NCBI GenBank assembly: GCA_036130055.1
Contig: JAYYOR010000027.1
Location: forward strand, 121,532-185,531
From: Pseudomonadota bacterium
GTDB taxonomy: Bacteria > Pseudomonadota > Gammaproteobacteria > Ga0077536
DNA: 64,000 nucleotides
Direction: 5' to 3'
Shown here: positions 1 through 64,000 of the stretch, piece after piece
Layout: each line of letters starts with the position of its first letter
Position numbering within the stretch: position 1 is the first letter of the stretch
Program-made: the position numbers and the translations under genes
Notes under the pieces: model-generated
What the model saw: the letters and a program-made list of their open reading frames with translations, nothing else
Database searches by the model: none
Told to the model about the DNA's origin: nothing

Positions 1-174
1 ACTGTAATTCTTCTATCTGGAAAAAATGGTGGAAATGCTGCGTTAATGCTAAAAAAAGAGGATAGAGAACTGAGGATACCTAGCTCTAGCACCGCTAGAA
101 TCCAAGAAAGTCACCTAGTCGTGATTCATTGTATATGCGGACTAATAGAAAACAAATTAAGGGAAGAGCAATGA
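1..174 (+). CDS. SIS-domain protein DiaA/GmhA-like, C-terminal fragment (5' end lies outside the window)
   Basis: Frame-1 translation '...LLSGKNGGNAALMLKKEDRELRIPSSSTARIQESHLVVIHCICGLIE*' resembles the C-terminus of E. coli DiaA/GmhA. The TGA stop at 172-174 overlaps the next ATG (caATGa). Confidence 0.55.
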   Translation, partial: TVILLSGKNGGNAALMLKKEDRELRIPSSSTARIQESHLVVIHCICGLIENKLREEQ

Positions 175-716
175 TAAAAACCTCAACTATATTTTTTTTA
201 ATAGTTTTTCTCGTTTCGTGTTCAGGAATAAATGAGGAGAGAACAACTGGAACATTTATCGAAGACTTTTCAATTGAACGAAAAATTAATAAGTTTATTA
301 ATAAAGATTACGAACTTGATGCGCTTACGAACGTGAAAGCAACATCCTACAACGAAGTTCTTTTATTAACCGGTCAGATCCCAAATGAGAGATTGAGAAA
401 AGAAATTATAGATGGTGCAAAAAAAATCAAGAAAATAAAGAAAATCCACGATTTCACGATAATGGCGGCCCCCAGCTCAATGATATCGAGGTCTAACGAT
501 AGGTATCTAACAACAAAAGTGAAGACAAGAATCCTGGCCACAGCTATTTTCAAAAAAGAGAAAAATATAAAGGCAACTAGAATTAAAGTGGTGACAGATA
601 ATAGCATAGTGTTTCTGTTAGGAATCGTGACTAATGAACAAGCGCAGGTTGCTACAAAAATCGCACGAGAAACCAACGGAGTTCAAAAAGTTGTTACTCT
701 ATGGGAGCTCCAGTAG
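171..716 (+). CDS. BON-domain outer-membrane lipoprotein (DolP/YraP-like)
   Basis: The listed ORF 129-716 most likely starts at the internal ATG at 171, giving MIKTSTIFFLIVFLVSCSG (lipoprotein signal with lipobox Cys). Repeated BON-like segments follow. Its position after the diaA-like gene mirrors the E. coli yraN-diaA-yraP order. Confidence 0.6.
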   Translation: MIKTSTIFFLIVFLVSCSGINEERTTGTFIEDFSIERKINKFINKDYELDALTNVKATSYNEVLLLTGQIPNERLRKEIIDGAKKIKKIKKIHDFTIMAAPSSMISRSNDRYLTTKVKTRILATAIFKKEKNIKATRIKVVTDNSIVFLLGIVTNEQAQVATKIARETNGVQKVVTLWELQ

Positions 717-728
717 AAATTGTACAAC

Positions 729-1148
729 TTACTTAATAATCTTAAGATTCGGTTTGCGCTTAAATTTATGCTTGAGTTGTTCTGTTGGGATAGTATTCAC
801 ACCCTTTATTTCAGAATCATCAAAATAAAATTTAATGCTATCTGGCCAAAGAATGTAAGCCCCCGCAGATTGCTCTTTGGCATATATTTCTGTTATTTCG
901 GTAATTGGAACTGTAACACTAAATATATTTCCGGAAAATCTTGTATCAAAACCGAGAAAATCATCATCAATAACGAAGTTCCTGCACGCCTCTCTACCAA
1001 TATTTAGAGCAATAACCTCTGATTCTTTTAGATGCTCCGGAATTCTTACCCCAGAATCACATGTCTTGAATTTAATGTTAGGGGTCAGACCAACATCCTC
1101 CATCCAATTTTTTAAAGCTTTCAGAACATATGATATTGGTACAATCAT
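729..1148 (-). CDS. sspB: ClpXP specificity-enhancing factor SspB (stringent starvation protein B)
   Basis: 139 aa. N-terminal 'PISYVLKALKNWMEDVGLTPNI...' and the acidic tail are SspB-like. It sits immediately downstream of sspA, as in the gammaproteobacterial sspAB operon. Confidence 0.8.
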   Translation of the reverse strand: MIVPISYVLKALKNWMEDVGLTPNIKFKTCDSGVRIPEHLKESEVIALNIGREACRNFVIDDDFLGFDTRFSGNIFSVTVPITEITEIYAKEQSAGAYILWPDSIKFYFDDSEIKGVNTIPTEQLKHKFKRKPNLKIIK

Positions 1149-1780
1149 CAGACAGGAGTGGGCATACTTTTTTCAAAATCTGACAAGCTGGCGACAAATG
1201 TTTCTCTCTGAAACATTTTGTCAGCATACTTGTAGATTGCCTTAGCAGAAGACCCTAATTTTATATCCCAATATTCAAGTCTCCAAAGCAAAGTTGACAG
1301 ACACATATCTACTAACGAATACTCATCGGACATAAAATATTGATACTGTTCAAATATTGGAGTCAAAGCTTGGAGGTTATCTTTAATCTGATTCTTTGCT
1401 TCGTTTGATGTGTCTAACTCTCCACTTTCTACCTTTAATGACAAAGAAAATAAATCACGTGTGATTCTATAACGAAATTGCCGATTAATTGCTCTCGCTA
1501 CCGGATCAACAGGCATAAGTGGTGGGTGAGGGTAACGCTCATCAAGGTACTCCATCATGATTTGAGCTTGATATAAAACTAGGTCTCTATCTATTAAAGT
1601 CAATACACCACCATAAGGATTCAAGATATCTAAGTCCTCTGGTTTGTCGCTTTCGTCTACGAAAATTACATCGGCGGTAATATCTTTTTCTTTCAGGACT
1701 AGTCTCACGCTATGACCATCGAGATCTTTTTCGTCTACATAAAGTGACATCACTGACCTTCTGCTTGGAACGGATGCCAT
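1148..1780 (-). CDS. sspA: Stringent starvation protein A (GST-fold)
   Basis: 210 aa. 'MSLYVDEKDLDGHSVRLVLKEKDI...LNPYGGVLTLIDRDLVLY' is close to E. coli SspA. It lies downstream of petABC, as in many gammaproteobacteria. Confidence 0.85.
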   Translation of the reverse strand: MASVPSRRSVMSLYVDEKDLDGHSVRLVLKEKDITADVIFVDESDKPEDLDILNPYGGVLTLIDRDLVLYQAQIMMEYLDERYPHPPLMPVDPVARAINRQFRYRITRDLFSLSLKVESGELDTSNEAKNQIKDNLQALTPIFEQYQYFMSDEYSLVDMCLSTLLWRLEYWDIKLGSSAKAIYKYADKMFQRETFVASLSDFEKSMPTPV

Positions 1781-2538
1781 TATTTGATGTCCTCCCAGAT
1801 TGCCTTTTTATTTAGATAAGCAAATATAAAAAGGACAAAAAGAAAAGCAATAACCCAAAACCCTAATTTATATCTTACGAGACGGGCAGGCTCTCCGACA
1901 TAAACAAGGAAAGATACAATGTCCCGTGTGAATTCTCGATATTCTGACTCCGTCATCTTACCTGAAACAACCGTCGTAAGATAGGGGGGTTCCGATGACC
2001 CTTCATTTTGTTTGGCAGATTGAGTAGTTTTTCCATCTTCCTGCAGAATTAATTTCTTGTAACCTTGAAGCTCCCAGAGAACGTGAGGCATAGAAGTTTG
2101 GGAAAAGTATAAATTATTTACTCCAGTCGGCCGTCCGGGTTCAGTATAAAAGCCATTAAGAAAAGAGTATAACCAGTCTTCACCTCTAACCCGCGCTATA
2201 ACCGACAAATCTGGTGGTTTAACTCCGAACCAACTTTTTGCATCTTCTGATTTCATAGCTACTTGTACAGTATTTCCTATCTTATCGCCGACATGCATGA
2301 AATTGGTTTTAACCAAAGATTCTTCAAGTTCTAAGTCCTCTGCTATTCGGTTGTATCGCATATACTGCAGAGAATGGCATCCAGAGCAGTAGTTAAAAAA
2401 GGCTGTAGCCCCTCGCTGCAACGAGGTCGTTTTGCTTATGTCCACATTGGCGTCAAGTAAAGGATACTTGCTACCTGAGGCCGCAAAGCAAGACGCGCTA
2501 AAAACGGTTGCAATTAAAATTGAGCGTTTAATGACCAT
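1780..2538 (-). CDS. petC: Ubiquinol-cytochrome c reductase cytochrome c1 subunit
   Basis: 252 aa with a signal peptide, a CSGCH haem-binding motif and a C-terminal transmembrane anchor. It follows cytochrome b. Confidence 0.8.
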   Translation of the reverse strand: MVIKRSILIATVFSASCFAASGSKYPLLDANVDISKTTSLQRGATAFFNYCSGCHSLQYMRYNRIAEDLELEESLVKTNFMHVGDKIGNTVQVAMKSEDAKSWFGVKPPDLSVIARVRGEDWLYSFLNGFYTEPGRPTGVNNLYFSQTSMPHVLWELQGYKKLILQEDGKTTQSAKQNEGSSEPPYLTTVVSGKMTESEYREFTRDIVSFLVYVGEPARLVRYKLGFWVIAFLFVLFIFAYLNKKAIWEDIK

Positions 2539-3790
2539 TTGTTGTAACTCTTTCTGGAACTTTTTTTGTTTTGTCGAATGTCGTATAAATCGGCATTAAC
2601 AAAAAGAACAGAAAATAAATTACTGTGAATATCTGGGCAACAACTGTCCTGGCTGGAGTTGGCGGGAGTGCTCCTAAATACCCTAGAATCAAAAACGATA
2701 TCACAAATATTCCTAAGGCCGTTCTTGAGATCCAACCCTTGTACCTCATCGATCTCACAGGACTTCTATCTAACCACGGTAGAAGAAAGAAAATCATCAC
2801 CGCGAAACCCATAAATATTACTCCCCACAGTTTTGCAGGTACCCAAAAAAAGTTAATAGTATTGGCACGTAAGATTGAATAGAAAGGAGTAAAATACCAA
2901 ACCGGAGCTATGTGCTCTGGCGTTTGCATTGGATTGGCCGGGATAAAGTTATTATGTTCAAGAAAATAACCTCCCATTTCAGGCGCAAAAAATATCACAG
3001 CTGAAAATATCATTAAGAAGACAACAATCCCCACAAAATCTTTACTTGTGTAATAAGGATGAAAAGGGATTCCGTCAATGGGTTTCCCGCTAGTATCTTT
3101 ATGATTTTTGATTTCAACTCCATCTGGATTATTGGATCCTACTTCGTGCAAAGCGAGAATATGGAGTAATACTAAACCCGCTATTGCAAATGGTAAAGCG
3201 ATGACATGAAGAGAGAAGAACCTATTTAGAGTTGCATCTGAAACAACGTAATCGCCCATGATGAGCGTTTGGAGGCTTTCGCCTACGAGTGGGATAGCCC
3301 CAAAAAGCGATATAATAACCTGAGCACCCCAATATGACATTTGCCCCCACGGAAGAATATAACCAAAAAAAGCCTCAGCCATAAGTGTTAGGTACAGGAA
3401 CATTCCTAGAATCCAGATCAGCTCTCTCGGCTTTTTGTATGAACCGTACAAAAGGGCTCTGAACATGTGTAAATAAATTACTATAAAGAAAAACGAAGCC
3501 CCAGTTGAATGCATGTAACGAATCAGCCATCCCCAGTCAACATCTCTCATAATGTATTCAACCGATGAAAAAGCCTCAATGGCTGAGGGCTTGTAATTCA
3601 TAGTAAGCCAGATTCCGGTCAAAATCTGGTTTACAAACATTACCATTGAGAAGACACCAAAGTAGTACCAAATGTTAAAATTCTTTGGAGCATAGTATTG
3701 AGCTAAATGTTCGTTCCATATGCTCATCAAAGGAAATCTTTCGTCTATCCATCCTACTAAATTTTTAGCATTTTTTGCGATCGTGTTCAT
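2528..3790 (-). CDS. petB: Ubiquinol-cytochrome c reductase cytochrome b subunit
   Basis: 420-aa polytopic membrane protein carrying conserved cytochrome b motifs (GY.LPWGQMS.WGA, haem-ligand His). Confidence 0.9.
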   Translation of the reverse strand: MNTIAKNAKNLVGWIDERFPLMSIWNEHLAQYYAPKNFNIWYYFGVFSMVMFVNQILTGIWLTMNYKPSAIEAFSSVEYIMRDVDWGWLIRYMHSTGASFFFIVIYLHMFRALLYGSYKKPRELIWILGMFLYLTLMAEAFFGYILPWGQMSYWGAQVIISLFGAIPLVGESLQTLIMGDYVVSDATLNRFFSLHVIALPFAIAGLVLLHILALHEVGSNNPDGVEIKNHKDTSGKPIDGIPFHPYYTSKDFVGIVVFLMIFSAVIFFAPEMGGYFLEHNNFIPANPMQTPEHIAPVWYFTPFYSILRANTINFFWVPAKLWGVIFMGFAVMIFFLLPWLDRSPVRSMRYKGWISRTALGIFVISFLILGYLGALPPTPARTVVAQIFTVIYFLFFLLMPIYTTFDKTKKVPERVTTNGH

Positions 3791-4395
3791 GCGCTTTCTC
3801 CATCAAGCTCGCCGATTAGAATTTTCGTTTCAGATAAAAATTTGTAAGGAGGAACCGGCATATTTGATGGAGCAGGAACTCCAGCATAAACCCGTCCAGC
3901 TAAATCAAATTTTGATCCATGACATGGGCAATAAAACCCCCCTTTCCAATCAGTTCCCATAGATTTATTGTCTATCCCAGGAAAAAAATTAGGTGAACAT
4001 CCTAAATGGGTACAAATACCAACCAAAACTAAGAACTCGGAATCCTTGGATCTCCATGCATTCTTCGCAAAATCGGGTTGATCTGAAGCACTGGAGTCTG
4101 GATCTTGAAGCGTTTTCTCATCAAAATTTGACAATGTATCTACTTGCTCAGGGGTCCTCCTAACTATCCACACTGGCTTACCTCGCCACTGAACTATAAT
4201 TCTTTGGCCTGGTTCTATCCCATCTAGGTTCGCCTCAACAGGCGCCCCTATAGCTTTTGCTTTTGCACTTGGCTTGAAAGCAGATAAAAAAGGAACAGCT
4301 GCAAAACTAGCCCCAACGCCCCCCAATACTAGCGTTGCACCTGATAGAAACTCACGTCGAGCTTTATCGGTTGGAATTTTACTCATTTTAAACAA
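3787..4395 (-). CDS. petA: Ubiquinol-cytochrome c reductase Rieske iron-sulfur subunit
   Basis: 202 aa with a Tat-like N-terminus and Rieske boxes CTHLGC and CPCHGS. Confidence 0.9.
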   Translation of the reverse strand: MFKMSKIPTDKARREFLSGATLVLGGVGASFAAVPFLSAFKPSAKAKAIGAPVEANLDGIEPGQRIIVQWRGKPVWIVRRTPEQVDTLSNFDEKTLQDPDSSASDQPDFAKNAWRSKDSEFLVLVGICTHLGCSPNFFPGIDNKSMGTDWKGGFYCPCHGSKFDLAGRVYAGVPAPSNMPVPPYKFLSETKILIGELDGESA

Positions 4396-4594
4396 ATGCT
4401 CCTAAATACTGTGGATTTTGAGAGGAAATTTTATTTCACTCAAAACCCAAAAAAACATATTCAATTTAAATCAATCAACATAATATTGTATAACATTTGT
4501 AATACGGTTAGCTAGGGCGTAAGGACTATGTTTTCCCAAATAGCACGAATCTTATTTTTCAAAATTATGTGTAATTGTTCAATTTCCGACTGGA

Positions 4595-5686
4595 CTATAG
4601 AATTATTTTTGCGAGTGTTTCAATAAGCTTCCGATTTTCTTCCTTAGAACCGACCGTAATACGCAAACAACCATTCAATAATTGATGCTGACTGCTAACA
4701 TTTTTAACTAAAATACCTACCCTCAAAAGTCGAGAAAAAATGAGATCGGCACTGTAATTTCCAAAGTCAACAAGGATGAAATTTGCTTCACTTGGATACA
4801 CTTTAATTCCCACAAACGTACTAAGTTGAGATGTAAGATACCGTCTTTCCTGGATAACGGCATCTATTCTATCTGATAAAGCTTGTTTGCAGCTCAGAAT
4901 TTCAATTCCGGCAGCTTGGGAAACTGTGTTCACATTGTATGGCAGTCTTAATTTGTTAATTAACGAAATCGCATATCTATTCCCAAATAGCATTCCCAGT
5001 CTAATACCGGCAAAACCCGTTTTTGACATGGTTTGCATAATCAACAAGTTATCAAAACTTTCAATTAGTTTTAGTTTAGAACTATCTGTAAACTCGTAGT
5101 AAGCTTCATCGAGCACTACTAATCCCTTACAAGCTCGACAAATATCCTCGATGTCCAACTTAACAAGCTGATTGCCGGTTGGATTATTAGGACTCGCAAT
5201 AAATATTAAAGACGGTTCATCTGCCTCTATGCGCTGAATGAACTTCGAGGTATCGAGAGCAAATGTATCCTTGTCCAAATCATGTTCTAAAATTTGTAGG
5301 CCGTGAATAGTTCCCAATATTTTATATACACTAAACGTGGGTGAAGGTATCAGCAACTTGCCCTTTCCGTCATTAGCCATCAACAAACACAATAATTGAA
5401 TTAATTCATCAGACCCATTGCCAATAACAACATCTATGTTTGGTGATTCAAATCCCTTTTTTTTTAGTAATCTTTTTTTTAGCGAAAGGAAATTTGGATC
5501 CGGATAACGATTTAGCTTAAGCTCTACTAGCGCATTTAAAATCTCTGCCCCTGTAAGTTCGGATAAATTATCTGGCATCTCCATCGCATCCAACTTAATT
5601 GAGTGTTGATAAGCACTTGTGCTGTACTGTTCCATTTCTAGAAGTCTAGGAGCTATTAATTGCTTAAAATGTTTATTGTTCATCAC
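4595..5686 (-). CDS. hisC: Histidinol-phosphate aminotransferase
   Basis: 363-aa class II aminotransferase (SKT pyridoxal-lysine region) immediately downstream of and overlapping hisD. Confidence 0.85.
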   Translation of the reverse strand: MMNNKHFKQLIAPRLLEMEQYSTSAYQHSIKLDAMEMPDNLSELTGAEILNALVELKLNRYPDPNFLSLKKRLLKKKGFESPNIDVVIGNGSDELIQLLCLLMANDGKGKLLIPSPTFSVYKILGTIHGLQILEHDLDKDTFALDTSKFIQRIEADEPSLIFIASPNNPTGNQLVKLDIEDICRACKGLVVLDEAYYEFTDSSKLKLIESFDNLLIMQTMSKTGFAGIRLGMLFGNRYAISLINKLRLPYNVNTVSQAAGIEILSCKQALSDRIDAVIQERRYLTSQLSTFVGIKVYPSEANFILVDFGNYSADLIFSRLLRVGILVKNVSSQHQLLNGCLRITVGSKEENRKLIETLAKIIL

Positions 5687-6974
5687 TTATCCTTAATTCA
5701 GCAGAATATTTGTGAGCAGACAGCCCCTCTGACTGCGCTAACTGTTTTGATATTCGCCCAAGTACGTTTGCAGCTGATTTGTTACATTCAACAAAAGACG
5801 TACGCTTCTGAAAATCATAGACCCCTAGTGGTGATGCAAATCTTGCTGCACCAGAGGTAGGGAGCACATGATTCGACCCTGCACAATAATCACCGAAGAC
5901 CTCTGGGCAAAATCTTCCGAGAAAAACCGCACCAGCATTATTTATTTTTGACATCAACTCTCTAGGTTTATCCACCGATAACTCTAAATGCTCAGGCGCG
6001 ATAATATCAACAATTTTACTTACATCATCAAGTGAATTAACTTTAATAAATACCCCATTATTCTCTAAAGACTTTCTAATTATTTCTCTTCGGGGAAATT
6101 GATCGCAAATTTTGTGTAATTCTGACTCTACTTTGTTCATATGATTTTCATCAAGCGATATAAAAATTGATTGAGCATTAGGGTCATGCTCAGCTTGAGA
6201 GCAAAGATCAGCCGCTATCCACTCTGGTGAGGTTTTACCGTCGCAAACTACTAGTATCTCCGATGGACCGGCAACCATATCGATCCCCACGTCTCCATAA
6301 ACTTGTTTCTTTGCATTAGCAACATATGCATTTCCAGGTCCGACAATCTTATCGACTCTACCAATAGTTTCGGTACCATAAGCCAAAGCTGCAACCGCTT
6401 GAGCACCTCCGATTGTGAAGATCCTAGAAACGCCGCTTAAAGCGGCCGCCGCTAGGACAACATCCGACACAAATCCCTTTTGAGAAGGTACCACCATGGT
6501 TATATTAGGAACGCCGGCCACTCTTGCCGGAATGGCATTCATCAAAACTGAAGATGGATAACTTGCAGTACCACCAGGAACATATAGACCAACAGATTGT
6601 AATGGAGTAATTCTTTGTCCCGAAGAAACGCCAATATTGTCACTAAATTCCCACGATTGAATTAACTGTTTTTCATGGTACGCGGTTATTCGTTTTGCGC
6701 TTAACTCCAGCGCCGCGAAAAGATCCTTCTCAATAGAATCAAGAGATTTTTTGAAATCGACTAATTCTAGATCCGCCACGTTTTTTACATCACATTGATC
6801 AAATTTTTTGGTATAAAGAAGGACAGCACTGTCCCCATTTATTTTCACGTCGCGTATTATTTGAGCAACTGAATCTGAAACATTTTTTTCATTTTTAATA
6901 TCTCGGTCCAGTGTTTCTTTCAATAACTCAAAAAATCGTTTTTGATTTATATCAAGTCGTCTTATTCTATTCAT
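5673..6974 (-). CDS. hisD: Histidinol dehydrogenase
   Basis: 433 aa with conserved HisD motifs (GPGNAYV, AGPSE, QAEHD). Confidence 0.9.
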   Translation of the reverse strand: MNRIRRLDINQKRFFELLKETLDRDIKNEKNVSDSVAQIIRDVKINGDSAVLLYTKKFDQCDVKNVADLELVDFKKSLDSIEKDLFAALELSAKRITAYHEKQLIQSWEFSDNIGVSSGQRITPLQSVGLYVPGGTASYPSSVLMNAIPARVAGVPNITMVVPSQKGFVSDVVLAAAALSGVSRIFTIGGAQAVAALAYGTETIGRVDKIVGPGNAYVANAKKQVYGDVGIDMVAGPSEILVVCDGKTSPEWIAADLCSQAEHDPNAQSIFISLDENHMNKVESELHKICDQFPRREIIRKSLENNGVFIKVNSLDDVSKIVDIIAPEHLELSVDKPRELMSKINNAGAVFLGRFCPEVFGDYCAGSNHVLPTSGAARFASPLGVYDFQKRTSFVECNKSAANVLGRISKQLAQSEGLSAHKYSAELRISDEQ

Positions 6975-7629
6975 TTTTGTGTTCGACTAAATTTTCGAGG
7001 CCTTTAATTATACATTTTATTTCTTTCGACTTTACTTTAAACGAAGCCTTATTAATTATTAACCTTGAACTGATATGTCTTATATCTTCAATAACCTTCA
7101 AATTATTAGCCCTAAGCGTTTTCCCTGTATCGACTAAATCCACAATCTCATCTGCAAGGCCAACAATCGGTGCGAGTTCCATGGAACCGTATAAAGTAAT
7201 TATCTCAGCTTGAATACCAATTTTTTGGTAATACTCTCGCGCAACTTTTGGATATTTTGTTGCTACTCTTAAGAGTGACAAGTTTGGCCTCTCAGTTTTT
7301 AAACCGGCTGCAGAAAGTCTGCATTTTGATATCTTCAAATCTAGAGGCTCATAATAACCATCTGCACTACTTTCCAATAGTATATCTTTACCTGTTATAC
7401 CGATATCAGCTGCTCCGTAATCAACATAAGTTGGGACATCAGTTGCTCTAACTACTAAAATATCTATATTCGAAAAATTAGTGTTTAGTTTAAGTCTTCG
7501 AGAGCTTGCTTCTTGTTCAGAAACCACTATTCCGACTTCTTCCAAAAGTTGATATGCTTCATTGAGAATCCTACCTTTTGCGACAGCAATTAATATTTTT
7601 TTGGGGTTTGAAAAATTTTGTTCTATCAT
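6967..7629 (-). CDS. hisG: ATP phosphoribosyltransferase (short form)
   Basis: 220 aa with the 'LKIAVAKGRIL' start typical of HisG. It lies upstream of hisD. Confidence 0.85.
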   Translation of the reverse strand: MIEQNFSNPKKILIAVAKGRILNEAYQLLEEVGIVVSEQEASSRRLKLNTNFSNIDILVVRATDVPTYVDYGAADIGITGKDILLESSADGYYEPLDLKISKCRLSAAGLKTERPNLSLLRVATKYPKVAREYYQKIGIQAEIITLYGSMELAPIVGLADEIVDLVDTGKTLRANNLKVIEDIRHISSRLIINKASFKVKSKEIKCIIKGLENLVEHKNE

Positions 7630-9167
<1,538 letters not shown>

Positions 9168-9189
9168 TCTTTCTAATTAAACAATTTTC

Positions 9190-9801
9190 TTAAGAGTTAC
9201 CAAACTTTTCGTTCTTTTCTTTCAACGATATGATTAATTGGTCAAGTCCTTGTGTTTCAATAATAGATTTAAATGACCCGCGGTAAGTTTTTACCAAACT
9301 CACACCACTAACTGACACATCAAATGCTAACCATCGGCCCTTACTATTATGAAGTCTATAAACTATAGATACTGCTTCACCCTGCGGATTAATCCTTTGA
9401 ACTATTTTAGCGGTCTTTCCTTTTTGTATATTCTCGTCCAATGGGTAATCAATTGTTTGGTTGGAGAATTCTAATAATGCAGAAGCATATGTCCTTACAA
9501 GTAGTTTCCTAAACTCATCAATAAATTCACCTTTTTGTTTTACGGCCGCTTTTTCCCAGTAAGCACCTAGCACAAATCTAGACATAACGGCAAAGTCAAA
9601 GTGAGGGAAGACTAAGTCCGAAACCAAATTATACATTTCACCCGGGTTATCCTTTAGCTTATCTTTATCCGACTCTATCTTACTGAGCACTTTATCGGTT
9701 GTTGATTGAATGATGCCCAGGGGCTCTAAAGACTCAGAAAATGAATGCGAGGAATTCAATGCGAATAGGACAATAGCAATCTTTAGTAAAAGTCTAATCA
9801 T
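9190..9801 (-). CDS. mlaC: Periplasmic phospholipid-binding protein MlaC (Ttg2D family)
   Basis: 203 aa with a signal peptide and a Tgt2/MlaC-like sequence. It is not preceded by mlaFED in this window. Confidence 0.7.
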   Translation of the reverse strand: MIRLLLKIAIVLFALNSSHSFSESLEPLGIIQSTTDKVLSKIESDKDKLKDNPGEMYNLVSDLVFPHFDFAVMSRFVLGAYWEKAAVKQKGEFIDEFRKLLVRTYASALLEFSNQTIDYPLDENIQKGKTAKIVQRINPQGEAVSIVYRLHNSKGRWLAFDVSVSGVSLVKTYRGSFKSIIETQGLDQLIISLKEKNEKFGNS

Positions 9802-9860
9802 AGGGCTTCACCAATAATGTTAATTAAGTATATCCAAGGATCATGGCATTAACTGAAATT

Positions 9861-11051
9861 TTACTCAACATGTAATTTTAATTTTTTTGCTGCTTCATTC
9901 GATAATTTAACTGCTGAGCTCACAGAACTATCTTTAGCGAGTACAACAGCAAGTCTTCTCTTTCCATCTACGCTTGGTTTGCCAAATAAACGTAACTCAA
10001 TATTTTTCATAGACAGTAACTCCGGGACTCCATCATAGCTAATTCGGTTTCCATTTCCAAAACCAAGTATTGGTTTCGAGGCACCAAAAAAATCTTTTCC
10101 GTTTTCAAAACATTGTTTTAAATTTGCGCCTAGAATAGCTTTTACATGTAATTCAAATTGAGAATATCTTTGGCTAATCAGAGTAACCAAGCCCGTGTCA
10201 TGGGGTCGTGGGGACACCTCACTAAACCAAACCTCATCACCTTTAATAAATAATTCAACACCAAAAATACCCCAACCACCTAATTCCTCGGTTACTAAAT
10301 CGGCAATCTTACAGGATTTATTAAAGGCTTTTTCAGACATTTCTTGAGGCTGCCAAGAACCGCGGTAATCGCCGTCTTCTTGTATGTGTCCGATTGGACG
10401 GCAAAAATCCACTCCACCGGAATGTCTAAGCGTAAGAAGAGTTATTTCATAATCAAAATCCACAAGACCTTCAACTATCACCTCGCTTTGTGTACCTCTC
10501 CCTTCAGATAATGATTTTGACCAGACTGCCCCTAGTTCACTTTCATCTGTCACCAATATTTGCCCCTTACCCGATGAACTCATAACTGGTTTTACGATAC
10601 AAGGTATGCCTATTTCTCGAATGGCACGAATACACTCATCTGACGAATTTGCAAAACGATATTGTGATGTTTGAAGTCCAATTTTTTCCGCAGCTAATCT
10701 CCTTATTCCTTTTCTATTCATCGTCAAAGAAACCGCCCTTGCGCTGGGACAAACCTTAAATCCTTCAGCCTCTAAATCAACAAGTACATCGGTAGCTATA
10801 GCTTCAATTTCAGGCAAAATAAACGCGGGATTTTCTATTCTAATGAGTTCCGCTAATTTTTGATTGTCCAACATATCTATTACGTGTGAACGATGGGCTA
10901 CTTGCATCGCGGGTGCATTCTTGTACTTGTCGACAGCAATCACCTCTAATCCTAATCTGGAGGCTTCGATGGCAACCTCTTTTCCCAACTCACCTGAACC
11001 AAGCAGCATTAGTTTAGTGGCATTTGAAGAATAGGGGGTTCCAACAATCAT
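9861..11051 (-). CDS. purT: Phosphoribosylglycinamide formyltransferase 2 (formate-dependent, ATP-grasp)
   Basis: 396 aa. 'KLMLLGSGELGKEVAIEASRLG...' is highly similar to PurT. Confidence 0.85.
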   Translation of the reverse strand: MIVGTPYSSNATKLMLLGSGELGKEVAIEASRLGLEVIAVDKYKNAPAMQVAHRSHVIDMLDNQKLAELIRIENPAFILPEIEAIATDVLVDLEAEGFKVCPSARAVSLTMNRKGIRRLAAEKIGLQTSQYRFANSSDECIRAIREIGIPCIVKPVMSSSGKGQILVTDESELGAVWSKSLSEGRGTQSEVIVEGLVDFDYEITLLTLRHSGGVDFCRPIGHIQEDGDYRGSWQPQEMSEKAFNKSCKIADLVTEELGGWGIFGVELFIKGDEVWFSEVSPRPHDTGLVTLISQRYSQFELHVKAILGANLKQCFENGKDFFGASKPILGFGNGNRISYDGVPELLSMKNIELRLFGKPSVDGKRRLAVVLAKDSSVSSAVKLSNEAAKKLKLHVE

Positions 11052-11074
11052 TTATCCTTACTCCTTTGTGCTCC

Positions 11075-12229
11075 TCAAATTTGACGGCATAATTCTGTAA
11101 TCCTGTTAATGAGTAATGAATTACCTGCAAATTCGTAATAACTTAATTCTCTTCTATCAGCCGCCGATTTCCTTAAGCTGTCAAATTCCATCATCAATAG
11201 TTCTGTCGGGCAAAATTCTGCAATTGATTTTAGTTTTTTACTTAAATTATTTAAAGGAAAAACCTTGTTAATTAGTTCCTCTATTTCATTATTAGAAGTC
11301 TTAGTAATATTTTTAGAAATTTTTGTCTCAATAATTGAATTTATTTTTCTATTTTTTAGTCCAAAGTGATTAAAAATAGATGGCAATATTTTTCCGACAG
11401 CCCTATATTTTGATTCTACGGTAGCTCCAGCAATGTGCGGTGTCGCCAACCATACCTTTCCCACGAGAGACGCATCGATATTTGGTTCATTTTTCCAACA
11501 GTCAAGTGCTACTTTTACTCCGCTCTTCCTATCAAGCATGAAAGAAAGAGAATCCTCATCTATGATTCCACCTCTGGAAGAATTAATAATCAATACTTTA
11601 TCCTTCAGTTGTGCCAATAATTCACTATTTATAAGATTTTCTGTAGGAAATCTTCCTCGTCGATTTAAAGGAACATGAATAGATAAACAATCACATTCTT
11701 TTGCCAACTCTTCGAGGGAAAAGTGGTTTCTGTCTAGGCCGGACTTCATATTTTTAGGAGGATCATTTATTAAGACTTGAACACCAAGACTTTCGAGGAT
11801 CCGAGTTAGTCTGCTACCGATTTCTCCGTATCCGATTACACCCACTCTTATTTTTTTTAAACTTGTTGCGATGTGTTTACTGTACATTAAAATTAAAAAA
11901 ATCACGTACTCTACTACAGCTATTGCATTTGAGCCTGGTGCATTGACCAATTTAATATTGGAATTTTTTAAATAACTCTGATCAATATGGTCTAGTCCAG
12001 AGGTCGCCGAACAGACCAACTTTAAATCGCTCTGCTCTAAAAGCTTTTGAGATACTTGTGTGACTGACCTCACAACTAACACCTCCGCCCTTCCTATCAT
12101 AGCGCTTTTGAGAAGTCTCCCCTTGAAAGGAATAATTTCTAGAGGCTCTAGAATTTTTGGAAAAAAACCAATAAGCTCTTCATCAACCAAAACATGATAG
12201 TTACTATTTTTTTGGTAGATAGATTTCAC
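11075..12229 (-). CDS. pdxB: Erythronate-4-phosphate dehydrogenase (D-2-hydroxyacid dehydrogenase family with C-terminal dimerisation domain)
   Basis: 384 aa with 'VLVVRSVTQV' and 'NAIAVVEYV' segments matching PdxB. The length fits PdxB, which carries an extra C-terminal domain. Confidence 0.7.
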   Translation of the reverse strand: MKSIYQKNSNYHVLVDEELIGFFPKILEPLEIIPFKGRLLKSAMIGRAEVLVVRSVTQVSQKLLEQSDLKLVCSATSGLDHIDQSYLKNSNIKLVNAPGSNAIAVVEYVIFLILMYSKHIATSLKKIRVGVIGYGEIGSRLTRILESLGVQVLINDPPKNMKSGLDRNHFSLEELAKECDCLSIHVPLNRRGRFPTENLINSELLAQLKDKVLIINSSRGGIIDEDSLSFMLDRKSGVKVALDCWKNEPNIDASLVGKVWLATPHIAGATVESKYRAVGKILPSIFNHFGLKNRKINSIIETKISKNITKTSNNEIEELINKVFPLNNLSKKLKSIAEFCPTELLMMEFDSLRKSAADRRELSYYEFAGNSLLINRITELCRQI

Positions 12230-12242
12230 CAGCTTTACTTTA

Positions 12243-13160
12243 CTATTTTAGTTCTTCCGTATTTTCTTCATTCGACAGAAAGTCCTCTCTCGACAAATTT
12301 AAAAATACTAAAGTCGAACCGGCCACATAGATAGAGGAATACGTTCCGACAATTACCCCAAAACCCAGTGCGAGCGAAAAGTTTTTGATCATATCTCCAC
12401 CGAGAAGAAAAAGGGCAAATACAACCATTAAAGTAGTTCCCGAAGTGACTAATGTTCTGGAGAGTGTTTGATTGATAGACAAATTTATAATTACTTCCGG
12501 AGTAACAGCTTTACGAGAAATTTTAAAATTTTCTCTCACTCTATCAAAAACCACAATCGTATCGTTTAAGGAGTAACCAATGATTGCAAGAAAGGCGGCT
12601 AATACCGTAAGGTCAAACTCCAAACGCATTATAGAAAAAATTCCCAGTGACACAACAATATCATGAAGGACTGCAAGGACAGCACCGAAAGCAAATTTAC
12701 TTGTAAACCTCAGCATCACATATACTAATATCCCAGCCAAAGCGTAGATTAGGGCCAGGATTCCATCCTCAGTCAATTCAGAGCTAATTTGCGGACCAAC
12801 CATATCTACAAAAACCACAGTGCCACCTTTCAAGTTCCTCTCAACATCTGTTTTTATGTCCTCTGTTGATTTGGCAAGAAATTCTGGCGAAACCTTTAGC
12901 AAAACCTCCCTTCCAATCCCAATGGTTTGCAATTTTGCAGTTTCAAAACTTGTTCCAATCAGCATTTTTCGGATAGATTCGGCTTCAACAGGCGCATCGA
13001 ATTCGACGTTTATTGAAGCGCCTCCTCTAAAGTCAGTCCCAAGCTGGAGTCCTTGGAATACCATTGAGGCTATGGACATGATCACGAACACCAACGATAT
13101 AGATACCCACAAATTCTTTTTCGATAAGAAGTTAAAATTAAATTGTCTTTTCATAAGCAA
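12243..13160 (-). CDS. secF: Protein translocase subunit SecF
   Basis: 305-aa membrane protein downstream of secD in the conserved yajC-secD-secF order. Confidence 0.9.
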   Translation of the reverse strand: MLMKRQFNFNFLSKKNLWVSISLVFVIMSIASMVFQGLQLGTDFRGGASINVEFDAPVEAESIRKMLIGTSFETAKLQTIGIGREVLLKVSPEFLAKSTEDIKTDVERNLKGGTVVFVDMVGPQISSELTEDGILALIYALAGILVYVMLRFTSKFAFGAVLAVLHDIVVSLGIFSIMRLEFDLTVLAAFLAIIGYSLNDTIVVFDRVRENFKISRKAVTPEVIINLSINQTLSRTLVTSGTTLMVVFALFLLGGDMIKNFSLALGFGVIVGTYSSIYVAGSTLVFLNLSREDFLSNEENTEELK

Positions 13161-13161
13161 C

Positions 13162-14973
13162 TCATATTTTCAGCTCAAGCTTAGCCTTCTTGCCGTACAG
13201 ATAATTTACTATAGCTCTTGTACCCACTATGGCAGTAAACATTGAAGTTATAATTCCGATTGATAAAGTTATAGCAAACCCCTTTACGGGGCCTGTTCCA
13301 AAACTAAATAATACTAGAGCTGCTATCAAAGTCGTAATGTTCGCGTCTGCTATAGTTGAAAATGCTTTTTTATAACCTGAAGCAATACTCATTTGAGGCG
13401 TGTTCCCATTTGCTATCTCTTCTCTTATGCGCTGAAAGATTAACACATTCGCGTCAACGGCCATCCCTACGGTTAATACAATACCAGCAATACCAGGTAG
13501 GGTGAGCGTAGCCTGGAGCACAGATAAAATAGCAACGATAAGTATTAAATTAACTAAAAGTGCGACATTAGCAAATATTCCAAATTTTCCATAATAAAAA
13601 AACATAAATAACATTACGCAAAATAATCCAATAATCACAGAACGATAACCACTTCGAATGTTTGCCTCACCTAAAGTAGGCCCTACAGTACGCTCTTGTA
13701 TGATTTCCATTGGAGCTGCAAGTGACCCGGCTCGGAGTAATAAAGCCAAAGTTCTAGCATTTTCGGTATTATTAAGTCCGGTGATTTGAAACCTTTTTGA
13801 CAATTGGTCGCGAATTGTCGCTATATTTATAACTTCCTCAAACCTTTTCCCCTTTCTTTGCTCAATAAAAACCACTGCCATTGGTCTGCCAATACGGTCT
13901 CTAGTGGCTTTGCTAAAAATTCGAGACCCTTTGCCATCTAAAGTTATGAAAACCGCGGGTGAACCACTTTGTTGATCGAATCCTGAAGAAGCGTCAACAA
14001 CGTATTCTCCCGTAAGCAATACCTTTTTTTCTAAAAGAACTGGCGACCCATCTGTTTTAGTAAACAATTGAGAACCAATCGGAAGTCGTCCCGAAGAAGC
14101 ATCCCGGATATCTCCATCCAGAAAAACCATTCTAAACTCTAAAGAGGCCGTTGCACCTATTATTTTCTTTGCCTGAGCCGTATCCTCAATACCTGGAAGC
14201 TGAACAACTACCCTACTTTTACCTTGCCTTTGAATAACTGGCTCTGAAACTCCAAACTCATTCACTCTATTTCTTAGGGTAGTAAGATTTTGCTGGAGAG
14301 CATTTTCTTGTGATTCCGCTAGATATGACTCCTTGACGCCAAACACGATACTTGCCTCGGAGCTCGACAATACGTCAATAGTATCAAGTTCCCCAATTAG
14401 GAGTTTTTCGCTCGTTTTAACCAAATCGACAGAATCAAAAACTATACTGATACTTTTCAAATCTTTAGTCGCCGACCTATATCTGATTTTGTTCTTACGA
14501 AGGACTGTTTTAATTTCCTCTAGTGTCTGATTTAGTTTTTGCTTTGAAACTGCCTCCATATCAACCTGCATTAAAAAATGGACACCCCCTCGTAAATCCA
14601 GTCCCATAAACATCGGGCTCGCCCCAAGTGATTTCAACCATTTTGGACTGGTCGGGGAGAGTCCAAATGCAAGAACGGCTTCTGAAGAATCAATAGTAGA
14701 ACTTAGGCTTTGCATTACTCTACTTCGACTTTGTGAATCGCCAAATTTAATAACAAATCCGTTCTGAGCCAACTCAATTTCTTTTGGAGTTATACCTATT
14801 CTGTCAATTTCTGCTTTTATTTTCTCTTCAATAAGCTCGACGTCCTCGCCTCGGTTTTGGAAGGAGACAAATATGGAGTAATCCTGCGGAAAAAGATTTG
14901 GAGACGCATATATTAAACCCAAAAATACAATAACTAATATAAAAGCATATCTCCAAGGTGGATACTGGTTCAC
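13162..14973 (-). CDS. secD: Protein translocase subunit SecD
   Basis: 603 aa with a large periplasmic domain and an RND-like transmembrane region. It is flanked by yajC and secF. Confidence 0.9.
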   Translation of the reverse strand: MNQYPPWRYAFILVIVFLGLIYASPNLFPQDYSIFVSFQNRGEDVELIEEKIKAEIDRIGITPKEIELAQNGFVIKFGDSQSRSRVMQSLSSTIDSSEAVLAFGLSPTSPKWLKSLGASPMFMGLDLRGGVHFLMQVDMEAVSKQKLNQTLEEIKTVLRKNKIRYRSATKDLKSISIVFDSVDLVKTSEKLLIGELDTIDVLSSSEASIVFGVKESYLAESQENALQQNLTTLRNRVNEFGVSEPVIQRQGKSRVVVQLPGIEDTAQAKKIIGATASLEFRMVFLDGDIRDASSGRLPIGSQLFTKTDGSPVLLEKKVLLTGEYVVDASSGFDQQSGSPAVFITLDGKGSRIFSKATRDRIGRPMAVVFIEQRKGKRFEEVINIATIRDQLSKRFQITGLNNTENARTLALLLRAGSLAAPMEIIQERTVGPTLGEANIRSGYRSVIIGLFCVMLFMFFYYGKFGIFANVALLVNLILIVAILSVLQATLTLPGIAGIVLTVGMAVDANVLIFQRIREEIANGNTPQMSIASGYKKAFSTIADANITTLIAALVLFSFGTGPVKGFAITLSIGIITSMFTAIVGTRAIVNYLYGKKAKLELKI

Positions 14974-15029
14974 TTTTTTTACCTTAGCAATTTAACGACA
15001 AAGGATGTTCGGAGAAATTTGTGAGAAGA

Positions 15030-15365
15030 TCATTGTTTAATTGTTCCCTTAGGCACGACCTGCGCTATTGCCTGACGTTGAACCTTGACTTCTACATCTT
15101 TTGAAATCTCGATTTTCAGGAAACTGTCTTCCAGCACTTTTATCTTACCCAACAACCCACCATTTGTTACAACCTCATCCTCGATTTTTAGAGCATTAAT
15201 CATTTTAGTATGTTCTTTTTGTCGTTTCATTTGCGGCCTAATCAAAAAGATATAGAAAACAACAAATAATAAAATAAGGGGTATAAACTGTCCTATCCCC
15301 GGCGATTGACTCTCTGAAGCTGTTTGTGCGTATGCATTCGCTATTATAAAATCCATGTAACTCAA
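15030..15365 (-). CDS. yajC: Preprotein translocase subunit YajC
   Basis: 111 aa with a single transmembrane segment and the conserved 'LKKGDEVVT.GG..G' equivalent (EDEVVTNGGLLGKI). Confidence 0.85.
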   Translation of the reverse strand: MSYMDFIIANAYAQTASESQSPGIGQFIPLILLFVVFYIFLIRPQMKRQKEHTKMINALKIEDEVVTNGGLLGKIKVLEDSFLKIEISKDVEVKVQRQAIAQVVPKGTIKQ

Positions 15366-15411
15366 GCCTTCTTATAATTTTTGTAAATAGTTTACCACAG
15401 TCTAAAAATTA

Positions 15412-16512
<1,101 letters not shown>

Positions 16513-16516
16513 TTAA

Positions 16517-17554
16517 TCACCGTTTCCTTGCTTTTTTTCTTTCAAGATACATTGCATCTCCATAACTAAAAAATTTAAAATTTTGATTTACAGCAAAATC
16601 ATACACTTGTTTAATTCGGCTAATGCCGCCAAAAGCGCATACAAGGACGAAGAGAGATGATTTTGGCAAATGAAAGTTCGTAACCATAGCATCAACAACC
16701 GAAAACTCAAACCCGGGTTTTATATAAATACTTGTCTCACCGTGAAATGGTAACAAATTCTGATCTTGCAAGTATAAAGATTCGAGCGCTCTGACTACTG
16801 TCGTTCCAACCGCTATAACCCGCCCGCCGTTTTCGCGAGCCTCTCTGATGATCTTGCAAACAGATTCAGATATATTAAATCGCTCGGAATGCATTTGGTG
16901 GTCTTTAATATTTGGAGTTTTTATGGGTTGATAAGTACCTCTACCGATATGAAGAGTCAAAAATGCAATTTTTACCTCATTTTTTTTGCAAGTTTCAAAG
17001 AACTTTTTTGTTATGTGCAAACCAGCCGTTGGTGCTGCCACAGCACCCAAATTTGTACCGTAGATTGTTTGATAATACTCTTCATCTCTCTTGTCTGGCT
17101 CCCTCTTTACATAAGGAGGTAAAGGTATCTTGCCAAATTGTAAAAACAAATCCATTATCGTTTCAAAAGATGATTGAATAACAAAAAAATCTTTTTCTCT
17201 CGAAATCACCGTCAATTCGATTCCATTTTGCAGCCTCAGTTCTTTTCCCAAAAGATTCTTGGTAGCCCCACCTAACCTTACCAAAGCCCTATGATTATCG
17301 ATGATCCTCTCTAAAAGGATTTCAACTTTGCCACCTGAAATCTTTGTCACTTTCAATCGTGCCGGGATAACTTTTGTATCGTTCAATACTACAACATCTC
17401 CCGGTCTTAAATACTTGTATATTTCTGAAAAACTGGATGAATAGAAGGTATTGTTCTCAGGAACAAGCAGAAGCTTTGATGAAGAACGATCGGATTTAGG
17501 GAATTGTGCTATTTGTTCTTTTGGTAGATAAAAATCAAAATTCGCTAGTTCCAT
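16517..17554 (-). CDS. queA: S-adenosylmethionine:tRNA ribosyltransferase-isomerase
   Basis: 345 aa starting 'FDF.LP...IAQ.P...R..S.LL', the canonical QueA N-terminus. It is upstream of tgt. Confidence 0.9.
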   Translation of the reverse strand: MELANFDFYLPKEQIAQFPKSDRSSSKLLLVPENNTFYSSSFSEIYKYLRPGDVVVLNDTKVIPARLKVTKISGGKVEILLERIIDNHRALVRLGGATKNLLGKELRLQNGIELTVISREKDFFVIQSSFETIMDLFLQFGKIPLPPYVKREPDKRDEEYYQTIYGTNLGAVAAPTAGLHITKKFFETCKKNEVKIAFLTLHIGRGTYQPIKTPNIKDHQMHSERFNISESVCKIIREARENGGRVIAVGTTVVRALESLYLQDQNLLPFHGETSIYIKPGFEFSVVDAMVTNFHLPKSSLFVLVCAFGGISRIKQVYDFAVNQNFKFFSYGDAMYLERKKARKR

Positions 17555-17609
17555 AGTTCAATACTTCCGTAAATATATTAAATTATTAGTATATAATAAT
17601 TAAGAAATT

Positions 17610-17693
17610 GCCGGGATGGCGAAATTGGTAGACGCGCCAGACTCAAAATCTGGTATAGGAAACTATGTGTGGGTTCGAGTCCCTCTCCCGGCA
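17610..17693 (+). tRNA. tRNA-Leu (anticodon CAA)
   Basis: Cloverleaf: acceptor GCCGGGA/UCCCGGC, anticodon stem CCAGA/UCUGG with loop CUCAAAA (anticodon CAA), a long variable arm and T-loop GGTTCGAGTCC. Similar to E. coli leuX. No CCA is encoded. Confidence 0.8.
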
Positions 17694-17846
17694 CAAGTCT
17701 TAATAGACAGTTTGGCAATTTAGGTTAAAGCTTGAATAAGGTAATCTATAAAACTTAACTTTCTAATACTGTTAAAATGACGTTTAGTCAGGTGAAAAAA
17801 CGAATCAGCATGCTACGATAATTCATTAAAGTATCAAAAAATATCT

Positions 17847-18866
17847 ATGAGAAAAAATATTACTCTGACCGGAATTACTACCACTGGAACCCCTCATCTC
17901 GGGAACTATGTAGGTGCGATTAGACCTGCTATCAGAAGCAGCGATAAAAAGGACCATAAATCATTTTTTTTTCTCGCAGACTATCATGCACTTATCAAAA
18001 ATCATGACAGAGAACTTGTCTATGCTTCAACAAAACAGGTGGCAGCCTGCTGGTTAGCGCTCGGTTTAAATACAGATAATGTGTTCTTTTATCGGCAATC
18101 TGATATCCCAGAAATAGCAGAATTAGCCTGGATATTGAACTGTATGACTGCTAAAGGATTAATGAATCGGTCCCATGCTTACAAAAGTGCGGTCCAAACC
18201 AACATAGAAAAAGGCGAAGATAGCGACCTTGGTATCACAATGGGCTTATTTAGTTATCCAATCTTAATGGCAGCAGACATACTTTTATTCCAAGCAGATA
18301 AAGTTCCTGTTGGTCGAGATCAGATCCAACATGTAGAAATGGCTCGAGACATCGCACAAAGATTTAACCATGTTTACGGAAAAATATTCCAACTTCCAGA
18401 GGTTGCAATAGATGAAAATATAGACACATTAGTCGGACTCGATGGAAAAAAGATGAGTAAAAGTTATAACAATACTATTCCAATTTTTTCAAGTGAAAAC
18501 CAATTGAAGAAAAACATCAATAAAATCAAAACTAATCTACTAGAGCCTGGACAACCTAAGAATCCCGCTGATTCGATTGTTTTTCAGTTCTGGAAAGCTT
18601 TCGCATCAAAAGCCCAAACGGATGAAATGCGTGAAAAATTTAGAAATGGAATATCTTGGGGCGAAGCTAAAAGCGAGCTTTTTGAACTAATAAACGAGCA
18701 ATTGTTAGAACCAAGGGAGAAATATAATCAGCTTATTTCTGAACCGAAAAAAATTGAAACATTACTGATTGAAGGGGCAGAAAGAGCAAGAGAGGTATCT
18801 AGGCCCTTTATAAAAAAAGTCCGTGAAGCAGTAGGGATTAAAACACTGATAAAACCTAATAAATGA
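17847..18866 (+). CDS. trpS: Tryptophan--tRNA ligase
   Basis: 339-aa class I aaRS with HIGH-type motif 'TPHLGNYVGA' and 'KMSKS'. Confidence 0.9.
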   Translation: MRKNITLTGITTTGTPHLGNYVGAIRPAIRSSDKKDHKSFFFLADYHALIKNHDRELVYASTKQVAACWLALGLNTDNVFFYRQSDIPEIAELAWILNCMTAKGLMNRSHAYKSAVQTNIEKGEDSDLGITMGLFSYPILMAADILLFQADKVPVGRDQIQHVEMARDIAQRFNHVYGKIFQLPEVAIDENIDTLVGLDGKKMSKSYNNTIPIFSSENQLKKNINKIKTNLLEPGQPKNPADSIVFQFWKAFASKAQTDEMREKFRNGISWGEAKSELFELINEQLLEPREKYNQLISEPKKIETLLIEGAERAREVSRPFIKKVREAVGIKTLIKPNK

Positions 18867-18908
18867 AAGGACTTCATCTTTAAATTAGTTTTAATTAAAA
18901 TTCTTGGC

Positions 18909-19946
18909 TCAGAGATTTAAAATAATTTGATTAGCTTCCGACCAATTATCCATCAAAGATTCGCACGCAGTGAGTTGGCCCCACGCCCTTGTAAGATTAT
19001 GAGAAGAGGCGTCTTCAAAACTTTCTGAATTCCATCCGAAATACTTTTCTTCAATCGCGTCTATCAGAAAGCGCATGGATAATTCCAAAAAAATATGGGC
19101 TGTGACGGGAAGCGAACAAAATATTTCTTCTTTTGGGAACAAATCTTTGACCACATTTAGATAAGAATAAATCGCCGATTCAAATATTTTTACATCAAAC
19201 ACACCTAATGCTTGATCTTCAGAAGACAAATTACACCACGAGCGAAATGCATCAGCTAATTCCCACCCCAATTCGGATTGCCCGACCGTATCAAAATCAA
19301 TCATGCATTTTACTGTAGGAGTTTCATTTGAAAATAAAAAATTTGAAACTTTTGGATCCCCATGAAGAAGATGCTCGGGATAACAAGCTATAGGCGGTAA
19401 ACTTTCAAGTCTTCGTGTAACAGCATTAGCACAATTCCTTACATCCCGTTTTCTACTATGATTGGGAAATTTTTCTAAAACCGCAAACAATTTTTCAAGC
19501 TGTGCTTTTGCTCCTCGCTTTTTTCTCTCTTTCCCTTGGATCCCTTTGCAATCCTGCACTGAAGAGTGAAACACACCCAAAACTCTAGCAAGCTCTTTGG
19601 ATTCCTCAACCGAGCTTATTTTTACCTTAGAGAACCCATCTATAAACCTTAAAAGACGCCAATTCCCATTCGGATTATTTACAACAAATTTTCCGCTTTC
19701 AGTCATAACCAATTGCGGGGCGTCTATGCCCTTCGATAATAAATGCTCAGAAACCAAATAAACCAAATTAGTCACTGAGCTTTTAAATTGTCTATTTAAT
19801 TGTTGAAGTACGTATTTTGGACTTCCTGCAACATAAATCAAAAACGTTTTGTTTATCAAACCTCCCGCTAGAGGGTGCACCGAGCAATCACTGATATTAT
19901 ATTGATTTCTTAAGACTAATAGACATTCTTCTAAAAGCTTATCCAT
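18909..19946 (-). CDS. Phosphotransferase family protein (APH/choline-kinase-like fold)
   Basis: 345 aa with a 'LLHGDPKVSNFLF' Brenner-like catalytic motif and a 'IDFD' Mg-binding motif. Substrate is unknown. Confidence 0.5.
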   Translation of the reverse strand: MDKLLEECLLVLRNQYNISDCSVHPLAGGLINKTFLIYVAGSPKYVLQQLNRQFKSSVTNLVYLVSEHLLSKGIDAPQLVMTESGKFVVNNPNGNWRLLRFIDGFSKVKISSVEESKELARVLGVFHSSVQDCKGIQGKERKKRGAKAQLEKLFAVLEKFPNHSRKRDVRNCANAVTRRLESLPPIACYPEHLLHGDPKVSNFLFSNETPTVKCMIDFDTVGQSELGWELADAFRSWCNLSSEDQALGVFDVKIFESAIYSYLNVVKDLFPKEEIFCSLPVTAHIFLELSMRFLIDAIEEKYFGWNSESFEDASSHNLTRAWGQLTACESLMDNWSEANQIILNL

Positions 19947-19985
19947 AGACCAATATCCTCTGGTACAAGTTCCTTGAAGGCAGAT

Positions 19986-22865
19986 TCAAACTCGTTCAAA
20001 TGCTAGCTTATTTTTTTCCAATTCTTTAATATTGGCACTATTCGACACAACCGCTACACTAGGTTTCTGTTCTAACAAACTTTCTGCCGTCCTCAAAAGA
20101 CTCGTAAAATCAGTACTTAACACGTTATTTCTAAACTCTTCCAATTTCTCATCAGTTTTACCATTCAATATACAATTAAAAGACCTTGATGCTTCGGCAA
20201 CAGGTCTTCTAGATCCATCTAGGCTTCTTATTACACCCAAGATTGACTCTTCAAGTCTACTTTGATTAGGTCCAGACTTAATGAACGTTTTAATAGAGCT
20301 AGAGAAGTCATCAAGTGTTCCAGAAATCCTCGGGTCTCTATATGAGAAAAATTTAAAGGTTTCGCTAGACGAAAAATAATTTGCACCCGAGCCATACGCA
20401 CCGCCCTTCTCTCTTATTTTTGAATGAAGATATTCATCCTGTAAGTATTTACCCAAAACGGAATATCGGGCAGCTTCCGGATTATTCTCATTTACCGACC
20501 TGAAGCTTAATGCGCAATAATTTATGTTTGATTCGATCAGCCAACTATAAGGCTGATCAAACTTATTTTCATCTACGTTAATTATGCTTTCAGAGGCAAT
20601 CGGTGAACTATAATATTTTTCCATAGCATGAACGGATTTTTTAAGGTGCTCTTTATCTGTCACCAATAAAATTCTAGGTTCTAATTTTAATATTTTGTTT
20701 CTAATTAGATTGAATTGACTAAAAAGTTTTTCAGCCTGCTCAGGTTTAAAGTTCTCCCCGGCAATATTTTTAACACGTTTTATAAAGCTACAACCATTCC
20801 ACGCTTCTTCTAGATTACAAGCCTCATTTAAATGTCTTGAGCTTGAGAGCATTGCGAGTATATGCCCCCTCTGTACCATTGATTGCTCGTACTCATTGCT
20901 GATTTGTTTGATGAGATCAGCAAATCTTTCGTTTTCATTAAAACGAACAGTTGAAATTAAATTAGTAGAAGCCGAAACTAACTCATCTATTTTCCGGTTA
21001 AGCCCTTTCGCGCTAACGGTTACAAAGCCAGTTAGGAAATTTTCTTTACTAAAATTTGAAGAAAAATGACAGTTAACGTCAAACTCTCCAATAGCCGCGC
21101 GTTTTTGCTGAACGGTCGCGTAATCATCTTGTCCAGATCCAAACTGTGTAACCATTTCACACCATATCGGTAAAAGATTTAATTCTTCCATTGTTAGATT
21201 AGCGATTGGAAAAGCTAAATTTAGTCTAAAAACATTATTGGTTGGCACATCAAACGCAGTTATATTATTACTACTAAAATCTGACGGACTCATTAGAGGA
21301 TTGCCATTTGGAACGTCATTGAGGGTAAGTTTAGGAAGGATATTAGCGTCGCAAGTTGTATTTTGTCTGTTCTCTAAAAGATTCGAATTTAAGCGAATTT
21401 CTGTTTTTTTCTCGTCAGAAAAGTTGGCTATTAGTGACTTTAACTTTTCATTGATAAGCATTTCAGGATCAATTTCATCGCTTGGTCGCATTATAATTCT
21501 TGTGGTGTGTAAATTATTGATGAAGATTTTTTTCAATAAATCAGGGAAATAATTTTTTCTCTTTAATTGTTTTCGTAAATTGGTGATTACTTCCTCTAAT
21601 TTAAGCAAGTGAACAGGATCATCCCGATAAACTGCACTCGGCAGAATTCGCCCGAAAAGCTGCAGTCCAAGAGGATAGTTACCAGCTCCGAGGTCGGATT
21701 GCTCTAGTTCTAGACGATCCAACGATGCCGTTAATATATCGAGAGATGGAGGCTTTTTAATTAAAGATTCAAGAATTTCAAAAAGCTTTGTTTCATGTGT
21801 TTCTACACCTTCATTAACAGCCGTTACGCCTTCTAAGCCACATATAAAAATTAACTGTCTTGTAGAATCATCTATACCGCCTAATTCGGAGGGAGCTTTT
21901 GCATCGTTGGCTGACTCTAAATAAGATTGCAGTGGACTACCACTATGACCAAGTAAAATTTCTGCAACCAAACTCATTTCAATCACATCTAATGGGTCCG
22001 TGGTGGAACCGTAAACCCAAGCCCACAAAACAAAATCTGAGCCACTCTCTATTTTAGACTGAAAATAGCGGTGATTAAGTTGGGTTGCAACTTCAAACGG
22101 TCTTTGTTTTTCTATCTTATTCAGTTTTGTTGCAGATTTAAAATTTTTCAGAACCGCATCTTCGAATTTCTTTTGATGTTCTTCAACAGGCAAATCACCA
22201 TATGTTAAGAAGACAGCATTAGAAGGATTGTAGAATTGCTTATGAAATTGCTTAAGTTCGTCATAGGTTAAATCTGGAATTTTAACTGGATCTCCACCAC
22301 TGTTAAAGCGATAGCTTGTCTCTGGAAACAAAGCGGAATGAAGATGCTGCCATAGCTGTGAATTAGGAGAGCTCATTGCACCTTTCATTTCATTGAAAAC
22401 GACACCTTGATACAAAAATTTTTGCTCCGAGTTTTTTTTGCCGACCTCGTATCGCCATCCTTCTTGGAAAAAATCCAGCTCATCAAGAATAGGAAAAAAG
22501 GTAGCGTCCAAATAAACATCCAACAAATTATAAAAATCTTTCTTATTTTTAGTCGCGAAGGGATAAGCAGTCATGTCGGGTGCCGTGAAAGCATTCATAT
22601 ACGTGTTAAGTGAGCGCCGAAGCATCATGAAAAATGGGTCTCTTACCGGAAAGCGTCTGCTACCGCATAAAACAGTATGCTCAAGGATATGAGCCACACC
22701 TGTCGAATTATGTGGGATTGTAGGGAATCCAACCATAAAAGCATTATTATCGTCTTTGGCCTCCAGGTGAAGGTGTCTTGCCGAGGTAACATCATGTCTA
22801 AATTCCCTCAATACAACGCCCAGATTCTTAATGTTTGTTGACTTTTCCTCAATAAAACTTATCAA
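19986..22865 (-). CDS. M16-family (insulinase/PreP-like) zinc metallopeptidase
   Basis: 959 aa with the inverted zinc motif HxxEH (GVAHILEHTVLCGS) near the N-terminus. The size matches M16C presequence-protease-like enzymes. Confidence 0.8.
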   Translation of the reverse strand: MISFIEEKSTNIKNLGVVLREFRHDVTSARHLHLEAKDDNNAFMVGFPTIPHNSTGVAHILEHTVLCGSRRFPVRDPFFMMLRRSLNTYMNAFTAPDMTAYPFATKNKKDFYNLLDVYLDATFFPILDELDFFQEGWRYEVGKKNSEQKFLYQGVVFNEMKGAMSSPNSQLWQHLHSALFPETSYRFNSGGDPVKIPDLTYDELKQFHKQFYNPSNAVFLTYGDLPVEEHQKKFEDAVLKNFKSATKLNKIEKQRPFEVATQLNHRYFQSKIESGSDFVLWAWVYGSTTDPLDVIEMSLVAEILLGHSGSPLQSYLESANDAKAPSELGGIDDSTRQLIFICGLEGVTAVNEGVETHETKLFEILESLIKKPPSLDILTASLDRLELEQSDLGAGNYPLGLQLFGRILPSAVYRDDPVHLLKLEEVITNLRKQLKRKNYFPDLLKKIFINNLHTTRIIMRPSDEIDPEMLINEKLKSLIANFSDEKKTEIRLNSNLLENRQNTTCDANILPKLTLNDVPNGNPLMSPSDFSSNNITAFDVPTNNVFRLNLAFPIANLTMEELNLLPIWCEMVTQFGSGQDDYATVQQKRAAIGEFDVNCHFSSNFSKENFLTGFVTVSAKGLNRKIDELVSASTNLISTVRFNENERFADLIKQISNEYEQSMVQRGHILAMLSSSRHLNEACNLEEAWNGCSFIKRVKNIAGENFKPEQAEKLFSQFNLIRNKILKLEPRILLVTDKEHLKKSVHAMEKYYSSPIASESIINVDENKFDQPYSWLIESNINYCALSFRSVNENNPEAARYSVLGKYLQDEYLHSKIREKGGAYGSGANYFSSSETFKFFSYRDPRISGTLDDFSSSIKTFIKSGPNQSRLEESILGVIRSLDGSRRPVAEASRSFNCILNGKTDEKLEEFRNNVLSTDFTSLLRTAESLLEQKPSVAVVSNSANIKELEKNKLAFERV

Positions 22866-22934
22866 AATATCCTCCTGTTATTTAATAAAGCTGGAGTGGG
22901 AGACTTTCTCAAGCAGCAAATATTAAACAATAAT

Positions 22935-22970
22935 GAGCGCTCTTTCTATAAAATAAGCGCTCTTTCTATG
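22935..22970. repeat. Tandem direct repeat (2 x ~16 bp, 'AGCGCTCTTTCTAT', 20-bp period) in the divergent intergenic region
   Basis: gAGCGCTCTTTCTATAaaatAAGCGCTCTTTCTATG. Each unit has a palindromic AGCGCT core. The repeat lies between the divergently transcribed M16 peptidase and moxR-like genes. Confidence 0.6.
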
Positions 22971-23154
22971 AATATTAAATATTAATTTTCACAAAAAATT
23001 AATAATATCTGGCTTTAACCGAAAAAAAACAAAACCTTAAAATTAGTCTAATTAATGCAAATGTGCTATTTATTTACGTTCTATTCTAGTTAAGAAATAA
23101 TTTCACATAAAAATTTTAATAAGTAAAATAAAAGACGAAAAAAAATTTGGATTC

Positions 23155-24015
23155 ATGATTATGTCAAAAAAATTCACAGGAAGCGAAAAATATATCGCCA
23201 CGAAAGATTTAATGATCGCGGTGAATGCCGCAGTGACTTTAGAGAAGCCTCTTCTTATCAAAGGAGAACCGGGTACCGGCAAGACGATGCTTGCGGAAGA
23301 GATGTCCAAAGCTCTTAATAAACCGTTAATTCAATGGCATATAAAATCGACCACAAAGGCAGCTCAAGGACTCTATGAGTATGATGCCGTTGCCCGACTC
23401 AGAGATTCGCAATTAGGGGATGATAAAGTAAATAAAATATCAAACTACATTGTAAAGGGAAAACTTTGGGAAACCTTCATATCAGAAGAACAACCGATTT
23501 TATTAATCGATGAAATAGACAAAGCAGATGTTGAGTTTCCAAACGACTTGTTGAGAGAATTGGATAGAATGGAATTTTTTGTTTACGAGACAAAAGAAAC
23601 TGTTAAAGCAAGTAACAAACCGATTATAGTTATTACAAGCAATAACGAGAAAGAACTTCCAGATGCCTTTCTTCGTCGGTGCTTCTTCCACTACATCTCT
23701 TTTCCAGACAAAGAAACTATGTCTGATATAGTCAACGTGCATTTTCCAAAAATCAAAAAGAAATTAATCAACGAAGCTCTTGAATGTTTTTTTGAACTTC
23801 GAGAAATTCCTGGGCTAAAGAAAAAACCAACGACTTCAGAGCTCCTTGACTGGATTAAATTATTAATAGCAGAAGATGTCCCGCCTGAAGCACTGAGAGA
23901 GAAAGATAGTAAAAAAGCAATCCCGAAACTTTATGGCGCACTTTTAAAAAATGAACAAGATATGCATCTGTTTGAGAGATTAGTTTTCCTATCGAGAAGA
24001 AACAGTGCTAGCTAA
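23155..24015 (+). CDS. MoxR-like AAA+ ATPase (CoxD family)
   Basis: 286 aa with Walker A GEPGTGKT and Walker B LLIDEID. It overlaps the downstream VWA gene. Confidence 0.75.
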   Translation: MIMSKKFTGSEKYIATKDLMIAVNAAVTLEKPLLIKGEPGTGKTMLAEEMSKALNKPLIQWHIKSTTKAAQGLYEYDAVARLRDSQLGDDKVNKISNYIVKGKLWETFISEEQPILLIDEIDKADVEFPNDLLRELDRMEFFVYETKETVKASNKPIIVITSNNEKELPDAFLRRCFFHYISFPDKETMSDIVNVHFPKIKKKLINEALECFFELREIPGLKKKPTTSELLDWIKLLIAEDVPPEALREKDSKKAIPKLYGALLKNEQDMHLFERLVFLSRRNSAS

Positions 24016-25183
24016 GTTCTTTGATAATTTAAGAAAAACCAATATTCCAGTATCCATTACCGAATATCTAACACTTTTAAGTGCTCTTGAAAAAAATATC
24101 GTGGATATAGATCTTGATAGTTTTTACTATTTAGCAAGAAGTTGTTTGGTGAAAGATGAGAAACACTTTGATAGTTATGACATTGTTTTTTCTAATTATG
24201 TTGAGGGAAATGAACTTGAGCTCGAGAAAATACTGGAGTCGATTCCTCTCGAATGGTTAAAAAATCCTGATAAGCTCGCTCTTAGTAACGAAGAGAAGGA
24301 ATTAGTTGAATCATTAGGTGGTCTAGATAAACTTTTAGATGAATTTAAGAAAAGGCTTCAAGAACAAACGAAGAAGCATCAAGGTGGAAATAAATGGATT
24401 GGTACCGCAGGCCGCTCTCCTTTTGGTAACAAAGGTTATAACCCGGAGGGAATTAAAATTGGAGATTTTCAAAGTGGAGAGAAAACGGCTTTAAAAGTAT
24501 GGGACCAAAGAGTTTACAAAAATCTTGATAATAACGTAGAGCTGGGCACAAGGAATATCAAAGTCGCCCTACGTCAATTAAGAAAACTAGCGAGAGAGGG
24601 TGCTAAGGACAAATTGAACCTGGATAGCACAATCACGGCTACGGCTAAAAATGGGGGATTTTTGGATTTGCAACTCGAAGCAGAAAAGACAAATTCAGTT
24701 AAGGTTTTATTATTTTTAGATATTGGGGGATCGATGGACCCCTACGTTCGTATGACGGAACAACTATTTTCTGCGGCTAAAAGCGAATTCAAATATCTTG
24801 AACACTTCTATTTCCATAATTTTATTTATGAATCTTTATGGAAAGACAACTCTATGCGAATGAATTCTAGAATACCAACTACGGAAGTCATAAATACTTA
24901 TAATTCTAACTATAAAGTTTTCTTTGTTGGTGATGCGACCATGAGCCCATATGAAATAGGATCGGTCGGTGGAAGCGTCGAACATTGGAATGAAGAAGCA
25001 GGACTGACTTGGATTAGCCGAGTTCTAAATACATTTCCTAAAGCGGTTTGGTTAAATCCACAACCCAAGCAATTCTGGAATAGCATTCAATCCATTTCCA
25101 TAATCAAAGAAATATTTGCTGAACGAATGTTTCCGTTAACAACTGACGGTATTTCGAATGCTGTAAATTTATTGCGAAAATAA
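24005..25183 (+). CDS. VWA-domain protein, CoxE-like
   Basis: 392 aa. The N-terminus 'FFDNLRKTNIPVSITEYLTLLSAL' is like CoxE-family VWA proteins. It pairs with the MoxR ATPase. Confidence 0.7.
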   Translation: MLAKFFDNLRKTNIPVSITEYLTLLSALEKNIVDIDLDSFYYLARSCLVKDEKHFDSYDIVFSNYVEGNELELEKILESIPLEWLKNPDKLALSNEEKELVESLGGLDKLLDEFKKRLQEQTKKHQGGNKWIGTAGRSPFGNKGYNPEGIKIGDFQSGEKTALKVWDQRVYKNLDNNVELGTRNIKVALRQLRKLAREGAKDKLNLDSTITATAKNGGFLDLQLEAEKTNSVKVLLFLDIGGSMDPYVRMTEQLFSAAKSEFKYLEHFYFHNFIYESLWKDNSMRMNSRIPTTEVINTYNSNYKVFFVGDATMSPYEIGSVGGSVEHWNEEAGLTWISRVLNTFPKAVWLNPQPKQFWNSIQSISIIKEIFAERMFPLTTDGISNAVNLLRK

Positions 25184-25186
25184 ATT

Positions 25187-25360
25187 ATGCGAAAAAAAAT
25201 TCTCCCGTTTATTTTCCTTTTTTTAGGTATCCCATGGTTTTGGTCAGATAATTATTTAACAATAATAATGGGATTACCTCTTTGGGTTATAAACGCTATT
25301 GCAATGTCATTTTTTGCGTCTATTACTATTGCAATATTGTTAAGTGAAACTGACGAATGA
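25187..25360 (+). CDS. Small membrane protein (DUF3311-like), putative accessory subunit of the downstream symporter
   Basis: 57-aa ORF missing from the ORF track: MRKKILPFIFLFLGIPWFWSDNYLTIIMGLPLWVINAIAMSFFASITIAILLSETDE. It has two hydrophobic helices, and its TGA overlaps the symporter ATG (ATGA). The pattern is typical of DUF3311 partners of SSS transporters. Confidence 0.45.
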   Translation: MRKKILPFIFLFLGIPWFWSDNYLTIIMGLPLWVINAIAMSFFASITIAILLSETDE

Positions 25361-26862
25361 GTAATCTTCCTTCACTTGGAATTGGCGGCTCACTATTCGT
25401 TCTTTTCTATCTTGCATCACTTATAATACTCGGAGCAGTAGCAAAAAAATCACTCAAAGAGAGCACCCTTTCTGATTTTTATCTGGCTGGAAAAGGGTTT
25501 GGCTTTGGTGTTCTGTTTTTGACATTGTTTGCCACTCAATACAGCGGTAATACTTTCTTTGGTTTTACGGGAGCAACATATCGTAACGGATTTAGTTGGA
25601 TTCTCTGTCTTCACTTTATGACGGCAATCATAGCCGTCTACCTTCTGTTTTCTTTAAAGCTATATAGATTGTCAAAAAATCAAAAATTTCTCACGCCGTG
25701 CGATTTTATCCAATACAGATACAACAATAAACTACTCACTGTACTAGTCTGTTTGATAATGATCATTGTTCTTTGTAATTTTGTAGTAGCACAACTTATA
25801 GCGATGGGAAGAGCAGTCGAGGGATTATCTCCTATAGAGGAAAAAGGAACATTTGAAATTGGAGTGCTGATCTTAGCCCTAATTATGGTTATCTATGGTT
25901 CGTTAGGGGGAATGAGAGCAGTTGCATGGACGGATGTCATACAAGGAATAATCTTATTTTTTGGATTCACTTGTTTACTGATTCTTATGTTTAATAAATT
26001 TGGCAGTTTAGAAAAAGCGACAAATATTTTAGTACTTCGAGACCTGGAAACAGGATCAAACTTCACAAAGGTCCCTGAAATCAATATCCTAGTTTCGTGG
26101 GTATCTTACATCATATGTGTAGGTTTTGGAGTATGTCTTTACCCTCAAGCAATCCAAAGAATTTTTGCTTCAAAAAATGAAAAAACTTTAAAAAAAAGTT
26201 TATCTGTTATGGCGTTTATGCCAATACCGACAATGCTTGTAGCAGTAACGGCTGGTATCTTTGCTTTAGCTTATTTTCCAGGATTAGAAGGACCTCAGTC
26301 AGACAAAGCCTTCGGCTTGGTTCTTAAAGAATTGTCGGATGGCTCGGGCGTCGGATATGTTATGGTTATAATTACTCTTGCAGCCGTACTAGCTGCGATG
26401 ATGTCAACGTCTGATTCAGCGCTTTTATCTATTTCTTCTATGCTAACCAAAGATATTCTTCATCGTTTTTTCAAACCCCGAGCAAATGAAGAGACATTAC
26501 TTAAAATCTCAAAAAGAATTTCATGGAGCACAATATTAATTCTAGTGCTGCTATGCTTTTTTTTAAAAGACAATACATCATTAGTACAGTTGCTAGATAG
26601 AAAAATCGACCTTCTAGTTCAGCTTGTACCAGCTTTTATTATTGGTTTGCATTTCAAAAAAATAAAGGGAACAGCCGTTCTACTCGGCGTAATCATTGGG
26701 TTGTTTGTCTCTTTAGTTATACCATTTGGTGGATTTAGCTTTGTCGAAAATGGTAAAGTATATGGATTGCATGCTGGGCTAATCGGTCTAATACCAAACA
26801 TCACGATAACACTGTTAGGCTCCTTTATCCCTCCAACCAAAGTAACTAGGAACCTTGATTAA
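25357..26862 (+). CDS. Sodium:solute symporter family (SSS) transporter
   Basis: 501-aa polytopic membrane protein with SSS-family features. Substrate is unknown. Confidence 0.8.
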   Translation: MSNLPSLGIGGSLFVLFYLASLIILGAVAKKSLKESTLSDFYLAGKGFGFGVLFLTLFATQYSGNTFFGFTGATYRNGFSWILCLHFMTAIIAVYLLFSLKLYRLSKNQKFLTPCDFIQYRYNNKLLTVLVCLIMIIVLCNFVVAQLIAMGRAVEGLSPIEEKGTFEIGVLILALIMVIYGSLGGMRAVAWTDVIQGIILFFGFTCLLILMFNKFGSLEKATNILVLRDLETGSNFTKVPEINILVSWVSYIICVGFGVCLYPQAIQRIFASKNEKTLKKSLSVMAFMPIPTMLVAVTAGIFALAYFPGLEGPQSDKAFGLVLKELSDGSGVGYVMVIITLAAVLAAMMSTSDSALLSISSMLTKDILHRFFKPRANEETLLKISKRISWSTILILVLLCFFLKDNTSLVQLLDRKIDLLVQLVPAFIIGLHFKKIKGTAVLLGVIIGLFVSLVIPFGGFSFVENGKVYGLHAGLIGLIPNITITLLGSFIPPTKVTRNLD

Positions 26863-28316
26863 TGACAGAAATTATTTCTCTGGAACCGGCAGTCAAGAAA
26901 ATAATCGCTGATACCGAAACACCTCTCAGCGTTTACCTTAAACTAGCCAACAAAAAAAATACTTTTCTACTTGAATCAGTCGAAGGCGGAGAAAAATGGG
27001 GCAGATACTCCATTATCGGCCTCCCTTCAAAGAAAATTATAGTCGTCAAAGGGTCGTCGTTTAAAATAATGGAAAATGGTTTAACGATTAAATCAGTTAA
27101 TACAGATGATCCATTGAAATTAGTCGAGGAATATAAAAAGTACTTTATAGCATGTAATACAGAGAAACTACCCAGGTTTTGCGGAGGCCTCGTCGGATAT
27201 TTCAGCTTCGACACGATACGATACACAGAAAAAAAATTAAATTACAAAAATAATAAGTCTAACCTTGACACACCGGACATCTTGTTATTATTTGTTGATA
27301 ATTTTGTAGTCTTCGATAATTTAAAAAATGAACTCACTATCGTCAAATATTTTAAGCAAAATGATATTGAAGCCCGAACAGAAAGTGAGAAATTAGTCGA
27401 GGAAATAAGTTTAACTTTAAAAAACAAAGCGAATATAACTCCAAACTACGACAAGATTTCCCAAAAACACTTAAATGTAAATTCAGAATTCAAAAAAGAA
27501 AAATTTCTGGAAGCGGTAAATCAAGTTAAAAGCTATATAAATGAAGGTGACGCGATGCAGGTTGTATTATCTCAACGGTTCTGGACTGAATTTGATAACG
27601 AGCCAATAAGCCTGTATCGAGCACTCAGACATTTAAACCCCTCTCCATACTTATTTTATTTCAATTTCGGTGATTTCCACGTTGTAGGTTCTTCTCCGGA
27701 AATCCTTGTCCGGTTTGAGGACGGTAAAGTTACGACTAGGCCTTTAGCAGGAACTAGGCCAAGAGGAAAAGATGAAGCTCAAGACAAAGCTTTGGAAATT
27801 GAACTTTTAAATGACCCCAAAGAGCTTGCTGAGCATTTAATGCTAATTGATTTAGGTCGGAATGATATCGGAAAAATCTGCGTAACAGGGTCTGTTAGGG
27901 TAACCGAAAAAATGATTATAGAACGCTTCTCCCATGTGATGCATATCTCCTCGAACGTAGAAGGGGTTTTAAAAGAGGATCAAAACGTATTTGATATACT
28001 TCGTGCCACTCTTCCTGTAGGTACTCTTTCTGGAGCACCAAAAATCCGTGCAATAGAGATAATTGACGAGTTAGAACCCTCAACAAGAGGAATTTATGGA
28101 GGCGCTGTCGGTTACATCACTTGGACAGGAGAGATGGACACTGCAATAGCGATAAGAACGGGAATCATAAAGAACAAAAAACTGTATGTGCAGGCTGGAT
28201 GCGGAATAGTTGCGGACTCAAAAGCTGAGTCTGAATGGGAGGAAACAGTAAATAAAGGAAAGGCGGTTTTTCACGCTGCCAAACTGGCAATGAATTGTCT
28301 AAAACTGAATGCTTAA
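26862..28316 (+). CDS. trpE: Anthranilate synthase component I (chorismate-binding enzyme)
   Basis: 484 aa with an N-terminal 'LLES...RYS' Trp-feedback motif, plus 'NPSPYLFYF', 'PLAGTRPRG' and 'TLSGAPK'. These favour TrpE over PabB. Confidence 0.7.
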   Translation: MTEIISLEPAVKKIIADTETPLSVYLKLANKKNTFLLESVEGGEKWGRYSIIGLPSKKIIVVKGSSFKIMENGLTIKSVNTDDPLKLVEEYKKYFIACNTEKLPRFCGGLVGYFSFDTIRYTEKKLNYKNNKSNLDTPDILLLFVDNFVVFDNLKNELTIVKYFKQNDIEARTESEKLVEEISLTLKNKANITPNYDKISQKHLNVNSEFKKEKFLEAVNQVKSYINEGDAMQVVLSQRFWTEFDNEPISLYRALRHLNPSPYLFYFNFGDFHVVGSSPEILVRFEDGKVTTRPLAGTRPRGKDEAQDKALEIELLNDPKELAEHLMLIDLGRNDIGKICVTGSVRVTEKMIIERFSHVMHISSNVEGVLKEDQNVFDILRATLPVGTLSGAPKIRAIEIIDELEPSTRGIYGGAVGYITWTGEMDTAIAIRTGIIKNKKLYVQAGCGIVADSKAESEWEETVNKGKAVFHAAKLAMNCLKLNA

Positions 28317-29904
28317 AAAAATGAGCATTCTATTTGAGCAAAGAGTAAAATTTATTACAGCCGGTGAAAATAGTAGCCTTCTAAAAAATGGGCTTAAGGG
28401 ACTCGAAAAAGAAAGTTTAAGAGTTACGCGTTCTGGTTCGGTATCTCAAAATATGCACCCAGCCGAATGGGGAGCAGCTTTAACAAACCCCCATATAACC
28501 ACCGATTATTCTGAAGCTTTGCCGGAATTCATCACCCCACCTTTTGAAAGTACAAATGAGACATATGAATTTCTAACGGATATCCATAGTTTTGCAATCG
28601 CTACTCTTCCAGAAAACGAAATAATCTGGAACAACAGTATGCCGTGCGACATCAACGATGAAAAAGAGATACCTATAGCAAGATATGGCAAATCAAATCA
28701 GGGTAGAATGCGTCACATTTATAGAGTTGGGTTAGATTATAGATATGGAAGAAGAATGCAGGCAATAGCTGGAACACACTTCAACTACTCGTTACCAGAA
28801 CAATTTTGGGAACATGGCAATGAAATGTTTATGATGACCTCAGAGAATTCTACGAAATTAAAAAGAAACCCGGTTTATTTAGGTTTGGCGAGGAATTACC
28901 TCCGCTATGGATGGTTAGTTCTTTTGCTATTTGGGTGCTCTCCTGCCTGCTGCAAATCCTACCTTCCTCAACGAAATAGTAGATTCAAACCTCTCAGGAA
29001 CAGTTCCTTAGTTGCTCCTTATGGCACTAGTCTGAGAATGAGTGATGTTGGATACAAAAATAAAAACCAAGCCCATTTAAAAATCAAACTAAATAATATT
29101 GAAGGTTATATCGGAGCACTTAATAAAGCAATGAGAACGCCCTACCCAGAGTATGAGGCAATCGGGATATATGAGGAAAGCAAACAAATTCAACTAAGCG
29201 CAAATTTATTGCAAATCGAAAACGAATACTATTCTTCCATTCGACCTAAAGGGAATGCCCTTGAAGGTCAGAGACCTTCTATTGCTCTTCGAAACAAAGG
29301 GATCCAATATATCGAAATGAGAAGTCTCGATGTTAATCCAATGAATCCTTTTGGCGTTGAGAAAGATTGTCTTTTATTTTGTGAGATTTTTTTGATTTAC
29401 TGCCTACTCGAAGAAAGTCCTCTCATTTCCGATAGTGAACATGAAATTTTAGAATATAACGAGTTATCGGTAGCACTTCGAGGTCGTCAACCCAATTTGA
29501 AGCTTATAACGGACACAGAAGGCAACAAAAGCAAAATAATAGATTGGTCTAATATGCTATTAGTTAGAATGCTTCCCATTGCTGAAGCTCTTGACCGAGG
29601 ATATAAAACAACAAAATACAGCGAAACACTAAAAAGCCAACTCAAACTTTTGAAGGAGCCTGACTTATTGCCTTCAGCAAAGTTTCACCAGCTGCTTGTT
29701 GACTCTAGGCAAGAATTTCAAAATTTTAATCTTGAGCTTTCTATTAAAAATACAGACGAGATACGGAAAAAGAAGCTTACTAAAGAGCAAAGTAGCTACT
29801 TCCAATCCGTAAATCACGCCTCTTGGGAAAAACAAAAAAAACTAGAAATGGAAACCATTAATCATAAATTAAGCGACTATATCAAAAATTATCTCTCAGA
29901 TTAG
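28309..29904 (+). CDS. gshA: Glutamate--cysteine ligase (E. coli type)
   Basis: 531 aa. 'LRVTRSGSVSQNMHPAEWGAALTNPHITTDYSEALPEFITPP' matches E. coli GshA closely. Confidence 0.85.
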   Translation: MLKKMSILFEQRVKFITAGENSSLLKNGLKGLEKESLRVTRSGSVSQNMHPAEWGAALTNPHITTDYSEALPEFITPPFESTNETYEFLTDIHSFAIATLPENEIIWNNSMPCDINDEKEIPIARYGKSNQGRMRHIYRVGLDYRYGRRMQAIAGTHFNYSLPEQFWEHGNEMFMMTSENSTKLKRNPVYLGLARNYLRYGWLVLLLFGCSPACCKSYLPQRNSRFKPLRNSSLVAPYGTSLRMSDVGYKNKNQAHLKIKLNNIEGYIGALNKAMRTPYPEYEAIGIYEESKQIQLSANLLQIENEYYSSIRPKGNALEGQRPSIALRNKGIQYIEMRSLDVNPMNPFGVEKDCLLFCEIFLIYCLLEESPLISDSEHEILEYNELSVALRGRQPNLKLITDTEGNKSKIIDWSNMLLVRMLPIAEALDRGYKTTKYSETLKSQLKLLKEPDLLPSAKFHQLLVDSRQEFQNFNLELSIKNTDEIRKKKLTKEQSSYFQSVNHASWEKQKKLEMETINHKLSDYIKNYLSD

Positions 29905-29908
29905 CAAT

Positions 29909-30430
29909 ATGACGAAAGCGAACCACAGAACTAAATTTATTATAAAATTTTTGCCCTTATTTGTGGTGGCTTTTATTCTTTTTTTTTGTCAACGCCAGGG
30001 TCTGTCAATCGAGAAACAAGATAGCAAAGAATTGCAAAATAATTTTCAGACTATACTGCAAACCGACATAAATAGGCCTCTCAGTCAAGAAGCAAAAAAA
30101 ATTTTAGAGCAGAATGGAACTGAACCCCCCTTTTCAAGTCCACTTCTGTACGAGAAGAGAAAAGGAACATATCACTGTGCCAAATGCGGCAATTTATTAT
30201 TCACCTCTGAAATGAAGTATGAAAGCGGAACTGGATGGCCATCTTTTTACGACCATGTAACAGGTAGTCTTGAGAAAAAGTTAGACTTCAGTCTTATTAT
30301 TCCGCGGACTGAATACCATTGCTCTCGCTGCGGAGGCCATCAAGGACATGTTTTTAAAGATGGTCCGGCACCCACTTTCCTACGTTGGTGCAATAATGGC
30401 TTAGCTTTAAATTTTAGACCAAGAAAATAA
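29909..30430 (+). CDS. msrB: Peptide-methionine (R)-S-oxide reductase
   Basis: 173 aa with the MsrB zinc and catalytic motifs CAKCG...GWPSF...HCSRCGGHQGHVF, and an N-terminal hydrophobic segment. Confidence 0.85.
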   Translation: MTKANHRTKFIIKFLPLFVVAFILFFCQRQGLSIEKQDSKELQNNFQTILQTDINRPLSQEAKKILEQNGTEPPFSSPLLYEKRKGTYHCAKCGNLLFTSEMKYESGTGWPSFYDHVTGSLEKKLDFSLIIPRTEYHCSRCGGHQGHVFKDGPAPTFLRWCNNGLALNFRPRK

Positions 30431-30506
30431 TACGCTAAAGCACTTGCATCAGCTCGTCCTACGATGTATATGTAACCTCTCGGAGCACTGAAGGAGTTCT
30501 AAACCG

Positions 30507-31844
30507 ATGGCGATTTTCAAAAACACAAAATATGCAATTATTGGAGCGGGTATTCACGGATTAAGCACCGCTTATCATCTAGCAGTTGAACTGAAAAAAA
30601 ACGGTAAAGGAAGCGGCGAAGACATTCTTGTAATAGACAAGGGAGGAATAGGAGCAGGGGCCTCAGGGATAGCCTGCGGCGTTGTAAGAAACAACTACTA
30701 TCAGCCTGCTATGAGAGAGCTTATGGCACAGTGCGTTGAAGTATGGGAGAGTGATCCCGAAGCCTTTAGTTATCACCCGGTCGGCTATATGCAAATATCA
30801 CCCGTGTGTATGAGAGAAGATGTGAACTCTATATTCGAACAACAAAGAGCGATAGGTTATGAATCAGAATTTATCGAAGGAACAGGTGATTCATCTGAGT
30901 ATATGAAATCAATTTTCTCAGATTGGCGAGCACAAGGCATAACATCTGTTCTTCATGAAAAACGGGGAGGATACGCAAATAACAGTAAATCTGTCTACGG
31001 TTTAGCAAAAAAAGCGGAAAATGAAGGTGTAAAAATTCTAACCGGAGTGACAGTAACAGGATTCCAATTCGACAACCAGTCAGACGCAGTCAAAGCCCTT
31101 GAGACAGATAAAGGTCTAATTAACTGCGAATATTTGATAGTTGGAGCCGGGCCTTGGATAAAATCAATCTGGGAATACTTGGAGCTTCCTAAAACGGTAA
31201 AGTTCACTGGCAAAGACGGAAAACAAAAAGAGGTCCCTATGTGGATTTACTGGTCGTTGCAAGAGGGAACTTTAGGCGTGGATCCAAATATGTTGAAAAC
31301 GGATTCCGGAGACAAACCGCCCGTCATCCACGTTGACTCTGATGCCCCTCTTGTCGGTGAAGAAGGTGAGACGATCACGGAAAAACTTTGGGGTATTTAC
31401 TACAAACCTGACTTTCACTTCAATGGAATTCAAGGAGGGTCTGCTCCATTTATAGTTCAATCTGAACCTGATTCAGTAAATGTAGATCCATACGGACCGG
31501 CGTCCCCAGACTTTGTAGTAGGCCCCGATTTCGCTTACTCTTGGTGCAGTGCTCTATCTCACTGTCAAAAAAGGTTTGAAGGAATGTCAGGTTTATTTAA
31601 AAAAGAACCCTCTGGTGGAATTGGTGCTTTCAGCCCGGATAGTTTCCCCATATTTGATGAATTTAGGCAGAACTGTTACATAATTGCAGATTCAAACCAT
31701 GGCTACAAAATGCTCGGAGTGGGTAAGCTTGTAGCGGAAAAACTCATGGGTGAGCCTTCTTCTCTTCTGCAGCCTTTTAGATTTTCTCGATATGAGGAAA
31801 AAGAATCCCATCCCACTTCTAATAGCCCTTTTCCATGGAGCTAA
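30507..31844 (+). CDS. FAD-dependent oxidoreductase (DAO/sarcosine-oxidase-beta-like superfamily)
   Basis: 445 aa with an N-terminal Rossmann 'YAIIGAGIHGLSTAYHLA' and an AAGGAG RBS 7 nt upstream. It is a paralogue of the soxB/mgdA-like gene at 36992 and sits directly upstream of the gmaS-like gene. Confidence 0.6.
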   Translation: MAIFKNTKYAIIGAGIHGLSTAYHLAVELKKNGKGSGEDILVIDKGGIGAGASGIACGVVRNNYYQPAMRELMAQCVEVWESDPEAFSYHPVGYMQISPVCMREDVNSIFEQQRAIGYESEFIEGTGDSSEYMKSIFSDWRAQGITSVLHEKRGGYANNSKSVYGLAKKAENEGVKILTGVTVTGFQFDNQSDAVKALETDKGLINCEYLIVGAGPWIKSIWEYLELPKTVKFTGKDGKQKEVPMWIYWSLQEGTLGVDPNMLKTDSGDKPPVIHVDSDAPLVGEEGETITEKLWGIYYKPDFHFNGIQGGSAPFIVQSEPDSVNVDPYGPASPDFVVGPDFAYSWCSALSHCQKRFEGMSGLFKKEPSGGIGAFSPDSFPIFDEFRQNCYIIADSNHGYKMLGVGKLVAEKLMGEPSSLLQPFRFSRYEEKESHPTSNSPFPWS

Positions 31845-31909
31845 AAGCGAAATAGTTAAGATTCTAGTGGGAAACATGGTAAACCTAAAATAAAGAAGGG
31901 GAATATAGA

Positions 31910-33382
31910 GTGAGTGAAACTGACCTTGAAATATATGTGGCGGACAAGCAAAGAGCTGAACTAGTAAAAAAAGTTAGAAGTAAAATTAATGAACTTAATA
32001 TTCAGTATATTTATTACCAATTTATTTCTGTTACTGGAAGGATTGTGGGGAAAGGAATCCCAGCTGATCATTGGGAAAGAACTGCCACTAAAGGATTTCA
32101 ACTAGTTTACGGTTCAACCGCAAATTTATTTATTGACAGGCACGACCAATACATTGGCTACGGACCGGAAGCAATGGAGCTAGTAGGTATCCCAGACCCT
32201 GATACCTTCTGCCAACTCCCATGGGATAAAAGGGTAGCAAGAGTTTACTGCGTTTGCTTCAGAAACCGCGAGGAACGAGAAAATCCAGGAGCGTTTTTAA
32301 CCTCCGATTGTAGAGGTAATTTAAAGCGGGCTCATTCCGATTTTAAAGAAAAATACGGAATGGAGTTAAGGGCTGGAACAGAACCTGAGATGATGTGGCT
32401 AAAGCGAGGTGAAGATGGGAAACCTAATGGTGGAGTAACCGAGCCTTACTGTTATCACATTGACCAATTTGAAAGCCTTAGACCAGTCTTTATGAAAGTT
32501 ATCGAGTACGGACAGGCAATGGGACTCGACATGATTCAAGGTGACCATGAGGATGCTCCCGGTCAACTTGAGCTAAATTGGACTTTCGATGATGTGGTGA
32601 GAAATGCAGACAGGTTATCCACTTACCGACAGATTTGCGCTCAAGTTGCTCGAGAAAATAACCTCATCGCTTGTTTCATGTCTAAACCGTTTATGGGCGT
32701 ATCTGCATCAGGCTGCCATACCAATATCTCGCTTTGGAAAGGTGGAAAGAACTCAATTAACAAGCTCCATCAAAATATTTTACCAGGAATGGATGGGGTA
32801 TTTACTTATCGCGAGGGAGGCGAGAATTTGTTTATGCCAGATACTGATGATCCCCAGTTACCTGGAAAGGTTGGGCTGCAATGCGTGGGAGGAATCGTAA
32901 AACATCTCGGGGCACTAACAGCAATTGGTTGCTCTACGGTAAATTCTTACAGAAGATTATGGGATACAGGTTTCTGGGCGCCCGTTTTCGCAGACTGGGG
33001 ATTTCAGAACCGTACAACTGGGCTTAGAGTCTCCGCGCCAGGAAGATTCGAGTACAGAGCAGTTGACTCGATGGTAAACCCATATCTTCTAGGTTCGGCT
33101 CTATTAAGTGCATTCGAGGATGGAATCGACAATGACATTGATCCAGGTGAACCGGAAAATCGAAATATTTATGAGGCTATGGAGGCCGGGAAACAAGTTA
33201 AACGGTTGCCCATGTCTCTCGGCGAAGCTCTTCAAAGACTCGAGGACGACGAAGTGATCAAAGCATCAATGCCAGGAGATATGTATAAGATCTACAAATG
33301 GTACAAGAATGATGAACACGAAAAATTCATGGCTACGGTAACGGACTGGGACCAAGAAATGTACATGGATTGTCTTCCATAA
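31910..33382 (+). CDS. gmaS: Glutamine-synthetase-family protein (candidate gamma-glutamylmethylamide synthetase)
   Basis: 490-aa glutamine-synthetase catalytic-domain protein that is not a type I GlnA. The gmaS assignment rests on its position directly upstream of mgsABC-like genes. Confidence 0.6.
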   Translation: MSETDLEIYVADKQRAELVKKVRSKINELNIQYIYYQFISVTGRIVGKGIPADHWERTATKGFQLVYGSTANLFIDRHDQYIGYGPEAMELVGIPDPDTFCQLPWDKRVARVYCVCFRNREERENPGAFLTSDCRGNLKRAHSDFKEKYGMELRAGTEPEMMWLKRGEDGKPNGGVTEPYCYHIDQFESLRPVFMKVIEYGQAMGLDMIQGDHEDAPGQLELNWTFDDVVRNADRLSTYRQICAQVARENNLIACFMSKPFMGVSASGCHTNISLWKGGKNSINKLHQNILPGMDGVFTYREGGENLFMPDTDDPQLPGKVGLQCVGGIVKHLGALTAIGCSTVNSYRRLWDTGFWAPVFADWGFQNRTTGLRVSAPGRFEYRAVDSMVNPYLLGSALLSAFEDGIDNDIDPGEPENRNIYEAMEAGKQVKRLPMSLGEALQRLEDDEVIKASMPGDMYKIYKWYKNDEHEKFMATVTDWDQEMYMDCLP

Positions 33383-33403
33383 CAAAAAAACAAGGAGCGC
33401 ATC

Positions 33404-34348
33404 ATGTGTGGAATAGCGGGGGTAATTCATAGAAATGGCAACTCAAAAATAGGGGAAGAAATGTCCTCTATGCTTCAGGCAATGAAGCACAGAGGGCCAG
33501 ACTCAACGGGATTTGCACTTTATTGCGAACGAAACGAGGGGCATCCGGATCAGTATGTTATGCGTATGAAGGTTGCGGAGAGCCACGAAACTGCTAAAGG
33601 TTATGATATTCATGCGAAAATGGAAGAGCGAATAAAAAATGTGGAACTCCGCCTCAAGGAACTTAATGTCAAAGTGTTAGAAGCCGAAAAGATTACCGAT
33701 TACGCATTACGTTATACCTTCAACTGTGACGGGAATCTTCGACAGTTAGCCAACTACGTTGAAGATGTAGAAGGGGTCGAAATACTCTCTATTGGGAAAG
33801 GGTTAGAACTAGTGAAAGATTTAGGAGATGCAACAGTGGTATCGGATCTTTACTCCTTAAATTCTTTCAATGGAACTCACGCGATTGGCCATACCCGCAT
33901 GGCCACTGAATCAGATGTCGATATAAGGTCGGCCCACCCCTATTGGGCCTATCCTTTCGCTGACGTATCCGTCGTTCATAATGGACAATTGACCAATTAC
34001 TGGTCAAAAAGACGTGAATTGGAGAGAAAAGGGCATAGATTTATGTCTAGTTGCGATTCAGAACTTATTGCAGTTTATATCGCTGACAAAATTGAACAAG
34101 GAAAAAACCTAGAAGACTCCATGCGGCAAAGCGTCGACGAGTTAGACGGCGTTTTTACATACTTACTAGCAACATCAGATTCTTTGGGGATGGCTAAAGA
34201 TACGATGGCTGCAAAACCAATGGTCCTTTTTGAAAGTGACGACATAGTTGCCCTAGCTTCTGAGGAAGTCGCCATTAGAACCATCATGAATAACGAAATT
34301 GACACATCAGACCCATATGACGGAGAGGTAAGAGTATGGCAGGCCTAG
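33404..34348 (+). CDS. mgsA: Class II (Ntn) glutamine amidotransferase domain protein (N-methylglutamate synthase subunit A candidate)
   Basis: 314 aa beginning MCGIAG (catalytic Cys right after Met), matching the GltB N-terminal domain. Confidence 0.7.
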   Translation: MCGIAGVIHRNGNSKIGEEMSSMLQAMKHRGPDSTGFALYCERNEGHPDQYVMRMKVAESHETAKGYDIHAKMEERIKNVELRLKELNVKVLEAEKITDYALRYTFNCDGNLRQLANYVEDVEGVEILSIGKGLELVKDLGDATVVSDLYSLNSFNGTHAIGHTRMATESDVDIRSAHPYWAYPFADVSVVHNGQLTNYWSKRRELERKGHRFMSSCDSELIAVYIADKIEQGKNLEDSMRQSVDELDGVFTYLLATSDSLGMAKDTMAAKPMVLFESDDIVALASEEVAIRTIMNNEIDTSDPYDGEVRVWQA

Positions 34349-35184
34349 AAAAATCAAAGGAACCTCTGAAAACAGAGATGAGAACCGAGTCACTGCTCGG
34401 GAGAACCCAGCAAGTCTTTTTTTCACTTGATAACAATGAAGAAAAGATGTCCCAACCATTTACTTATGAAGTGGATTTTTCAAAATCAGCGGAGATTGAT
34501 GCGGAAAACCTAAACACAAGACAAATTAATAGCAAAATAAAACACCTTCTGACACAGGGACATGGAAGTATCACAATTAAAAACCCTGGGGCTAAGCATA
34601 GTATCGGAGTTGGAATATTAAATAGATTAAATTTGAGAATTGAAGGAAGTCTGGGATATTTTGGGCTAGGTTTACTTGACGGGCCAAACGTCACTGTTGA
34701 GGGAAGAGTTGGTTGGTCTTGCGGAGAAAATATGATGTCTGGAACTGTGCTTATTAAAAAAAACGCTGGTTCGACTTTCGGCGCCGCAATTAGAGGGGGC
34801 GACTTAGTATGTCGAGGTGATGTTGGGGCTAGGACTGGTATCGACCAAAAAGGCGGAACCATTATCGCAGGTGGAAGCACAGGTGCTTTCTCAGGATTTA
34901 TGATGCAGCGGGGAAGAATGGTTATACTCGGAGACGCCGGAAATAACTTAGGGGACTCAATGTACGATGGTACAATTTATGTCGGTGGAACAATCAAAAG
35001 CTTAGGAGCTGATGCGGTGGAAGCCGAAGTTACAACGGCAGACGAAAAATGGTTGCTTGAAAAACTAACCCTTTATGGATTAGCAGATAGGCTCGATTTA
35101 CCAACAATGAAGAAAGTGGTCTCTGGCAAACAACTATGGAATTACGATAGTCTTGAACCAAGCGAAAAAAAGCTTGTTCTATAA
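34336..35184 (+). CDS. mgsB: GXGXG-motif protein (glutamate synthase C-terminal domain homologue; N-methylglutamate synthase subunit B candidate)
   Basis: 282 aa with repeated G-x-G-x-G beta-helix motifs (GSITIKNPGAKHSIGVG..GDLVCRGDVGARTG...). Confidence 0.7.
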   Translation: MAGLEKSKEPLKTEMRTESLLGRTQQVFFSLDNNEEKMSQPFTYEVDFSKSAEIDAENLNTRQINSKIKHLLTQGHGSITIKNPGAKHSIGVGILNRLNLRIEGSLGYFGLGLLDGPNVTVEGRVGWSCGENMMSGTVLIKKNAGSTFGAAIRGGDLVCRGDVGARTGIDQKGGTIIAGGSTGAFSGFMMQRGRMVILGDAGNNLGDSMYDGTIYVGGTIKSLGADAVEAEVTTADEKWLLEKLTLYGLADRLDLPTMKKVVSGKQLWNYDSLEPSEKKLVL

Positions 35185-35204
35185 AACAAAAAGGAGCAAT
35201 ACCT

Positions 35205-36542
35205 ATGGCCGACGATAAGGAAAAATATTTATTAGGAAAAAGTCCTATCTTTACCCCAGATGTCGTGAACGACATTCATATCAAGTCTGAACTCGGCAGA
35301 TATCGTATGCGTGGCTTCTCGATGTTTAAAAAAGTGCCGGGATGGGATCAATTAACCTTCATGCCCGGAACATTAACAAGATTTGTAATAGAGGGGTACA
35401 GAGAGAAATGCGAAACTAAAACAATCATTGGTCCGAGAGCAAAACGTCCTATTGAATTAGATATACCTGTATACATCACCGGCATGAGTTTTGGAGCATT
35501 ATCCTTTGAGGCCAAAACCGCGCTAGCAAGGGGCGCAACGATGGCAGGTACAGCAACTTGTTCTGGAGAAGGGGGAATGATCCCAGACGAAAGACGCTTT
35601 TCCGAGAAATGGTTCTACCAGTGTATACAATCGAGATATGGCTTCAATCCTCAACATCTAAGATTGGCCGACGGTTGCGAATTTTTTATTGGACAAGGAG
35701 CAAAAGTTGGCCTAGGAGGCCACTTGATGGGTCAAAAAGTTACGGACCAAGTGGCAGAAATGCGTTCGCTTCCCGCAGGAATAGATCAAAGATCGCCTGC
35801 CAGGCATCCAGATTGGTTGGGGCCTGACGACCTGGCACTAAAAATCGAGGAAATAAGAGAGGCAACTAATTGGGAGATTCCTATTCAACTAAAACTGGGA
35901 GCTGCTAGGGTCTATGACGATGTTCGAATGGCAGCAAAAACCGATCCAGATTCGATATATATAGACGGTATGGAAGGTGGTACAGCAGCCGGACCACATC
36001 TTGCTTCTGAAGAAACAGGAGTTCCAGGAATTGCCGCTATTCGGCAAGCTAGGAGAGCTTTAGATGACGTCGGGAAAAGTGGGGAGATAACTCTAGTGTA
36101 CGCTGGGGGGATCAGGAATGGCGGAGACATTGCCAAAGCCCTAGCACTGGGCGCAGACGCTATTGCTATCGGTCACGCGTCAATGATGGCTTTAAACTGT
36201 AATAAAGACATCCCGGAAGCAAATTATGAGGAAGAAATGGGAGTTAAAGCCGGAAACTGTTACCATTGCCATACAGGTAGGTGTCCAGTTGGAATTGCTA
36301 CCCAAGACCCCAAATTGAGAGAAAGACTTGACCCAGATAAGGCTGCAGAAAGAGTCTATAATTTCCTGCATACACTAGCCATTGAGTGCCAAATGATGGC
36401 TCGGGCGTGCGGAAAAACGAACATACACTCCTTAGAACCTGAGGACTCAGCGGCACTTACGATGGAGGCGTCAGCAATGGCTCAAGTTCCGCTGGCTGGG
36501 ACGCAAGTTACAGTGGGAAGACCAGATTTAAACCGATTCTGA
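35205..36542 (+). CDS. mgsC: FMN-dependent glutamate-synthase-domain protein (N-methylglutamate synthase subunit C candidate)
   Basis: 445 aa matching the GltB FMN/Fe-S central domain, including the conserved C-terminal Cys cluster CYHCHTGRCPVGIATQD. Confidence 0.75.
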   Translation: MADDKEKYLLGKSPIFTPDVVNDIHIKSELGRYRMRGFSMFKKVPGWDQLTFMPGTLTRFVIEGYREKCETKTIIGPRAKRPIELDIPVYITGMSFGALSFEAKTALARGATMAGTATCSGEGGMIPDERRFSEKWFYQCIQSRYGFNPQHLRLADGCEFFIGQGAKVGLGGHLMGQKVTDQVAEMRSLPAGIDQRSPARHPDWLGPDDLALKIEEIREATNWEIPIQLKLGAARVYDDVRMAAKTDPDSIYIDGMEGGTAAGPHLASEETGVPGIAAIRQARRALDDVGKSGEITLVYAGGIRNGGDIAKALALGADAIAIGHASMMALNCNKDIPEANYEEEMGVKAGNCYHCHTGRCPVGIATQDPKLRERLDPDKAAERVYNFLHTLAIECQMMARACGKTNIHSLEPEDSAALTMEASAMAQVPLAGTQVTVGRPDLNRF

Positions 36543-36561
36543 TTAGTATCGAATACACTGA

Positions 36562-36966
36562 ATGGAGAACGTAATGAGTGAAAAAAAAGATATTGACCAC
36601 TACCTAAAATCAGATGGTGTCGACTCTGAGCGAGAGAAAATGATCGGTCAAACAATCGGGTATCGTTATGATGTGAACTTGTTGCCAGACCTCTCAAAGC
36701 TAACACCATTCTTGAAAAAATATCTAGACTTCATGGGTTGGAAAGACTTGAACTGGTTAGAAGACATCCACATGGGGTATGAAGAAGGGCGTGCAGCGGT
36801 CTTTGACCGAAATATTAACGGATGGGTGACTGTTCCACCCGACCTAAAGCTGCCAGATAATCAACAAGAAAGAGATATGATTGCAAGAGAACTACTAGTA
36901 AAATTTCAAATGTCTGATAATCACCCTCTAGTAGCACTTAGAACAGCATATGGAAAATTCGACTAA
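36562..36966 (+). CDS. Hypothetical protein (134 aa) embedded between the mgsC-like and soxB/mgdA-like genes
   Basis: ORF on the same strand with tight spacing. I recognise no motif in it. Confidence 0.4.
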   Translation: MENVMSEKKDIDHYLKSDGVDSEREKMIGQTIGYRYDVNLLPDLSKLTPFLKKYLDFMGWKDLNWLEDIHMGYEEGRAAVFDRNINGWVTVPPDLKLPDNQQERDMIARELLVKFQMSDNHPLVALRTAYGKFD

Positions 36967-36991
36967 AATTTTTTGATCCTTTATTTAAGAA

Positions 36992-38233
36992 ATGTCTATT
37001 AGATTATTAAAGTACGGGTTCATTGATAACCACGCGGAAGAGCGTTGGTTCAACCCAGCAAAAGAACTTCAAGATTCATACGACGTTGTTATAATCGGAG
37101 CGGGAGGTCATGGCTTAGCTTGTGCTTATTATCTTTCTCATTACCATGACGTTAGAAAAGTTGCTGTTTTAGAAAAAAATTATATAGGCGCCGGCAACAC
37201 TGGTAGAAACACAACCATCATTAGATCAAATTATCTGACAGAGGAAGGAGTTAAATTCTACGGTGAGAGTGTTCGTCTTTTTAACCAACTGTCAGAAGAA
37301 TTAGAAACTAATATTTTTTTCTCAGAAAGAGGACACTTTACTCTTGCGCACAGTGACGCTACTTTAAGGACTGCAAGATGGCGGGCAGAAGTTAACAAAC
37401 ACTACGGAATAGAAAGTAGCGTTGTCGGGCCATCCGAGGTTAAAACAGCTTGCCCGGAAATCGACCTGAGTTGTGGGGGCAACCATCCTATTGAAGGAGC
37501 ACTTTTTCATGCTCCAGGGGCAGTTGCGAGACATGACGCAGTAGCTTGGGGGTATGCAAAGAAAGCTTGCCAACAAGGAGTAGAAATCCACCAGCACACC
37601 GAGGTTGAAGGGATTAATATCGAAAACAATAAAATTACTTCAGTCCAAACCAATAGAGGCTTAATCAAGACCGATACCGTTCTTTCTGCTGTCGCAGGAG
37701 CTACCCCGACTATACTAAATATGGTCGGCCTCGATTCCCCAATCGATATTTATCCTCTTCAGGCTTGCGTGACTGAACCTATGAAACCATGGTTAGACAC
37801 TATAATCGTTTCTGGTAGCCTTCATATCTATGTAAGTCAAAGCTCGAGAGGTGAATTAGTTATGGGTGCTTCAGTAGATCCGGTCGAACAACATAACACC
37901 AAATCCAGTTTTGAATTTGTATCTGGTATGTGCGATCAAATTCTGGACTTGTTCCCCTTCTTAAGCACCGTAAAAATAAATAGGCAATGGGCAGGCATGG
38001 CGGACATGACACCAGATTTTGCTCCTATTATGGGCACGACTCCAGTCGATGGTTTTTTTCTTGATTCGGGCTGGGGTACCTGGGGGTTTAAAGCGACGCC
38101 TGTTAGCGGTAAATCTTTGGATAATTCAACCGATAAAAATAAAAACGACCCTCTTATTAGCGGCTTTAATCTTAGCAGATTTAAGGACTTTAAACTCGTA
38201 GGTGAAAAAGGAGCCGCGTCCGTAGGACATTAG
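36992..38233 (+). CDS. soxB: Sarcosine oxidase beta-subunit family protein (N-methylglutamate dehydrogenase subunit A candidate)
   Basis: 413 aa. 'DVVIIGAGGHGLACAYYL...GNTGRNTTIIRSNYL' is nearly identical in pattern to heterotetrameric SoxB. Confidence 0.85.
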   Translation: MSIRLLKYGFIDNHAEERWFNPAKELQDSYDVVIIGAGGHGLACAYYLSHYHDVRKVAVLEKNYIGAGNTGRNTTIIRSNYLTEEGVKFYGESVRLFNQLSEELETNIFFSERGHFTLAHSDATLRTARWRAEVNKHYGIESSVVGPSEVKTACPEIDLSCGGNHPIEGALFHAPGAVARHDAVAWGYAKKACQQGVEIHQHTEVEGINIENNKITSVQTNRGLIKTDTVLSAVAGATPTILNMVGLDSPIDIYPLQACVTEPMKPWLDTIIVSGSLHIYVSQSSRGELVMGASVDPVEQHNTKSSFEFVSGMCDQILDLFPFLSTVKINRQWAGMADMTPDFAPIMGTTPVDGFFLDSGWGTWGFKATPVSGKSLDNSTDKNKNDPLISGFNLSRFKDFKLVGEKGAASVGH

Positions 38234-38243
38234 TATATTAAAA

Positions 38244-38480
38244 ATGAAATACTTAGACTGTCCAATTATAGGGGAAAGACCCATTTCTGAATTTATTTAT
38301 GGGGGCTCGATAGACCCAGAACCATCTAACTTTGATGGTTCTGCAGGATGGTGGGCTTATCATCAAGATAGCCGACCACTCACGCGGAAAGAGTGGTGGT
38401 ACCATCAACCTACCCAGACGTGGTTCAGAGTTAAGCGAGATACAGAAGCTAATATCATTCTCTCAATCGAGGAAAATTGA
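38244..38480 (+). CDS. soxD: Sarcosine oxidase delta-subunit family protein
   Basis: 78 aa with a SoxD-like N-terminus 'MKYLDCPIIGERPISEFIYGG'. It overlaps the soxA start. Confidence 0.8.
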   Translation: MKYLDCPIIGERPISEFIYGGSIDPEPSNFDGSAGWWAYHQDSRPLTRKEWWYHQPTQTWFRVKRDTEANIILSIEEN

Positions 38481-41332
38481 TGGCTAGACGACTACCCCAT
38501 AAAAGTTCCGAATGGATAGACCGTTCCAATAGAATAAAATTCAGATTCGAAAACAAAGAAATAATGGCTTTTAAAGGCGATTCTATAACCAGCGCTTTGA
38601 TTGCTAATGGGGAAAAAATACTTGGAAGAAGTTTCAAATACCATAGACCAAGAGGATTTGTTTCACTGGCTAATCATGACGCAAACGTCATGCTTCAATC
38701 GGAAGATAGCACTAATATTAGAGCCGACGTGACGTTAGCAAAAAACAGCCAAGGAGATTTAAGATCAATCAACACTTTTGGTGGAGTCAGACATGATTTA
38801 ACCAAAATACTTGGGCTGTTCGCGCCTGTATTACCCGTTGGTTTTTATTATAAAGCTTTTTTTAAACCTGCTTTTTTGTGGCCATATTGGGAAAAACTTA
38901 TCAGAAAACTAGCTGGACTTGGAGAGGTTAAACCCAGTTACGACAAAAAGAGATATCCATCACAAACACTGTTTTGCGATATCCTAATCATCGGGGGCGG
39001 TGCTGCGGGGACGGCAGCAGCTGCTCACTTTTCTAAAAGTAATTTCAAAGTAATTATGGCTGATGAAAATTTTAAATTAGGCGGCTCCTCGAGTTTTGAC
39101 GCAGAAGAGGCGCTAAAAGATATCGAGTCTAATATTGAACAACTCAATACACCGAATATCACTTGCCTAACTCAGCACTTTGCTAGTGGATATTACGATG
39201 ATAAAACGGTGATTTTAGAAGGGCCTAAAGGTTGTAAACAAGTGTGTGCAAAAGCAATCATTTTAGCTTCAGGGGCGTATGAGCAACCTGCTGTCTTCAG
39301 AAACAATGACTTACCATGTGTAGTTTTGGGTTCATCCGTAGCCAGACTCGCTCACAGATACTCAATTGATCCTTTTGAAAAATCAATAGCGTTAGTTGGA
39401 AACAACATCGGTTTTCGACGTCTTCTCAAGCTAAAATCTATCGGTATAAATATAGGATGTATTTTACAACTATCGGGCTTTGAGACAAAAGAGTCAACAA
39501 GAAAACAAGCAGAATCAATGGGAATTGAGGTAGTAAACGAGGTAATTCCGATTGAAGCGATTTCAAAAGGTGAATGCTTAAGCTCATTTGTTTATCGCAC
39601 CGTTAATGATCCATCCTCCAAAGTGATTGACTGCGATGGCTTAATTATGAGCGTAGGATGGTCTCCTGCTTCGAACCTACTAGTACAGGCAGGTGGAAAA
39701 CTAAAGTATGTTGAGGAAATTAACCAATTAGTCCCCGATAAACTACCAAGTGGAGTGTTTGTTGCAGGTATGATACGCGGAATCTATGATTTGGAAAAAA
39801 GAGTTCGTGATGGCAAACAAGCTGCAGAAGCTTGTGAAGCCTATTTAGAAAAAAGAAATGCTCCAAACGCGATTCAGGAGGACTACGAAAACCAAAGTCA
39901 CCCGTATCCTATTTATTCTCATCCCAAGGGAAATGAGTTTGTTGACCTGGACGAGGACTTAAAACTAAAAGATCTGGTAACTGGAATGAAAGAGGGGTTT
40001 GATTCAATCGAGCTACTCAAAAGATACAGCACGATTGGAATGGGACCAAGCCAAGGGAAGATTTCAAACCTGAATGGAATCAGAATCGTCGCAGACTTTA
40101 ATAATCTCCCGGTGGGAAATATAGGTACTGTAACTCCAAGACCTTTTGTCTATCCAGTACCTATTGGAAAACTGGCAGGCAGACGAATTCGGAGAGAAAG
40201 AAGAACAAGCCTTGATCAATTTCATACAGAAAAGTTGGCTGATATAAAAGAAAATGGAATATGGAGACGTCCTATGGCGTATGGTGGCTTTGCCTCCAGA
40301 GAAAATATCGCGAGGGAGTATTCTGTAGTAAGAAATGCAGTAGGTATTATTGATGTGTCTACCCTGGGTAAAATAGAGCTATTGGGACCTGACGCTAGAA
40401 ATCTTTTAGAGTACGCATACACTTGCAAATTCGACAAGTTAAAAGTAGGAATGACTCGGTATATTTTTATGGTTGACGCCGGAGGAACGCTTGTTGATGA
40501 CGGGGTCGCGGCCAAACTTGGTGAGGACCATTTTTACATTACTGCAACCAGTAGCCATTCGCAGACAGTGCTAAGACTACTTGAACTATTCAAGATGCAG
40601 CTGCAGCTCGATGTGACCATTTGGGATCATACTGGTCAAGTTGGTGCTATCAACCTTGCGGGACCTTCCTCAAAAAAAGTTCTCACGGATGTGGTTGATA
40701 TTCCACTAGATGCTGATAGTTTTCCCTATCTGGGCTATCGAGAAGCAGAGGTTTGTGGAATTACCTCGAGAATTATGCGGGTAGGTTTTGTGGGAGAGTT
40801 GGGCTACGAAATACATATGCCTACAAACAGTCTGATTAAGGTTTGGAATGGTCTGCTTGACGTAGGCTCAAGCAGACAAATTATGCCTTTTGGAGTAGAG
40901 GCACAAAGATTACTTCGTTTAGAGAAAGGGCATTTAATTTTTGGCCAAGATACTGACGGCAACACTAACCCTTTTGAGGTAAATCTTGGATGGGGCGTCA
41001 ACCTTAAAAAAGAACGATTTTATGGCCGGAATAGCTTAAAAGTTCTCAAACAAAACATTACTAGAAAATTAGTCGGTTTCGAAATGGATGACTTGAGAGG
41101 ACTAGAAATCAAAGAGAATAACCTTACTATAGACCAAAACACGATAACAGGTAGAGTTACAAGTATAAATTTCAGCCCGACACTAAAAAAAATAATTGGT
41201 CTAGCAATGATAGACGCTCCCTACCTAGAAAAAGATTCAATCCATATTAGACTTGATGATGGATCAAGTTTAGAAGCTCTGATTGTTCCTGCTAGCTTCT
41301 ATGATCCAGAAAATGAAAGGCAGAAAATATGA
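38477..41332 (+). CDS. soxA: Sarcosine oxidase alpha-subunit family protein
   Basis: 951 aa with an NAD/FAD Rossmann motif (IIGGGAAGTAAA) and a C-terminal aminomethyltransferase (GcvT-like) folate-binding domain. Confidence 0.85.
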   Translation: MMARRLPHKSSEWIDRSNRIKFRFENKEIMAFKGDSITSALIANGEKILGRSFKYHRPRGFVSLANHDANVMLQSEDSTNIRADVTLAKNSQGDLRSINTFGGVRHDLTKILGLFAPVLPVGFYYKAFFKPAFLWPYWEKLIRKLAGLGEVKPSYDKKRYPSQTLFCDILIIGGGAAGTAAAAHFSKSNFKVIMADENFKLGGSSSFDAEEALKDIESNIEQLNTPNITCLTQHFASGYYDDKTVILEGPKGCKQVCAKAIILASGAYEQPAVFRNNDLPCVVLGSSVARLAHRYSIDPFEKSIALVGNNIGFRRLLKLKSIGINIGCILQLSGFETKESTRKQAESMGIEVVNEVIPIEAISKGECLSSFVYRTVNDPSSKVIDCDGLIMSVGWSPASNLLVQAGGKLKYVEEINQLVPDKLPSGVFVAGMIRGIYDLEKRVRDGKQAAEACEAYLEKRNAPNAIQEDYENQSHPYPIYSHPKGNEFVDLDEDLKLKDLVTGMKEGFDSIELLKRYSTIGMGPSQGKISNLNGIRIVADFNNLPVGNIGTVTPRPFVYPVPIGKLAGRRIRRERRTSLDQFHTEKLADIKENGIWRRPMAYGGFASRENIAREYSVVRNAVGIIDVSTLGKIELLGPDARNLLEYAYTCKFDKLKVGMTRYIFMVDAGGTLVDDGVAAKLGEDHFYITATSSHSQTVLRLLELFKMQLQLDVTIWDHTGQVGAINLAGPSSKKVLTDVVDIPLDADSFPYLGYREAEVCGITSRIMRVGFVGELGYEIHMPTNSLIKVWNGLLDVGSSRQIMPFGVEAQRLLRLEKGHLIFGQDTDGNTNPFEVNLGWGVNLKKERFYGRNSLKVLKQNITRKLVGFEMDDLRGLEIKENNLTIDQNTITGRVTSINFSPTLKKIIGLAMIDAPYLEKDSIHIRLDDGSSLEALIVPASFYDPENERQKI

Positions 41333-41988
41333 ACGAAGTCGCAAATAGCAATAGTCCTCTGCAAGCTTTTTTTGACGAATCAATAAGCGAAATAAAAATA
41401 TTTCAATCTTGTGAAGTCAGCGCACTAAAAAAACCGATCAAGGCCAAAGAAGATGATAGTTACATATTTGATTTATCGTGCATAAAAAAATTTGCTGTAG
41501 TTGGTAAAGAAGCTCGAATCGTTGTTGAAAAATACTTCGAGATTAGTCCTATTAACTTATTTCAATGGACCTCTGTTGGTAGTGGTGGATTAATTTGTTT
41601 GGCTAAGGATAAGATTGTCTTGGTTAATTCATATGACGGCTCCCTGATCGATGGCTTTACAAACGCTATCCCATCGGACCCAAAAAAGCATATCGTACAA
41701 AGAGCAGATTATAGTGAAATTGCACTTTCGGGACCCCTAGCATCAGTAATTTTAGAAGAACTCGTACCAGTTCCTAGTTCAGCTTGGTCTCAGACGGGCC
41801 TTTTATGCAGCTCATTAGCCGGCGCCAATGTTATTTTGCGTAAAGTAAATAATCAGCCCAATCACTTGCGATGTATAATTCAGCCAGCTGACACCCATTA
41901 TGTCTTAAAAGCAATGATGGAAATAAACCGCGAGTTGAATGGTCACCTCGGCTGCATATTCAGCTATCTAAATACATTCCAACCTTAA
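41329..41988 (+). CDS. soxG: Sarcosine oxidase gamma-subunit family protein
   Basis: 219 aa. It overlaps the soxA stop, and its size and position fit SoxG. Confidence 0.65.
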   Translation: MNEVANSNSPLQAFFDESISEIKIFQSCEVSALKKPIKAKEDDSYIFDLSCIKKFAVVGKEARIVVEKYFEISPINLFQWTSVGSGGLICLAKDKIVLVNSYDGSLIDGFTNAIPSDPKKHIVQRADYSEIALSGPLASVILEELVPVPSSAWSQTGLLCSSLAGANVILRKVNNQPNHLRCIIQPADTHYVLKAMMEINRELNGHLGCIFSYLNTFQP

Positions 41989-41996
41989 TCACTCCC

Positions 41997-42491
41997 TTAT
42001 TCCTGACACCAACGTAATTCTTTAAAACAAAACCTTTGATTCAAAAGGCGTAAACTGTCATTCTCGATTAACTCAACTCTTCTTATAATCTCATTGTCTT
42101 TCCGTTCAATTTTGAGAACTCTCGAAATATGATTGTTAGTATTCGGCTGAACATTTTCTTTCAGCTCAAACAATTGAAAATTCCTCCAAGAAAAGATTTT
42201 TATATTTTGTAGTGTATTTCTAAACAATAATATAACTTCAAAATTCCCGTTCATATCTATATCGTCTACAAAAAATTCCTTGATTGAGCCCTCATAAGTG
42301 AGCATTAATTTGGATAAAGGCAAATCCTTCTGATAAACAGAGAGCACTAATTGATTCCCCTCTGCATTGGTAGTAGGTGGAACTGATAAAATTATTTGAT
42401 AATTCTCATAATTATAAGTAATTGTGTTGGATTGAGAGAAGCCAAACAAAGGACAAAATAGTAAAAAAACATAATAAGTGAGAAAACGCAT
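41997..42491 (-). CDS. Hypothetical secreted protein
   Basis: 164 aa with an N-terminal signal peptide (MRFLTYYVFLLFCPLFGFSQ). It is convergent with the sox-like operon. Confidence 0.4.
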   Translation of the reverse strand: MRFLTYYVFLLFCPLFGFSQSNTITYNYENYQIILSVPPTTNAEGNQLVLSVYQKDLPLSKLMLTYEGSIKEFFVDDIDMNGNFEVILLFRNTLQNIKIFSWRNFQLFELKENVQPNTNNHISRVLKIERKDNEIIRRVELIENDSLRLLNQRFCFKELRWCQE

Positions 42492-42522
42492 TATTTCGCC
42501 AAAAATTTAATTATAAACACTC

Positions 42523-42577
42523 TTGACACATCGTTCATAAAATATTATTGTTAGCACCACTCCGTCGTGAGTGCTAA
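42523..42577 (+). promoter_or_regulatory. groESL promoter (TTGACA -35, 17-bp spacer, TATTGT -10) overlapping a CIRCE-like HrcA operator (TTAGCACC-N9-TGAGTGCTAA)
   Basis: Inverted repeat ttagcaccactccgtcgtgagtgctaa at 42551-42577, about 75 bp upstream of groES. The CIRCE consensus is TTAGCACTC-N9-GAGTGCTAA. Confidence 0.6.
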
Positions 42578-42649
42578 TATTGAGATTCATAAATCAGAGC
42601 TCAATAAATTAAATTAACGATTTGATGGATTAATTGGAGAATCAAACAA

Positions 42650-42940
42650 ATGAAAATTCGACCTCTTCACGATAGACTAATCGTGCGAAGATGGGATGAA
42701 GAAAAGACATCCCCAGGCGGTATAGTAATACCAGACTCAGCAACAGAAAAACCGGCAAAAGGCGAAGTTGTTTCTGTAGGAAACGGAAAAATACTTGATA
42801 GTGGCGAAGTTCGTCCATTAGATGTAAAAGCCGGCGACAAAATCCTATTTGGCAAATACTCTGGAACCGAAGTCAAAGTTGATGATGAGGAGTTATTAGT
42901 CATGCGCGAAGACGATGTAATGGCAGTCTTCGAAGGTTAA
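42650..42940 (+). CDS. groES: Co-chaperonin GroES
   Basis: 96-aa canonical GroES. Confidence 0.95.
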
Positions 42941-42975
42941 AAATAAAACATTAAATAAGATAAGAACTGGAGTAA

Positions 42976-44643
<1,668 letters not shown>

Positions 44644-44685
44644 CAAATCTCTCCTCTTTTAATGCGTGCTTTCTTTGCACAACTG

Positions 44686-44717
44686 AAAAGCCTCGACATG
44701 AGGCTTTTCTTTTTTAA
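44686..44717 (+). terminator. Rho-independent terminator after groEL
   Basis: aaaagcctc-gacat-gaggctttt hairpin followed by a cttttttaa T-run. Confidence 0.65.
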
Positions 44718-45052
44718 TCTCTAATTTTTTTATTAAAATGTGGTAAGGAACTTGAGTCATTCGATACCATATAACGTGATTCTCCATCCAAAGCAGTAAC
44801 ATTTTCATACACACCGCTATCTCTTTTGACTAGCTTAGTGAATCCTTTCTCTTTAAGCTCCGAGTTACTATGAGCTTTAATTATCTTAGTCGGCGAAAGA
44901 ATTTTATAGACCGGTTCATCATAGGGTATTTCTCCTAATGAAATTTGGGCTAAAAAACAAACCTGACCCCAAATTTCTACCTCCATATCTACAGGGTGTC
45001 GGACGTTCACAACCTTATTAAAATTTTTTGTTTTGTAATCATAATTTGGCAT
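44714..45052 (-). CDS. Hypothetical protein
   Basis: The listed ORF 44714-45172 overlaps the TraB-like gene by about 100 nt. The internal Met (MPNYDYKTK...) gives a non-overlapping 112-aa product. No family recognised. Confidence 0.35.
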   Translation of the reverse strand: MPNYDYKTKNFNKVVNVRHPVDMEVEIWGQVCFLAQISLGEIPYDEPVYKILSPTKIIKAHSNSELKEKGFTKLVKRDSGVYENVTALDGESRYMVSNDSSSLPHFNKKIRD

Positions 45053-45074
45053 AATACAGCGCCCTGAAGCCTTT

Positions 45075-46259
45075 TTAAAATAATTTACCATAAATATAAT
45101 AGCCAGCGATATAAGTTCCCAGCGCAGAACCCAAACCCGCCAAAAAAGATACAATAAGAACCCTAGTAACATTATTGGTAAACCAACCTTTTATAGACTC
45201 AATATCGCTTTTCAGCTTTAAAAAATCTGAAACTTTTGGCTTTCTTAACCAAGCTTCTACAAGACCGACAATCATACCCGCCCCAACCGTTGGATTAAGA
45301 GAAGTTAACGGAGCTGCAAAAAATGCGGTGACTGTCGATAGGAAATGCGCCCTGCTAAACAGGACAAACAAAGCCGATAGGCCCCCGTTTATTAGGAACC
45401 AAGCCAATATCAAATCCATCCCCAATTCGGGACTTTGGTAAAACCCATAAAAAAAACCTGAAATTATCAGTATCAAAATAAGATAGGAAAAAAATTTTAG
45501 GAATGATATTTTTTCAGGCAAGCTATTTAAAGCCGCTATGTCCTCTTCTCGATACACCTGTGCTTTTTGTAAGTGTTCCTTAATGCCCGTTAGATGAGCG
45601 GCGCCCACTACAGCCAAAATATTAGTGTGGGTTTTGGCGAGCTCTTTAAGCTTTAAACCCATATATTCGTCCCTTTCTTTTATCAAATAATGATGTAGTA
45701 GTGGTGCATTATTAGAAATTTCGGATATCATATTCTCAAGAGCATCTGTCGTTTTGAGTGATTCTATTTCGGCATGCGTAATCGACTTTTCTTCGAAAAT
45801 ATTTGTAGTGATATCCAAGATTAGTTTTACACGCTGGATAAATCCGAGATTTTGGGTTAGTCGGGCAAAAGTAGTCGAAATACTTCGGTCAATAGGGATT
45901 AAAGTGAGTTTATTTTTTTCCGCAAGTCTCACCGACTCTTTCATTTCAAGACCAACTTCCACCCCAAGTTTACTTGCTATGCGATTTTGCATGACGCTCA
46001 TCGCGAGCATCACCACGAAGGTGATAACTTTCTTAGACTTAATAATTTGAAAAATATCTGAATTAATCACAAAATCAGGATTTTTTATTTGTTCAAGACG
46101 AGAGTCGCACAATTCCAAAGCAATGCATTGATAATTTCCGCTGTTAATCTCATCAGCGACAACAATCTTGCTTTGTTCTGAAACATGAGCTGTCCCGATC
46201 AGGCGTATGTGGCTGTCACCTAAATTAATATCTATATAAGGCTCATTGTGACTATTCAT
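45075..46259 (-). CDS. TraB/GumN-family protein
   Basis: 394 aa with an N-terminal 'IRLIGTAHVSEQS' TraB-family signature and C-terminal transmembrane helices. Confidence 0.7.
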   Translation of the reverse strand: MNSHNEPYIDINLGDSHIRLIGTAHVSEQSKIVVADEINSGNYQCIALELCDSRLEQIKNPDFVINSDIFQIIKSKKVITFVVMLAMSVMQNRIASKLGVEVGLEMKESVRLAEKNKLTLIPIDRSISTTFARLTQNLGFIQRVKLILDITTNIFEEKSITHAEIESLKTTDALENMISEISNNAPLLHHYLIKERDEYMGLKLKELAKTHTNILAVVGAAHLTGIKEHLQKAQVYREEDIAALNSLPEKISFLKFFSYLILILIISGFFYGFYQSPELGMDLILAWFLINGGLSALFVLFSRAHFLSTVTAFFAAPLTSLNPTVGAGMIVGLVEAWLRKPKVSDFLKLKSDIESIKGWFTNNVTRVLIVSFLAGLGSALGTYIAGYYIYGKLF

Positions 46260-46302
46260 TATAACTAAAAACTGTATTTTTATTTTATTGTTTAGATAAC
46301 AA

Positions 46303-46329
46303 AAAAGGGGGCTTTGTTGAGCCCCCCGC
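46303..46329 (-). terminator. Rho-independent terminator (reads on the minus strand) downstream of the ttcA remnant
   Basis: On the minus strand: GGGGGC-tcaacaaa-GCCCCC followed by TTTTTT. Confidence 0.5.
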
Positions 46330-46527
46330 GATCGGTTGTGTCATCAACCGCTTTGTCAATTAACCTAGTTCACAATCATTGCTGACTGCGAAACAAATAC
46401 TCTGGCTGACTGACACAATATCCATATCACTAGACATTGGATCACCTCCTTTTAACGTATTTAAAGGTATATTATATGACCTTTTCTGCAAAGATTTAAA
46501 TATTTATTTTTAAAAACTCCTTCTCTC

Positions 46528-47352
46528 TTAGGAAGAACTACTAGTACCCAACTTCAAACCACACTTATCGAGACTAAAGTCGAAGAGAAATGTATCTGCG
46601 AGATTTGATGGCACTAAGGCGAAAAAGCCTAAAATATCGGTTTTTCGACCTGGTTGCTCTTTTCTCAATTAGTAATCAATTTTTTATTCTCTTTCGTTGT
46701 AAGTATTCTTGGTAGCCATATTGGTCACAAGGTATCATCAGAAGAGACTGTTGACTTGAATAAAAGAAAATGTCTTTTTCGAAACAGTAAAAAAGCGGTC
46801 TAATCACTATATTTTATACATCGTCGCTTAACAACTTAGGAGGCATCGCTTTCAAGCTCGAGACATAAAAGATATTTAAAAACAGAGTTCCAATTATATC
46901 ATCTAAGTGATGTCCGAAAGCTGTTTTTATAGATCCGCTGTCTTTTACAACTCTGTATATAAAACCGCCTTTAAACGTGAACAAAGTCTACAATAAGCCT
47001 TATTCTCATCAATGTTATCCGTCACAATTGAGAAAGTATTCTGCTTCTCTATAAGGTAATTCACCTTATCGTCATCTAGATATTTTCTCATTACACCATT
47101 CGGGCAATTCGGCTGTCCTTAATCTAAATAAAAAGCAGTGGTTTCAAAATGTACCGATGCTTTCAGACTTATTTCTGTTAGTAATTTTAGTAAAGTAAAA
47201 AAGTCTTTTCCTCCTGACAAGCAAACCATAATCTTATTCCGCTCTTTTATCATTTGATAATCTTCATTAACACTACCAATGTTCCTTCTCAATCTTTGCT
47301 TCGTTTTGGTTTCGGAAAGATTTTGATTTTTTACAAAAAACATATATCGCAC
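46528..47352 (-). pseudogene. ttcA: tRNA 2-thiocytidine synthase TtcA (PP-loop ATPase) disrupted by multiple frameshifts or stops
   Basis: Only a 77-aa N-terminal ORF (47119-47352) survives, with 'KQRLRRNIG...IMVCLSGGKDF'. Downstream, three other frames carry collinear TtcA-like segments: '[56 protein letters not shown]', then '[24 protein letters not shown]...MPPKLLSDD*', then 'IVIRPLFYCFEKD...IPCDQYGYQEYLQRKRIKN*', then '...ADTFLFDFSLDKCG'. All follow the E. coli TtcA order. Confidence 0.6.
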
Positions 47353-47452
47353 GGTTCAATGTGTTAGTCTTTTTTTCTTTTCTATCCTCATCTCAATGTA
47401 TTAATATAGAACAAAATTTTTTGACGAAATACAAAATGGCGGGCTCCCTCGA

Positions 47453-47932
47453 GTGACTCATCGATTTAGAATACCCCTATCATCAATAAAGTGGATTGTA
47501 ATTCTGACTATTTTGAACACTTTATCAAACAAAGGAAACACTGAGCCAGTATACACCTCCTTCGATAATCAATTTGAAAAAGGTTTATATTATTACGACA
47601 AATCTCATTTTAATGAATCAGCCGAAATATTTAGCGAACTTACACTAAGATATCCTTCCTGCTATAGGTGTATTTACCTTAAGGGTAAAAGCATAGGAAG
47701 ACTAGCAAGTAGAGCCAATTGGTTTAGAGCTATACAATTGGCGCCTAAAACCCGCAAATGTTTTGAAAAGGCCCACTTGATTAATCCAAATGATAATGAG
47801 GTTCTTGGTGACCTAATAAAATACTATGAAAGGGCTCCGGGTTTTCTGGGTGGAGACAAACGAAAAGCGGAGGCCCTTAAAATCAAATTCTTAGAACACA
47901 CAAAACGTTTAAAATGGAAGCCAAATGATTAA
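47453..47932 (+). CDS. Hypothetical secreted protein (possibly TPR-like)
   Basis: 159 aa with an N-terminal hydrophobic signal. No confident family. Confidence 0.35.
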   Translation: MTHRFRIPLSSIKWIVILTILNTLSNKGNTEPVYTSFDNQFEKGLYYYDKSHFNESAEIFSELTLRYPSCYRCIYLKGKSIGRLASRANWFRAIQLAPKTRKCFEKAHLINPNDNEVLGDLIKYYERAPGFLGGDKRKAEALKIKFLEHTKRLKWKPND

Positions 47933-48671
47933 GGGTATTTTTTTTGATTTAGGGGGAACGCTAGTATCATATAAAAATGTAGATAGAGTTATTAAAAAAA
48001 TATTGTCAGAATCAAAGAAAAGAAAAGAAACTTCATTTTCTGTTGATGAATTATATTTGTTCTACAAAGAAGCCAGCATTGATGTGGCCTCGCTTTTTTT
48101 AAATAAGAAATTTTATCTTCACAAAGATCTTTTCAGAGAAATATTTAAAAAATATACTGAATATGCAGGAATCACGTGTGACCCAAGTTTTCTAAACTGG
48201 TTCATTTCAAGACATGAAAATCTATTAACAGAATCTTTTTATCTGATCAAAAACGCAGAAAAAACTTTACTTAATCTGAGACAAAAAAACATGATTTTAG
48301 GCATAGTATCTAATATAGATTCTCATATGTTAAATAAAATAATTTTAAATACCCAACTGTACAAAATGATTGATTTCAAAATAAGCTCGGAGTTTGCTCA
48401 GTCTTGCAAACCCAATCGTAGAATCTTTGAACTTGCTAGGGAAAAGGCGAAACTAGACAATTCAGAATTATTATTTGTTGGTGATTCTATTGAACATGAC
48501 ATAATCGGCTCAAAAAATTTTGGAATTAAAAACGTTCTATTTTGCGAAAAAAATATGAAAGCACCGCTTCAGTCTGGAAATCACAAAGAGAAACCTAATT
48601 ATAAAATCCAAGATTTACTGGAACTAGGTCCTTTGATAGACAACCTAAATAGAGAGCAATGTGATCGCTGA
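47925..48671 (+). CDS. HAD-superfamily hydrolase
   Basis: 248 aa with motif I 'IFFDLGGTLV' (the second Asp is replaced by Gly, as in some haloacid-dehalogenase-like members) and 'VGDSIEHDI' motif IV. Confidence 0.6.
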   Translation: MIKGIFFDLGGTLVSYKNVDRVIKKILSESKKRKETSFSVDELYLFYKEASIDVASLFLNKKFYLHKDLFREIFKKYTEYAGITCDPSFLNWFISRHENLLTESFYLIKNAEKTLLNLRQKNMILGIVSNIDSHMLNKIILNTQLYKMIDFKISSEFAQSCKPNRRIFELAREKAKLDNSELLFVGDSIEHDIIGSKNFGIKNVLFCEKNMKAPLQSGNHKEKPNYKIQDLLELGPLIDNLNREQCDR

Positions 48672-49886
48672 TACTGCTTCTTCAATCCCATAAACTCCAC
48701 CACCATTTTGCGATAGTGCGACTTTTGGCGAGTCAATTTGACGAGGTCCCGCTTCTCCTCTAAGCTGTAGAACTAATTCATAAATTTGCCCAAGTCCAGT
48801 CGCACCTATTGGATGCCCTTTTGATTCAAGACCACCTGAGGGATTTACTGGAACAGAGCCTAGCATACTAGTCATTCCCTTTTCAGTAGATATACCACCT
48901 TGACCAGGCTCACAAATACCTAAAGCTTCAATTTCTATAATTTCGCCAATTGCAGTAGCATCGTGGACTTCAACGACATCTAGATCCTCAGGGCCAATTC
49001 CACATTCGTAGGCTTTTTTAGCTGCTAGTTTTGTAATGTGATTCTCAACATCAAGAATATCTCTATTCGACCCAGTTTGAATAACCGAAGATCTAACTAG
49101 AATTGCTCTTTTTATCGGAGATTTTATTTTTTTCAAACCATTTTTGTTGCAAATAATCGCTGCTGCTGCACCATCGCTTATAGGAGAACACATTGGCAAG
49201 GTTAGCGGGTAAGCTACCATCTGGCTACTCAAAACCTCTTCAATTGAAAATGATTTTCTATACTGCGACTTAGGATTTGCTACCGAATTAATATGGTTTT
49301 TGGAGGCAACCGCTGCCAACTGTCTTCGTGTAGTACCAAAGCTTTCCATGTGTTTCCTGCTCCAGCCTGCATAAACTTCCATAAAGACACTACTTTTTCG
49401 TTCACTATTTAACGAATTTCCTTTAATGGAATTGAGGGGAGACATATCTTCGAAAGTTTTTCTGTTAGATTCGGCAGCGTGAACATCCCATGCGCCATCA
49501 AAAGCTTCAAACATTAATTTTTTATTTTTTGAAATCATTTTCTCGGCACCGACCGCTAGAACAACGTCAGCAGAACCAGAACTGACGTAATTGCATGCCA
49601 AATGAAAAGCCGTGCTGGCTGTCGCACAGGCATTCTCAACATTAAAGATCGGCAACTTTTCAAAACCCATAGGCCTCAAGGCCACCTCTCCTCGAATCAT
49701 ATCCTGACCTTCCATGTGGCCTTGAACACAATTTCCAAAAAAAACGGCATCTATGTCATTCTTTTCGAGGCCCGCATCACTCAAAGCGCCGTGAACTGCT
49801 TCCTCAACAAGGTCTTTAAGCGGCCTAGTAAAAAACTTACCGAACCTTGTCATCGAGATTCCGGTAATCGAAGCGTTTGATGGCAT
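48645..49886 (-). CDS. Thiolase-family protein (SCP2-type/non-specific lipid-transfer-protein-like thiolase)
   Basis: 413-aa thiolase fold with 'ITGISMTRFGK', active Cys 'NACATAS' and a C-terminal 'GHPIGATG'. Confidence 0.75.
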   Translation of the reverse strand: MPSNASITGISMTRFGKFFTRPLKDLVEEAVHGALSDAGLEKNDIDAVFFGNCVQGHMEGQDMIRGEVALRPMGFEKLPIFNVENACATASTAFHLACNYVSSGSADVVLAVGAEKMISKNKKLMFEAFDGAWDVHAAESNRKTFEDMSPLNSIKGNSLNSERKSSVFMEVYAGWSRKHMESFGTTRRQLAAVASKNHINSVANPKSQYRKSFSIEEVLSSQMVAYPLTLPMCSPISDGAAAAIICNKNGLKKIKSPIKRAILVRSSVIQTGSNRDILDVENHITKLAAKKAYECGIGPEDLDVVEVHDATAIGEIIEIEALGICEPGQGGISTEKGMTSMLGSVPVNPSGGLESKGHPIGATGLGQIYELVLQLRGEAGPRQIDSPKVALSQNGGGVYGIEEAVSAITLLSI

Positions 49887-50851
49887 TAATAAAATTCCTC
49901 TTTTCAGTTGTATATGTTAACTTTTACAGATTATCAAACAAGTGTACCTTTAATTTAGTGGAAACAACAGAAAACTACCTGTTAAAAACAGCTGATAATA
50001 AATTAAAAATCAAGAGAGTTATTGAAATATCAGACTCGGGAAATCTCCCTTTAATTCCTGATGCAACACCTGAGAATTTAAAAAAGATTCCATGGCTCTT
50101 TCCTGAATTTATTTCTTCCGCGCACGGCCTTAAACTTGTAATTCAGCTAATTGTGATTGAATCAAATGGTAAGATTATTATCGTAGATACCTGCGTAGGC
50201 AATCATAAAAATATATACTACAAACCTTGGGCCAATAAAGAAAATAAATTTTTAGAAAAGCTGGTAGCGCTGGGGATAAAAAGAGAGAATGTCGATTTTG
50301 TTATCTGCACTCATATTCATCTAGACCATGTAGGATGGAACACTTTTAAAAACAACGACGAATGGGAAACAACTTTTCCAAATGCTGAATATATTTTTTC
50401 AGAAAAAGAACTTGACCATGCAAGAAAATTTGAAAACACTCTGCATGGAGACATTCTCAAAGAATCGATAGATCCAGTACTAAGAGCAGGCCAAGCCAAG
50501 TTGATTTCACCACCCTATTCCGTAGATAAAAACATAAAAATCATCAATACTCCAGGTCACACGCCCGGTCACATGAGCGTTGTTATTAACTATGGGGGTT
50601 TTAATGCCTATGTCACGGGGGATATGATTCACCATCCTTGTCAAATAGCATACCCTGAATGGGGGACTTATTATGATGTTGATAAGGAATTAGCGATGAA
50701 AACAAGAAAAAGATTTTTGGAAAAAAATGCCGAACAGGACAGCATAATTATCGGGACGCATTTTTCGGGCTCAAGTATCGGTAAAATTATTAAAGATGGC
50801 GATAAATATGCTTTTGATATATTATGTGAAAATCATGAGCAAAAAGATTAA
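49877..50851 (+). CDS. MBL-fold metallo-hydrolase
   Basis: 324 aa with the HxHxDH motif (CTHIHLDHVGW) and downstream His/Asp ligands. Confidence 0.7.
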   Translation: MMALIKFLFSVVYVNFYRLSNKCTFNLVETTENYLLKTADNKLKIKRVIEISDSGNLPLIPDATPENLKKIPWLFPEFISSAHGLKLVIQLIVIESNGKIIIVDTCVGNHKNIYYKPWANKENKFLEKLVALGIKRENVDFVICTHIHLDHVGWNTFKNNDEWETTFPNAEYIFSEKELDHARKFENTLHGDILKESIDPVLRAGQAKLISPPYSVDKNIKIINTPGHTPGHMSVVINYGGFNAYVTGDMIHHPCQIAYPEWGTYYDVDKELAMKTRKRFLEKNAEQDSIIIGTHFSGSSIGKIIKDGDKYAFDILCENHEQKD

Positions 50852-50903
50852 ATGGTACTATTTTCGAAAAGGCTGAACGACTTGCGTCAAGGCATCCAAG
50901 TTT

Positions 50904-51176
50904 TTGGAAGCGAATTCAATCGAAGTCTTAGATGAAATCTCAGCGAGCAAAAAACTTAACGAGACCGACGCTAGGAATCTATTAAAAAAAGCGTCTAAAT
51001 TAATGGTTTTTAAAGGAAAGAAAACTGACACCTTCAACATCAAAGACGAAAAGACTTCCTTAATCGTTCCATATATGCTTGGCCCGACCGGCAATCTGCG
51101 TGCCCCTACTCTAATTTATAATAGTGTAATTATAGTTGGTTTCAATGAAGAAAAGTTTAACGAATTTTTCTCTTAA
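50904..51176 (+). CDS. ArsC/Spx-family (YffB-like) protein, apparently 5'-truncated by a frameshift
   Basis: The 90-aa TTG-start ORF matches YffB from 'LEANSIEV' onward. An ATG at 50853 in another frame encodes 'MVLFSKRL', which matches the YffB N-terminus (MITLYGIK). Joining the two frames near 50875 gives 'MVLFSKRLTTCVKASKFLEANSI...', collinear with '[25 protein letters not shown]'. Confidence 0.45.
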   Translation: MEANSIEVLDEISASKKLNETDARNLLKKASKLMVFKGKKTDTFNIKDEKTSLIVPYMLGPTGNLRAPTLIYNSVIIVGFNEEKFNEFFS

Positions 51177-51184
51177 AGAATTGT

Positions 51185-52177
51185 GTGATTTTAATGACAG
51201 ATGAAAACAATGTTAGATCCCAAGGTAACGGATTTAACGATCTAGAAATATCAGAAAAAGAAATTGAAAAAAAACTTAGATCTGTTGTCTCCGTAACAAC
51301 AACAATACCCGATCATGCACAAACGGCGAATATTTTAGGTACTAAAAGATCTGGTAATGGCGTGCTCATAAACCAAATGGGCTTAATTGTTACTATTGGA
51401 TATTTACTAGCAGAAGCAAAACAGATTTGGATAACGACAGCACATGGCGAAACTGTTACAGCAGATACCGTACTATATGATTATGAATCTGGATTAGGCT
51501 TATTAAAACCTTTGAAGCCTATATCCATTCCTGCTATCGGTATAGCCAACCAAAATCATAAGGTAAATTCGGGTGACAAAGGGTATCTTCTGGCAGGTTT
51601 CGGTGGCTTAGAACAGACTATCAATGTCGATATTGCTAGTTGTGACAGCTTCACCGGATACTGGGAGTACGTATTGGACAGAGCGTTTTATACGGCCCCA
51701 GCTCATCCTAGTTGGGGTGGGGCGGCCCTATTAAATAAAAAAGGCGAACTCACTGGGATAGGTTCTTTGTATTTGGAAAACCCACCCGCAAGTAAAAAAG
51801 AATTCTCAGGAAATCTTTGTGTTCCAATTGATGCATTATGGCCATTATTTTCAGAAATTAAGGAAAATGGAAATGTAAAAAACAAGGAGCGACCTTATCT
51901 TGGTTTCTTCGTCTCCGTAGTAGAAAATCAATTCGTAGTATTGGGACTCTACAATTCATCTCCAGCCGCTCTAGCTGGAATCAAGGCCGGAGATATAATA
52001 AAAAGTATAAACGGAGTAGTTCCAGTAGCTTTGAGTGAGTTGTTCAAGTTAATATGGAAAGCTGGCCCAGCAGGTACAGTAATATCAATTGAAATCGAGA
52101 GCGGAGATAAGCATACTATAATTGATGTTGTGTCCGCTGAACGCAAAGCCATATGGATTAGTCCAACTCTGCACTAA
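51185..52177 (+). CDS. Trypsin-like (HtrA-type) protease-fold protein with C-terminal PDZ domain; catalytic residues appear substituted
   Basis: 330 aa. A PDZ-like segment 'GIKAGDIIKSINGVVPV' lies at the C-terminus. My by-eye alignment to DegP places Tyr or Ala where the catalytic His belongs and gives 'PSWGGAAL' where GNSGGAL belongs. Confidence 0.45.
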   Translation: MILMTDENNVRSQGNGFNDLEISEKEIEKKLRSVVSVTTTIPDHAQTANILGTKRSGNGVLINQMGLIVTIGYLLAEAKQIWITTAHGETVTADTVLYDYESGLGLLKPLKPISIPAIGIANQNHKVNSGDKGYLLAGFGGLEQTINVDIASCDSFTGYWEYVLDRAFYTAPAHPSWGGAALLNKKGELTGIGSLYLENPPASKKEFSGNLCVPIDALWPLFSEIKENGNVKNKERPYLGFFVSVVENQFVVLGLYNSSPAALAGIKAGDIIKSINGVVPVALSELFKLIWKAGPAGTVISIEIESGDKHTIIDVVSAERKAIWISPTLH

Positions 52178-52219
52178 AATCATGGGAATTTAAAAAAACA
52201 TAACGGTAGCGTCGAAATT

Positions 52220-53113
52220 ATGGAATCGAGAAACTTAAAAATTGAGAAAATCAAAAAGGGACCCGGATTTATAGCTGCACTCGACCAGAGTGGAGGAAGC
52301 ACTCCAAAGGCTCTTCAAAACTACGGAATAACCTCAGACGAATGGTCTAATGAAGAAGAGATGTTTTCCTTAGTACACAAAATGAGAGAACGAATTGTTT
52401 CAAATCCATCGTTTAACGGCGACAAAATCATTGGTGCTATTCTTTTTGAGAAAACAATGAACTCTAAATTCTGCGGCCTCGATTGTGCTGATTATTTATG
52501 GGACAAAAAGAATATCGTACCTTTTCTAAAAATTGATAAAGGCCTTGCTGACGAAGAGGATGGCGTGCAAGTAATGAAGCCAAATCCCCACCTATTAGAC
52601 ATATTGAAAATCGCTAGGAAAAAAGGAATTTTTGGAACCAAAATGAGGTCAGTCATCAAGACACCCAATCCTTCAGGGATAAAGAGAGTAGTAAGACAGC
52701 AATTCGATACGGCCAGGATAATTATGGACGAGGGTTTTGTGCCAATTATAGAGCCTGAAGTTGACATTCATTGTAAAACTAAATCCGAGACTGAAGTCAT
52801 CTTATTGGAGTTTTTGTGCGCTGAACTAAACAATCTACATAACGATGACCGCATAATATTCAAATTAACACTCCCCGATTTACCGAACTTCTATCAGGAG
52901 TTATGCAAAGAAGAAAAAGTCCTAAGGGTAGTAGCATTATCCGGAGGGTACGCTCAAAACGTAGCTAACGAAAAATTAAGCAAAAACAATGGAGTAATCG
53001 CAAGCTTCTCTAGAGCTTTGACTGAAAGTCTTTATGTAAAAATGACTGACAAAACCTTTACAGAAACCATCGAGATGGCAATCGATAATATTTATAATGC
53101 GTCAATAACTTAA
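52220..53113 (+). CDS. fda: Fructose-bisphosphate aldolase class I (Staphylococcus Fda-type)
   Basis: 297 aa. 'KGPGFIAALDQSGGSTPKALQNYGI...' is near-identical in pattern to S. aureus Fda. Confidence 0.85.
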   Translation: MESRNLKIEKIKKGPGFIAALDQSGGSTPKALQNYGITSDEWSNEEEMFSLVHKMRERIVSNPSFNGDKIIGAILFEKTMNSKFCGLDCADYLWDKKNIVPFLKIDKGLADEEDGVQVMKPNPHLLDILKIARKKGIFGTKMRSVIKTPNPSGIKRVVRQQFDTARIIMDEGFVPIIEPEVDIHCKTKSETEVILLEFLCAELNNLHNDDRIIFKLTLPDLPNFYQELCKEEKVLRVVALSGGYAQNVANEKLSKNNGVIASFSRALTESLYVKMTDKTFTETIEMAIDNIYNASIT

Positions 53114-53127
53114 CAGAGGTTTTTTTA

Positions 53128-53571
53128 ATGAGTAAGTCTATAATTGGTAAAAATTTAAGCTACCTATCCTTCGTGAATCAAGATGGAAAATCTATTTGCC
53201 TTAGTGATTTTTCGGATAACTTCGTTCTGTTATGGTGGTATCCGAAAGCAGATACACCGGGGTGAACCATTGAAGGCAAAGGGTTCCGTGATAGAATCCA
53301 AGATTTTAATAAAAAAGGCGTAGTTGTATTTGGAATTAGTGGAGATTCCCCAGCTGACAATAAATTATTTCAAAATAAATTTTCGTTCCCTTTCGAGATG
53401 CTGTCTGATTTTGAACTTAAGGAATCAAAGAAACTAGGTCTTTGTAAAGAGGAAAGTACTTATGCGACAAGGGTAACCCTCATCTTGGACCATAAAGGGG
53501 TTGTTACGAATTTTTTCGATGACGTCAATCCTCAAACCCATGCTTCAGATGTTCTAAGAATCTTTAATTAA
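53128..53571 (+). CDS. bcp: Bcp-type peroxiredoxin with in-frame TGA (candidate selenocysteine) at the peroxidatic Cys position
   Basis: ATG at 53128 with an AGAGG RBS 8 nt upstream. The protein reads 'MSKSIIGKNLSYLSFVNQDGKSICLSDFSDNFVLLWWYPKADTPG-[TGA at 53263-53265]-TIEGKGFRDRIQDFNKKGVVVFGISGDSPADNKLFQNKFSFPFEMLSDFELKESKKLGL...RIFN*'. The Bcp active site is YPKDxTPGCT. A hairpin tgaacc-a-ttg-AAGG-caa-ag-ggttcc starts at the TGA. The product would be 147 aa with the stop recoded. Confidence 0.6.
53263..53287 (+). other. Candidate bacterial SECIS-like stem-loop overlapping or just downstream of the in-frame UGA
   Basis: UGAACC A UUG [AAGG] CAA AG GGUUCC: a two-part stem with GG in the apical loop. 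Confidence 0.4.
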
Positions 53572-53575
53572 TAAA

Positions 53576-54352
53576 TTAGTAATTACTGAAAAAATTATTA
53601 ATTTTTTCGATAAATTGAAGTTCCTTTTCTACAAACGGCCAATGCCCACAATCCGATATGACGGCAAGTTGTGAGCTTGAGATTTCAGCATTTAAAAACT
53701 CATGGTATTTTACAGGAGTGAGGAGATCCTTATCTCCACACAAGATTAAGGCTCGAAAATCGAGTCCTTTTAACCGCCTCGTAAAATCAAACGAATCGGC
53801 TGCAAGCCAATCCTTGTAAACCACTAAAGGATCAACATCGTTCATGATCGCTAAAAGGTAATCCAGCAAATGCTTATTAGATGTATCGTAGATGGAATTT
53901 AATAAAAATTCTTTGTTCAATTGTGAATTTTCGTTTTTCCGTTCAATCTCCGTTAGAAATGAGTCCGGTACTCGCAAACGGGCTCCAGTCGCAACTAATA
54001 TCAATGATTCAACCAGTTTTGGCATATAAACCCCTATAGCCATTCCAATTGCTCCCCCCAATGAATGTCCTAATAAATTCCATTCTCCAAGATCTATTCT
54101 CTTAAGTAACTCGGAACATATAAATGCGTGGTCAACTACATTTCTGTAACCTTCGCCTTCTGATTGACCATGCCCACTCAAATCAATTGTTAAAATGTTG
54201 AATTTTTTTGAAAGGTTTTCCACAACGTTCGAAAAGACTCGAGAATCGCTTGATGCACCATGAATAAAGAACAGATTTTTTCTTGAGGGGCTTTGGAAAT
54301 TTACGCTATAGTAAATTTTTTTGTCTTCTATAACTTCTATTGGCACAACCAA
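53576..54352 (-). CDS. Alpha/beta-fold hydrolase
   Basis: 258 aa with nucleophile elbow GHSLGG and an HGASS start typical of the alpha/beta hydrolase 6 family. Confidence 0.7.
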   Translation of the reverse strand: MVVPIEVIEDKKIYYSVNFQSPSRKNLFFIHGASSDSRVFSNVVENLSKKFNILTIDLSGHGQSEGEGYRNVVDHAFICSELLKRIDLGEWNLLGHSLGGAIGMAIGVYMPKLVESLILVATGARLRVPDSFLTEIERKNENSQLNKEFLLNSIYDTSNKHLLDYLLAIMNDVDPLVVYKDWLAADSFDFTRRLKGLDFRALILCGDKDLLTPVKYHEFLNAEISSSQLAVISDCGHWPFVEKELQFIEKINNFFSNY

Positions 54353-54442
54353 TATCTCCTAAGATATCAAATAAACAGTTGATATAGTATGATAGAGGCA
54401 GTTTTTTATTTTAACAATTAAAATAGAGAAAAAGGATATTCT

Positions 54443-55570
54443 ATGAAATGCAGAGCTGCGGTATTAAATAAAATGGGTGCGTCCAGGCCTTATAAAGACT
54501 CAAAACCGATAACTATTGAGGAAATCCAATTAGACGAACCCGGAGATGGCGAAGTTCTTATTAGAATGGGTGCAGCAGGTTTGTGCCACTCCGATCTTTC
54601 GGTAGTCAATGGCTCTCGGCCTAGGCCATTACCAATGGTTATTGGACATGAAGCATCTGCGGTAGTAGAAAAATTAGGGCCTAATGCAAATGATCTTGAT
54701 GTGGGTGATCATGTTGCCGCCGTTTTTGTTCCAAGCTGTGGAAGTTGCATACCGTGTTTAGAGGGTAGACCGGCTTTATGTGAACCTGCTGCCGTGGCGA
54801 ACGCAAACGGAACCCTTCTATCTGGAGCAAAACGAATCAAGCTAAATGGTGAATATGTAACCCATCATGTCGGTGTATCCTGTTTTGCAGAATACGCTGT
54901 TGTGTCTCAAAAATCCCTTGTAAGAATACCAAGCAATATTCCTCTAGACCTAGCGGCTCTTTTCGGTTGTGCAGTAATAACTGGCGTAGGAGCGGTGGTA
55001 AATACCGCAAAAATGACCATGGGAAGCACAGCTGCAATCGTCGGATTAGGCGGAACAGGACTAGCTGCAGTTTTAGGCGCCATAGCCAGCGGTGCGAAAA
55101 CTGTAATAGGAATTGATTTAAGCGAGCAGAAACTAAAATTGGGCAAGCAACTTGGATGTAATTATGTACTAAATGCAAGCGATCCTGAGATCGTTACCAA
55201 ACTCAAGGAAATTACGAGCGGCGGCTGTGACTATTCCTTTGAATGCGTCGGTTCAAATAAGGCGATGGAACTTGCCTATGCAGTCACCCGACGAGGAGGA
55301 ACAACCTGTTCAAGCGGCCTATCGGACCCTAAAGAAAATTTTAGCTTACAACACGTAAATCTTGTAGCCGAGGAAAGGACGATCAAGGGCAGTTATCTTG
55401 GTAGTTGCGTTCCAAGAAGAGATATCCCAAATTATATTCAATTACAGCAAAATGGTAATTTGCCTGTTGATGACTTAATGAGCGAGCGCATTAGACTAGA
55501 CGATGTAAATGAAGGTTTTGACAAATTAGCAGACGGGGAAACAGTTAGACAATTAATAACATTTGACTAA
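54443..55570 (+). CDS. Zinc-dependent alcohol dehydrogenase family (MDR) protein
   Basis: 375 aa with catalytic zinc 'GHEASAVVEKLG', structural zinc 'CGSCIPCLEGRPALCE' and a GLGGTG Rossmann motif. Confidence 0.8.
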   Translation: MKCRAAVLNKMGASRPYKDSKPITIEEIQLDEPGDGEVLIRMGAAGLCHSDLSVVNGSRPRPLPMVIGHEASAVVEKLGPNANDLDVGDHVAAVFVPSCGSCIPCLEGRPALCEPAAVANANGTLLSGAKRIKLNGEYVTHHVGVSCFAEYAVVSQKSLVRIPSNIPLDLAALFGCAVITGVGAVVNTAKMTMGSTAAIVGLGGTGLAAVLGAIASGAKTVIGIDLSEQKLKLGKQLGCNYVLNASDPEIVTKLKEITSGGCDYSFECVGSNKAMELAYAVTRRGGTTCSSGLSDPKENFSLQHVNLVAEERTIKGSYLGSCVPRRDIPNYIQLQQNGNLPVDDLMSERIRLDDVNEGFDKLADGETVRQLITFD

Positions 55571-55580
55571 AATAATTGCT

Positions 55581-57329
55581 CTAGTTTGGCAACCTTATGT
55601 TATCAACAAGAGCGCGAATATATTGTTTCGGCGGCTCTGTCCATTTACTTACGAACATTGCAGTCAAGAAATTAGCAATCGCACCTATAACACCAAAACC
55701 CTCAGGTGATATTTCGAACCACCAGTTTTCTGGAATATTCAGTTCTGGATTAAAAAATTTAAAATAAACTATATAAGCTAAAGTAATTGTCAATCCTACT
55801 ACCATTCCACTTATAGCACCGAAGTTATTAATCCTTTTAGAAAAAATTCCTAAAACTATTGGGGGAAACAAAGAGGAGGCAGCAAGCCCAAATGCAAGCG
55901 CTACCACTTCTGCCACAAACCCCGGTGGATTTATACCTAGATAACCCGCAATAAAAATAGCTAGCGCAGCTGCTAGTCTTGCCAATAGTAGCTCGGTTTT
56001 ATCCGAGATTTTCATGTCAAACGTCTCCCGGACTAAATCATGGGAAATAGATGAAGATATTACCAATAACAAGCCGGCCGCTGTCGATAACGCAGCCGCT
56101 AATCCACCAGCAGCCACCAGTGCAATGACCCAAGGCGGTAGACTGGCAATTTCTGGATTAGCAAGAACCATTATATCTCTGTCAACATAGACTTCATTAT
56201 CGTTAGGCAAACTTTTATTTAAGACAACACGCTCTCCATGAGGACCACTATCGTCTGCACTAAACTCAAGTCTGCCCTCAAAGGGCTTGCCCGGACCGTA
56301 CTGCATAATTCCATCGTTGTTCTTGTCTATCCAAGCAATTAGTCCTACACCCTCCCATTGCTTAACCCAATTTGGAGCTTTCTCATAATGGGTCTCATGC
56401 ACTGAATCAATAAAATTTAATCGAGCGAAAGCTCCAACAGCCGGTGCTGTAGTATATAAAATTGCTATGAAAAGTAAGGCATAGGCAGCGGATTTTCTTG
56501 CATCAGAAACTTTAGGCACGGTGAAAAATCTGACTATAACATGGGGCAAACCAGCAGTACCCAACATTAATGCCATTGTAATAGCGGCCATGTCAATCTT
56601 AGAACGAGCCGTAGTAGTATACTGCTGAAATCCCAACTCAAGCAAAATACCATCCAAGCGCTCTAAAATTGATTGCTCGGAGCCGTTAAATGACCCACCC
56701 AGTCCGAATTGTGGCACAGGAGAACCGGTCATCATAATTGATATGTAAATAGCAGGGACCAAATAAGCAAAAATCATAATGCAGTATTGGGCTACCTGAG
56801 TATAGGTTATACCTTTCATCCCACCCAGTACCGCATAAATAAATACGACACTCATACCTATGTATACACCGGTGTTTATAGGAACATCTAAAAAGTGCGA
56901 GAAAACTATCCCAACTCCTCTCATTTGCCCTGCAATATAAGTAAATGAGACAATTATTAAAGCAATAACAGCTATCATTCTGGCTTTTCTTGAATAATAC
57001 CTACTCGCAATAAAATCCGGTACAGTAAATTTCCCAAATTTACGAAGATAAGGTGCAAGCATTAACGCAAGAATTACATAACCCCCCGTCCAACCCAACA
57101 AATAAACTGACGCCCCATAACCCATAAACGCAATTATTCCAGCTAGTGAAATGAATGAGGCAGCACTCATCCAATCAGCAGCGGTTGCCATACCATTCGC
57201 AATTGGACCAACTCCTGAATTTGCAACATAAAAATCTTTAGTACTACCGGCGCGTGCCCACACCGCTATTGCAGCGTATAAACCGAAACTTATTGCGACG
57301 AATATATAAGTTAGAGTTGCACTGCTCAT
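55581..57329 (-). CDS. Sodium:solute symporter family transporter (large subunit)
   Basis: 582-aa polytopic SSS-family protein immediately downstream of a DUF4212-type small subunit gene. Confidence 0.8.
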   Translation of the reverse strand: MSSATLTYIFVAISFGLYAAIAVWARAGSTKDFYVANSGVGPIANGMATAADWMSAASFISLAGIIAFMGYGASVYLLGWTGGYVILALMLAPYLRKFGKFTVPDFIASRYYSRKARMIAVIALIIVSFTYIAGQMRGVGIVFSHFLDVPINTGVYIGMSVVFIYAVLGGMKGITYTQVAQYCIMIFAYLVPAIYISIMMTGSPVPQFGLGGSFNGSEQSILERLDGILLELGFQQYTTTARSKIDMAAITMALMLGTAGLPHVIVRFFTVPKVSDARKSAAYALLFIAILYTTAPAVGAFARLNFIDSVHETHYEKAPNWVKQWEGVGLIAWIDKNNDGIMQYGPGKPFEGRLEFSADDSGPHGERVVLNKSLPNDNEVYVDRDIMVLANPEIASLPPWVIALVAAGGLAAALSTAAGLLLVISSSISHDLVRETFDMKISDKTELLLARLAAALAIFIAGYLGINPPGFVAEVVALAFGLAASSLFPPIVLGIFSKRINNFGAISGMVVGLTITLAYIVYFKFFNPELNIPENWWFEISPEGFGVIGAIANFLTAMFVSKWTEPPKQYIRALVDNIRLPN

Positions 57330-57598
57330 AATTTTGTTGAGACTTTTTCTCGATATTTCTTATCTATCCTATTCATTAAAACGGAATAAGCAAAAATCAA
57401 CACGACAAAAGTAAAAATAGAGCCTTGTTGGGCCCACCAAAATCCTAATTTAAAACCGAAAAAATGAAATTGATTCAGTTCTTCAACAAAAGCAATACTA
57501 AAGCAGAAAGACACCAGGAACCATATCGACAGCAGAATCAACATAAGTCTTATGTTGGCTTTCCAATAGAGAACGTTTTCATCAGATTTATTTTTCAT
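57326..57598 (-). CDS. DUF4212-type small membrane subunit of the solute:sodium symporter
   Basis: 90 aa with 'GFKLGFWWAQQGSIFTFVVLIFAY', matching the DUF4212 signature (GFPLGFWFAQQGSI). It overlaps the symporter start. Confidence 0.6.
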   Translation of the reverse strand: MKNKSDENVLYWKANIRLMLILLSIWFLVSFCFSIAFVEELNQFHFFGFKLGFWWAQQGSIFTFVVLIFAYSVLMNRIDKKYREKVSTKL

Positions 57599-57633
57599 TC
57601 TTTCCTCTACTTTCCACTTTTTGTAAAATTTAG

Positions 57634-57707
57634 TGGCTATGGGTGGGATCGAACCACCGACCTCGGCGTTATGAGTGCCGCGCTCTAACCGGCTGAGCTA
57701 CATAGCC
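57634..57707 (-). tRNA. tRNA with CAU anticodon (elongator tRNA-Met; tRNA-Ile2/lysidine type not excluded)
   Basis: The reverse complement GGCTATGTAGCTCAGCCGGTTAGAGCGCGGCACTCATAACGCCGAGGTCGGTGGTTCGATCCCACCCATAGCCA folds as a cloverleaf with anticodon loop CUCAUAA. G1-C72 pairs, so it is not an initiator. Confidence 0.75.
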
Positions 57708-57807
57708 TAAAACTCTCGATTACTTTAGTGTTAAAATAATAACATTTCTTTACATGAATAGTCATTTTTAAGGGAACCTAAAATTATTTGAATAAGGAAA
57801 AATAATT

Positions 57808-58230
57808 TTGAAAAAACAAAACAAGAAATGGAATGTTCTTTCAATAGATTTGGCAGATCGTCCCGAATTACGTTCAGGGACCATTCCTTCATTACTTGAA
57901 ATATCAAAGTTGTTTGAGGACGGTATAGAAAATTTTAAGCACTCGATGGGCTTGACCGATGAGTACATAGCCGCCAAAAAGAAATCGACAGTTGCACTTG
58001 AAACTTCTTTATGTGTGCATGGATGGCAATTCAACGACTCTTTATTGATAAAGACCAGAGCTTCAAAGTTTGATGGGCGAAAAGTATTGATGCAACAAGT
58101 AATTTGCTCAAAAGGCCAGACTTTAGTAACCCAAACGACTCTTTCTATTTCTTTCGATATTTTAAAAAGAAAAAGTTGTTTTTTTGAAGAAAAAATTGCG
58201 CTTAATTACCAAAGATTTATTGATTTTTAA
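57808..58230 (+). CDS. Hypothetical protein (possibly hotdog-fold thioesterase-like)
   Basis: 140 aa. Family assignment is tentative, based on size and pattern only. Confidence 0.3.
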   Translation: MKKQNKKWNVLSIDLADRPELRSGTIPSLLEISKLFEDGIENFKHSMGLTDEYIAAKKKSTVALETSLCVHGWQFNDSLLIKTRASKFDGRKVLMQQVICSKGQTLVTQTTLSISFDILKRKSCFFEEKIALNYQRFIDF

Positions 58231-58420
58231 TGTTTTCGTCTGAACCGAGTTCTTTACGGATATTTTCATAATCATGGTTTTCCAGCTGGCCGATTTTAAA
58301 ATGCCAATATAACCAATAAATTACGACAAATATCAGCCAAATAAATTCAGTTCCCAAGAGTGGGTATATTTCGAAAACTTCACTAAAATTTAATTTATTC
58401 CAATCAACAATAGTTGCCAT
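58217..58420 (-). CDS. Small membrane protein downstream of amt
   Basis: 67 aa with one hydrophobic helix. Its start overlaps the amt stop (same strand), suggesting translational coupling. Confidence 0.3.
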   Translation of the reverse strand: MATIVDWNKLNFSEVFEIYPLLGTEFIWLIFVVIYWLYWHFKIGQLENHDYENIRKELGSDENIKNQ

Positions 58421-59781
58421 TATTTTATCTCTTCCGTTTCAGCCAAAGATACGTTTTTATTTTCCATGCTGGTCTTTTTTTCTGAAGCAAAATCCAGTCC
58501 CACAACTTCAATTTCTGGTGGTATACGTAGAATTTTAAAAAAATTAAGTAATTTCGCAAGTGCCCATCCTGGTAAGAACCCAAAAAAACCAAACATTATT
58601 ATTGCGCCTACAAACATCCCTAGAGGATTAATCGTGCTGGGGTAATAAGCTGAGGCCGGATAACCCCATAAAACAAAACCGCATACTATGAGACCCAAAG
58701 CACCAGCATAACCATGAACTGCTACCGCTCCAACCGCATCATCGATTTTAAATTTTTTCTCAACATAAAAATGTAATCTGTAAACAAAATAAACACCTAC
58801 GGCCCCAATCGAGAATGCTTGAAGTGGGCTATATAAATCGTTTCCAGCAGAGGCTAAAATTATACCAGCAAGTCCCCCTGAGTAAGTCCAAAATGGGTCT
58901 CCTTTTGACACTAAATAACTTGTCAACATTCCACCTGATAGTGACATTAAAAAATTAGCCGTAATACCACTTAAAGTGGTTGGAGTGAGATATATGTTTG
59001 TTGCAGAAAAAAACTTCTGCCCATCTCCATAATCACTGCCAATATCATAAATTGGAACATTACACGCAGCGTAAAACCCCCAAAATCCGGTATAAATCAA
59101 AAAAATACCTATAGTTACAAGCCACGGATTTTGCGGATTAATTGTGTTTATTTTCCCATCTCTGAATTTCCCTATTCTTGGCCCCAACACTGCCAGGACA
59201 CCTAGAGCAAAACCTCCCGAAGCCGCATGAATTACACCCGAGGCATAAGCATCATGATATCCAAGTTTATTAACCATCCAACCTGCGTAGTGCCAGCCCC
59301 AAGAAGCATCAATTACCCAGACAACAGAACCAATTACCACAGCGATAATTGCAAATGCCACAGTTTTAATCCTTTCAATTATAGCCCCAGAAACTATTGA
59401 AGCGGCTGTCCATGAGAATAATAAAAAAGCTGCCCAAAATACCAAATTTATTCTGTCACCTAAATTGACTGCCATAGCAGATGACCAAGGAAGGGCTAAC
59501 TCGTTAGCACCGAAGCCATCCGCTTCCAGCACCAATCCTCCGGTTATTCCCGGTCCATTTGGCATAGCCCAATAAAACCACCAACCAAAAAGGAAAAAAC
59601 TTATTGTTACAATTGGAATTAAAATTGTATTTTTCATAAGAGTATGAAGATGGTTTTTCCGCCTGGATACTCCTACCTCATAGACGCAAAAACCAACATG
59701 AATAAGAAACATCAAGACGACCGTTACCCAGTAATAGAATTCCGTAAAAATCGTCGTCAATGCCAATATTTCTTTTTCCAT
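58420..59781 (-). CDS. amt: Ammonium transporter (Amt family)
   Basis: 453 aa with 'VGFCVYEVGVSRRKNHLHTLMKNTIL', the Amt signature (FA.LE.G.VRSKN..N.LMKN), and 11-12 transmembrane segments. Confidence 0.85.
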   Translation of the reverse strand: MEKEILALTTIFTEFYYWVTVVLMFLIHVGFCVYEVGVSRRKNHLHTLMKNTILIPIVTISFFLFGWWFYWAMPNGPGITGGLVLEADGFGANELALPWSSAMAVNLGDRINLVFWAAFLLFSWTAASIVSGAIIERIKTVAFAIIAVVIGSVVWVIDASWGWHYAGWMVNKLGYHDAYASGVIHAASGGFALGVLAVLGPRIGKFRDGKINTINPQNPWLVTIGIFLIYTGFWGFYAACNVPIYDIGSDYGDGQKFFSATNIYLTPTTLSGITANFLMSLSGGMLTSYLVSKGDPFWTYSGGLAGIILASAGNDLYSPLQAFSIGAVGVYFVYRLHFYVEKKFKIDDAVGAVAVHGYAGALGLIVCGFVLWGYPASAYYPSTINPLGMFVGAIIMFGFFGFLPGWALAKLLNFFKILRIPPEIEVVGLDFASEKKTSMENKNVSLAETEEIK

Positions 59782-59810
59782 AAATACTGATGCTCCTAAA
59801 ACTAAATTAA

Positions 59811-60461
59811 TTAAAACAGATATACATAGTCACAAGCAACATTATTTTCATCATTTTGCTCCTTAAATTTGGGAAGCCGGCAAGGCTCCCTATCAAAATC
59901 TATATCTGTAGTAACCAAATATTTAAATTTTATAAAGCCACTAGTTGGTAAACCATCGTCGATTAACTCATCTAAGCTCCTACCCTTATGAGCTTCGAGC
60001 AGAATTCCTATTAACAAATTGTTTTTCTTTTCGACCTCTTTATTTAAGGAAACAAAAAACTTCAGTTGATTGCCAAATGAATCAATGGGTAGGTTATCTA
60101 CCAAAATACCCCCTTTTTGCGACAGCCTATACGTCAATTCAGTTAAATTTTCCGAATCAAAGAAGTTTTTCCAAAAGGTTGTTTGTATTTTTACATCTTC
60201 TTTATTACTCTTGGAAATGTCTGTAGAGAGTGGTAGTTCGTTAATATTTTTATTTAAAGCTAGATCAAACGCTGACATTTTTTTACTTAATAAATAGTGA
60301 TTATAAGCAGAGTGGCTTATAACAAGTTGTAATGCTAACTTTTTGAGTGTTGACTCAAAATTCAAAAGATAAGCTTTGTAACTAAGAATTAGGAGCAACG
60401 TTAATAACACACCAAAGAGAACCAGATTGTATCTCTGTGTGAAATGCCAAAACTCTTTCAT
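59811..60461 (-). CDS. Hypothetical membrane-anchored protein
   Basis: 216 aa with an N-terminal transmembrane helix. No recognised family. It lies upstream of amt on the same strand. Confidence 0.35.
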   Translation of the reverse strand: MKEFWHFTQRYNLVLFGVLLTLLLILSYKAYLLNFESTLKKLALQLVISHSAYNHYLLSKKMSAFDLALNKNINELPLSTDISKSNKEDVKIQTTFWKNFFDSENLTELTYRLSQKGGILVDNLPIDSFGNQLKFFVSLNKEVEKKNNLLIGILLEAHKGRSLDELIDDGLPTSGFIKFKYLVTTDIDFDREPCRLPKFKEQNDENNVACDYVYLF

Positions 60462-60484
60462 ATTATTTGCTCGAACTAATAAAC

Positions 60485-61342
60485 TTAATCGACGTCAAAA
60501 CCAAGATTCTTACATATCTCTACGGTAGGGTATGATTTGTTAAGTGTATAAAAATGAAAACCTGGTACACCATTTTCTATTAATGACTCACACATCTGAG
60601 AAACAAAATCTATTCCCAACTTAGTTAAGTAATCATTGTCATCTGAGTAATATTCTATTTTATTTTTCAACCATTTCGGAATATCAGCATTACATTTTTT
60701 GGAAAATCGCAGAATTCCCTCACCATTCGAGATCGGCATCAGACCCGCCAGAATTGGGATCTTAATCCCGATTTTCGTACAATCCTCAACAAATCTGTAA
60801 TATGCATCGCAGTTAAAAAAATATTGAGTTATTGCCCTATCAGCACCCGCCTCTACCTTCTTTTTAAAATAGTTTATATCATCAATGAAATTCACAGACT
60901 CTGGATGACATTCTGGATACGCTGCTACATCAATGTAAATGGATTCCTTGAATTCCCTTGAAATAAATTTTACTAGATCCATGGCATATTTAAAGTCGGA
61001 ATTAACTGGTACACCGGAAGGCATATCTCCTCTTAGAACAACCAAATGTTTGTGTCCCGCCTTAATATATTCACTTATAGTTTTTTGGGCCAAATTAGCA
61101 TTTAGAGATACGCATGAAATGTGTGGAGCTATTGGAACTTTTAATTTTTGATAAAGAAGATTAGCTGCTGATAAGGTTTTTCTTCTAGTGCCTCCTCCAG
61201 CACCAAAGGTTACTGAAAAAAATTCTGGATTGAAAGCTAATAGTTTTTCAGCTTCAAAAACAAGTTTTTCTAGAGCCCGTTCTGAATTAGGAGGGAAAAA
61301 TTCAAAACTAATAGACTTGTGGCCTGATGATTTACTTCCCAA
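60485..61342 (-). CDS. metF: 5,10-methylenetetrahydrofolate reductase
   Basis: 285 aa. 'ISFEFFPP...FFSVTFGAGGGTR...APHISCV' is the canonical MetF pattern. It has a TTG start with GGAG 8 nt upstream. Confidence 0.85.
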   Translation of the reverse strand: MGSKSSGHKSISFEFFPPNSERALEKLVFEAEKLLAFNPEFFSVTFGAGGGTRRKTLSAANLLYQKLKVPIAPHISCVSLNANLAQKTISEYIKAGHKHLVVLRGDMPSGVPVNSDFKYAMDLVKFISREFKESIYIDVAAYPECHPESVNFIDDINYFKKKVEAGADRAITQYFFNCDAYYRFVEDCTKIGIKIPILAGLMPISNGEGILRFSKKCNADIPKWLKNKIEYYSDDNDYLTKLGIDFVSQMCESLIENGVPGFHFYTLNKSYPTVEICKNLGFDVD

Positions 61343-61502
61343 TATATATCTCCATTTAATCGACTACATATGGATGGTTTTCCGCAAACTCCAATATTTT
61401 ATACTTTTCTGAGTGCAGTTAGTAGAAGTCTGAACTATAATTAGCGAATAACATAATATATTACTTAATACAAAACTACGAAAAAACAAAGGAAGATGCA
61501 GA

Positions 61503-63509
61503 TTGGGATCATCAAACCAACCGAGTCCAAGAGAGCTAGCAAATGCAGTACGTTTCCTATCAGTTGATGCAATAGAACGAGCAAAATCAGGACATCCTGG
61601 AGCTCCTATGGGATTGGCTGACGCGTCGATGGTTTTATGGCTAAATTATTTAAAACACAACCCAGAAAATCCAACATGGTTAAATAGAGACAGATTCGTT
61701 CTATCCAACGGTCACGCCTCGATGCTCTTATATTCAATTCTACACCTAAGCGGGTATGCTGTATCAATTAACGATATAAAATCATTCCGGCAACTTCATT
61801 CAATTACCCCAGGTCATCCTGAATATAAAGAAACACCTGGTGTTGAAACCACCACAGGACCACTAGGACAAGGCATTGCAAACGCAGTAGGATTTGCGAT
61901 AGCGGAGAAAAATTTAGCGGCGACATTTAATAAAAAAAACTATAATCTAATTGATAATAACACATTTGCTATTGTTGGAGACGGGTGCTTAATGGAAGGA
62001 ATATCCCATGAAGTTTGCTCATTAGCAGGGACCCTAAAATTAGGAAAGCTAAATGTACTATACGACTCTAATGGAATCTCGATAGACGGAGAAATCAAAA
62101 ATTGGTTTTCTGAAGATGTAGCGAGCAGATTTAATGCTTATGGTTGGCACGTGATAGAAAATGTAAAGGGCCATGACTTTGATGATCTTAATGAAGCCTA
62201 CTCTTTGGCCCTCAGTAATAAGGAGCAACCTACAATAATTATCTGCAAAACAACAATTGGCTATGGTTCGCCAAATAAATCGGGAACCGCCGAATCACAC
62301 GGGGCAGCGCTTGGTGAAGAAGAAACAAAAAAAACAAGGGAGGCTTTGAAGTGGGATTACGCACCATTCGAAATTCCCCAAGCAATTTATGATTCATGGA
62401 ATTGTAAATCAAGAGGGGCAGAAGCTGAAAAAGAATGGAATCTTCTGCGTGATAAGTACAAAAGAGATTATCCCGAAAATTGGAATGAATTGGAAAGGAG
62501 GGCCAATAGTAAACTACCTCAGCATTGGCTAGAAACAATAGAGAGCTCACTAAAAAACATTCAGCAAGATAATAACAATGAAGCTACACGAAAATCTTCT
62601 CAAACCATTCTAGACTTAGTTACTCCCTCAATACCTGAGTTAATTGGTGGTTCTGCTGATCTAACTGGATCTAATAACACCTTCAGTAAATCTAGCAGAT
62701 CTCTGGACCAAAAAAATTTTAACGGGAATTATATTTTTTACGGAGTAAGAGAATTTGGAATGAGCGCGATAATGAATGGTATCGCACTCTATGGCGGACA
62801 CATTCCATATGGAGGTACATTTCTAGTATTTTCCGACTACGCGAGGAATGCTGTCAGAATGGCCGCATTGATGAAATTAAGAACAATTTTTGTTTACACC
62901 CATGACTCAATTGGTCTAGGAGAGGATGGCCCAACACACCAACCTATTGAACATCTTCAATCTCTCAGATTAATACCCAATTTAAATGTTTGGAGACCTG
63001 CAGACAGAATCGAAACCCTGATTGCGTGGAAATCGTCGATTGAAAATTCTACTGGTCCATCTTGTTTAGTTCTTTCTAGGCAAGCGGTGCCGCAGTTGAG
63101 CCAATTAGAAGAGAGAAACAAAAACATCGAAAAAGGCGGATATATTTTGAGAAACACAGATAACCCGGCGGCCTGTATAATCGCGACAGGATCTGAAGTT
63201 GCCCTTGCTATTAAAATCGCTGAAACTCTAGGCAAAAGCAAAATACCTATACAAGTAGTATCTATGCCATGCTCACAATTATTTGACAGGCAGGATAAAT
63301 CTTATAAAACTAAAGTATTGCCAGAGGGAGTCAAGAGGATCGCGATTGAAGCTGGCTCAACTGACCTTTGGTATAAATACACCGGAGAAGATGGTCTCGT
63401 TTTAGGTATGAACCAATTTGGTGCTTCAGCCCCTGCGGATCAATTGTTTAAAGAATTCAACCTAGATTTCGAAAGCTGCTTAGCGAAAATAAACCATTAT
63501 CTTTTTTAA
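61503..63509 (+). CDS. tkt: Transketolase
   Basis: 668 aa with the TPP-binding 'GHPG.PMG' N-terminus and the 'GDGC.MEGIS.E' motif. Confidence 0.9.
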   Translation: MGSSNQPSPRELANAVRFLSVDAIERAKSGHPGAPMGLADASMVLWLNYLKHNPENPTWLNRDRFVLSNGHASMLLYSILHLSGYAVSINDIKSFRQLHSITPGHPEYKETPGVETTTGPLGQGIANAVGFAIAEKNLAATFNKKNYNLIDNNTFAIVGDGCLMEGISHEVCSLAGTLKLGKLNVLYDSNGISIDGEIKNWFSEDVASRFNAYGWHVIENVKGHDFDDLNEAYSLALSNKEQPTIIICKTTIGYGSPNKSGTAESHGAALGEEETKKTREALKWDYAPFEIPQAIYDSWNCKSRGAEAEKEWNLLRDKYKRDYPENWNELERRANSKLPQHWLETIESSLKNIQQDNNNEATRKSSQTILDLVTPSIPELIGGSADLTGSNNTFSKSSRSLDQKNFNGNYIFYGVREFGMSAIMNGIALYGGHIPYGGTFLVFSDYARNAVRMAALMKLRTIFVYTHDSIGLGEDGPTHQPIEHLQSLRLIPNLNVWRPADRIETLIAWKSSIENSTGPSCLVLSRQAVPQLSQLEERNKNIEKGGYILRNTDNPAACIIATGSEVALAIKIAETLGKSKIPIQVVSMPCSQLFDRQDKSYKTKVLPEGVKRIAIEAGSTDLWYKYTGEDGLVLGMNQFGASAPADQLFKEFNLDFESCLAKINHYLF

Positions 63510-63533
63510 CTTTAACATTAGGAGAATGAAATC

Positions 63534-64000
63534 ATGACGCTTAGAGTTGCGATCAATGGGTTCGGAAGAATTGGGAGAAATATCGTCAGAGCGCATTATC
63601 AATCAATGAAACATGAGGATATAGAATTCGTTGCTATTAATGATTTAGGCGATACAACAACCAACGCCCATCTCCTCAAATACGACAGTGCATATGGTCC
63701 TATGCTACATGATATACAAGCAGGATCTGACCATATAAAAGTGGGAACCGAAAAAATTATTGTTTTAAATGAGAAAGACCCTTCAAAGCTGCCCTGGAAA
63801 GATTTAAACGTAGATATTGTACTCGAATGCACTGGTATTTTTGCTAACAAACTAGGCGCTGAGCAACACCTAAAGTCTGGGGCTAGCAAAGTATTGATTT
63901 CAGCACCTGCCGGAACTGATGTCGATGCCACTATTGTTTTTGGCGTAAATGACAACATACTTTCGCCTAATCATAAAATTGTATCAAATGCATCATGTAC
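63534..64000 (+). CDS. gap: Glyceraldehyde-3-phosphate dehydrogenase family (gap or epd), 5' part; the 3' end lies outside the window
   Basis: ATG at 63534 with a GGAG RBS. 'MTLRVAINGFGRIGRNIVRA...' is the GAPDH N-terminus. It follows tkt as in the tkt-epd/gap-pgk-fba arrangement. Confidence 0.8.
   Translation, partial: MTLRVAINGFGRIGRNIVRAHYQSMKHEDIEFVAINDLGDTTTNAHLLKYDSAYGPMLHDIQAGSDHIKVGTEKIIVLNEKDPSKLPWKDLNVDIVLECTGIFANKLGAEQHLKSGASKVLISAPAGTDVDATIVFGVNDNILSPNHKIVSNASC

Follow-up and report, generated by a model that had tools for sequence, protein, structure and literature searches.

Methylated amines are a major nitrogen and C1 currency of the sea and serve as aerosol precursors. Amines can be processed by gamma-glutamylation routes such as the Puu pathway of E. 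coli and the Ipu isopropylamine pathway, in which an ATP-dependent ligase of the glutamine synthetase (GS) family acts on an alkylamine as the first step, the resulting gamma-glutamyl amide is oxidised (P450, oxidase, aldehyde dehydrogenase), and a type-1 amidotransferase-like hydrolase follows. The N-methylglutamate (NMG) pathway, made up of GmaS, MgsABC and MgdABCD, has been characterised in Methyloversatilis universalis, Methylocella silvestris, Ruegeria pomeroyi and Rhodovulum, and the p42e island of Rhizobium etli was used here as its sequence reference. In that island, dmmDABC is located between gmaS and tmm/tdm. SAR11, along with abundant marine Gamma- and Deltaproteobacteria, is reported to lack dmmDABC (PMC5520151). 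The most abundant heterotrophs of the sea are regarded as lacking the conversion of dimethylamine (DMA) to monomethylamine (MMA), a gap from which the idea of a DMA bottleneck in the surface ocean arose (PMC5520151). HTCC1062 has been said to depend on an unknown isoenzyme for the DMA step (PMC8918994).

The window analysed here is a 64,000-nucleotide stretch of a gammaproteobacterial contig, in which positions 30507-41988, between msrB and groES, are occupied by ten intact genes on the forward strand (g1 to g10), with spacers in order of 65, 21, -13, 20, 19, 25, 10, -4 and -4 bp. An earlier note on this DNA had described such a same-strand block with gaps of at most 65 bp or short overlaps, and the ORF calls agree with it, as do Pfam matches far above chance with the domain content it had listed. 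That note viewed the block as the signature of the NMG pathway; the architecture and the methylated-amine context support this view, but the identity of the genes as GmaS, MgsABC and MgdABCD does not stand. Strict orthology to gmaS, mgs and mgd is ruled out by the TIGR03105 scores and by the identity gaps to the canonical sets, and, judged by sequence, none of the ten genes is orthologous to the characterised gmaS, mgsABC or mgdABCD. The block is instead very likely a complete paralogous copy of NMG-type logic, by which a small alkylamine would be burnt through glutamate. The two systems share their protein families, the subunit split, a beta-delta-alpha-gamma arrangement of Sox-type genes, the amine context and the ligase pocket; they differ in that the corresponding parts are distant, that the ligase of the block is longer, that its delta subunit lacks the zinc motif, and that the canonical pathway has no counterparts of g1 and g6.

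We infer every reaction and substrate of the pathway as follows. The ligase g2 would couple the amine with glutamate at its gamma-carboxyl group in an ATP-driven reaction, yielding a gamma-glutamyl-alkylamide. Within a complex of g3-g5 and an obligate partner, g6, the Ntn amidotransferase would then free the amine, and the FMN subunit g5 would re-attach it to the 2-oxoglutarate skeleton to form an N-alkylglutamate. The flavoproteins g1 and g7-g10 may finally take off the alkyl groups oxidatively, regenerating glutamate and passing C1 units to tetrahydrofolate. The ligase of the block would thus be coupled to a GOGAT-like synthase instead of to the oxidation and hydrolysis steps of the Puu and Ipu routes.

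The GS-family ligase g2 (GS490; 31910-33382, 490 aa; Pfam Gln-synt_C, 5e-79) had been taken for gmaS, an assignment that fails on several grounds. It scores 295.7 bits against the GlnT/GmaS equivalog model TIGR03105, below the cutoff of 469.6, whereas a canonical GmaS copy of SAR324 (GS435) passes at 648.2 and reaches 623 bits against RhGmaS (PDB 7cql). Its identity to solved GmaS enzymes, R. etli GlnT and canonical marine copies is 27-33% (29% to RhGmaS, 33% to the glutamate-methylamine ligase 9qur and 31% to the R. etli protein), with 26% in the comparison with the canonical SAR324 GmaS, and it exceeds the canonical ligase by 55 aa and carries two insertions, one of about 26 aa. The search with a GmaS-specific HMM and the GS-family tree that the earlier note had suggested place g2 apart from GmaS, GlnA and PuuA; the outcome which that note had named as contrary to its own view, a ligase grouping with GlnA or PuuA and an oxidase firmly among the sarcosine oxidases, was not seen either. 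In neighbour-joining (NJ) trees g2 belongs to a separate clade, defined not by branch support but by identities of 73% or more among its members and no more than 33% to GmaS, and the sister sequences are ligases of Ipu/Puu-like gamma-glutamyl-amine clusters. The closest of these relatives, at 52-54% identity, come from clusters on Paracoccus sp. TOH p2 and a Ruegeria sp. SCSIO 43209 plasmid that also hold a P450, a ferredoxin, a type-1 amidotransferase hydrolase and an aldehyde dehydrogenase.

The GmaS pocket is nevertheless conserved in g2. Aligned with RhGmaS, for which the roles of the residues are taken from PMC7948447, g2 keeps the pocket and catalytic residues K30', Y147, Q175, D177, E179, E186 and N188, and the features that mark GmaS (Asp177, Glu186, Arg312 and the MMA pocket) are present as QGDHEDAPGQLELNW, CYH, an aligned Lys and the NR/LRV arginines. 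The ammonia-site motifs of glutamine synthetase, namely Asp50', Ser53' and the flap Glu327, are missing: the FDGSS motif that carries Asp50' is absent, and the flap reads GFWAP, with Trp in place of Glu. The match to the GlnA model TIGR00653 is likewise below its cutoff (245.7 versus 429). The retention of the GmaS pocket, the absence of the GS ammonium-site residues and the relatives in gamma-glutamyl-amine clusters together support the proposal that g2 is a gamma-glutamyl-alkylamide synthetase, although no orthologue of GmaS.

The three genes that follow have the architecture of MgsABC, with an Ntn amidotransferase bearing an N-terminal Cys, a GXGXG protein and an FMN domain encoded separately. 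The class-II glutamine amidotransferase g3 (33404-34348, 314 aa; GATase_7, 9e-16, plus a GATase_6 match) begins with MCGIAG, which supplies the catalytic Cys; g4 (34336-35184, 282 aa) is a GXGXG beta-helix protein (2e-16) extended at its N-terminus by about 55 aa; and g5 (35205-36542, 445 aa) carries the FMN-binding glutamate-synthase domain (Glu_synthase, 1e-88). Here, too, the earlier identification as mgsABC cannot be maintained, as identities to R. etli MgsABC are 32, 39 and 52%, compared with 52, 60 and 85% for the canonical SAR324 MgsABC. The same proteins are much closer to a second set in SAR324: g3 is 32% identical to the canonical SAR324 MgsA and 68% to the second-set protein, g4 aligns with canonical MgsB along residues 54-271 only, at 38-39% identity, and reaches 61% with its second-set counterpart, and g5 is 52% identical to the canonical SAR324 MgsC and 86% to the second-set protein. 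They are thus regarded as paralogues of MgsA, MgsB and MgsC, respectively.

The earlier count of one ligase, three synthase and four oxidase genes holds for those eight but left g1 and g6 unexplained, overlooking that both belong to the core of a separate conserved module. The first, g1 (30507-31844, 445 aa), encodes an FAD flavoprotein of the DAO family, with the Pfam match (1e-31) confined to the N-terminal half (residues 9-223) and weak relatives in the PDB, the best being 1y56_B at 51 bits, with SoxB at 46 bits; an AlphaFold2 model (pLDDT 46) was unusable. The ligase has a g1 orthologue, at 58-71% identity, as its neighbour in 37 of the 52 species loci. The TmoX-Tdm-g1 order of Pelagibacter loci, read with Sun 2011 and Smith 2013, indicates that g1 is the orthologue of SAR11_1304, annotated as "monomeric sarcosine oxidase"; we propose that it is an oxidase or dehydrogenase of N-alkyl amino acids or amines. 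The second, g6 (36562-36966), is a conserved orphan with an ORF of 134 aa, or about 130 aa from its probable true start at Met5 (36574), and it has no Pfam match. It invariably comes right after g5, and it is proposed to be an accessory subunit of the g3-g5 complex. An origin of g6 as a split-off segment of GOGAT was rejected, since hhalign of its profile against E. coli GltB gave a probability of 0.2%, and a phmmer search of 1.84 billion representatives for distant relatives returned close relatives and fragments only, with no informative fusions.

The remaining four genes follow a beta-delta-alpha-gamma order with SoxB, SoxD and SoxA (GcvT) domains, the gamma subunit being assigned by position only. 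In this arrangement and in their domains they resemble the heterotetrameric sarcosine oxidase TSOX (PDB 2gag, 1x31), but sequence similarity is limited. The beta subunit g7 (36992-38233, 413 aa; DAO, 6e-62) scores 338 bits against TSOX beta (2gag_B), to which it is 41% identical, and 436 against TIGR01373 (soxB), for which the cutoff is 529. The delta subunit g8 (38244-38480, 78 aa; Pfam SoxD, 8e-14) lacks the CxxC zinc motif, reading "CPIIG" where R. etli MgdB has "CPHCG", and its orthologues are likewise without the motif. The alpha subunit g9 (38477-41332, 951 aa) has Fer2_4, Pyr_redox_2, SO_alpha_A3, GCV_T and GCV_T_C domains and scores 702 against TIGR01372 (soxA; cutoff 1164). The last gene, g10 (41329-41988, 219 aa), overlaps g9 by 4 bp and shows only a weak GCV_T match (E=0.027); Pfam SoxG gave no match and BLAST against R. 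etli MgdD no similarity, so that it can be called SoxG/MgdD-like by position only, and it is 26% identical to the gene in the same position in locus L017. The missed cutoffs, together with identities of 39% to R. etli MgdA (beta) and 32% to MgdC (alpha), speak against the earlier reading of g7-g10 as MgdABCD. On the sequence comparisons, g7-g10 form a third clade whose beta subunit stands at about 40% identity to the sarcosine oxidase and Mgd types alike. Copies of g7 with 68-72% identity occur in four other loci (L012, L013, L016 and L017), and in L012 the g7-g10 orthologues (72%) are found between GS490 and a canonical mgsABC-gmaS set, directly upstream of the latter. In the window they are linked to the paralogous set only. 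Elsewhere (L010 and L088) the sox genes adjoining the module are of the Mgd type, at 75% and 66% identity to R. etli MgdA, respectively.

The distribution of g1-g6 was assessed in 90 loci, with co-occurrence counted in 52 species loci having at least 8 kb on either side and neighbourhoods set at 10 kb. The order DAO, GS490, GATase, GXGXG, FMN and 130-aa protein is kept across phyla; g3-g6 are present in 47 of the 52 flank-complete loci, with 54-90% identity to the g1-g6 counterparts (SAR11, SAR324, Alpha- and Gammaproteobacteria), and g1 in 37, Amt in 34, Tdm in 30 and canonical GmaS in 26. The ligase is 73-86% identical across phyla, and the module falls into thousands of 90% clusters; as regards the origin of the window, relatives of the module suggest marine Gammaproteobacteria. 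In SAR324, SAR11 and several gammaproteobacteria, g1-g6 orthologues are situated beside canonical gmaS-mgsABC and adjoin tdm. The canonical pathway and the module coexist in many genomes. Two SAR324 loci (L008 and L009) carry both sets next to each other, the canonical one bordering Tdm and the second being 62-86% identical to g1-g6 of the window. Pelagibacter loci (HTCC9565, two complete genomes included) have TmoX, Tdm, g1-g6, Amt and canonical MgsABC-GmaS, with g1-g6 in the same order as in the window and 56-79% identical. This gene order matches the published numbering of SAR11_1302-1316, and on that basis, as well as by sequence, g1-g6 are identified as the orthologues of SAR11_1304-1309, for which the annotations in HTCC1062 run from monomeric sarcosine oxidase and glnT to gltB2. 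In SAR11 the module is placed between tdm and amt-mgsABC-gmaS, with sox operons elsewhere, whereas in the window it is joined to its own Sox-like operon. In the mostly open-access papers covered, no function is assigned to the module or to SAR11_1305-1309, and earlier work may exist.

As to the substrate, the first choice is DMA, the product of TMAO demethylase (Tdm), since none of the 90 loci contains dmmABC (DmmA, DmmB and DmmC have no match in the window or within 10 kb of the module in any locus) and these genes are reported missing in the lineages concerned. It is tentatively suggested that the module handles DMA where DmmDABC is lacking. The amine would be converted to gamma-glutamyl-dimethylamide and then to N,N-dimethylglutamate, g1 would take this to N-methylglutamate, and g7-g10 in the window, or a Mgd/Sox enzyme encoded elsewhere in other lineages, would complete the conversion to glutamate. 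Two methyl groups would require two demethylating flavoenzymes and the cluster has two, which fits this route; moreover, streamlined SAR11 genomes have kept two ligase/synthase sets, which points to different jobs. In cyanobacteria GS490 comes directly after Tdm and Tmm, and the 10-kb flanks there contain no canonical gmaS, which likewise favours the DMA reading. DmmDABC, which fills the corresponding place between tdm/tmm and gmaS in the R. etli island, would be the functional counterpart of the module if the substrate is indeed DMA, yet its proteins (heme-PAS DUF3445, PDR-type reductase, GcvT-like) are unrelated to the module. Several observations count against DMA. With an amine pocket identical to that of GmaS, g2 could take monomethylamine equally well, and no GS-family enzyme is known to ligate a secondary amine. 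The window is without tdm, tmm or a canonical gmaS/mgs set, in 15 of the 52 loci the 10-kb neighbourhood contains no g1, and one locus (L012) has GS490 in the absence of g3-g6. With no folate-binding partner, g1 would release free formaldehyde, and under nitrogen limitation SAR11_1304 goes strongly up while SAR11_1305 and SAR11_1308 go slightly down, implying that g1 is regulated unlike g2 and g5. A literature search extending to few subscription papers found nothing relevant on gamma-glutamyl-dimethylamide or N,N-dimethylglutamate metabolism.

It is rather unlikely, although worth weighing, that the block is an isofunctional paralogue whose diverged enzymes take monomethylamine through gamma-glutamylmethylamide and N-methylglutamate to glutamate and methylene-THF, perhaps with a different affinity or regulation, such as nitrogen scavenging as opposed to energy. 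The common architecture and the fully kept amine-pocket and catalytic residues of GmaS agree with this, as do the Amt-type (methyl)ammonium transporters that adjoin in 34 of 52 loci; with no canonical gmaS/mgs in the window the block may be the organism's sole such pathway, and three loci (L007, L014 and L020) have only the GS490-type set near tdm. However, two sets side by side in streamlined SAR11, SAR324 and several gammaproteobacteria argue against redundancy, g1 and g6 are conserved with no canonical counterpart, and the closest relatives of the ligase are other than GmaS. A different small amine (ethylamine, ethanolamine, isopropylamine or another N-alkyl compound), with closeness to tdm reflecting a general amine island, is an improbable substrate. 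The nearest ligases do belong to Ipu/Puu-like clusters, two loci (L011 and L012) have several further GS-like ligases close by, and in cyanobacteria GS490 adjoins a copper amine oxidase. Against it stand the repeated and specific ties of the module to Tdm, Tmm, TmoX, canonical gmaS/mgs and Sox/Mgd-type genes in four phylum-level groups, and the folate-binding domain of g9, which implies C1 release.

Another proposal, which appears highly improbable, credits g1 by itself with the missing DMA step: as a flavin-dependent amine oxidase or dehydrogenase it would turn DMA directly into MMA and formaldehyde, and g2-g6 would act as a second MMA-capturing set. The proposal draws on the position of g1 directly after tdm in SAR11, on published work in which SAR11_1304 ranks second among the up-regulated proteins under nitrogen limitation and was modelled as an amine demethylase or deaminase, and on Lidbury et al., who suggest SAR11_1304 (g1) as a possible DMA oxidase. 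The 15 neighbourhoods out of 52 without g1 nonetheless retain g2-g6 and tdm, the DAO-family relatives found act on N-alkyl amino acids and not on free small amines, and the duplicated ligase and synthase would stay unexplained. That the block serves ordinary nitrogen assimilation (GS plus a split GOGAT) beside a true heterotetrameric sarcosine oxidase for glycine betaine catabolism seems barely conceivable, even though a PDB search with g2 put GlnA-type structures narrowly on top (190 versus 177 bits) and g7 resembles TSOX beta. The residue set of the ligase, with the GmaS catalytic residues and neither Asp50' nor the flap Glu, and the scores below the TIGR00653, TIGR01373 and TIGR01372 cutoffs rule this out; in addition, a GltD-like subunit is absent and the context is one of methylated amines.

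The module is a concrete candidate for the DMA-to-MMA step. With marginally greater reserve, the module, joined here by g7-g10, could be the long-sought DMA route of SAR11, SAR324, gammaproteobacteria of the SUP05/Arenicellales type and some cyanobacteria, none of which has DmmDABC, in which case the DMA bottleneck would in part be an annotation gap. Its place at the tdm/gmaS junction in SAR11, along with its high conservation and abundance, makes the DMA question testable. Calling the NMG pathway from domains alone (GS, split GOGAT and SoxBDAG) lumps at least two ligase/synthase families and three Sox-type clades, and surveys using gmaS as a marker, like metabolic reconstructions, may count or miss the wrong genes.

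Scanned against Rfam, the window as a whole gave two tRNAs only and no riboswitch near the block, and a scan for promoters and terminators was at or below shuffle expectation (26 versus 28 and 9 versus 11, respectively), giving no operon boundaries. The G+C content of the block, 0.415-0.444 versus 0.36-0.39 in the flanks, fits the remark in the earlier note that it is an accessory island, as does the finding that the flanking gshA, msrB and groESL are common only to contigs of the same species. The gene order of the block is identical on five independent contigs of that species and is found in other species as well.

The ten co-directional genes at 30507-41988 on the forward strand, their spacing of 65 bp or less or short overlaps (three in number), and their domain content, all claimed in an earlier note from the sequence alone, were borne out by the ORF list and by Pfam and NCBIfam matches. 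Numbered g1-g10 in order, they encode a glutamine synthetase (GS)-family protein (g2, 490 aa), a class-II amidotransferase with the N-terminus MCGIAG (g3, 314 aa), a GXGXG protein (g4, 282 aa), an FMN glutamate-synthase-domain protein (g5, 445 aa), a SoxB-like protein (g7, 413 aa), a SoxD-like protein (g8, 78 aa), a SoxA-like protein with a GcvT folate domain (g9, 951 aa) and a 219-aa protein in the SoxG position (g10); the remaining two, g1 and g6, had been left uninterpreted. The block had been read as another copy of the described N-methylglutamate (NMG) pathway; judged by sequence comparison, it is instead a full set of that pathway's paralogues.

The flanks are housekeeping in character, with a Na+/solute symporter, an anthranilate/aminodeoxychorismate-synthase-type gene, gshA and msrB upstream and groES/groEL downstream, and G+C content is 0.415-0.444 within the block (compared over window 30000-38000) versus 0.36-0.39 outside. 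Five independent contigs from marine metagenomes or MAGs show the same arrangement, and the flanking genes are common only to contigs of the same species. Identities of 73-90% for the ligase and FMN subunit across Gammaproteobacteria, Alphaproteobacteria and SAR324 suggest horizontal spread combined with very strong constraint; for the ligase, identity of this class extends to Cyanobacteria. A conserved pair encoding an AAA_5 (MoxR-like) ATPase and a VWA/CoxE-like protein lies upstream of the symporter (23155-25183, forward strand) and likewise on same-species contigs, and tRNA genes at 17610-17693 (forward) and 57634-57707 (reverse) are the sole Rfam matches in the window.

Two SAR324 loci (L008 and L009) carry both versions of the synthase side by side. 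A canonical set adjoining the TMAO demethylase Tdm (GS 435 aa, amidotransferase 299, GXGXG protein 226, FMN protein 442) is directly followed or preceded by a second set consisting of a 490-aa GS, proteins of 311, 279 and 443 aa, a 125-aa protein, a ferredoxin and a 443-aa DAO protein. For the 435-aa GS, the score is 623 bits with RhGmaS and 648 bits with the GlnT/GmaS equivalog model TIGR03105 (cutoff 469.6 bits), while its identity to g2 is only 26%. Window g1-g6 are 65, 78, 68, 61, 86 and 74% identical to the second set, whereas g2-g5 are only 26, 32, 38 and 52% identical to the canonical one; on sequence identity, these loci settle that g1-g6 belong with the second set. In the textbook methylated-amine island of R. 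etli p42e (mgdDCBA, glxA, mgsABC, glnT, purU, folD, dmmDABC, tmm ... tdm), the ligase and MgsABC are 62, 52, 60 and 85% identical to the canonical SAR324 proteins but 32, 32, 39 and 52% identical to those of the window. Against both canonical sets, g2-g5 are distant paralogues and not gmaS and mgsABC proper. A third split GOGAT-like trio, adjoining Amt and the module in an Arenicellales MAG (L019, 2739-5536, reverse strand), shares only 35-43% identity with g3-g5 and 27-37% with the canonical set, so that such trios fall into three or more paralogous families.

The ligase itself departs from GmaS in both profile and phylogeny. On TIGR03105 g2 reaches 295.7 bits, below the cutoff, and in PDB comparison it scores 190 bits with type I-alpha glutamine synthetases, 177 with 9qur ('glutamate-methylamine ligase') and 163 with Rhodovulum GmaS (7cql), appearing about equally far from all three. 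Its closest family in database search is tight (488-505 aa, 77-97% identical; Arenicellales, SAR324 and Alphaproteobacteria), and in neighbour-joining trees it stands as a long-stemmed clade apart from PuuA-like proteins, GSI and a GmaS clade comprising 7cql, 9qur, R. etli GlnT and the marine canonical copies. Plasmids of Paracoccus sp. TOH and Ruegeria sp. SCSIO 43209 carry the nearest relatives of the family (52-54%); the genes clustered with them encode a second GS-like protein, a P450, a ferredoxin, hydrolases resembling type-1 amidotransferases, and aldehyde dehydrogenases, a complement of the kind that breaks down amines by gamma-glutamylation. Alignment with RhGmaS, whose residue roles were assigned by Wang et al. 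(PMC7948447), indicated that g2 and its family retain Lys30', Tyr147, Gln175, Asp177, Glu179, Glu186, Asn188 and the arginines, and that, as in GmaS, a Trp stands where true GS has its flap glutamate. In this alignment the family lacks the ammonium site at Asp50' (FDGSS); it also has an additional loop, and about 26 inserted residues after the CHTN motif. The kept residues, the separate clade and the context of the nearest relatives make g2 a well-supported candidate gamma-glutamyl-alkylamide synthetase for a small amine, an assignment of class and not of the exact amine. GS-family genes on actinobacterial plasmids (H3-H8; Streptomyces clavuligerus, Rhodococcus and Gordonia sp. KTR9) are 37-40% identical to g2, and the KTR9 match, which underlies a gene annotated as an FAD-dependent oxidoreductase, may be a fusion. 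Further GS-like genes of the PuuA-like clade accompany the 490-aa ligase family (GS490) in the window's closest relatives, L011 (8435-9715, reverse) and L012 (4667-6067, forward; 8514-9800, reverse), each a multi-ligase amine locus.

Gene g6 has no family match and is 134 aa as called; nearly all homologues have a length of 130 aa and begin to align at Met5, which makes 36574 the probable true start rather than 36562, giving 130 aa. The protein is cysteine-free, has invariant polar residues by the dozens, and is found in thousands of clusters; its gene always comes after g5. An exhaustive search of 1.84 billion representatives returned no relatives below 53% identity and no informative fusions, and the canonical mgsABC sets that were examined closely (those of L008/L009, of L012 and of L095 from R. 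etli) have no g6. We take the protein to be an obligate partner of this paralogous synthase. The 445-aa g1 product is a distant member of the DAO family, its profile match confined to the N-terminal half and its best relatives being SoxB-type beta subunits (about 50 bits).

The Sox-like genes could be assigned firmly to neither Mgd nor sarcosine oxidase. SoxB genes behind GS490 in four loci (L012, L013, L016 and L017) share 68-72% identity with g7, against only 39% for R. etli MgdA and 41% for the Stenotrophomonas sarcosine oxidase beta subunit; g7 and g9 score under the soxB and soxA family cutoffs, and the CxxC zinc motif kept in R. etli MgdB is missing from g8 as well as from its orthologues ('CPIIG' or 'FPLLG' versus 'CPHCG'; window 38244-38480 and the soxD positions of L011, L012, L013, L016 and L017). 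By these features g7-g10 form a third clade. Beside the module, L010 and L088 have Mgd-type copies that share 75 and 66% identity, respectively, with R. etli MgdA. That Sox/Mgd-type operons are repeatedly but non-orthologously linked to the module (the window type in four loci, the Mgd type in two) favours an N-alkyl amino acid as what the module produces, and the best available argument that g7-g10 would oxidise an N-methylated glutamate is L012, where their orthologues lie between GS490 and canonical mgsABC-gmaS.

A scan of species-representative genomes yielded 80 loci, annotated by tblastn with a reference-protein panel, and neighbours were counted over the 52 with at least 8 kb on both sides. 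Genes g3-g6 follow the ligase in 47 of these, accompanied by g1 in 37, an Amt-type transporter in 34, Tdm in 30, canonical GmaS in 26 and an orthologue of the window SoxB in four. The Pelagibacter order (HTCC9565 and two complete genomes included) is TmoX, Tdm, g1, g2, g3, g4, g5, g6, Amt and canonical MgsABC-GmaS, in agreement with the published HTCC1062 numbering: SAR11_1302 (transporter), SAR11_1303 (aminomethyltransferase, Tdm), SAR11_1304 ('monomeric sarcosine oxidase'), SAR11_1305 (glnT), SAR11_1308 (gltB2), SAR11_1310 (amt), SAR11_1313-1315 (glxBCD) and SAR11_1316 (glnT). From gene order and numbering, rather than direct comparison with HTCC1062 sequences, we infer that g1-g6 correspond to SAR11_1304-1309. 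Smith et al. ranked SAR11_1304 second among the proteins up-regulated at nitrogen limitation and called its function uncertain; the literature searched assigns none to SAR11_1305-1309. The six-gene module, abundant and conserved, has gone unnoticed beside tdm in SAR11, and the finding is of greater interest than the earlier note held, on other grounds, as a paralogous module and not an NMG copy. In L008/L009 two further genes separate g6 from g1 (15252-16234), one for a 2Fe-2S ferredoxin and one for a 198-aa protein that has no match in Pfam; homologues of the latter (33-66% identity) lie near the module in 11 of the 52 loci, and none was found in the window.

What can be said of chemistry and substrate is drawn from sequence and genomic context. 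A three-step route is quite probable, in which the GS-family ligase would carry out the ligation, the GOGAT-like complex would transfer the amide, and flavin-dependent oxidative dealkylation would follow, with the C1 unit captured on folate by g9. As substrate we tentatively favour dimethylamine (DMA). Tdm yields DMA, and the module comes immediately downstream of its gene, in the place that dmmDABC (dimethylamine monooxygenase) has in the R. etli island; DmmA, DmmB and DmmC gave no match in the window or any of the 90 loci in a local search. These genes have been reported missing from SAR11 and abundant marine Gamma- and Deltaproteobacteria (PMC5520151), yet HTCC1062 grows with TMAO as sole nitrogen source. 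The same reading is favoured by the persistence of both ligase/synthase sets in streamlined genomes, by cyanobacteria, where GS490 stands directly behind Tdm and Tmm and the 10-kb flanks contain no canonical gmaS, and by the two demethylating flavoenzymes of the window cluster, which match two methyl groups.

Several observations count against DMA. The g2 pocket is GmaS-like and monomethylamine (MMA) fits it equally well, and we know of no precedent for GS-family ligation of a secondary amine; an isofunctional MMA pathway is possible, if somewhat less likely than the DMA route. Neither tdm nor tmm was found in the window, L012 lacks g3-g6, g1 is not always adjoining the module and in SAR11 is regulated unlike g2 and g5, and the negative result for dmm covers only the surroundings of the module. 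That the module serves another small amine is unlikely, and more doubtful still is g1 as a direct DMA oxidase, an idea floated by Lidbury et al. GS/GOGAT with a sarcosine oxidase is very improbable.

Cyanobacterial members of the ligase family (L073, L074, L089 and L090) are 73-74% identical and stand without g3-g6, in the company of Tdm, Tmm, an FA_desaturase-like di-iron protein and an alpha/beta hydrolase (L073), of Tmm, the latter two kinds of protein and a copper amine oxidase (L074), of Tmm (L089) or of Tdm (L090), which suggests other downstream chemistry for the same gamma-glutamyl amide. In the window, an Amt-family transporter at 58420-59781 (reverse strand), about 16 kb from the block, is 62% identical to the module-adjoining Amt of the SAR324 and SAR11 loci and could be the cognate (methyl)ammonium transporter.

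Follow-up and report, generated by a model that had tools for sequence, protein, structure and literature searches.

In the window (the whole stretch of DNA that was analysed, 64 kb in length), a short uncharacterised gene, here called ORF130, lies between the gene for an FMN/Glu_synthase-domain protein and a soxB-like gene (Table 1). On its 5′ side the class-II glutamine amidotransferase, GXGXG and FMN Glu_synthase domains are encoded as separate proteins in that order, an arrangement conserved in all loci that corresponds to a split GOGAT-like or Mgs-type layout. On its 3′ side a soxBDAG-like set (36992..41988), with matches to TIGR01373, PF04267 and TIGR01372, is predicted to encode a Mgd/Sox-type enzyme, a heterotetrameric N-methyl-amino-acid oxidase/dehydrogenase; this set is an optional neighbour of ORF130. 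No canonical gmaS/mgsABC copy, Tdm or Tmm was found within the window. An Rfam scan of the 64 kb returned two tRNAs only.

Table 1 Genes and sequence features around ORF130, with coordinates counted from the first position of the window.
Feature	Coordinates	Strand	Description
DAO445	30507..31844	+	PF01266; FAD-dependent DAO-family oxidoreductase
GS490	31910..33382	+	490-aa glutamine-synthetase-family ligase; TIGR03105 score 295.7
MgsA'	33404..34348	+	PF13537 and PF13522; class-II glutamine-amidotransferase subunit
MgsB'	34336..35184	+	PF01493; GXGXG (beta-helix) subunit
MgsC'	35205..36542	+	PF01645, 298 bits; FMN/Glu_synthase-domain subunit
ORF130, longest ORF	36562..36966	+	ATG-started, 134 aa
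Shine-Dalgarno-like GGAG	36564..36567	+	Read from the sequence; 6 nt 5′ of ATG 36574
ORF130, probable true CDS	36574..36966	+	130 aa and stop; uncharacterised protein
soxB-like gene	36992..38233	+	First of the soxB/soxD/soxA/soxG-like set
soxD-like gene	38244..38480	+	PF04267; 78 aa
soxA-like gene	38477..41332	+	Third of the soxB/soxD/soxA/soxG-like set
soxG-like gene	41329..41988	+	Last of the soxB/soxD/soxA/soxG-like set
Amt	58420..59781		Present in the window, in contrast to canonical gmaS/mgsABC, Tdm and Tmm

The earlier note on this DNA had described ORF130 in its longest form, starting at ATG 36562. Nearly all homologues are 130 aa long, and their starting Met corresponds to the second Met of the 134-aa ORF. 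Direct reading of the sequence also revealed the GGAG in front of ATG 36574 and no comparable motif in front of ATG 36562. Because the homologues and the GGAG agree, the real coding sequence is most likely the shorter one; the reading frame given in the earlier note therefore stands, its start codon probably does not. The spacers that separate ORF130 from MgsC' and from the soxB-like gene measure 19 and 25 nt, respectively, all three genes lie on the + strand, and neither spacer contains a promoter- or terminator-like site on that strand. These features are compatible with co-transcription of ORF130 and its neighbours, which had been considered almost certain.

The predicted protein has a mass of 15.3 kDa and a pI of 5.2, contains no Cys and carries no recognisable cofactor-binding motif. 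It has no transmembrane segment, as had been stated, the Kyte-Doolittle profile (19-residue window) peaking at 0.35. Searches of the window protein against Pfam-A 2025 and NCBIfam 20.0 at E ≤ 0.1 gave zero matches, 51 members of the family remained without matches when the Pfam/NCBIfam threshold was relaxed to E ≤ 10, and a comparison with PDB sequences returned nothing significant. The initial impression that the protein contains no motif that could be placed thus holds for the family.

At the stop-triplet frequency of the window, the chance of encountering 134 stop-free codons is about 4 × 10−4. The decisive indication that ORF130 is real goes beyond this length argument and comes from the signature of selection. 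When ORF130 was compared with its counterparts in two syntenic loci (one of them from Methylococcaceae bacterium TMED69), protein identity was 96–97% at a DNA identity of only ~80%, with a pN of 0.023 and a pS of 0.83–0.91, i.e., synonymous differences are saturated. In the same genome comparison, pN was 0.014–0.016 for GroEL, 0.14 for TrpE, 0.18–0.20 for GshA and 0.23–0.25 for the soxG-like protein (MgdD). In an alignment of 152 family members, which span Alpha- and Gammaproteobacteria and also a small number of further phyla, identity is at least 98% in 64 of the 130 columns, and invariant polar residues are densely spaced (H66, H117, D58, E63, D64, D78, R79, R100, D101 and others). ORF130 is a real gene under extreme selection, and the earlier note was right to take the unrecognised ORF, with its tight spacers and shared strand, as genuine. 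The idea of an antisense or chance ORF was dropped, as the relation of pN to pS contradicts it.

A word-indexed search recovered 7,735 clusters of ORF130 proteins at 90% identity, and the best 120 of these are 78–99% identical to the window protein. When one genome per GTDB species was scanned, a homologue was found in at least 587 species. The taxa listed include Arenicellales, Granulosicoccaceae, Acidiferrobacteraceae, Thiotrichaceae, Pseudomonadales and Oceanospirillaceae among the Gammaproteobacteria, Dongiaceae, Kiloniellales, Rhodospirillaceae and Rhodobacterales among the Alphaproteobacteria and, outside the Proteobacteria, single MAGs of Acidobacteria and Latescibacterota. Such a distribution speaks against the proposal that ORF130 is a lineage-specific addition. 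The family is also remarkably uniform: an exhaustive phmmer search of 1.84 billion representatives (clusters at 50% identity) gave 281 entries, and inspection showed all of them to belong to a single tight family, as truncated pieces, copies with a wrong start or frameshifted read-throughs; distant relatives were absent. The three most divergent representatives reside on low-coverage contigs of 0.5–1.7 kb that are uninformative with respect to gene context. Members stem nearly all from MAGs and without exception bear the source name "hypothetical protein"; among cultured bacteria, Virgifigura deserti SYSU D60014 is a carrier. No homologue was found in the plasmid collection.

To which of its neighbours ORF130 belongs is indicated by comparative gene order. 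The ten cluster proteins of the window were searched by tblastn against 80 genome loci anchored on ORF130. In every locus with upstream DNA, GS490, MgsA', MgsB' and MgsC' directly precede ORF130 in fixed order; MgsA' and MgsB' are syntenic in all loci that reach far enough upstream, and MgsC' is 82–91% identical across the loci. The reciprocal test used 80 metagenome loci anchored on MgsC', and ORF130 was the next gene in all 79 that had room downstream, most commonly after a gap of 11–14 nt. ORF130 is still kept in two loci in which a toxin-antitoxin-like pair (DUF4160/DUF2442) stands between it and MgsC'.

The remaining neighbours are frequent at best. A soxA-like gene occurs near ORF130 in ~18 of the 80 genome loci (within 10 kb) and in 11 of the 80 metagenome loci, and the sox genes found there are of two types, with 56–72% and ~40% identity, respectively, to the soxB of the window. 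DAO445 lies beside the module in ~40% of loci (35 of the 80 anchored on MgsC' in metagenomes and a similar share in genomes). Amt, a divergent GntR/FCD regulator, the TMAO demethylase Tdm (DUF1989 and GCV_T), Tmm (FMO), a TmoX-type ABC transporter, FolD and Fhs are common and inconstant, and the genes that often follow ORF130 in other loci encode B3_4, Amt, CN_hydrolase or a family designated 'c6'. The module is often situated in catabolic islands for TMAO/TMA, in many loci divergently beside tdm or next to canonical gmaS-mgsABC, and in some genomes it has no company besides Amt and a GntR regulator. ORF130 belongs with the four genes upstream of it and not with the mgd-like genes, and among the loci examined this linkage is absolute. 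Since none of the genes beyond these four is constant, DAO445, soxBDAG, Amt and Tdm included, the partner of ORF130 must be one of the four. Homologues are thus neither scattered nor unlinked from mgs-like genes in other genomes. The description of ORF130 as wedged inside an mgs/mgd cluster requires revision, as its ties extend to GS490 and MgsA'B'C' alone.

Canonical gmaS-mgsABC genes, together with mgdABCD, are known from Methyloversatilis universalis, Ruegeria pomeroyi and SAR11, in the last as glxBCD-glnT. In eight of our loci a second gene set occurs in the canonical order mgsA-mgsB-mgsC-gmaS, and its products are only 29–53% identical to the proteins of the window; between MgsC' and canonical MgsC copies identity is ~51%. 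Of six canonical-type MgsC copies in total, four have sufficient sequence behind them to show the next gene, which is gmaS in all four and ORF130 in none. The ligase from one of these second sets matched the solved GmaS of Rhodovulum (PDB 7cql) with 605 bits. GS490 reached 163 bits against 7cql and 177 bits against another GmaS (9qur), compared with 190 bits against true glutamine synthetase, and its TIGR03105 score of 295.7 falls under the cut-off of 469.6. Amine-pocket and catalytic residues have been listed for RhGmaS, including those of its monomethylamine pocket (PMC7948447). All of them (K30', Y147, Q175, D177, E179, E186, N188, R312 and the Trp-for-Glu of the flap) are kept in 41 of 41 GS490 sequences; at the ATP site, Y174 is changed to Ile and H237 to Asn, again in all 41. 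GS490 is accordingly predicted to be a GmaS-like amine ligase from a clade separate from canonical GmaS.

Because the products of GS490, mgsA', mgsB' and mgsC' are only 29–53% identical to the canonical copies that share their loci, the four genes are, as judged from sequence, paralogues and not orthologues of gmaS/mgsABC. We refer to them as a "type-2" GmaS/Mgs-like module, of which ORF130 is the hallmark fifth gene. The earlier note had spoken of an mgs/mgd cluster; the upstream genes differ from the canonical set and form a distinct one that coexists with canonical genes in several loci. Its statement that canonical mgsABC-gmaS sets have no member resembling ORF130 agrees both with the four copies above and with the description of the SAR11 glxBCD-glnT cluster, which includes no further gene of this kind (PMC3160333). 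A 2026 paper on TmaR and a paper on SAR11 C1 deal with canonical genes only, and literature searches aimed at this gene set, at paralogues of gmaS and at other routes for DMA yielded nothing relevant and no description of the module or of ORF130.

AF2 models of ORF130 reached a mean pLDDT of 68.7 with 51 sequences and 74.3 with 87 sequences. The predicted core (residues 31–130) is alpha+beta, with strands at residues 28–34, 65–70, 73–78 and 83–86 and helices at 45–54, 97–113 and 118–129, and its blocks between residues 41 and 130 have a pLDDT of 77–93. No known relative of the fold was found. Residues 1–29 are modelled with a pLDDT below 50, including the invariant residues 20–29, and the stretch formed by residues 20–36 (REKxIGQxIGYRYDVN) is almost invariant. 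An N-terminus that is conserved yet poorly predicted is characteristic of segments that acquire their fold upon binding a partner, which the models suggest for ORF130.

Signals that could name this partner were sought in profiles, fusions and rates. Alignment of the ORF130 profile by hhalign with profiles of GS490, MgsA', MgsB', MgsC', DAO445, SoxG, GntR, FolD and c6 gave probabilities below 1% throughout. No genuine fusion of ORF130 to another gene (Rosetta-stone) was found among 150 representatives, the one apparent case being an error-laden read-through from MgsC'. Pairwise distances of ORF130 in 100 loci correlated with those of MgsA' (r = 0.66), MgsB' (0.65), MgsC' (0.58) and GS490 (0.49), with pairs that are non-independent. 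This covariation of rates weakly suggests a small preference of ORF130 for MgsA' and MgsB'.

We interpret ORF130 as an obligate component of the five-gene type-2 module and, with moderate confidence, as most likely its stoichiometric small subunit. A subunit or an assembly factor, both raised in the earlier note, is still the type of explanation that fits best. Physical association of ORF130, the identity of its partner and the substrate of the module are what we infer from the genomic evidence. By analogy with the N-methylglutamate pathway, GS490 would join a small amine to glutamate at the expense of ATP, the A'B'C' complex would hydrolyse the resulting gamma-glutamyl amide and re-attach the amine to a 2-oxoglutarate/glutamate skeleton, and the N-alkyl-glutamate would lose its alkyl group to a flavin oxidase, which could be DAO445, the soxBDAG-like enzyme or both. 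Translation of ORF130 would be coupled to that of MgsC', and the protein would bind to the A'B'C' assembly, where residues 20–36 may become ordered upon contact with the partner. Several observations run counter to a subunit: no gene fusion was found, the covariation of rates is small, canonical MgsABC functions without a protein resembling ORF130, so a subunit of this kind is not mechanistically required, and the invariant polar residues could equally well belong to a site of catalysis or ligand binding as to an interface.

An unlikely alternative is a transient factor for assembly or maturation that inserts flavin or an Fe-S cluster into MgsC' or promotes oligomerisation of A'B'C'. MgsC' contains an invariant C-x2-C-x4-C motif, which is also present in at least one canonical MgsC copy, and the position of ORF130 directly 3′ of this cofactor-bearing protein, together with its absolute linkage to the module, would suit a dedicated factor. 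However, canonical MgsC needs no such factor despite the shared motif, and ORF130 itself is devoid of Cys and of a recognisable cofactor-binding motif. Its conservation also resembles that of core enzymes, with half of the columns invariant and very few nonsynonymous differences, which is unusually high for a chaperone.

It is quite unlikely that ORF130 is a small regulator that switches GS490 or the synthase according to nitrogen status. Cyanobacterial glutamine synthetase is inactivated by small proteins, which provides a functional analogue, and ORF130 is likewise small, acidic and soluble. Amt transporters and a GntR/FCD regulator often flank the module, as expected of a nitrogen-scavenging context, and the N-terminus, conserved yet modelled with low confidence, might act as a docking peptide. 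As a rule, however, such regulators are transcribed on their own, which allows their level to vary, whereas ORF130 follows MgsC' within 11–14 nt in most loci. Its distances track those of MgsA' and MgsB' more than those of GS490, and similarity to known regulator families was looked for and not found.

We are very doubtful of ORF130 as a small stand-alone enzyme, or binder of a ligand or metal, that performs an extra step of the type-2 route, for instance on an imine/iminium or a released aldehyde. The density of its invariant polar residues, with two His and many Asp, Glu, Arg, Asn and Gln, would be in keeping with catalysis, and a fold without known relatives leaves room for a new catalytic scaffold. 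Yet the known N-methylglutamate-type chemistry is complete without a further step, the way in which ORF130 is coupled to MgsC' resembles that of a subunit, and Pfam and NCBIfam revealed no similarity to RidA, Fae or like small enzymes. That ORF130 serves as accessory to the soxBDAG-type (Mgd-like) dehydrogenase encoded 3′ of it is scarcely credible: it would account for the 25 nt between ORF130 and the soxB-like gene in the window and its close relatives, but these genes are found within 10 kb in few loci and in two types, B3_4, Amt, CN_hydrolase or 'c6' often take their place, and the hhalign comparison with SoxG was negative.

The module together with DAO445 and/or a Sox-type oxidase could constitute an undescribed catabolic route for a methylated amine beyond monomethylamine, most attractively dimethylamine (the product of Tdm), with ORF130 adapting the GOGAT-like synthase to the new substrate. 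We put this forward tentatively and think it improbable. In its favour, the module lies beside tdm or canonical gmaS-mgsABC in many loci. In many marine bacteria dmmDABC, the known monooxygenase for dimethylamine, is absent, a gap termed the "DMA bottleneck" (Lidbury et al. 2017, PMC5520151). No dmm-like family appeared among the recurrent neighbours of the module. Against dimethylamine, the monomethylamine pocket of GS490 is unchanged from GmaS, and some genomes carry the module alone with Amt and the GntR regulator.

The new element in these data is a widespread and previously unrecognised paralogue of the gmaS/mgsABC system, with ORF130 as its conserved marker. Counts of gmaS/mgs/mgd genes in metagenomic surveys are used to gauge the turnover of nitrogen and carbon from methylated amines by marine and soil bacteria. 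The type-2 set is easily mistaken for the canonical pathway, and ORF130 offers a clean marker for telling the two apart. ORF130 also represents an uncharacterised family that combines the absence of a known fold with a constraint comparable to that of a chaperonin. Were dimethylamine or a different amine its substrate, the module would be relevant to the question of how DMA released by TMAO demethylase is handled in bacteria that lack dmmDABC; were it confined to monomethylamine, a GOGAT-like enzyme with an obligate extra subunit would still be new to enzymology.

Among characterised proteins, SoxD/MgdB and SoxG/MgdD are comparable in kind to ORF130, as small, cofactor-poor proteins encoded, like ORF130, inside operons for N-methyl-amino-acid enzymes. 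These small subunits occur only within their complex. ORF130 is distinct from both: PF04267 matches the neighbouring 78-aa gene and not ORF130, the hhalign probability for SoxG is 0.1%, and, unlike SoxD and SoxG, ORF130 is unlinked to sox genes and conserved far above the level of MgdB or MgdD.

The architecture of the synthase itself recalls GltB and the split archaeal-type GOGAT, as MgsA' is the counterpart of the GltB amidotransferase domain, MgsC' (matching GltB residues ~860–1165) that of the FMN domain and MgsB' that of the C-terminal beta-helix domain. The Cys-rich motif of MgsC' falls where GltB binds its 3Fe-4S cluster. In contrast to GltB/GOGAT, the type-2 module has neither the central domain nor a GltD-type electron-donor subunit. 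ORF130 showed no similarity of sequence or fold to any GltB domain, and its derivation from a remnant of the central domain was dropped as both comparisons were unsupportive.

The canonical N-methylglutamate pathway is the nearest relative. The type-2 module contains all of its Mgs domain types (GATase II, GXGXG and FMN Glu_synthase), and its GS-family ligase, GS490, has the amine-pocket and catalytic residues of GmaS. Both systems keep the same genomic company, comprising Tdm, Tmm, the TmoX-type ABC transporter, FolD, Fhs, Amt and soxBDAG-like genes. However, GS490 is ~45–70 aa longer than canonical GmaS, and the order of ligase, A', B', C' and ORF130 differs from the canonical order, in which the ligase follows A, B and C (PMC3160333). 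ORF130 is the extra fifth gene that sets the type-2 module apart from canonical clusters, and the conservation of the type-2 proteins, with MgsC' 82–91% identical across bacterial classes, lies far above that of their canonical counterparts.

MgsC', the FMN-domain protein of the type-2 GmaS/Mgs-like module, is 99% identical at the protein level between the window and the syntenic loci L004 and L006 (Methylococcaceae bacterium TMED69), but the DNA is only 79–81% identical. The proportion of non-synonymous differences (pN) is 0.007–0.008 in these comparisons, a constraint exceeding that on GroEL in the same genome pair. Between Alpha- and Gammaproteobacteria, MgsC' identity is still 82–91%. Such similarity across classes points to very strong constraint, to a recent horizontal transfer of the module between lineages, or to a combination of the two.

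TMED69 is the closest named genome. A marine metagenome contig (L086, MDSZ01218708.1), compared over window positions 35205–36966, encodes an MgsC' protein identical to that of the window, and the small uncharacterised gene that follows, ORF130, displays zero non-synonymous differences and a synonymous proportion (pS) of 0.013. This near-identity indicates that the window derives from an organism sampled in that metagenome or from a very close relative.

Along the window operon, genes overlap by 13 nt (MgsA'/MgsB') and by 4 nt (soxA/soxG), and the longest soxA-like ORF shares its first 4 nt with the 3' end of the soxD-like gene. Overlaps of this kind would fit translational coupling throughout the operon.

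Several loci carry additional genes around ORF130 (see table). In L039, an inserted liv-type ABC transporter and a CBS-domain gene are flanked by two copies of ORF130, the second of which is altered at positions invariant elsewhere, e.g., D101G; the pair looks like a duplication generated by the insertion. The toxin-antitoxin-like DUF4160 + DUF2442 pair, inserted between MgsC' and ORF130 in L169 and L170, occurs in large genomes (4–5.6 Mb); there a CN_hydrolase gene comes after ORF130, and the upstream side holds a GntR regulator as well as two Amt genes. In some Gammaproteobacteria the soxB-like gene is separated from ORF130 by an inserted stand-alone protein with the B3/4 domain, which is that of the PheRS beta subunit. 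In many other loci the gene immediately after ORF130 is Amt; in the window, Amt lies ~21 kb from the module.

Features at and around the module
Feature	Locus	Coordinates	Strand	Remark
GS490	window	31910–33382		
MgsC'	window	35205–36542		
soxA-like gene, longest ORF	window	38477–41332		TTG start
Amt transporter	window	58420–59781	−	62% identical to Amt directly 3' of ORF130 in many other loci
ORF130, two copies	L039	8945–9334; 15037–15426		
DUF4160 + DUF2442 pair	L169	9483–9935		between MgsC' and ORF130
DUF4160 + DUF2442 pair	L170	9332–9934		between MgsC' and ORF130
B3/4 protein (PF03483)	L001	10421–11131		between ORF130 and soxB-like gene; also L011

An uncharacterised family of ~200 aa, 'c6', for which we found no Pfam match, occurs 83 times among 161 loci (L013, L018, L027, L046, L059, L064 and many more) and is absent from the window. 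Mostly it is convergent with ORF130, on the opposite strand 9–250 nt downstream; in L029 it follows the canonical gmaS instead.

GS490, the GS-family ligase of the module, retains the amine pocket of GmaS. At the ATP site, RhGmaS Tyr174 is replaced by Ile and His237 by Asn in all 41 GS490 sequences examined, and GS490 is longer than GmaS by roughly 45–70 residues.

Follow-up and report, generated by a model that had tools for sequence, protein, structure and literature searches.

The window analysed here is the whole 64-kb stretch of DNA, and its minus strand carries, at 46528..47352, an ordinary pseudogene of a known gene, ttcA. The product of ttcA is the tRNA cytosine-32 2-sulfurtransferase. 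The remnant still spans ~94% of the 879 nt of an intact gene, and its GC content is 33.9%, compared with 38.7% for the window and 35–36% for intact orthologues. Its landmarks, in the order in which the gene would be read, are as follows.

46528..47352, minus strand: whole ttcA pseudogene remnant (tblastn, stitched-profile score and synteny)
47119..47352, minus strand: N-terminal open reading frame (ORF), 77 aa from a GTG start, 234 bp (ORF list)
47200..47217, minus strand: degenerate PP-loop SGGKDF where SGGKDS is expected (homologue alignment)
47119..47121, minus strand: premature TAA at an invariant Gln codon, polymorphic (codon alignment)
46969..46992, minus strand: first CxxC, CRLCSRLK, retained (tblastn and motif reading)
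46975..46977 (~46976), minus strand: first 1-nt deletion, position approximate, right behind the first CxxC; reading moves from frame A into frame B (codon alignment)
46915..46898, minus strand: GHHLDD (motif reading)
46846..46832, minus strand: MPPKL (motif reading)
46814..46816, minus strand: second premature stop, TAA, just before IVIRPL (codon alignment)
46715..46729, minus strand: degenerate second CxxC, CDQYG where CNLCG or CDFCG is expected (alignment, with PMC4081106 and PMC6082896)
46695..46696, minus strand: second 1-nt deletion, position approximate, from frame B into frame C, common to sibling-species contig L024 (codon alignment)
46665..46667, minus strand: TGA replacing an invariant Trp codon, the third premature stop, common to L024 (codon alignment)
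46660..46662, minus strand: third 1-nt deletion, position approximate, from frame C into frame A again, common to L024 (codon alignment)
46573..46587, minus strand: C-terminal LFDFS (motif reading and tblastn)

Judged from the letters of the remnant, its resemblance to TtcA is far above chance. When the ttcA translation from the annotated E. coli K-12 record was searched against the window by tblastn, three collinear HSPs with a joint E of 2e-51 covered residues 9–134, 131–224, and 233–262 at 43–52% identity, and the 64 kb held no second TtcA-like match (all others E ~1.5 or worse). A stitched translation of the remnant, spanning the frameshifts and with stops entered as X, scored 294 bits against the NCBIfam equivalog NF007972 (‘tRNA 2-thiocytidine(32) synthetase TtcA’; TtcA family group I), whose cutoff is 272. 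Searched singly against Pfam, the five ORF fragments of the remnant gave no meaningful match. The initial annotation had taken the region for a ttcA gene decayed into a multi-frameshift pseudogene, and these scores, together with the reproducible lesions described below, bear it out. The 77-aa N-terminal ORF with SGGKD that it described is present and contains MVCLSGGKDF; an alternative ATG at 47343, three codons into this ORF, gives 74 aa. Motif reading and tblastn likewise confirm that CRLCSRL, GHH..D, MPPKL, IVIRPL, and FDF follow one another in TtcA order, with IVIRPL retained between MPPKL and CDQYG. Two of its details need correction. The stretch after the 234-bp ORF measures 591 bp and not ~750 bp, and the CRLCSRL region, labelled a zinc finger, corresponds to a CxxC of TtcA, a motif that binds a [4Fe-4S] cluster (PMC4081106).

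Set beside the TtcA proteins of E. coli, Salmonella, and P. aeruginosa, the remnant runs collinear with E. coli residues 9–262 and keeps the PP-loop core, the first CxxC (CRLC at 46992..46981, counterpart of the Fe-S ligands C122 and C125 of E. coli), GHH.DD, MPPKL, IVIRPL, and LFDF. In contrast to them, its frame is broken six times, its PP-loop ends in Phe, and a ligand Cys of the second CxxC is gone. The final Ser of the PP-loop SGGKDS is invariant in 121 intact TtcA homologues, and the invariant RR after the first CxxC has become KG. The second CxxC reads CDQY, the ligand Cys having been replaced by Tyr. The Fe-S ligands required for activity are C122, C125, and C222 in E. coli TtcA (PMC4081106), and the ligands of the P. 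aeruginosa enzyme are C115, C118, and C206, the last within C203-N-L-C206 (PMC6082896). By equivalence with this P. aeruginosa motif, the Cys lost from the remnant is probably the third Fe-S ligand; in the K-12 translation used here the motif is C210-N-L-C213, a numbering unlike the C222 of PMC4081106.

The lesions were mapped by codon-aware alignment to an intact orthologue from contig L014. Three 1-nt deletions spread the coding sequence over three reading frames and three premature stops interrupt it, as had been suspected from the scattered motifs, and the remnant holds no uninterrupted ORF of ~270–310 codons. Ten codons lie in the third frame between the second and third deletions. An in-frame 3-nt deletion is placed at ~46631, and the tail is uncertain. 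Of 99 TtcA columns that are at least 97% conserved in the 121 intact sequences, 19 are changed in the remnant, and intact TtcA controls show a mean of 0.4 changes and a maximum of 5 at the same columns. The remnant cannot encode TtcA.

The same damage is found across ocean samples. Contigs were gathered by exact-protein look-up of the neighbouring TraB and of a 99%-identical variant, and the population was compared by BLAST projection onto the window. Fourteen contigs from various Tara, JGI, and ENA samples and assemblers are 99.1–99.7% identical to the window over up to 9 kb, and 9–10 of them span the remnant. At the three frameshift sites these spanning contigs agree with the window without any indel, and each of them also has the second and third stops. 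Contig L020 has CAA (Gln) where the other contigs have the first TAA (47121), and it has also lost 1 nt at 47188, within the N-terminal ORF, a deletion private to this contig. Since L020 keeps CAA, the first nonsense mutation is younger than the frameshifts and is not fixed; the differences of L020 are decay still under way. The 74/77-aa fragment ORF forms a protein cluster of 16 members, with more than 45 contigs on record. The decay of this gene is unusually well documented because many independent ocean samples carry the same damage.

A sequencing or assembly problem had been offered as the alternative, i.e., ttcA would be intact in the organism and the indels and stops would be errors of a metagenome-assembled genome (MAG). 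The window does come from a MAG, in which its contig measures 219,899 bp, and error-type broken genes do occur in long-read assemblies of a sister lineage (L010–L013). However, the recurrence of the three frameshifts and stops in 9–10 contigs from different samples and assemblers excludes such a problem, and the truncated ORF on more than 45 contigs also counts against it. Additionally, three of the lesions are base substitutions, 19 invariant residues are replaced, and the 3′ lesions are common to the sibling species, which makes an artefact extremely improbable.

Between the remnant and traB lies a small-RNA unit that is separate from ttcA, with the following parts.

46296..46500, minus strand: CC2171-like small-RNA unit (Rfam scan, folding and conservation)
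46500..46471, minus strand: promoter-like TTTAAA-18-TATAAT (sequence reading)
46452..46438, minus strand: AAAGGAGGTGATCCA, a 15-nt perfect complement of the 16S rRNA 3′ tail (sequence match)
46437..46360, minus strand: AUG-UCU and a 25-codon ORF (ORF reading)
46327..46306, minus strand: intrinsic terminator hairpin (terminator reading)

This unit accounts for the terminator and for ~230 nt of the 1.2-kb ORF-free stretch that the initial annotation had attributed to the decayed gene. The gap at 46260..47452 is indeed the longest ORF-free gap of the window. The minus-strand hairpin noted just downstream of ttcA is present, but it lies 200 nt beyond the remnant and ends the separate unit. The 175-nt transcript has a predicted fold of −62.2 kcal/mol (z = −5.9). 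The unit is also present where ttcA is intact, and it is near-invariant across the sister clade, whose proteins are 57–73% identical to those of the window; in the single hairpin that varies, pairing is maintained by way of G-U intermediates and two to three double changes.

Relatives of the window organism were arranged by a search with TraB. The window species, with TraB 99% identical to that of the window, has a decayed ttcA. The sibling species represented by L024–L026 has TraB 93–94% identical and also a decayed ttcA, of which the 3′ part is seen in L024. The sister clade, which includes ‘Methylococcaceae bacterium TMED69’ (GTDB UBA11654 according to a preprint on the TMED69 MAG), has TraB 65–69% identical, with ttcA intact in six lineages and truncated in one. 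The intact genes, all of 292 aa, belong to the L011-type, L014-type, and L030-type (TMED69) lineages and to L154, L156, and L157, and they answer the question, raised with the first reading, of whether the gene is intact elsewhere in relatives. They stand at the same position as the remnant. The window and the intact-ttcA contigs have in common the order lactamase-B, thiolase, HAD hydrolase, orf160 (divergent), ttcA, small RNA, traB, orf112, groEL-groES, and in the intact-ttcA contigs a small 32-codon ORF is called between ttcA and traB. With the same flanking genes in six lineages, the remnant is a positional orthologue of a genuine ttcA. The intact sister-clade genes (L010–L017, L030–L033, L154–L157) occupy the same slot between orf160 and the small RNA-traB pair and are the nearest recorded sequences to the window copy, at 56–58% amino-acid identity. 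Unlike the window copy, they are uninterrupted, are 79–100% identical to one another, and are 53–63% identical to outgroup TtcAs, whereas the remnant, at 45–48%, is ~10 points further from every outgroup.

Two observations on these contigs stand apart from the fate of ttcA. In L010–L013, which are long-read, pilon-polished assemblies of ~0.3–1.9 Mb, the genes for traB, groEL, thiolase, aldolase, and a sarcosine-oxidase-like protein are split at differing places; these splits are typical long-read indel errors, non-reproducible, and call for care if the contigs are used as references. The divergent gene orf160 adjoins the remnant at 47453..47932 on the plus strand and encodes 159 aa. This 159-aa ORF had no family match, is 47% identical to its counterpart in the sister clade, making it the least conserved flanking gene besides orf164, and its start is called variously among contigs, giving 139, 159, or 178 aa.

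The intact relatives also bear on whether a second ttcA elsewhere in the genome keeps s2C32 while this locus is itself a pseudogene. Among the best 120 of 7745 matches to the stitched protein, the closest relatives of the remnant were intact 292-aa proteins 56–59% identical to it, followed by a tier at 47–52% that includes Porticoccaceae TtcA. Within those best 120 of 7745, every close intact TtcA that was traced to a contig proved to be the syntenic sister-clade locus, and no closer intact copy surfaced. Additionally, ttcA is single-copy where examined, and P. aeruginosa PAO1 is without a paralogue (PMC6082896). Judged from these matches and from 64 kb of the genome, a compensating second copy is improbable, and the remnant is better read as what is left of a single-copy-type gene.

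Contig L024 dates the loss. Of the region preceding traB it includes just the final 445 nt, in which it has the TGA and the two 3′ 1-nt deletions of the window together with indels of its own. Because the 3′ lesions are common to L024, the gene was inactivated before the window species split from the sibling species with 94%-identical TraB. Aligned to L024, the window remnant shows 81.8% identity and 7 gap columns; for traB the identity is 94.4%, with third positions diverging by 9.6% and second positions by 2.3%, and for the neighbouring small RNA it is 99.4%. Among contigs of the species itself, the remnant has 15 SNPs, whose distribution by ancestral codon position is 5:4:6, compared with 12:8:58 in the flanking genes and 0:0:24 in groEL (third versus first plus second positions, remnant versus flanks: Fisher p = 0.014). 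At 18 SNPs per kb, the remnant is no more variable within the species than the third positions of groEL or traB, so that within-species diversity alone is weak evidence for neutrality, and the case for neutrality is carried by the inter-species comparison with L024. The remnant evolves without coding constraint.

These data also decide against programmed recoding, in which frameshifting and stop read-through would still yield a full-length, active TtcA. The collinear order of the fragments is what it has in its favour, and nothing further. Ribosomes would have to shift frame three times and read through three stops of two types. The rest of the window consists of dense standard-code ORFs, and both the first stop and one further deletion are polymorphic. 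The remnant offers no single conserved shift site with a downstream frame under selection, its SNPs lie without coding constraint, and two key residues, an essential Cys that binds the Fe-S cluster and the Ser of the PP-loop, have gone (PMC4081106, PMC6082896). The probability of recoding is therefore close to negligible, and the region is a pseudogene, neither an artefact nor a recoded gene.

A second, different loss of ttcA is found in L027/L028 (GCA_001757125.1, MDTD01028464.1). TraB of L027 is 87% identical to that of TMED69 and 69% identical to that of the window, which places L027 inside the sister clade. Its truncated ttcA (L027:4392..4752) retains codons 186–292 only; a clean 565-nt deletion, with short GAAAT repeats at its ends, took the start codon and codons 1 to ~185, and what is left has three in-frame stops and a Cys-to-Tyr change. 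Like the window remnant, this dead ttcA occupies the same locus, has in-frame stops and a Cys-to-Tyr replacement, and lies beside an intact small RNA; unlike the window remnant, it has undergone a large deletion, and it has none of the window lesions. Since L027 lacks the window lesions, ttcA died at least twice in the clade.

It is also conceivable that the gene is dead but that its DNA or the 74/77-aa ORF has been kept for a new role, such as promoter or upstream context of the small RNA or a PP-loop mini-protein. The remnant is still ~94% full length in an otherwise compact window, the decayed L027 locus keeps the 3′ portion that adjoins the small-RNA promoter, and the N-terminal ORF is treated as protein-coding by gene callers and in GenBank. 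However, this ORF has the Ser-to-Phe change in its sole motif and is frameshifted in L020, the 3′ part of the remnant outpaces traB third positions in divergence between the sibling species and gains indels while the small RNA and its promoter are conserved, and L027 demonstrates that most of the gene can be deleted. A new role is accordingly very improbable compared with plain decay.

We hold with high confidence that the region is a true, non-functional remnant of a single-copy-type ttcA in an uncultured marine gammaproteobacterium (locus tags VX086_), and that it drifts neutrally and has not yet been deleted; a loss of s2C32 would probably follow from its inactivation. Neutral drift has since left it with three nonsense codons, three deletions of 1 nt and one of 3 nt, and numerous replacements at catalytic and invariant sites. 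With no TtcA made, cytidine 32 of the tRNAs that normally bear s2C32 would stay unthiolated, and the loss would be tolerated because the modification is dispensable. In E. coli the tRNAs concerned are Arg-ICG, Arg-CCG, Arg-UCU, and Ser-GCU. The DNA itself would be heading for deletion, as has already befallen the 5′ two-thirds of the gene in the L027 lineage; the remnant can be regarded as awaiting deletion because L027 has already lost most of the gene. Previous work indicated that an E. coli ttcA deletion strain is without s2C and that ttcA is among the non-essential tRNA modification genes (bioRxiv 10.1101/2024.11.12.622971). Given that TtcA makes s2C32 and that ttcA is dead here, the tRNAs of this organism are most likely without s2C32 and the loss tolerated, a view that draws on established knowledge of the enzyme and on 64 kb of the genome.

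Two independent inactivations occurred among the ~9 lineages sampled, i.e., point-lesion decay in the window clade and the 565-nt deletion in L027. Whether ttcA loss is recurrent, and possibly favoured, in the streamlined surface-ocean UBA11654-like clade is a tentative suggestion that we consider rather doubtful. If true, it would fit selection, or fully relaxed constraint, against an oxygen-labile [4Fe-4S] tRNA thiolase in iron-poor oxic water, and a possible advantage of the loss would be that, where surface water is poor in iron, the cell is spared an Fe-S enzyme sensitive to oxygen. In that case the clade would offer a natural experiment on the purpose of s2C32, whose physiological function had gone unreported until the P. 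aeruginosa study (PMC6082896). Two losses in one clade together with intact relatives make the role of s2C32 approachable by comparative genomics. The single locus matters little, as pseudogenes of dispensable tRNA-modification genes are to be expected. Nonetheless, the population data offer an internal standard for neutral change in a marine bacterium that is abundant and uncultured, with a dead gene diverging at or above the synonymous rate beside a near-invariant 175-nt RNA.

There is also a consequence for annotation, as the fragment ORF pollutes protein databases and the locus should carry a ttcA pseudogene annotation. The 74-aa fragment (47122..47343) is GenBank MEC8148036.1 (VX086_05730), a ‘hypothetical protein’ with no pseudogene flag. 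Its neighbours in the window are entered as MEC8148035 (traB), MEC8148038 (HAD hydrolase), and MEC8148039 (thiolase).

The small RNA beside the remnant belongs to a wider set of elements. In a permissive Rfam scan it matched RF01867 (CC2171) over the full length of the model at 21.6 bits (E = 0.0096 on a 311-nt search), below the gathering threshold of 75 bits. CC2171 is an alphaproteobacterial sRNA of unknown function whose expression was validated in Methylorubrum (bioRxiv 10.1101/2022.01.24.477521). The window copy resembles it in the 5′ GAAAGGAGGUGAUCCA-RUG-UCU element, the full-length model match, and the 3′ intrinsic terminator, but it is sub-threshold and its middle part is unrelated in sequence. 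The 25-codon ORF matched no known peptide family in Pfam or NCBIfam, and when entropy was followed along 49 alpha-type copies, no clear 3-nt periodicity was seen. At least 120 loci (L034–L153), from soil, freshwater, and marine samples, came out of a metagenome scan for AAGGAGGTGATCCANTGTCT. That the small RNA is functionally linked to ttcA was considered and rejected, as no other listed locus (at least 120) adjoins a TtcA or TraB homologue. Across these loci (at least 120), AAGGAGGTGATCCA-NTG-TCT marks widespread terminator-ended elements of ~150–190 nt, which fall by their first codons into the subtypes SHC, SYT, SRV, SSD/SSE, and others, with a common 5′ element and a GGAAGGG-type terminator region. 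The Rfam CC2171 threshold was passed by 2 of the 17 loci tested, both of the GC-rich alpha ‘SHC/SHS’ subtype, and not by the others or by the clade copies. Among the matches listed, GC-rich loci mostly have G immediately before UG, several other loci have A, and this base might track the 16S 3′ tail of the host.

Follow-up and report, generated by a model that had tools for sequence, protein, structure and literature searches.

Selenocysteine (Sec) forms of peroxiredoxin have been known from the ocean since the Sargasso Sea sequences were searched for selenoproteins, when 43 genes of this kind (COG1225/pfam00578, with a TxxU motif) made up the second most abundant family and arsenate-reductase-like selenoproteins were also reported (Zhang, Fomenko & Gladyshev 2005, PMC1088965). 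In the GOS data, Prx (TxxU) accounted for 253 selenoproteins and "Arsenate reductase 2" (UxxC) for 42 (Zhang & Gladyshev 2008, PMC2398784). In a 2026 review, Prx is placed with the selenoproteins that have been verified by experiment, citing Sohling et al. 2001, and the family NF041106 with those predicted at high confidence (PMC13188914). The protein of Sohling et al., as given by that review, is PrxU of Eubacterium acidaminophilum, in which the verified Sec lies in TxxU, the same place as is predicted for the gene described here; its host is a Gram-positive anaerobe, and the likeness to our gene is one of the TxxU description. The ArsC-family (seleno)proteins are functionally uncharacterized in the literature.

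The gene that we followed up lies in a 64-kb stretch of DNA, referred to as the window, and had been noticed because a UGA codon takes the place of the peroxidatic cysteine in a Bcp-type peroxiredoxin. When this gene is set beside the published descriptions of the marine metagenome Sec peroxiredoxins, rather than beside the AACY sequences themselves, it has the matching domain, the TxxU motif, a predicted peroxidatic Sec, a putative SECIS element directly downstream and a marine origin, and nothing essential differs. To that picture we can add an invariant 19-nt SECIS core, a TMED69-like gene context and the lack of Cys at the known resolving positions. We also describe a second UGA-containing gene, and both window genes fit known families on every feature tested. 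The peroxiredoxin is of a known kind that is common in the ocean, from whose bacteria the family has been known since 2005, and the statement in the original prediction that Sec peroxiredoxins had been reported in marine bacteria is borne out by both surveys (PMC1088965, PMC2398784). Our results do not change the understanding of selenocysteine decoding or of peroxiredoxins. Their value is in annotation, as both selenoprotein genes are uncalled in near-identical Tara scaffolds. Judging from sequence comparison, we put the probability that the locus is a genuine Sec-containing Bcp/PrxQ-type peroxiredoxin gene at roughly 90%. The features discussed below are collected in Table 1.

Table 1. Positions of the two predicted selenoprotein genes and associated features within the 64-kb window
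Feature	Position	Strand	Basis
Shine-Dalgarno-like AGAGG	53115..53119	+	Sequence reading; 8 nt 5' of ATG
Predicted Bcp/PrxQ-type peroxiredoxin selenoprotein gene, 147 residues	53128..53571 (including TAA)	+	Translation, Pfam, PDB matches, homologues
In-frame UGA, proposed Sec codon 46 at the peroxidatic-Cys position	53263..53265	+	Sequence and homologue alignment
Two-part AAGG-loop hairpin, competing local fold	53265..53285	+	Window MFE fold; not conserved
SECIS-like hairpin GGGUUC-CGUGAUA-GAAUCC	53281..53299	+	RNAalifold consensus, pairing, codon freeze
Predicted ArsC-family (seleno)protein gene, 113 residues, U-T-T-C motif	50835..51176	+	NCBIfam NF041106
ArsC-family SECIS-like hairpin, stem GC.UCCAA / UUGGA.GC, loop GUUU 50900-50903	50892..50911	+	MFE folds

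Reading frame and active site of the peroxiredoxin

The forward-strand frame from the ATG at 53128 to the TAA at 53569-53571 has 147 sense codons and a single in-frame TGA. A mechanical list of open reading frames had split it into two pieces, 53128-53265 (45 aa) and 53398-53571 (57 aa). Re-reading of the sequence confirmed that a 147-codon frame with a ribosome binding site is present and that it was missed by the list owing to the TGA. The Shine-Dalgarno-like sequence begins 2 nt past the stop codon of the upstream gene, which encodes a class I fructose-bisphosphate aldolase (NCBIfam NF003784, E value 1e-132). That gene ends 14 nt before the peroxiredoxin gene, and the two are probably cotranscribed. 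A scan for promoters and terminators gave counts no higher than chance.

When Cys was assigned to the TGA, the translated product matched the Pfam domain AhpC-TSA (PF00578) over residues 13-127 with an E value of 8e-26 and a score of 90.8 bits (cut-off 26), and also matched Redoxin (PF08534, E value 1e-13). As had been proposed, both halves of the frame are collinear with the Bcp family, the Pfam match running across the TGA. The best solved relative was 3drn (E value 3e-19), followed by 2a4v, 5enu and the Xanthomonas campestris BCP entries. All of the 13 best PDB matches were Bcp-type chains or close relatives, among them yeast Dot5, a Burkholderia entry labeled AhpC/TSA and an archaeal "peroxiredoxin-like protein", while typical 2-Cys Prx chains reached E values of only about 1e-9. 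Scores to the NCBIfam equivalog models for Bcp (NF006960, 92.7 bits, cut-off 140) and PrxQ (NF053650, 73.3 bits, cut-off 260) were both below threshold, so the protein appears to belong to a clade that has diverged within the BCP subfamily and not to be an orthologue of the characterized enzymes.

The active-site motif reads P39-K-A-D-T43-P-G-U46 and is complemented by Arg115, which aligns to the conserved catalytic Arg of 3drn. Alignments to 3drn, 2a4v, 5enu and 5iox put the TGA codon opposite the peroxidatic residue of DTPG[C/S]T, confirming the original assignment to the catalytic Cys of Bcp/PrxQ proteins. The Cys-type BCP/PrxQ proteins of known structure (Sulfolobus solfataricus Bcp1, 3drn; yeast Dot5, 2a4v; Burkholderia, 5enu; X. 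campestris BCP, 5iiz/3gkk) therefore have in common with the window protein the AhpC/TSA thioredoxin fold, the PxxxTxxC arrangement and the Arg, and are collinear with it over about 130 residues. They differ from it in that Sec is predicted to replace the peroxidatic Cys and in that the window protein has no +5 or alpha-3 Cys.

The +5 position is occupied by Lys51, and Gln82 lies opposite Cys84 of X. campestris BCP in alpha-3. No second Cys is conserved among the Sec forms; the best column is 58% Cys and is Val in the window protein. In the nearest Cys-type relatives, Cys is conserved at window positions 93 and 143, and these residues are absent from the Sec forms. The Cys of the "LLCD" sequence in Cys-type relatives was considered as a resolving Cys and rejected, as the alpha-3 resolving Cys lies elsewhere in the X. 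campestris alignment. The absence of a resolving Cys from these aligned sequences points to a 1-Sec mechanism. In such a mechanism Sec46, within the PxxxTxxU/Arg115 site, would attack peroxides and be converted to the selenenic acid. Since no Cys is found at the resolving positions and none is conserved in the Sec forms, recycling would probably depend on an external thiol, for which glutathione, glutaredoxin and thioredoxin are candidates.

Conservation of the UGA among relatives

A total of 236 homologues of the peroxiredoxin were found. Among the best 120 listed, the active-site column was Cys in 54 and "W" in 66, and the DNA of two of the latter entries (L001 and L002) had TGA at that codon. 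We attribute the spurious Trp at the catalytic site, carried by over half of the best listed homologues (66/120), to gene callers that used code 4 on short contigs. The GTDB collection, with one genome per species, was then scanned with only the protein sequence encoded 3' of the TGA as the query. In the best 80 loci, which had 40-61% protein identity to the window, TGA directly preceded T-[I/V]-E-G in 80 of 80 cases, and the frame downstream was open and conserved in each. The metagenome-assembled genomes containing these loci were labeled as Alpha- and Gammaproteobacteria, SAR324, Gemmatimonadota, Verrucomicrobiales (Verrucomicrobiota) and Latescibacterota.

Two Tara Oceans scaffolds (L090 and L093), reached by way of the GroEL encoded in the window, were 99.44% identical to window positions 32982-54643 and kept the identical TGA, which was also present in three further sequences (L094-L096). 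No gene is called at the peroxiredoxin locus in the near-identical public scaffolds. Alignment of homologues at the active-site column, one of the checks proposed with the original prediction, thus yielded Cys in the more distant relatives and TGA in the close ones.

Hairpins downstream of the UGA

RNAalifold produced a single consensus hairpin from the aligned homologues, in alignment columns 34-39 and 47-52, which correspond to the SECIS-like hairpin of the window. Its arms are GGGUUC (53281-53286) and GAAUCC (53294-53299), enclosing the 7-nt loop CGUGAUA (53287-53293), with the stem starting 15 nt and the loop 21 nt past the UGA. The hairpin is paired in all 77 distinct homologues. Five of its pairs are invariant, and the sixth is G-U in 67, A-U in nine and G-C in one. 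Because no pair has changed on both sides, support for the hairpin comes from conservation and not from covariation. The variant hairpins of L094-L096 likewise had no compensatory changes, only one-sided changes or tolerated mismatches. The loop has the form C-G-U-G-A-Y-M, its first five bases being invariant in 81 sequences. Together, TGA, 15 nt and GGRTTCCGTGAYMGAAYC provide a signature for an abundant marine selenoprotein family.

The codons within the hairpin were compared with those around it. Counting from the UGA, Phe+7 was encoded by TTC in 80 of 80 sequences, Arg+8, from a six-codon family, by CGT in 80 of 80, and Ile+11 by ATC in all 79 sequences with Ile at this position, giving a codon entropy of zero. 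Neighboring invariant residues use two to six codons each; Phe+35, for example, is TTT in 40 and TTC in 40, while Gly+23 is spread over four codons and Ser+25 over six. The Cys-type relatives lack the hairpin and encode the same GFRD residues using TTT and CGA, CGC or CGG, and their protein sequence diverges right after GFRD (DDYEK, DRSEE). Since the codons are frozen in the Sec forms and other codons are used for GFRD in the Cys-type relatives, this codon comparison shows that what is selected at the hairpin is the RNA sequence and not the protein.

Under the published bSECIS model, the loop has 3-9 nt and the upper stem 4-16 bp, the MFE is -7.5 kcal/mol or lower, loop position 1 or 2 is a G that mostly has G or U after it, and the loop lies 16-37 nt from the UGA (PMC13188914, Fig. 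2). The conserved hairpin agrees with three of these four rules, namely loop and stem size (7 nt and 6 bp), the loop G2-U3 and the 21-nt spacing. Its free energy by itself in the AT-rich window was -6.0 kcal/mol, a borderline value that is weaker than the model limit of -7.5, and in the homologues the mean was -6.15 kcal/mol (range -8.7 to -5.6). When the hairpin was forced together with a 7-bp lower stem, a 78-nt segment of the window reached -8.8 kcal/mol. Values of -15 to -19 kcal/mol were reached in GC-richer homologues. A lower SECIS stem (alignment columns 25-28 with 57-60) was considered as a conserved element and rejected, as it was 95% paired yet gave the same result as shuffled sequences. 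Rfam had no family for the hairpin; only two tRNAs were returned when 50700-53700 was scanned permissively and the whole window at gathering thresholds. The SECIS of Escherichia coli fdhF, like bSECIS elements, is also a coding-region hairpin just past the UGA with G-U on the 5' side of a small apical loop, but the sequence of the window hairpin is unrelated to that of fdhF and has no bulged U. The GU of the window hairpin presumably lies about one codon further from its UGA than does that of fdhF.

The hairpin first proposed as the SECIS was a different one, a two-part stem-loop with an AAGG apical loop that begins at the UGA. This hairpin does exist in the MFE fold of the window, where its stability is ordinary when compared with shuffled sequences (z = 0.34), and it shares its 3' arm with the conserved hairpin, which lies 18 bases downstream of the original placement. 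It may be asked whether the locus is a selenoprotein gene in which the AAGG hairpin is the functional SECIS, or in which both hairpins act as a switch. The free RNA of the window, like that of L003, prefers the AAGG hairpin, with a pair probability of 0.78 versus 0.15 for the conserved hairpin. Across the 77 homologues, however, only 81% of its cells were paired, its inner pairs were broken in 28, 50 and 15 sequences, it appeared in the MFE of three of 77, and its mean pair probability was 0.04. It also departs from the bSECIS rules in spacing and loop sequence, its loop being 7 nt from the UGA and having no G at loop positions 1-2 (PMC13188914). The conserved hairpin, on the other hand, makes up the MFE structure of 59 of the 77 homologues, and that of the window too when the 12-18 nt following the U of the UGA are blocked, as a ribosome would block them. 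With the UGA in the A site, the ribosomal mRNA footprint would cover the 5' arm of the AAGG hairpin, placing that arm within the ribosome. Thus the AAGG stem-loop stands as a local fold of the window but not as a conserved element, and we consider a role for it in decoding, by itself or as part of a switch, to be very improbable.

The preferred reading, with the conserved hairpin as the SECIS, suggests the following sequence of events. Translation would start at the ATG at 53128, and when the UGA at 53263 reached the A site the mRNA just beyond the ribosome would form the conserved hairpin (53281-53299). This hairpin would then, by analogy with E. coli fdhF, recruit SelB-GTP-Sec-tRNASec, so that Sec would be inserted and translation would continue to the TAA at 53569.

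It is tempting to speculate further that the Sec forms are a distinct "1-Sec" BCP clade without a resolving Cys, with a near-invariant 17-19-nt core, GGUUC-CGUGAYM-GAAUC, that is shared by metagenome-assembled genomes under all of the lineage labels given above. The gene would then move among marine lineages as a Sec cassette complete in itself, the frozen CGUGA loop being a SelB recognition code across phyla. We regard this proposal as tentative and somewhat unlikely to hold as a whole, but if true, the core could be a compact portable recoding tag.

A second UGA-containing gene and the decoding of UGA

A second candidate selenoprotein gene lies 2.2 kb upstream of the peroxiredoxin gene. An ORF of 90 aa (50904-51176) by itself matched NF041106, "ArsC family (seleno)protein", at profile positions 21-107 only. 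Extension through an in-frame TGA at 50874-50876 to the ATG at 50835 gave MSKKIKWYYFRKG-U-TTC, with the TGA as codon 14. With U read as C, the extended protein scored 105.9 bits (cut-off 85) and covered positions 1-107 of the 107 in the profile. The gene thus shows a full-length match to NF041106 and the UxxC motif of the GOS "Arsenate reductase 2" selenoproteins, and we noted no difference from them. The gene and its TGA were also present in L003, L090 and L093. It has a predicted SECIS-like hairpin of its own, which is the MFE fold whether or not the first 15 nt are blocked, and the GUUU loop of which starts 23 nt past the UGA. In the hairpin of L003 an A-U pair is changed to G-U and the loop is GUUC. 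The presence of a second selenoprotein gene within 2.3 kb suggests that this TMED69-like gammaproteobacterial lineage is likely a selenium user.

Genes for selenocysteine synthesis and insertion were sought in the window and around the homologues. No selA, selB or selD was identified by NCBIfam among the 55 long window ORFs and the 90-aa ArsC-like ORF, and ARAGORN found no tRNA-Sec in the 64-kb window. Searches by tblastn for SelA, SelB and SelD, using E. coli sequences as probes, gave no match in the window or in the flanks of the 80 loci. A tRNA scan of these 80 loci identified one tRNA-SeC, in L024, located 3 kb from the Prx homologue and with no sel gene beside it. This tRNA gene and the second UGA-containing gene of the window lend indirect support to the use of Sec.

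The lack of Sec machinery in the window and the fetched flanks, and the many homologues that database gene callers translated with Trp, would agree with decoding of the UGA as something other than Sec, that is, as Trp under code 4, as Gly under code 25, as Trp or Cys by near-cognate read-through, or as Cys carried on tRNA-Sec. The window, however, appears to use the standard code, as TGA is the terminator of 14 of its 55 long ORFs, and Trp or Gly at the peroxidatic position, where relatives have Cys, would abolish catalysis. Simple read-through would have no need of a conserved GU-loop hairpin at SECIS distance, and the second UGA-containing redox gene falls within a curated selenoprotein family. 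We therefore believe that there is little chance that the UGA is decoded in any of these ways.

The locus might also be a pseudogene, in which a Cys-type bcp gene was hit by a TGC- or TGT-to-TGA nonsense mutation and the frame downstream is decaying. It is uncalled in the public Tara scaffolds, and true gene decay does occur in the window, in the form of a ttcA relic with a frameshift. On the other hand, the 80 best loci all have the TGA and an open, conserved downstream frame at 40-61% identity, and a divergence of that extent excludes copies of one recent element. Synonymous sites have reached saturation, yet on either side of the TGA the protein is conserved, and a hairpin conserved at the nucleotide level follows it. 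These observations make decay of a Cys-type gene even less probable than another decoding of the UGA. Least credible of all is a sequencing or assembly error concealing a true TGC or TGT, as independent assemblies from different samples have the TGA in near-identical sequence (L001, L090 and L093) and 80 other genomes have it as well, against which there stands one short metagenome contig of a relative (L083) with TGC and an otherwise intact hairpin. Both a common truncation and a misread TGC or TGT had been named at the outset as findings that would speak against a selenoprotein, and they are contradicted by the conserved downstream frames and the independent assemblies, respectively. The central proposal, a UGA-encoded peroxidatic residue in a Bcp-type selenoprotein, is supported by the conservation of both the UGA and the hairpin.

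Genomic context and host

We also searched for further genes of this kind. No other TGA-interrupted ORFs were present in the intergenic gaps of the window; the ttcA relic mentioned above was recovered by this intergenic-gap search. Beyond the Prx cluster, no other recurrent TGA-interrupted ORFs were found in the 80 loci, the remaining candidates being off-frame artefacts of GC-rich genes. A glutamate-cysteine ligase is encoded in the window, which is compatible with the presence of glutathione but proves nothing.

Positions 42982-63509 of the window are fully syntenic with NHDW01000004 of "Methylococcaceae bacterium TMED69". Protein identities across this region range from 26 to 98% and are mostly 57-98%, with GroEL at 98%. 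The host is a marine gammaproteobacterium that is TMED69-like, and the synteny covers both selenoprotein genes along with the downstream tRNA-Met.

A second predicted selenoprotein gene

The window contains a second unannotated selenoprotein gene, predicted from its sequence to encode a member of the ArsC family (Table). Its start shares 17 nt with the 3' end of the metallo-beta-lactamase-fold gene that precedes it, and both the gene and its TGA are kept in the homologous locus L003 and in two Tara scaffolds (L090 and L093) that are 99.4% identical to the window.

Table. Features discussed in this section, in window coordinates
Feature	Position	Strand	Remarks
ArsC-family (seleno)protein gene	50835-51176	+	NF041106, U-T-T-C motif
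In-frame TGA of ArsC-family gene	50874-50876	+
GUUU-loop hairpin of ArsC-family gene	50892-50911
UGA-containing hairpin of peroxiredoxin gene	53265-53285		AAGG loop
Conserved SECIS-like hairpin of peroxiredoxin gene	53281-53299		CGUGAUA loop
Glutamate-cysteine ligase (gshA) and methionine-R-sulfoxide reductase (msrB) genes, adjacent	28309-30430	+
ttcA (tRNA 2-thiocytidine synthetase), frameshifted relic	~46574-47250	-	joined pieces match NF007972

Competing hairpins at the peroxiredoxin UGA

In free RNA of the window and of L003, the UGA-containing hairpin put forward in the original prediction is favoured over the conserved SECIS (pair probability 0.78 vs 0.15), and the two hairpins compete for GGGUU. 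The UGA-containing form would keep the SECIS sequestered until opened by the ribosome. Since this preference was seen in only three of the 77 homologues compared, the competing hairpin is probably incidental.

Selenocysteine and cysteine in the peroxiredoxin homologues

Of the 120 database entries listed as closest, 66 have tryptophan at the peroxidatic position (database proteins P0001-P0069), because gene callers applied genetic code 4 to short contigs and so translated the TGA; these entries are a systematic mis-annotation of the selenocysteine (Sec) peroxiredoxin family. On the longer scaffolds L090 and L093 the gene was left uncalled.

The nearest Cys-type relatives have conserved cysteines at positions 93 (LLCD, 96%) and 143 (93%) of the window protein, whereas the homologue alignment shows Ser or Thr at position 93 and Leu at position 143 in the Sec forms. 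Use of Sec is thus accompanied by loss of both cysteines, although most of the Cys set comes from one clade. In one homologue (L083 120-572; ENA ERZ27300294, a 590-nt contig) the Sec codon reads TGC (Cys), yet the hairpin, GGGTTCCGTGATAGAATCC, is intact and the Sec-type RIQD peptide is present. The explanation is either a consensus error or a Sec-to-Cys conversion so recent that the SECIS persists as a fossil.

On L024, a 7.6-kb contig of a proteobacterial MAG, a tRNA-SeC gene with anticodon TCA (6106-6200, minus strand) is located some 3 kb downstream of the Sec-peroxiredoxin homologue; none of selA, selB and selD adjoins it on that contig. The 60 nt after the TGA are identical in L005 (6152-6211) and L009 (2221-2280), contigs from one study binned as Verrucomicrobiales and as Rickettsiales. 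Such identity points to contamination during binning or to a very recent transfer, so caution is needed with the phylum labels given to the homologues.

Other genes of the window

The gshA-msrB pair forms another small redox-defence cluster, with no in-frame TGA in either gene. The ttcA relic sits inside a 1.2-kb "empty" gap, its pieces lying in three frames and giving an E value of 1.8e-66 when joined. The PP-loop SGGKDS has become SGGKDF and one Cys motif is lost. The relic probably represents a pseudogene of a streamlined genome.
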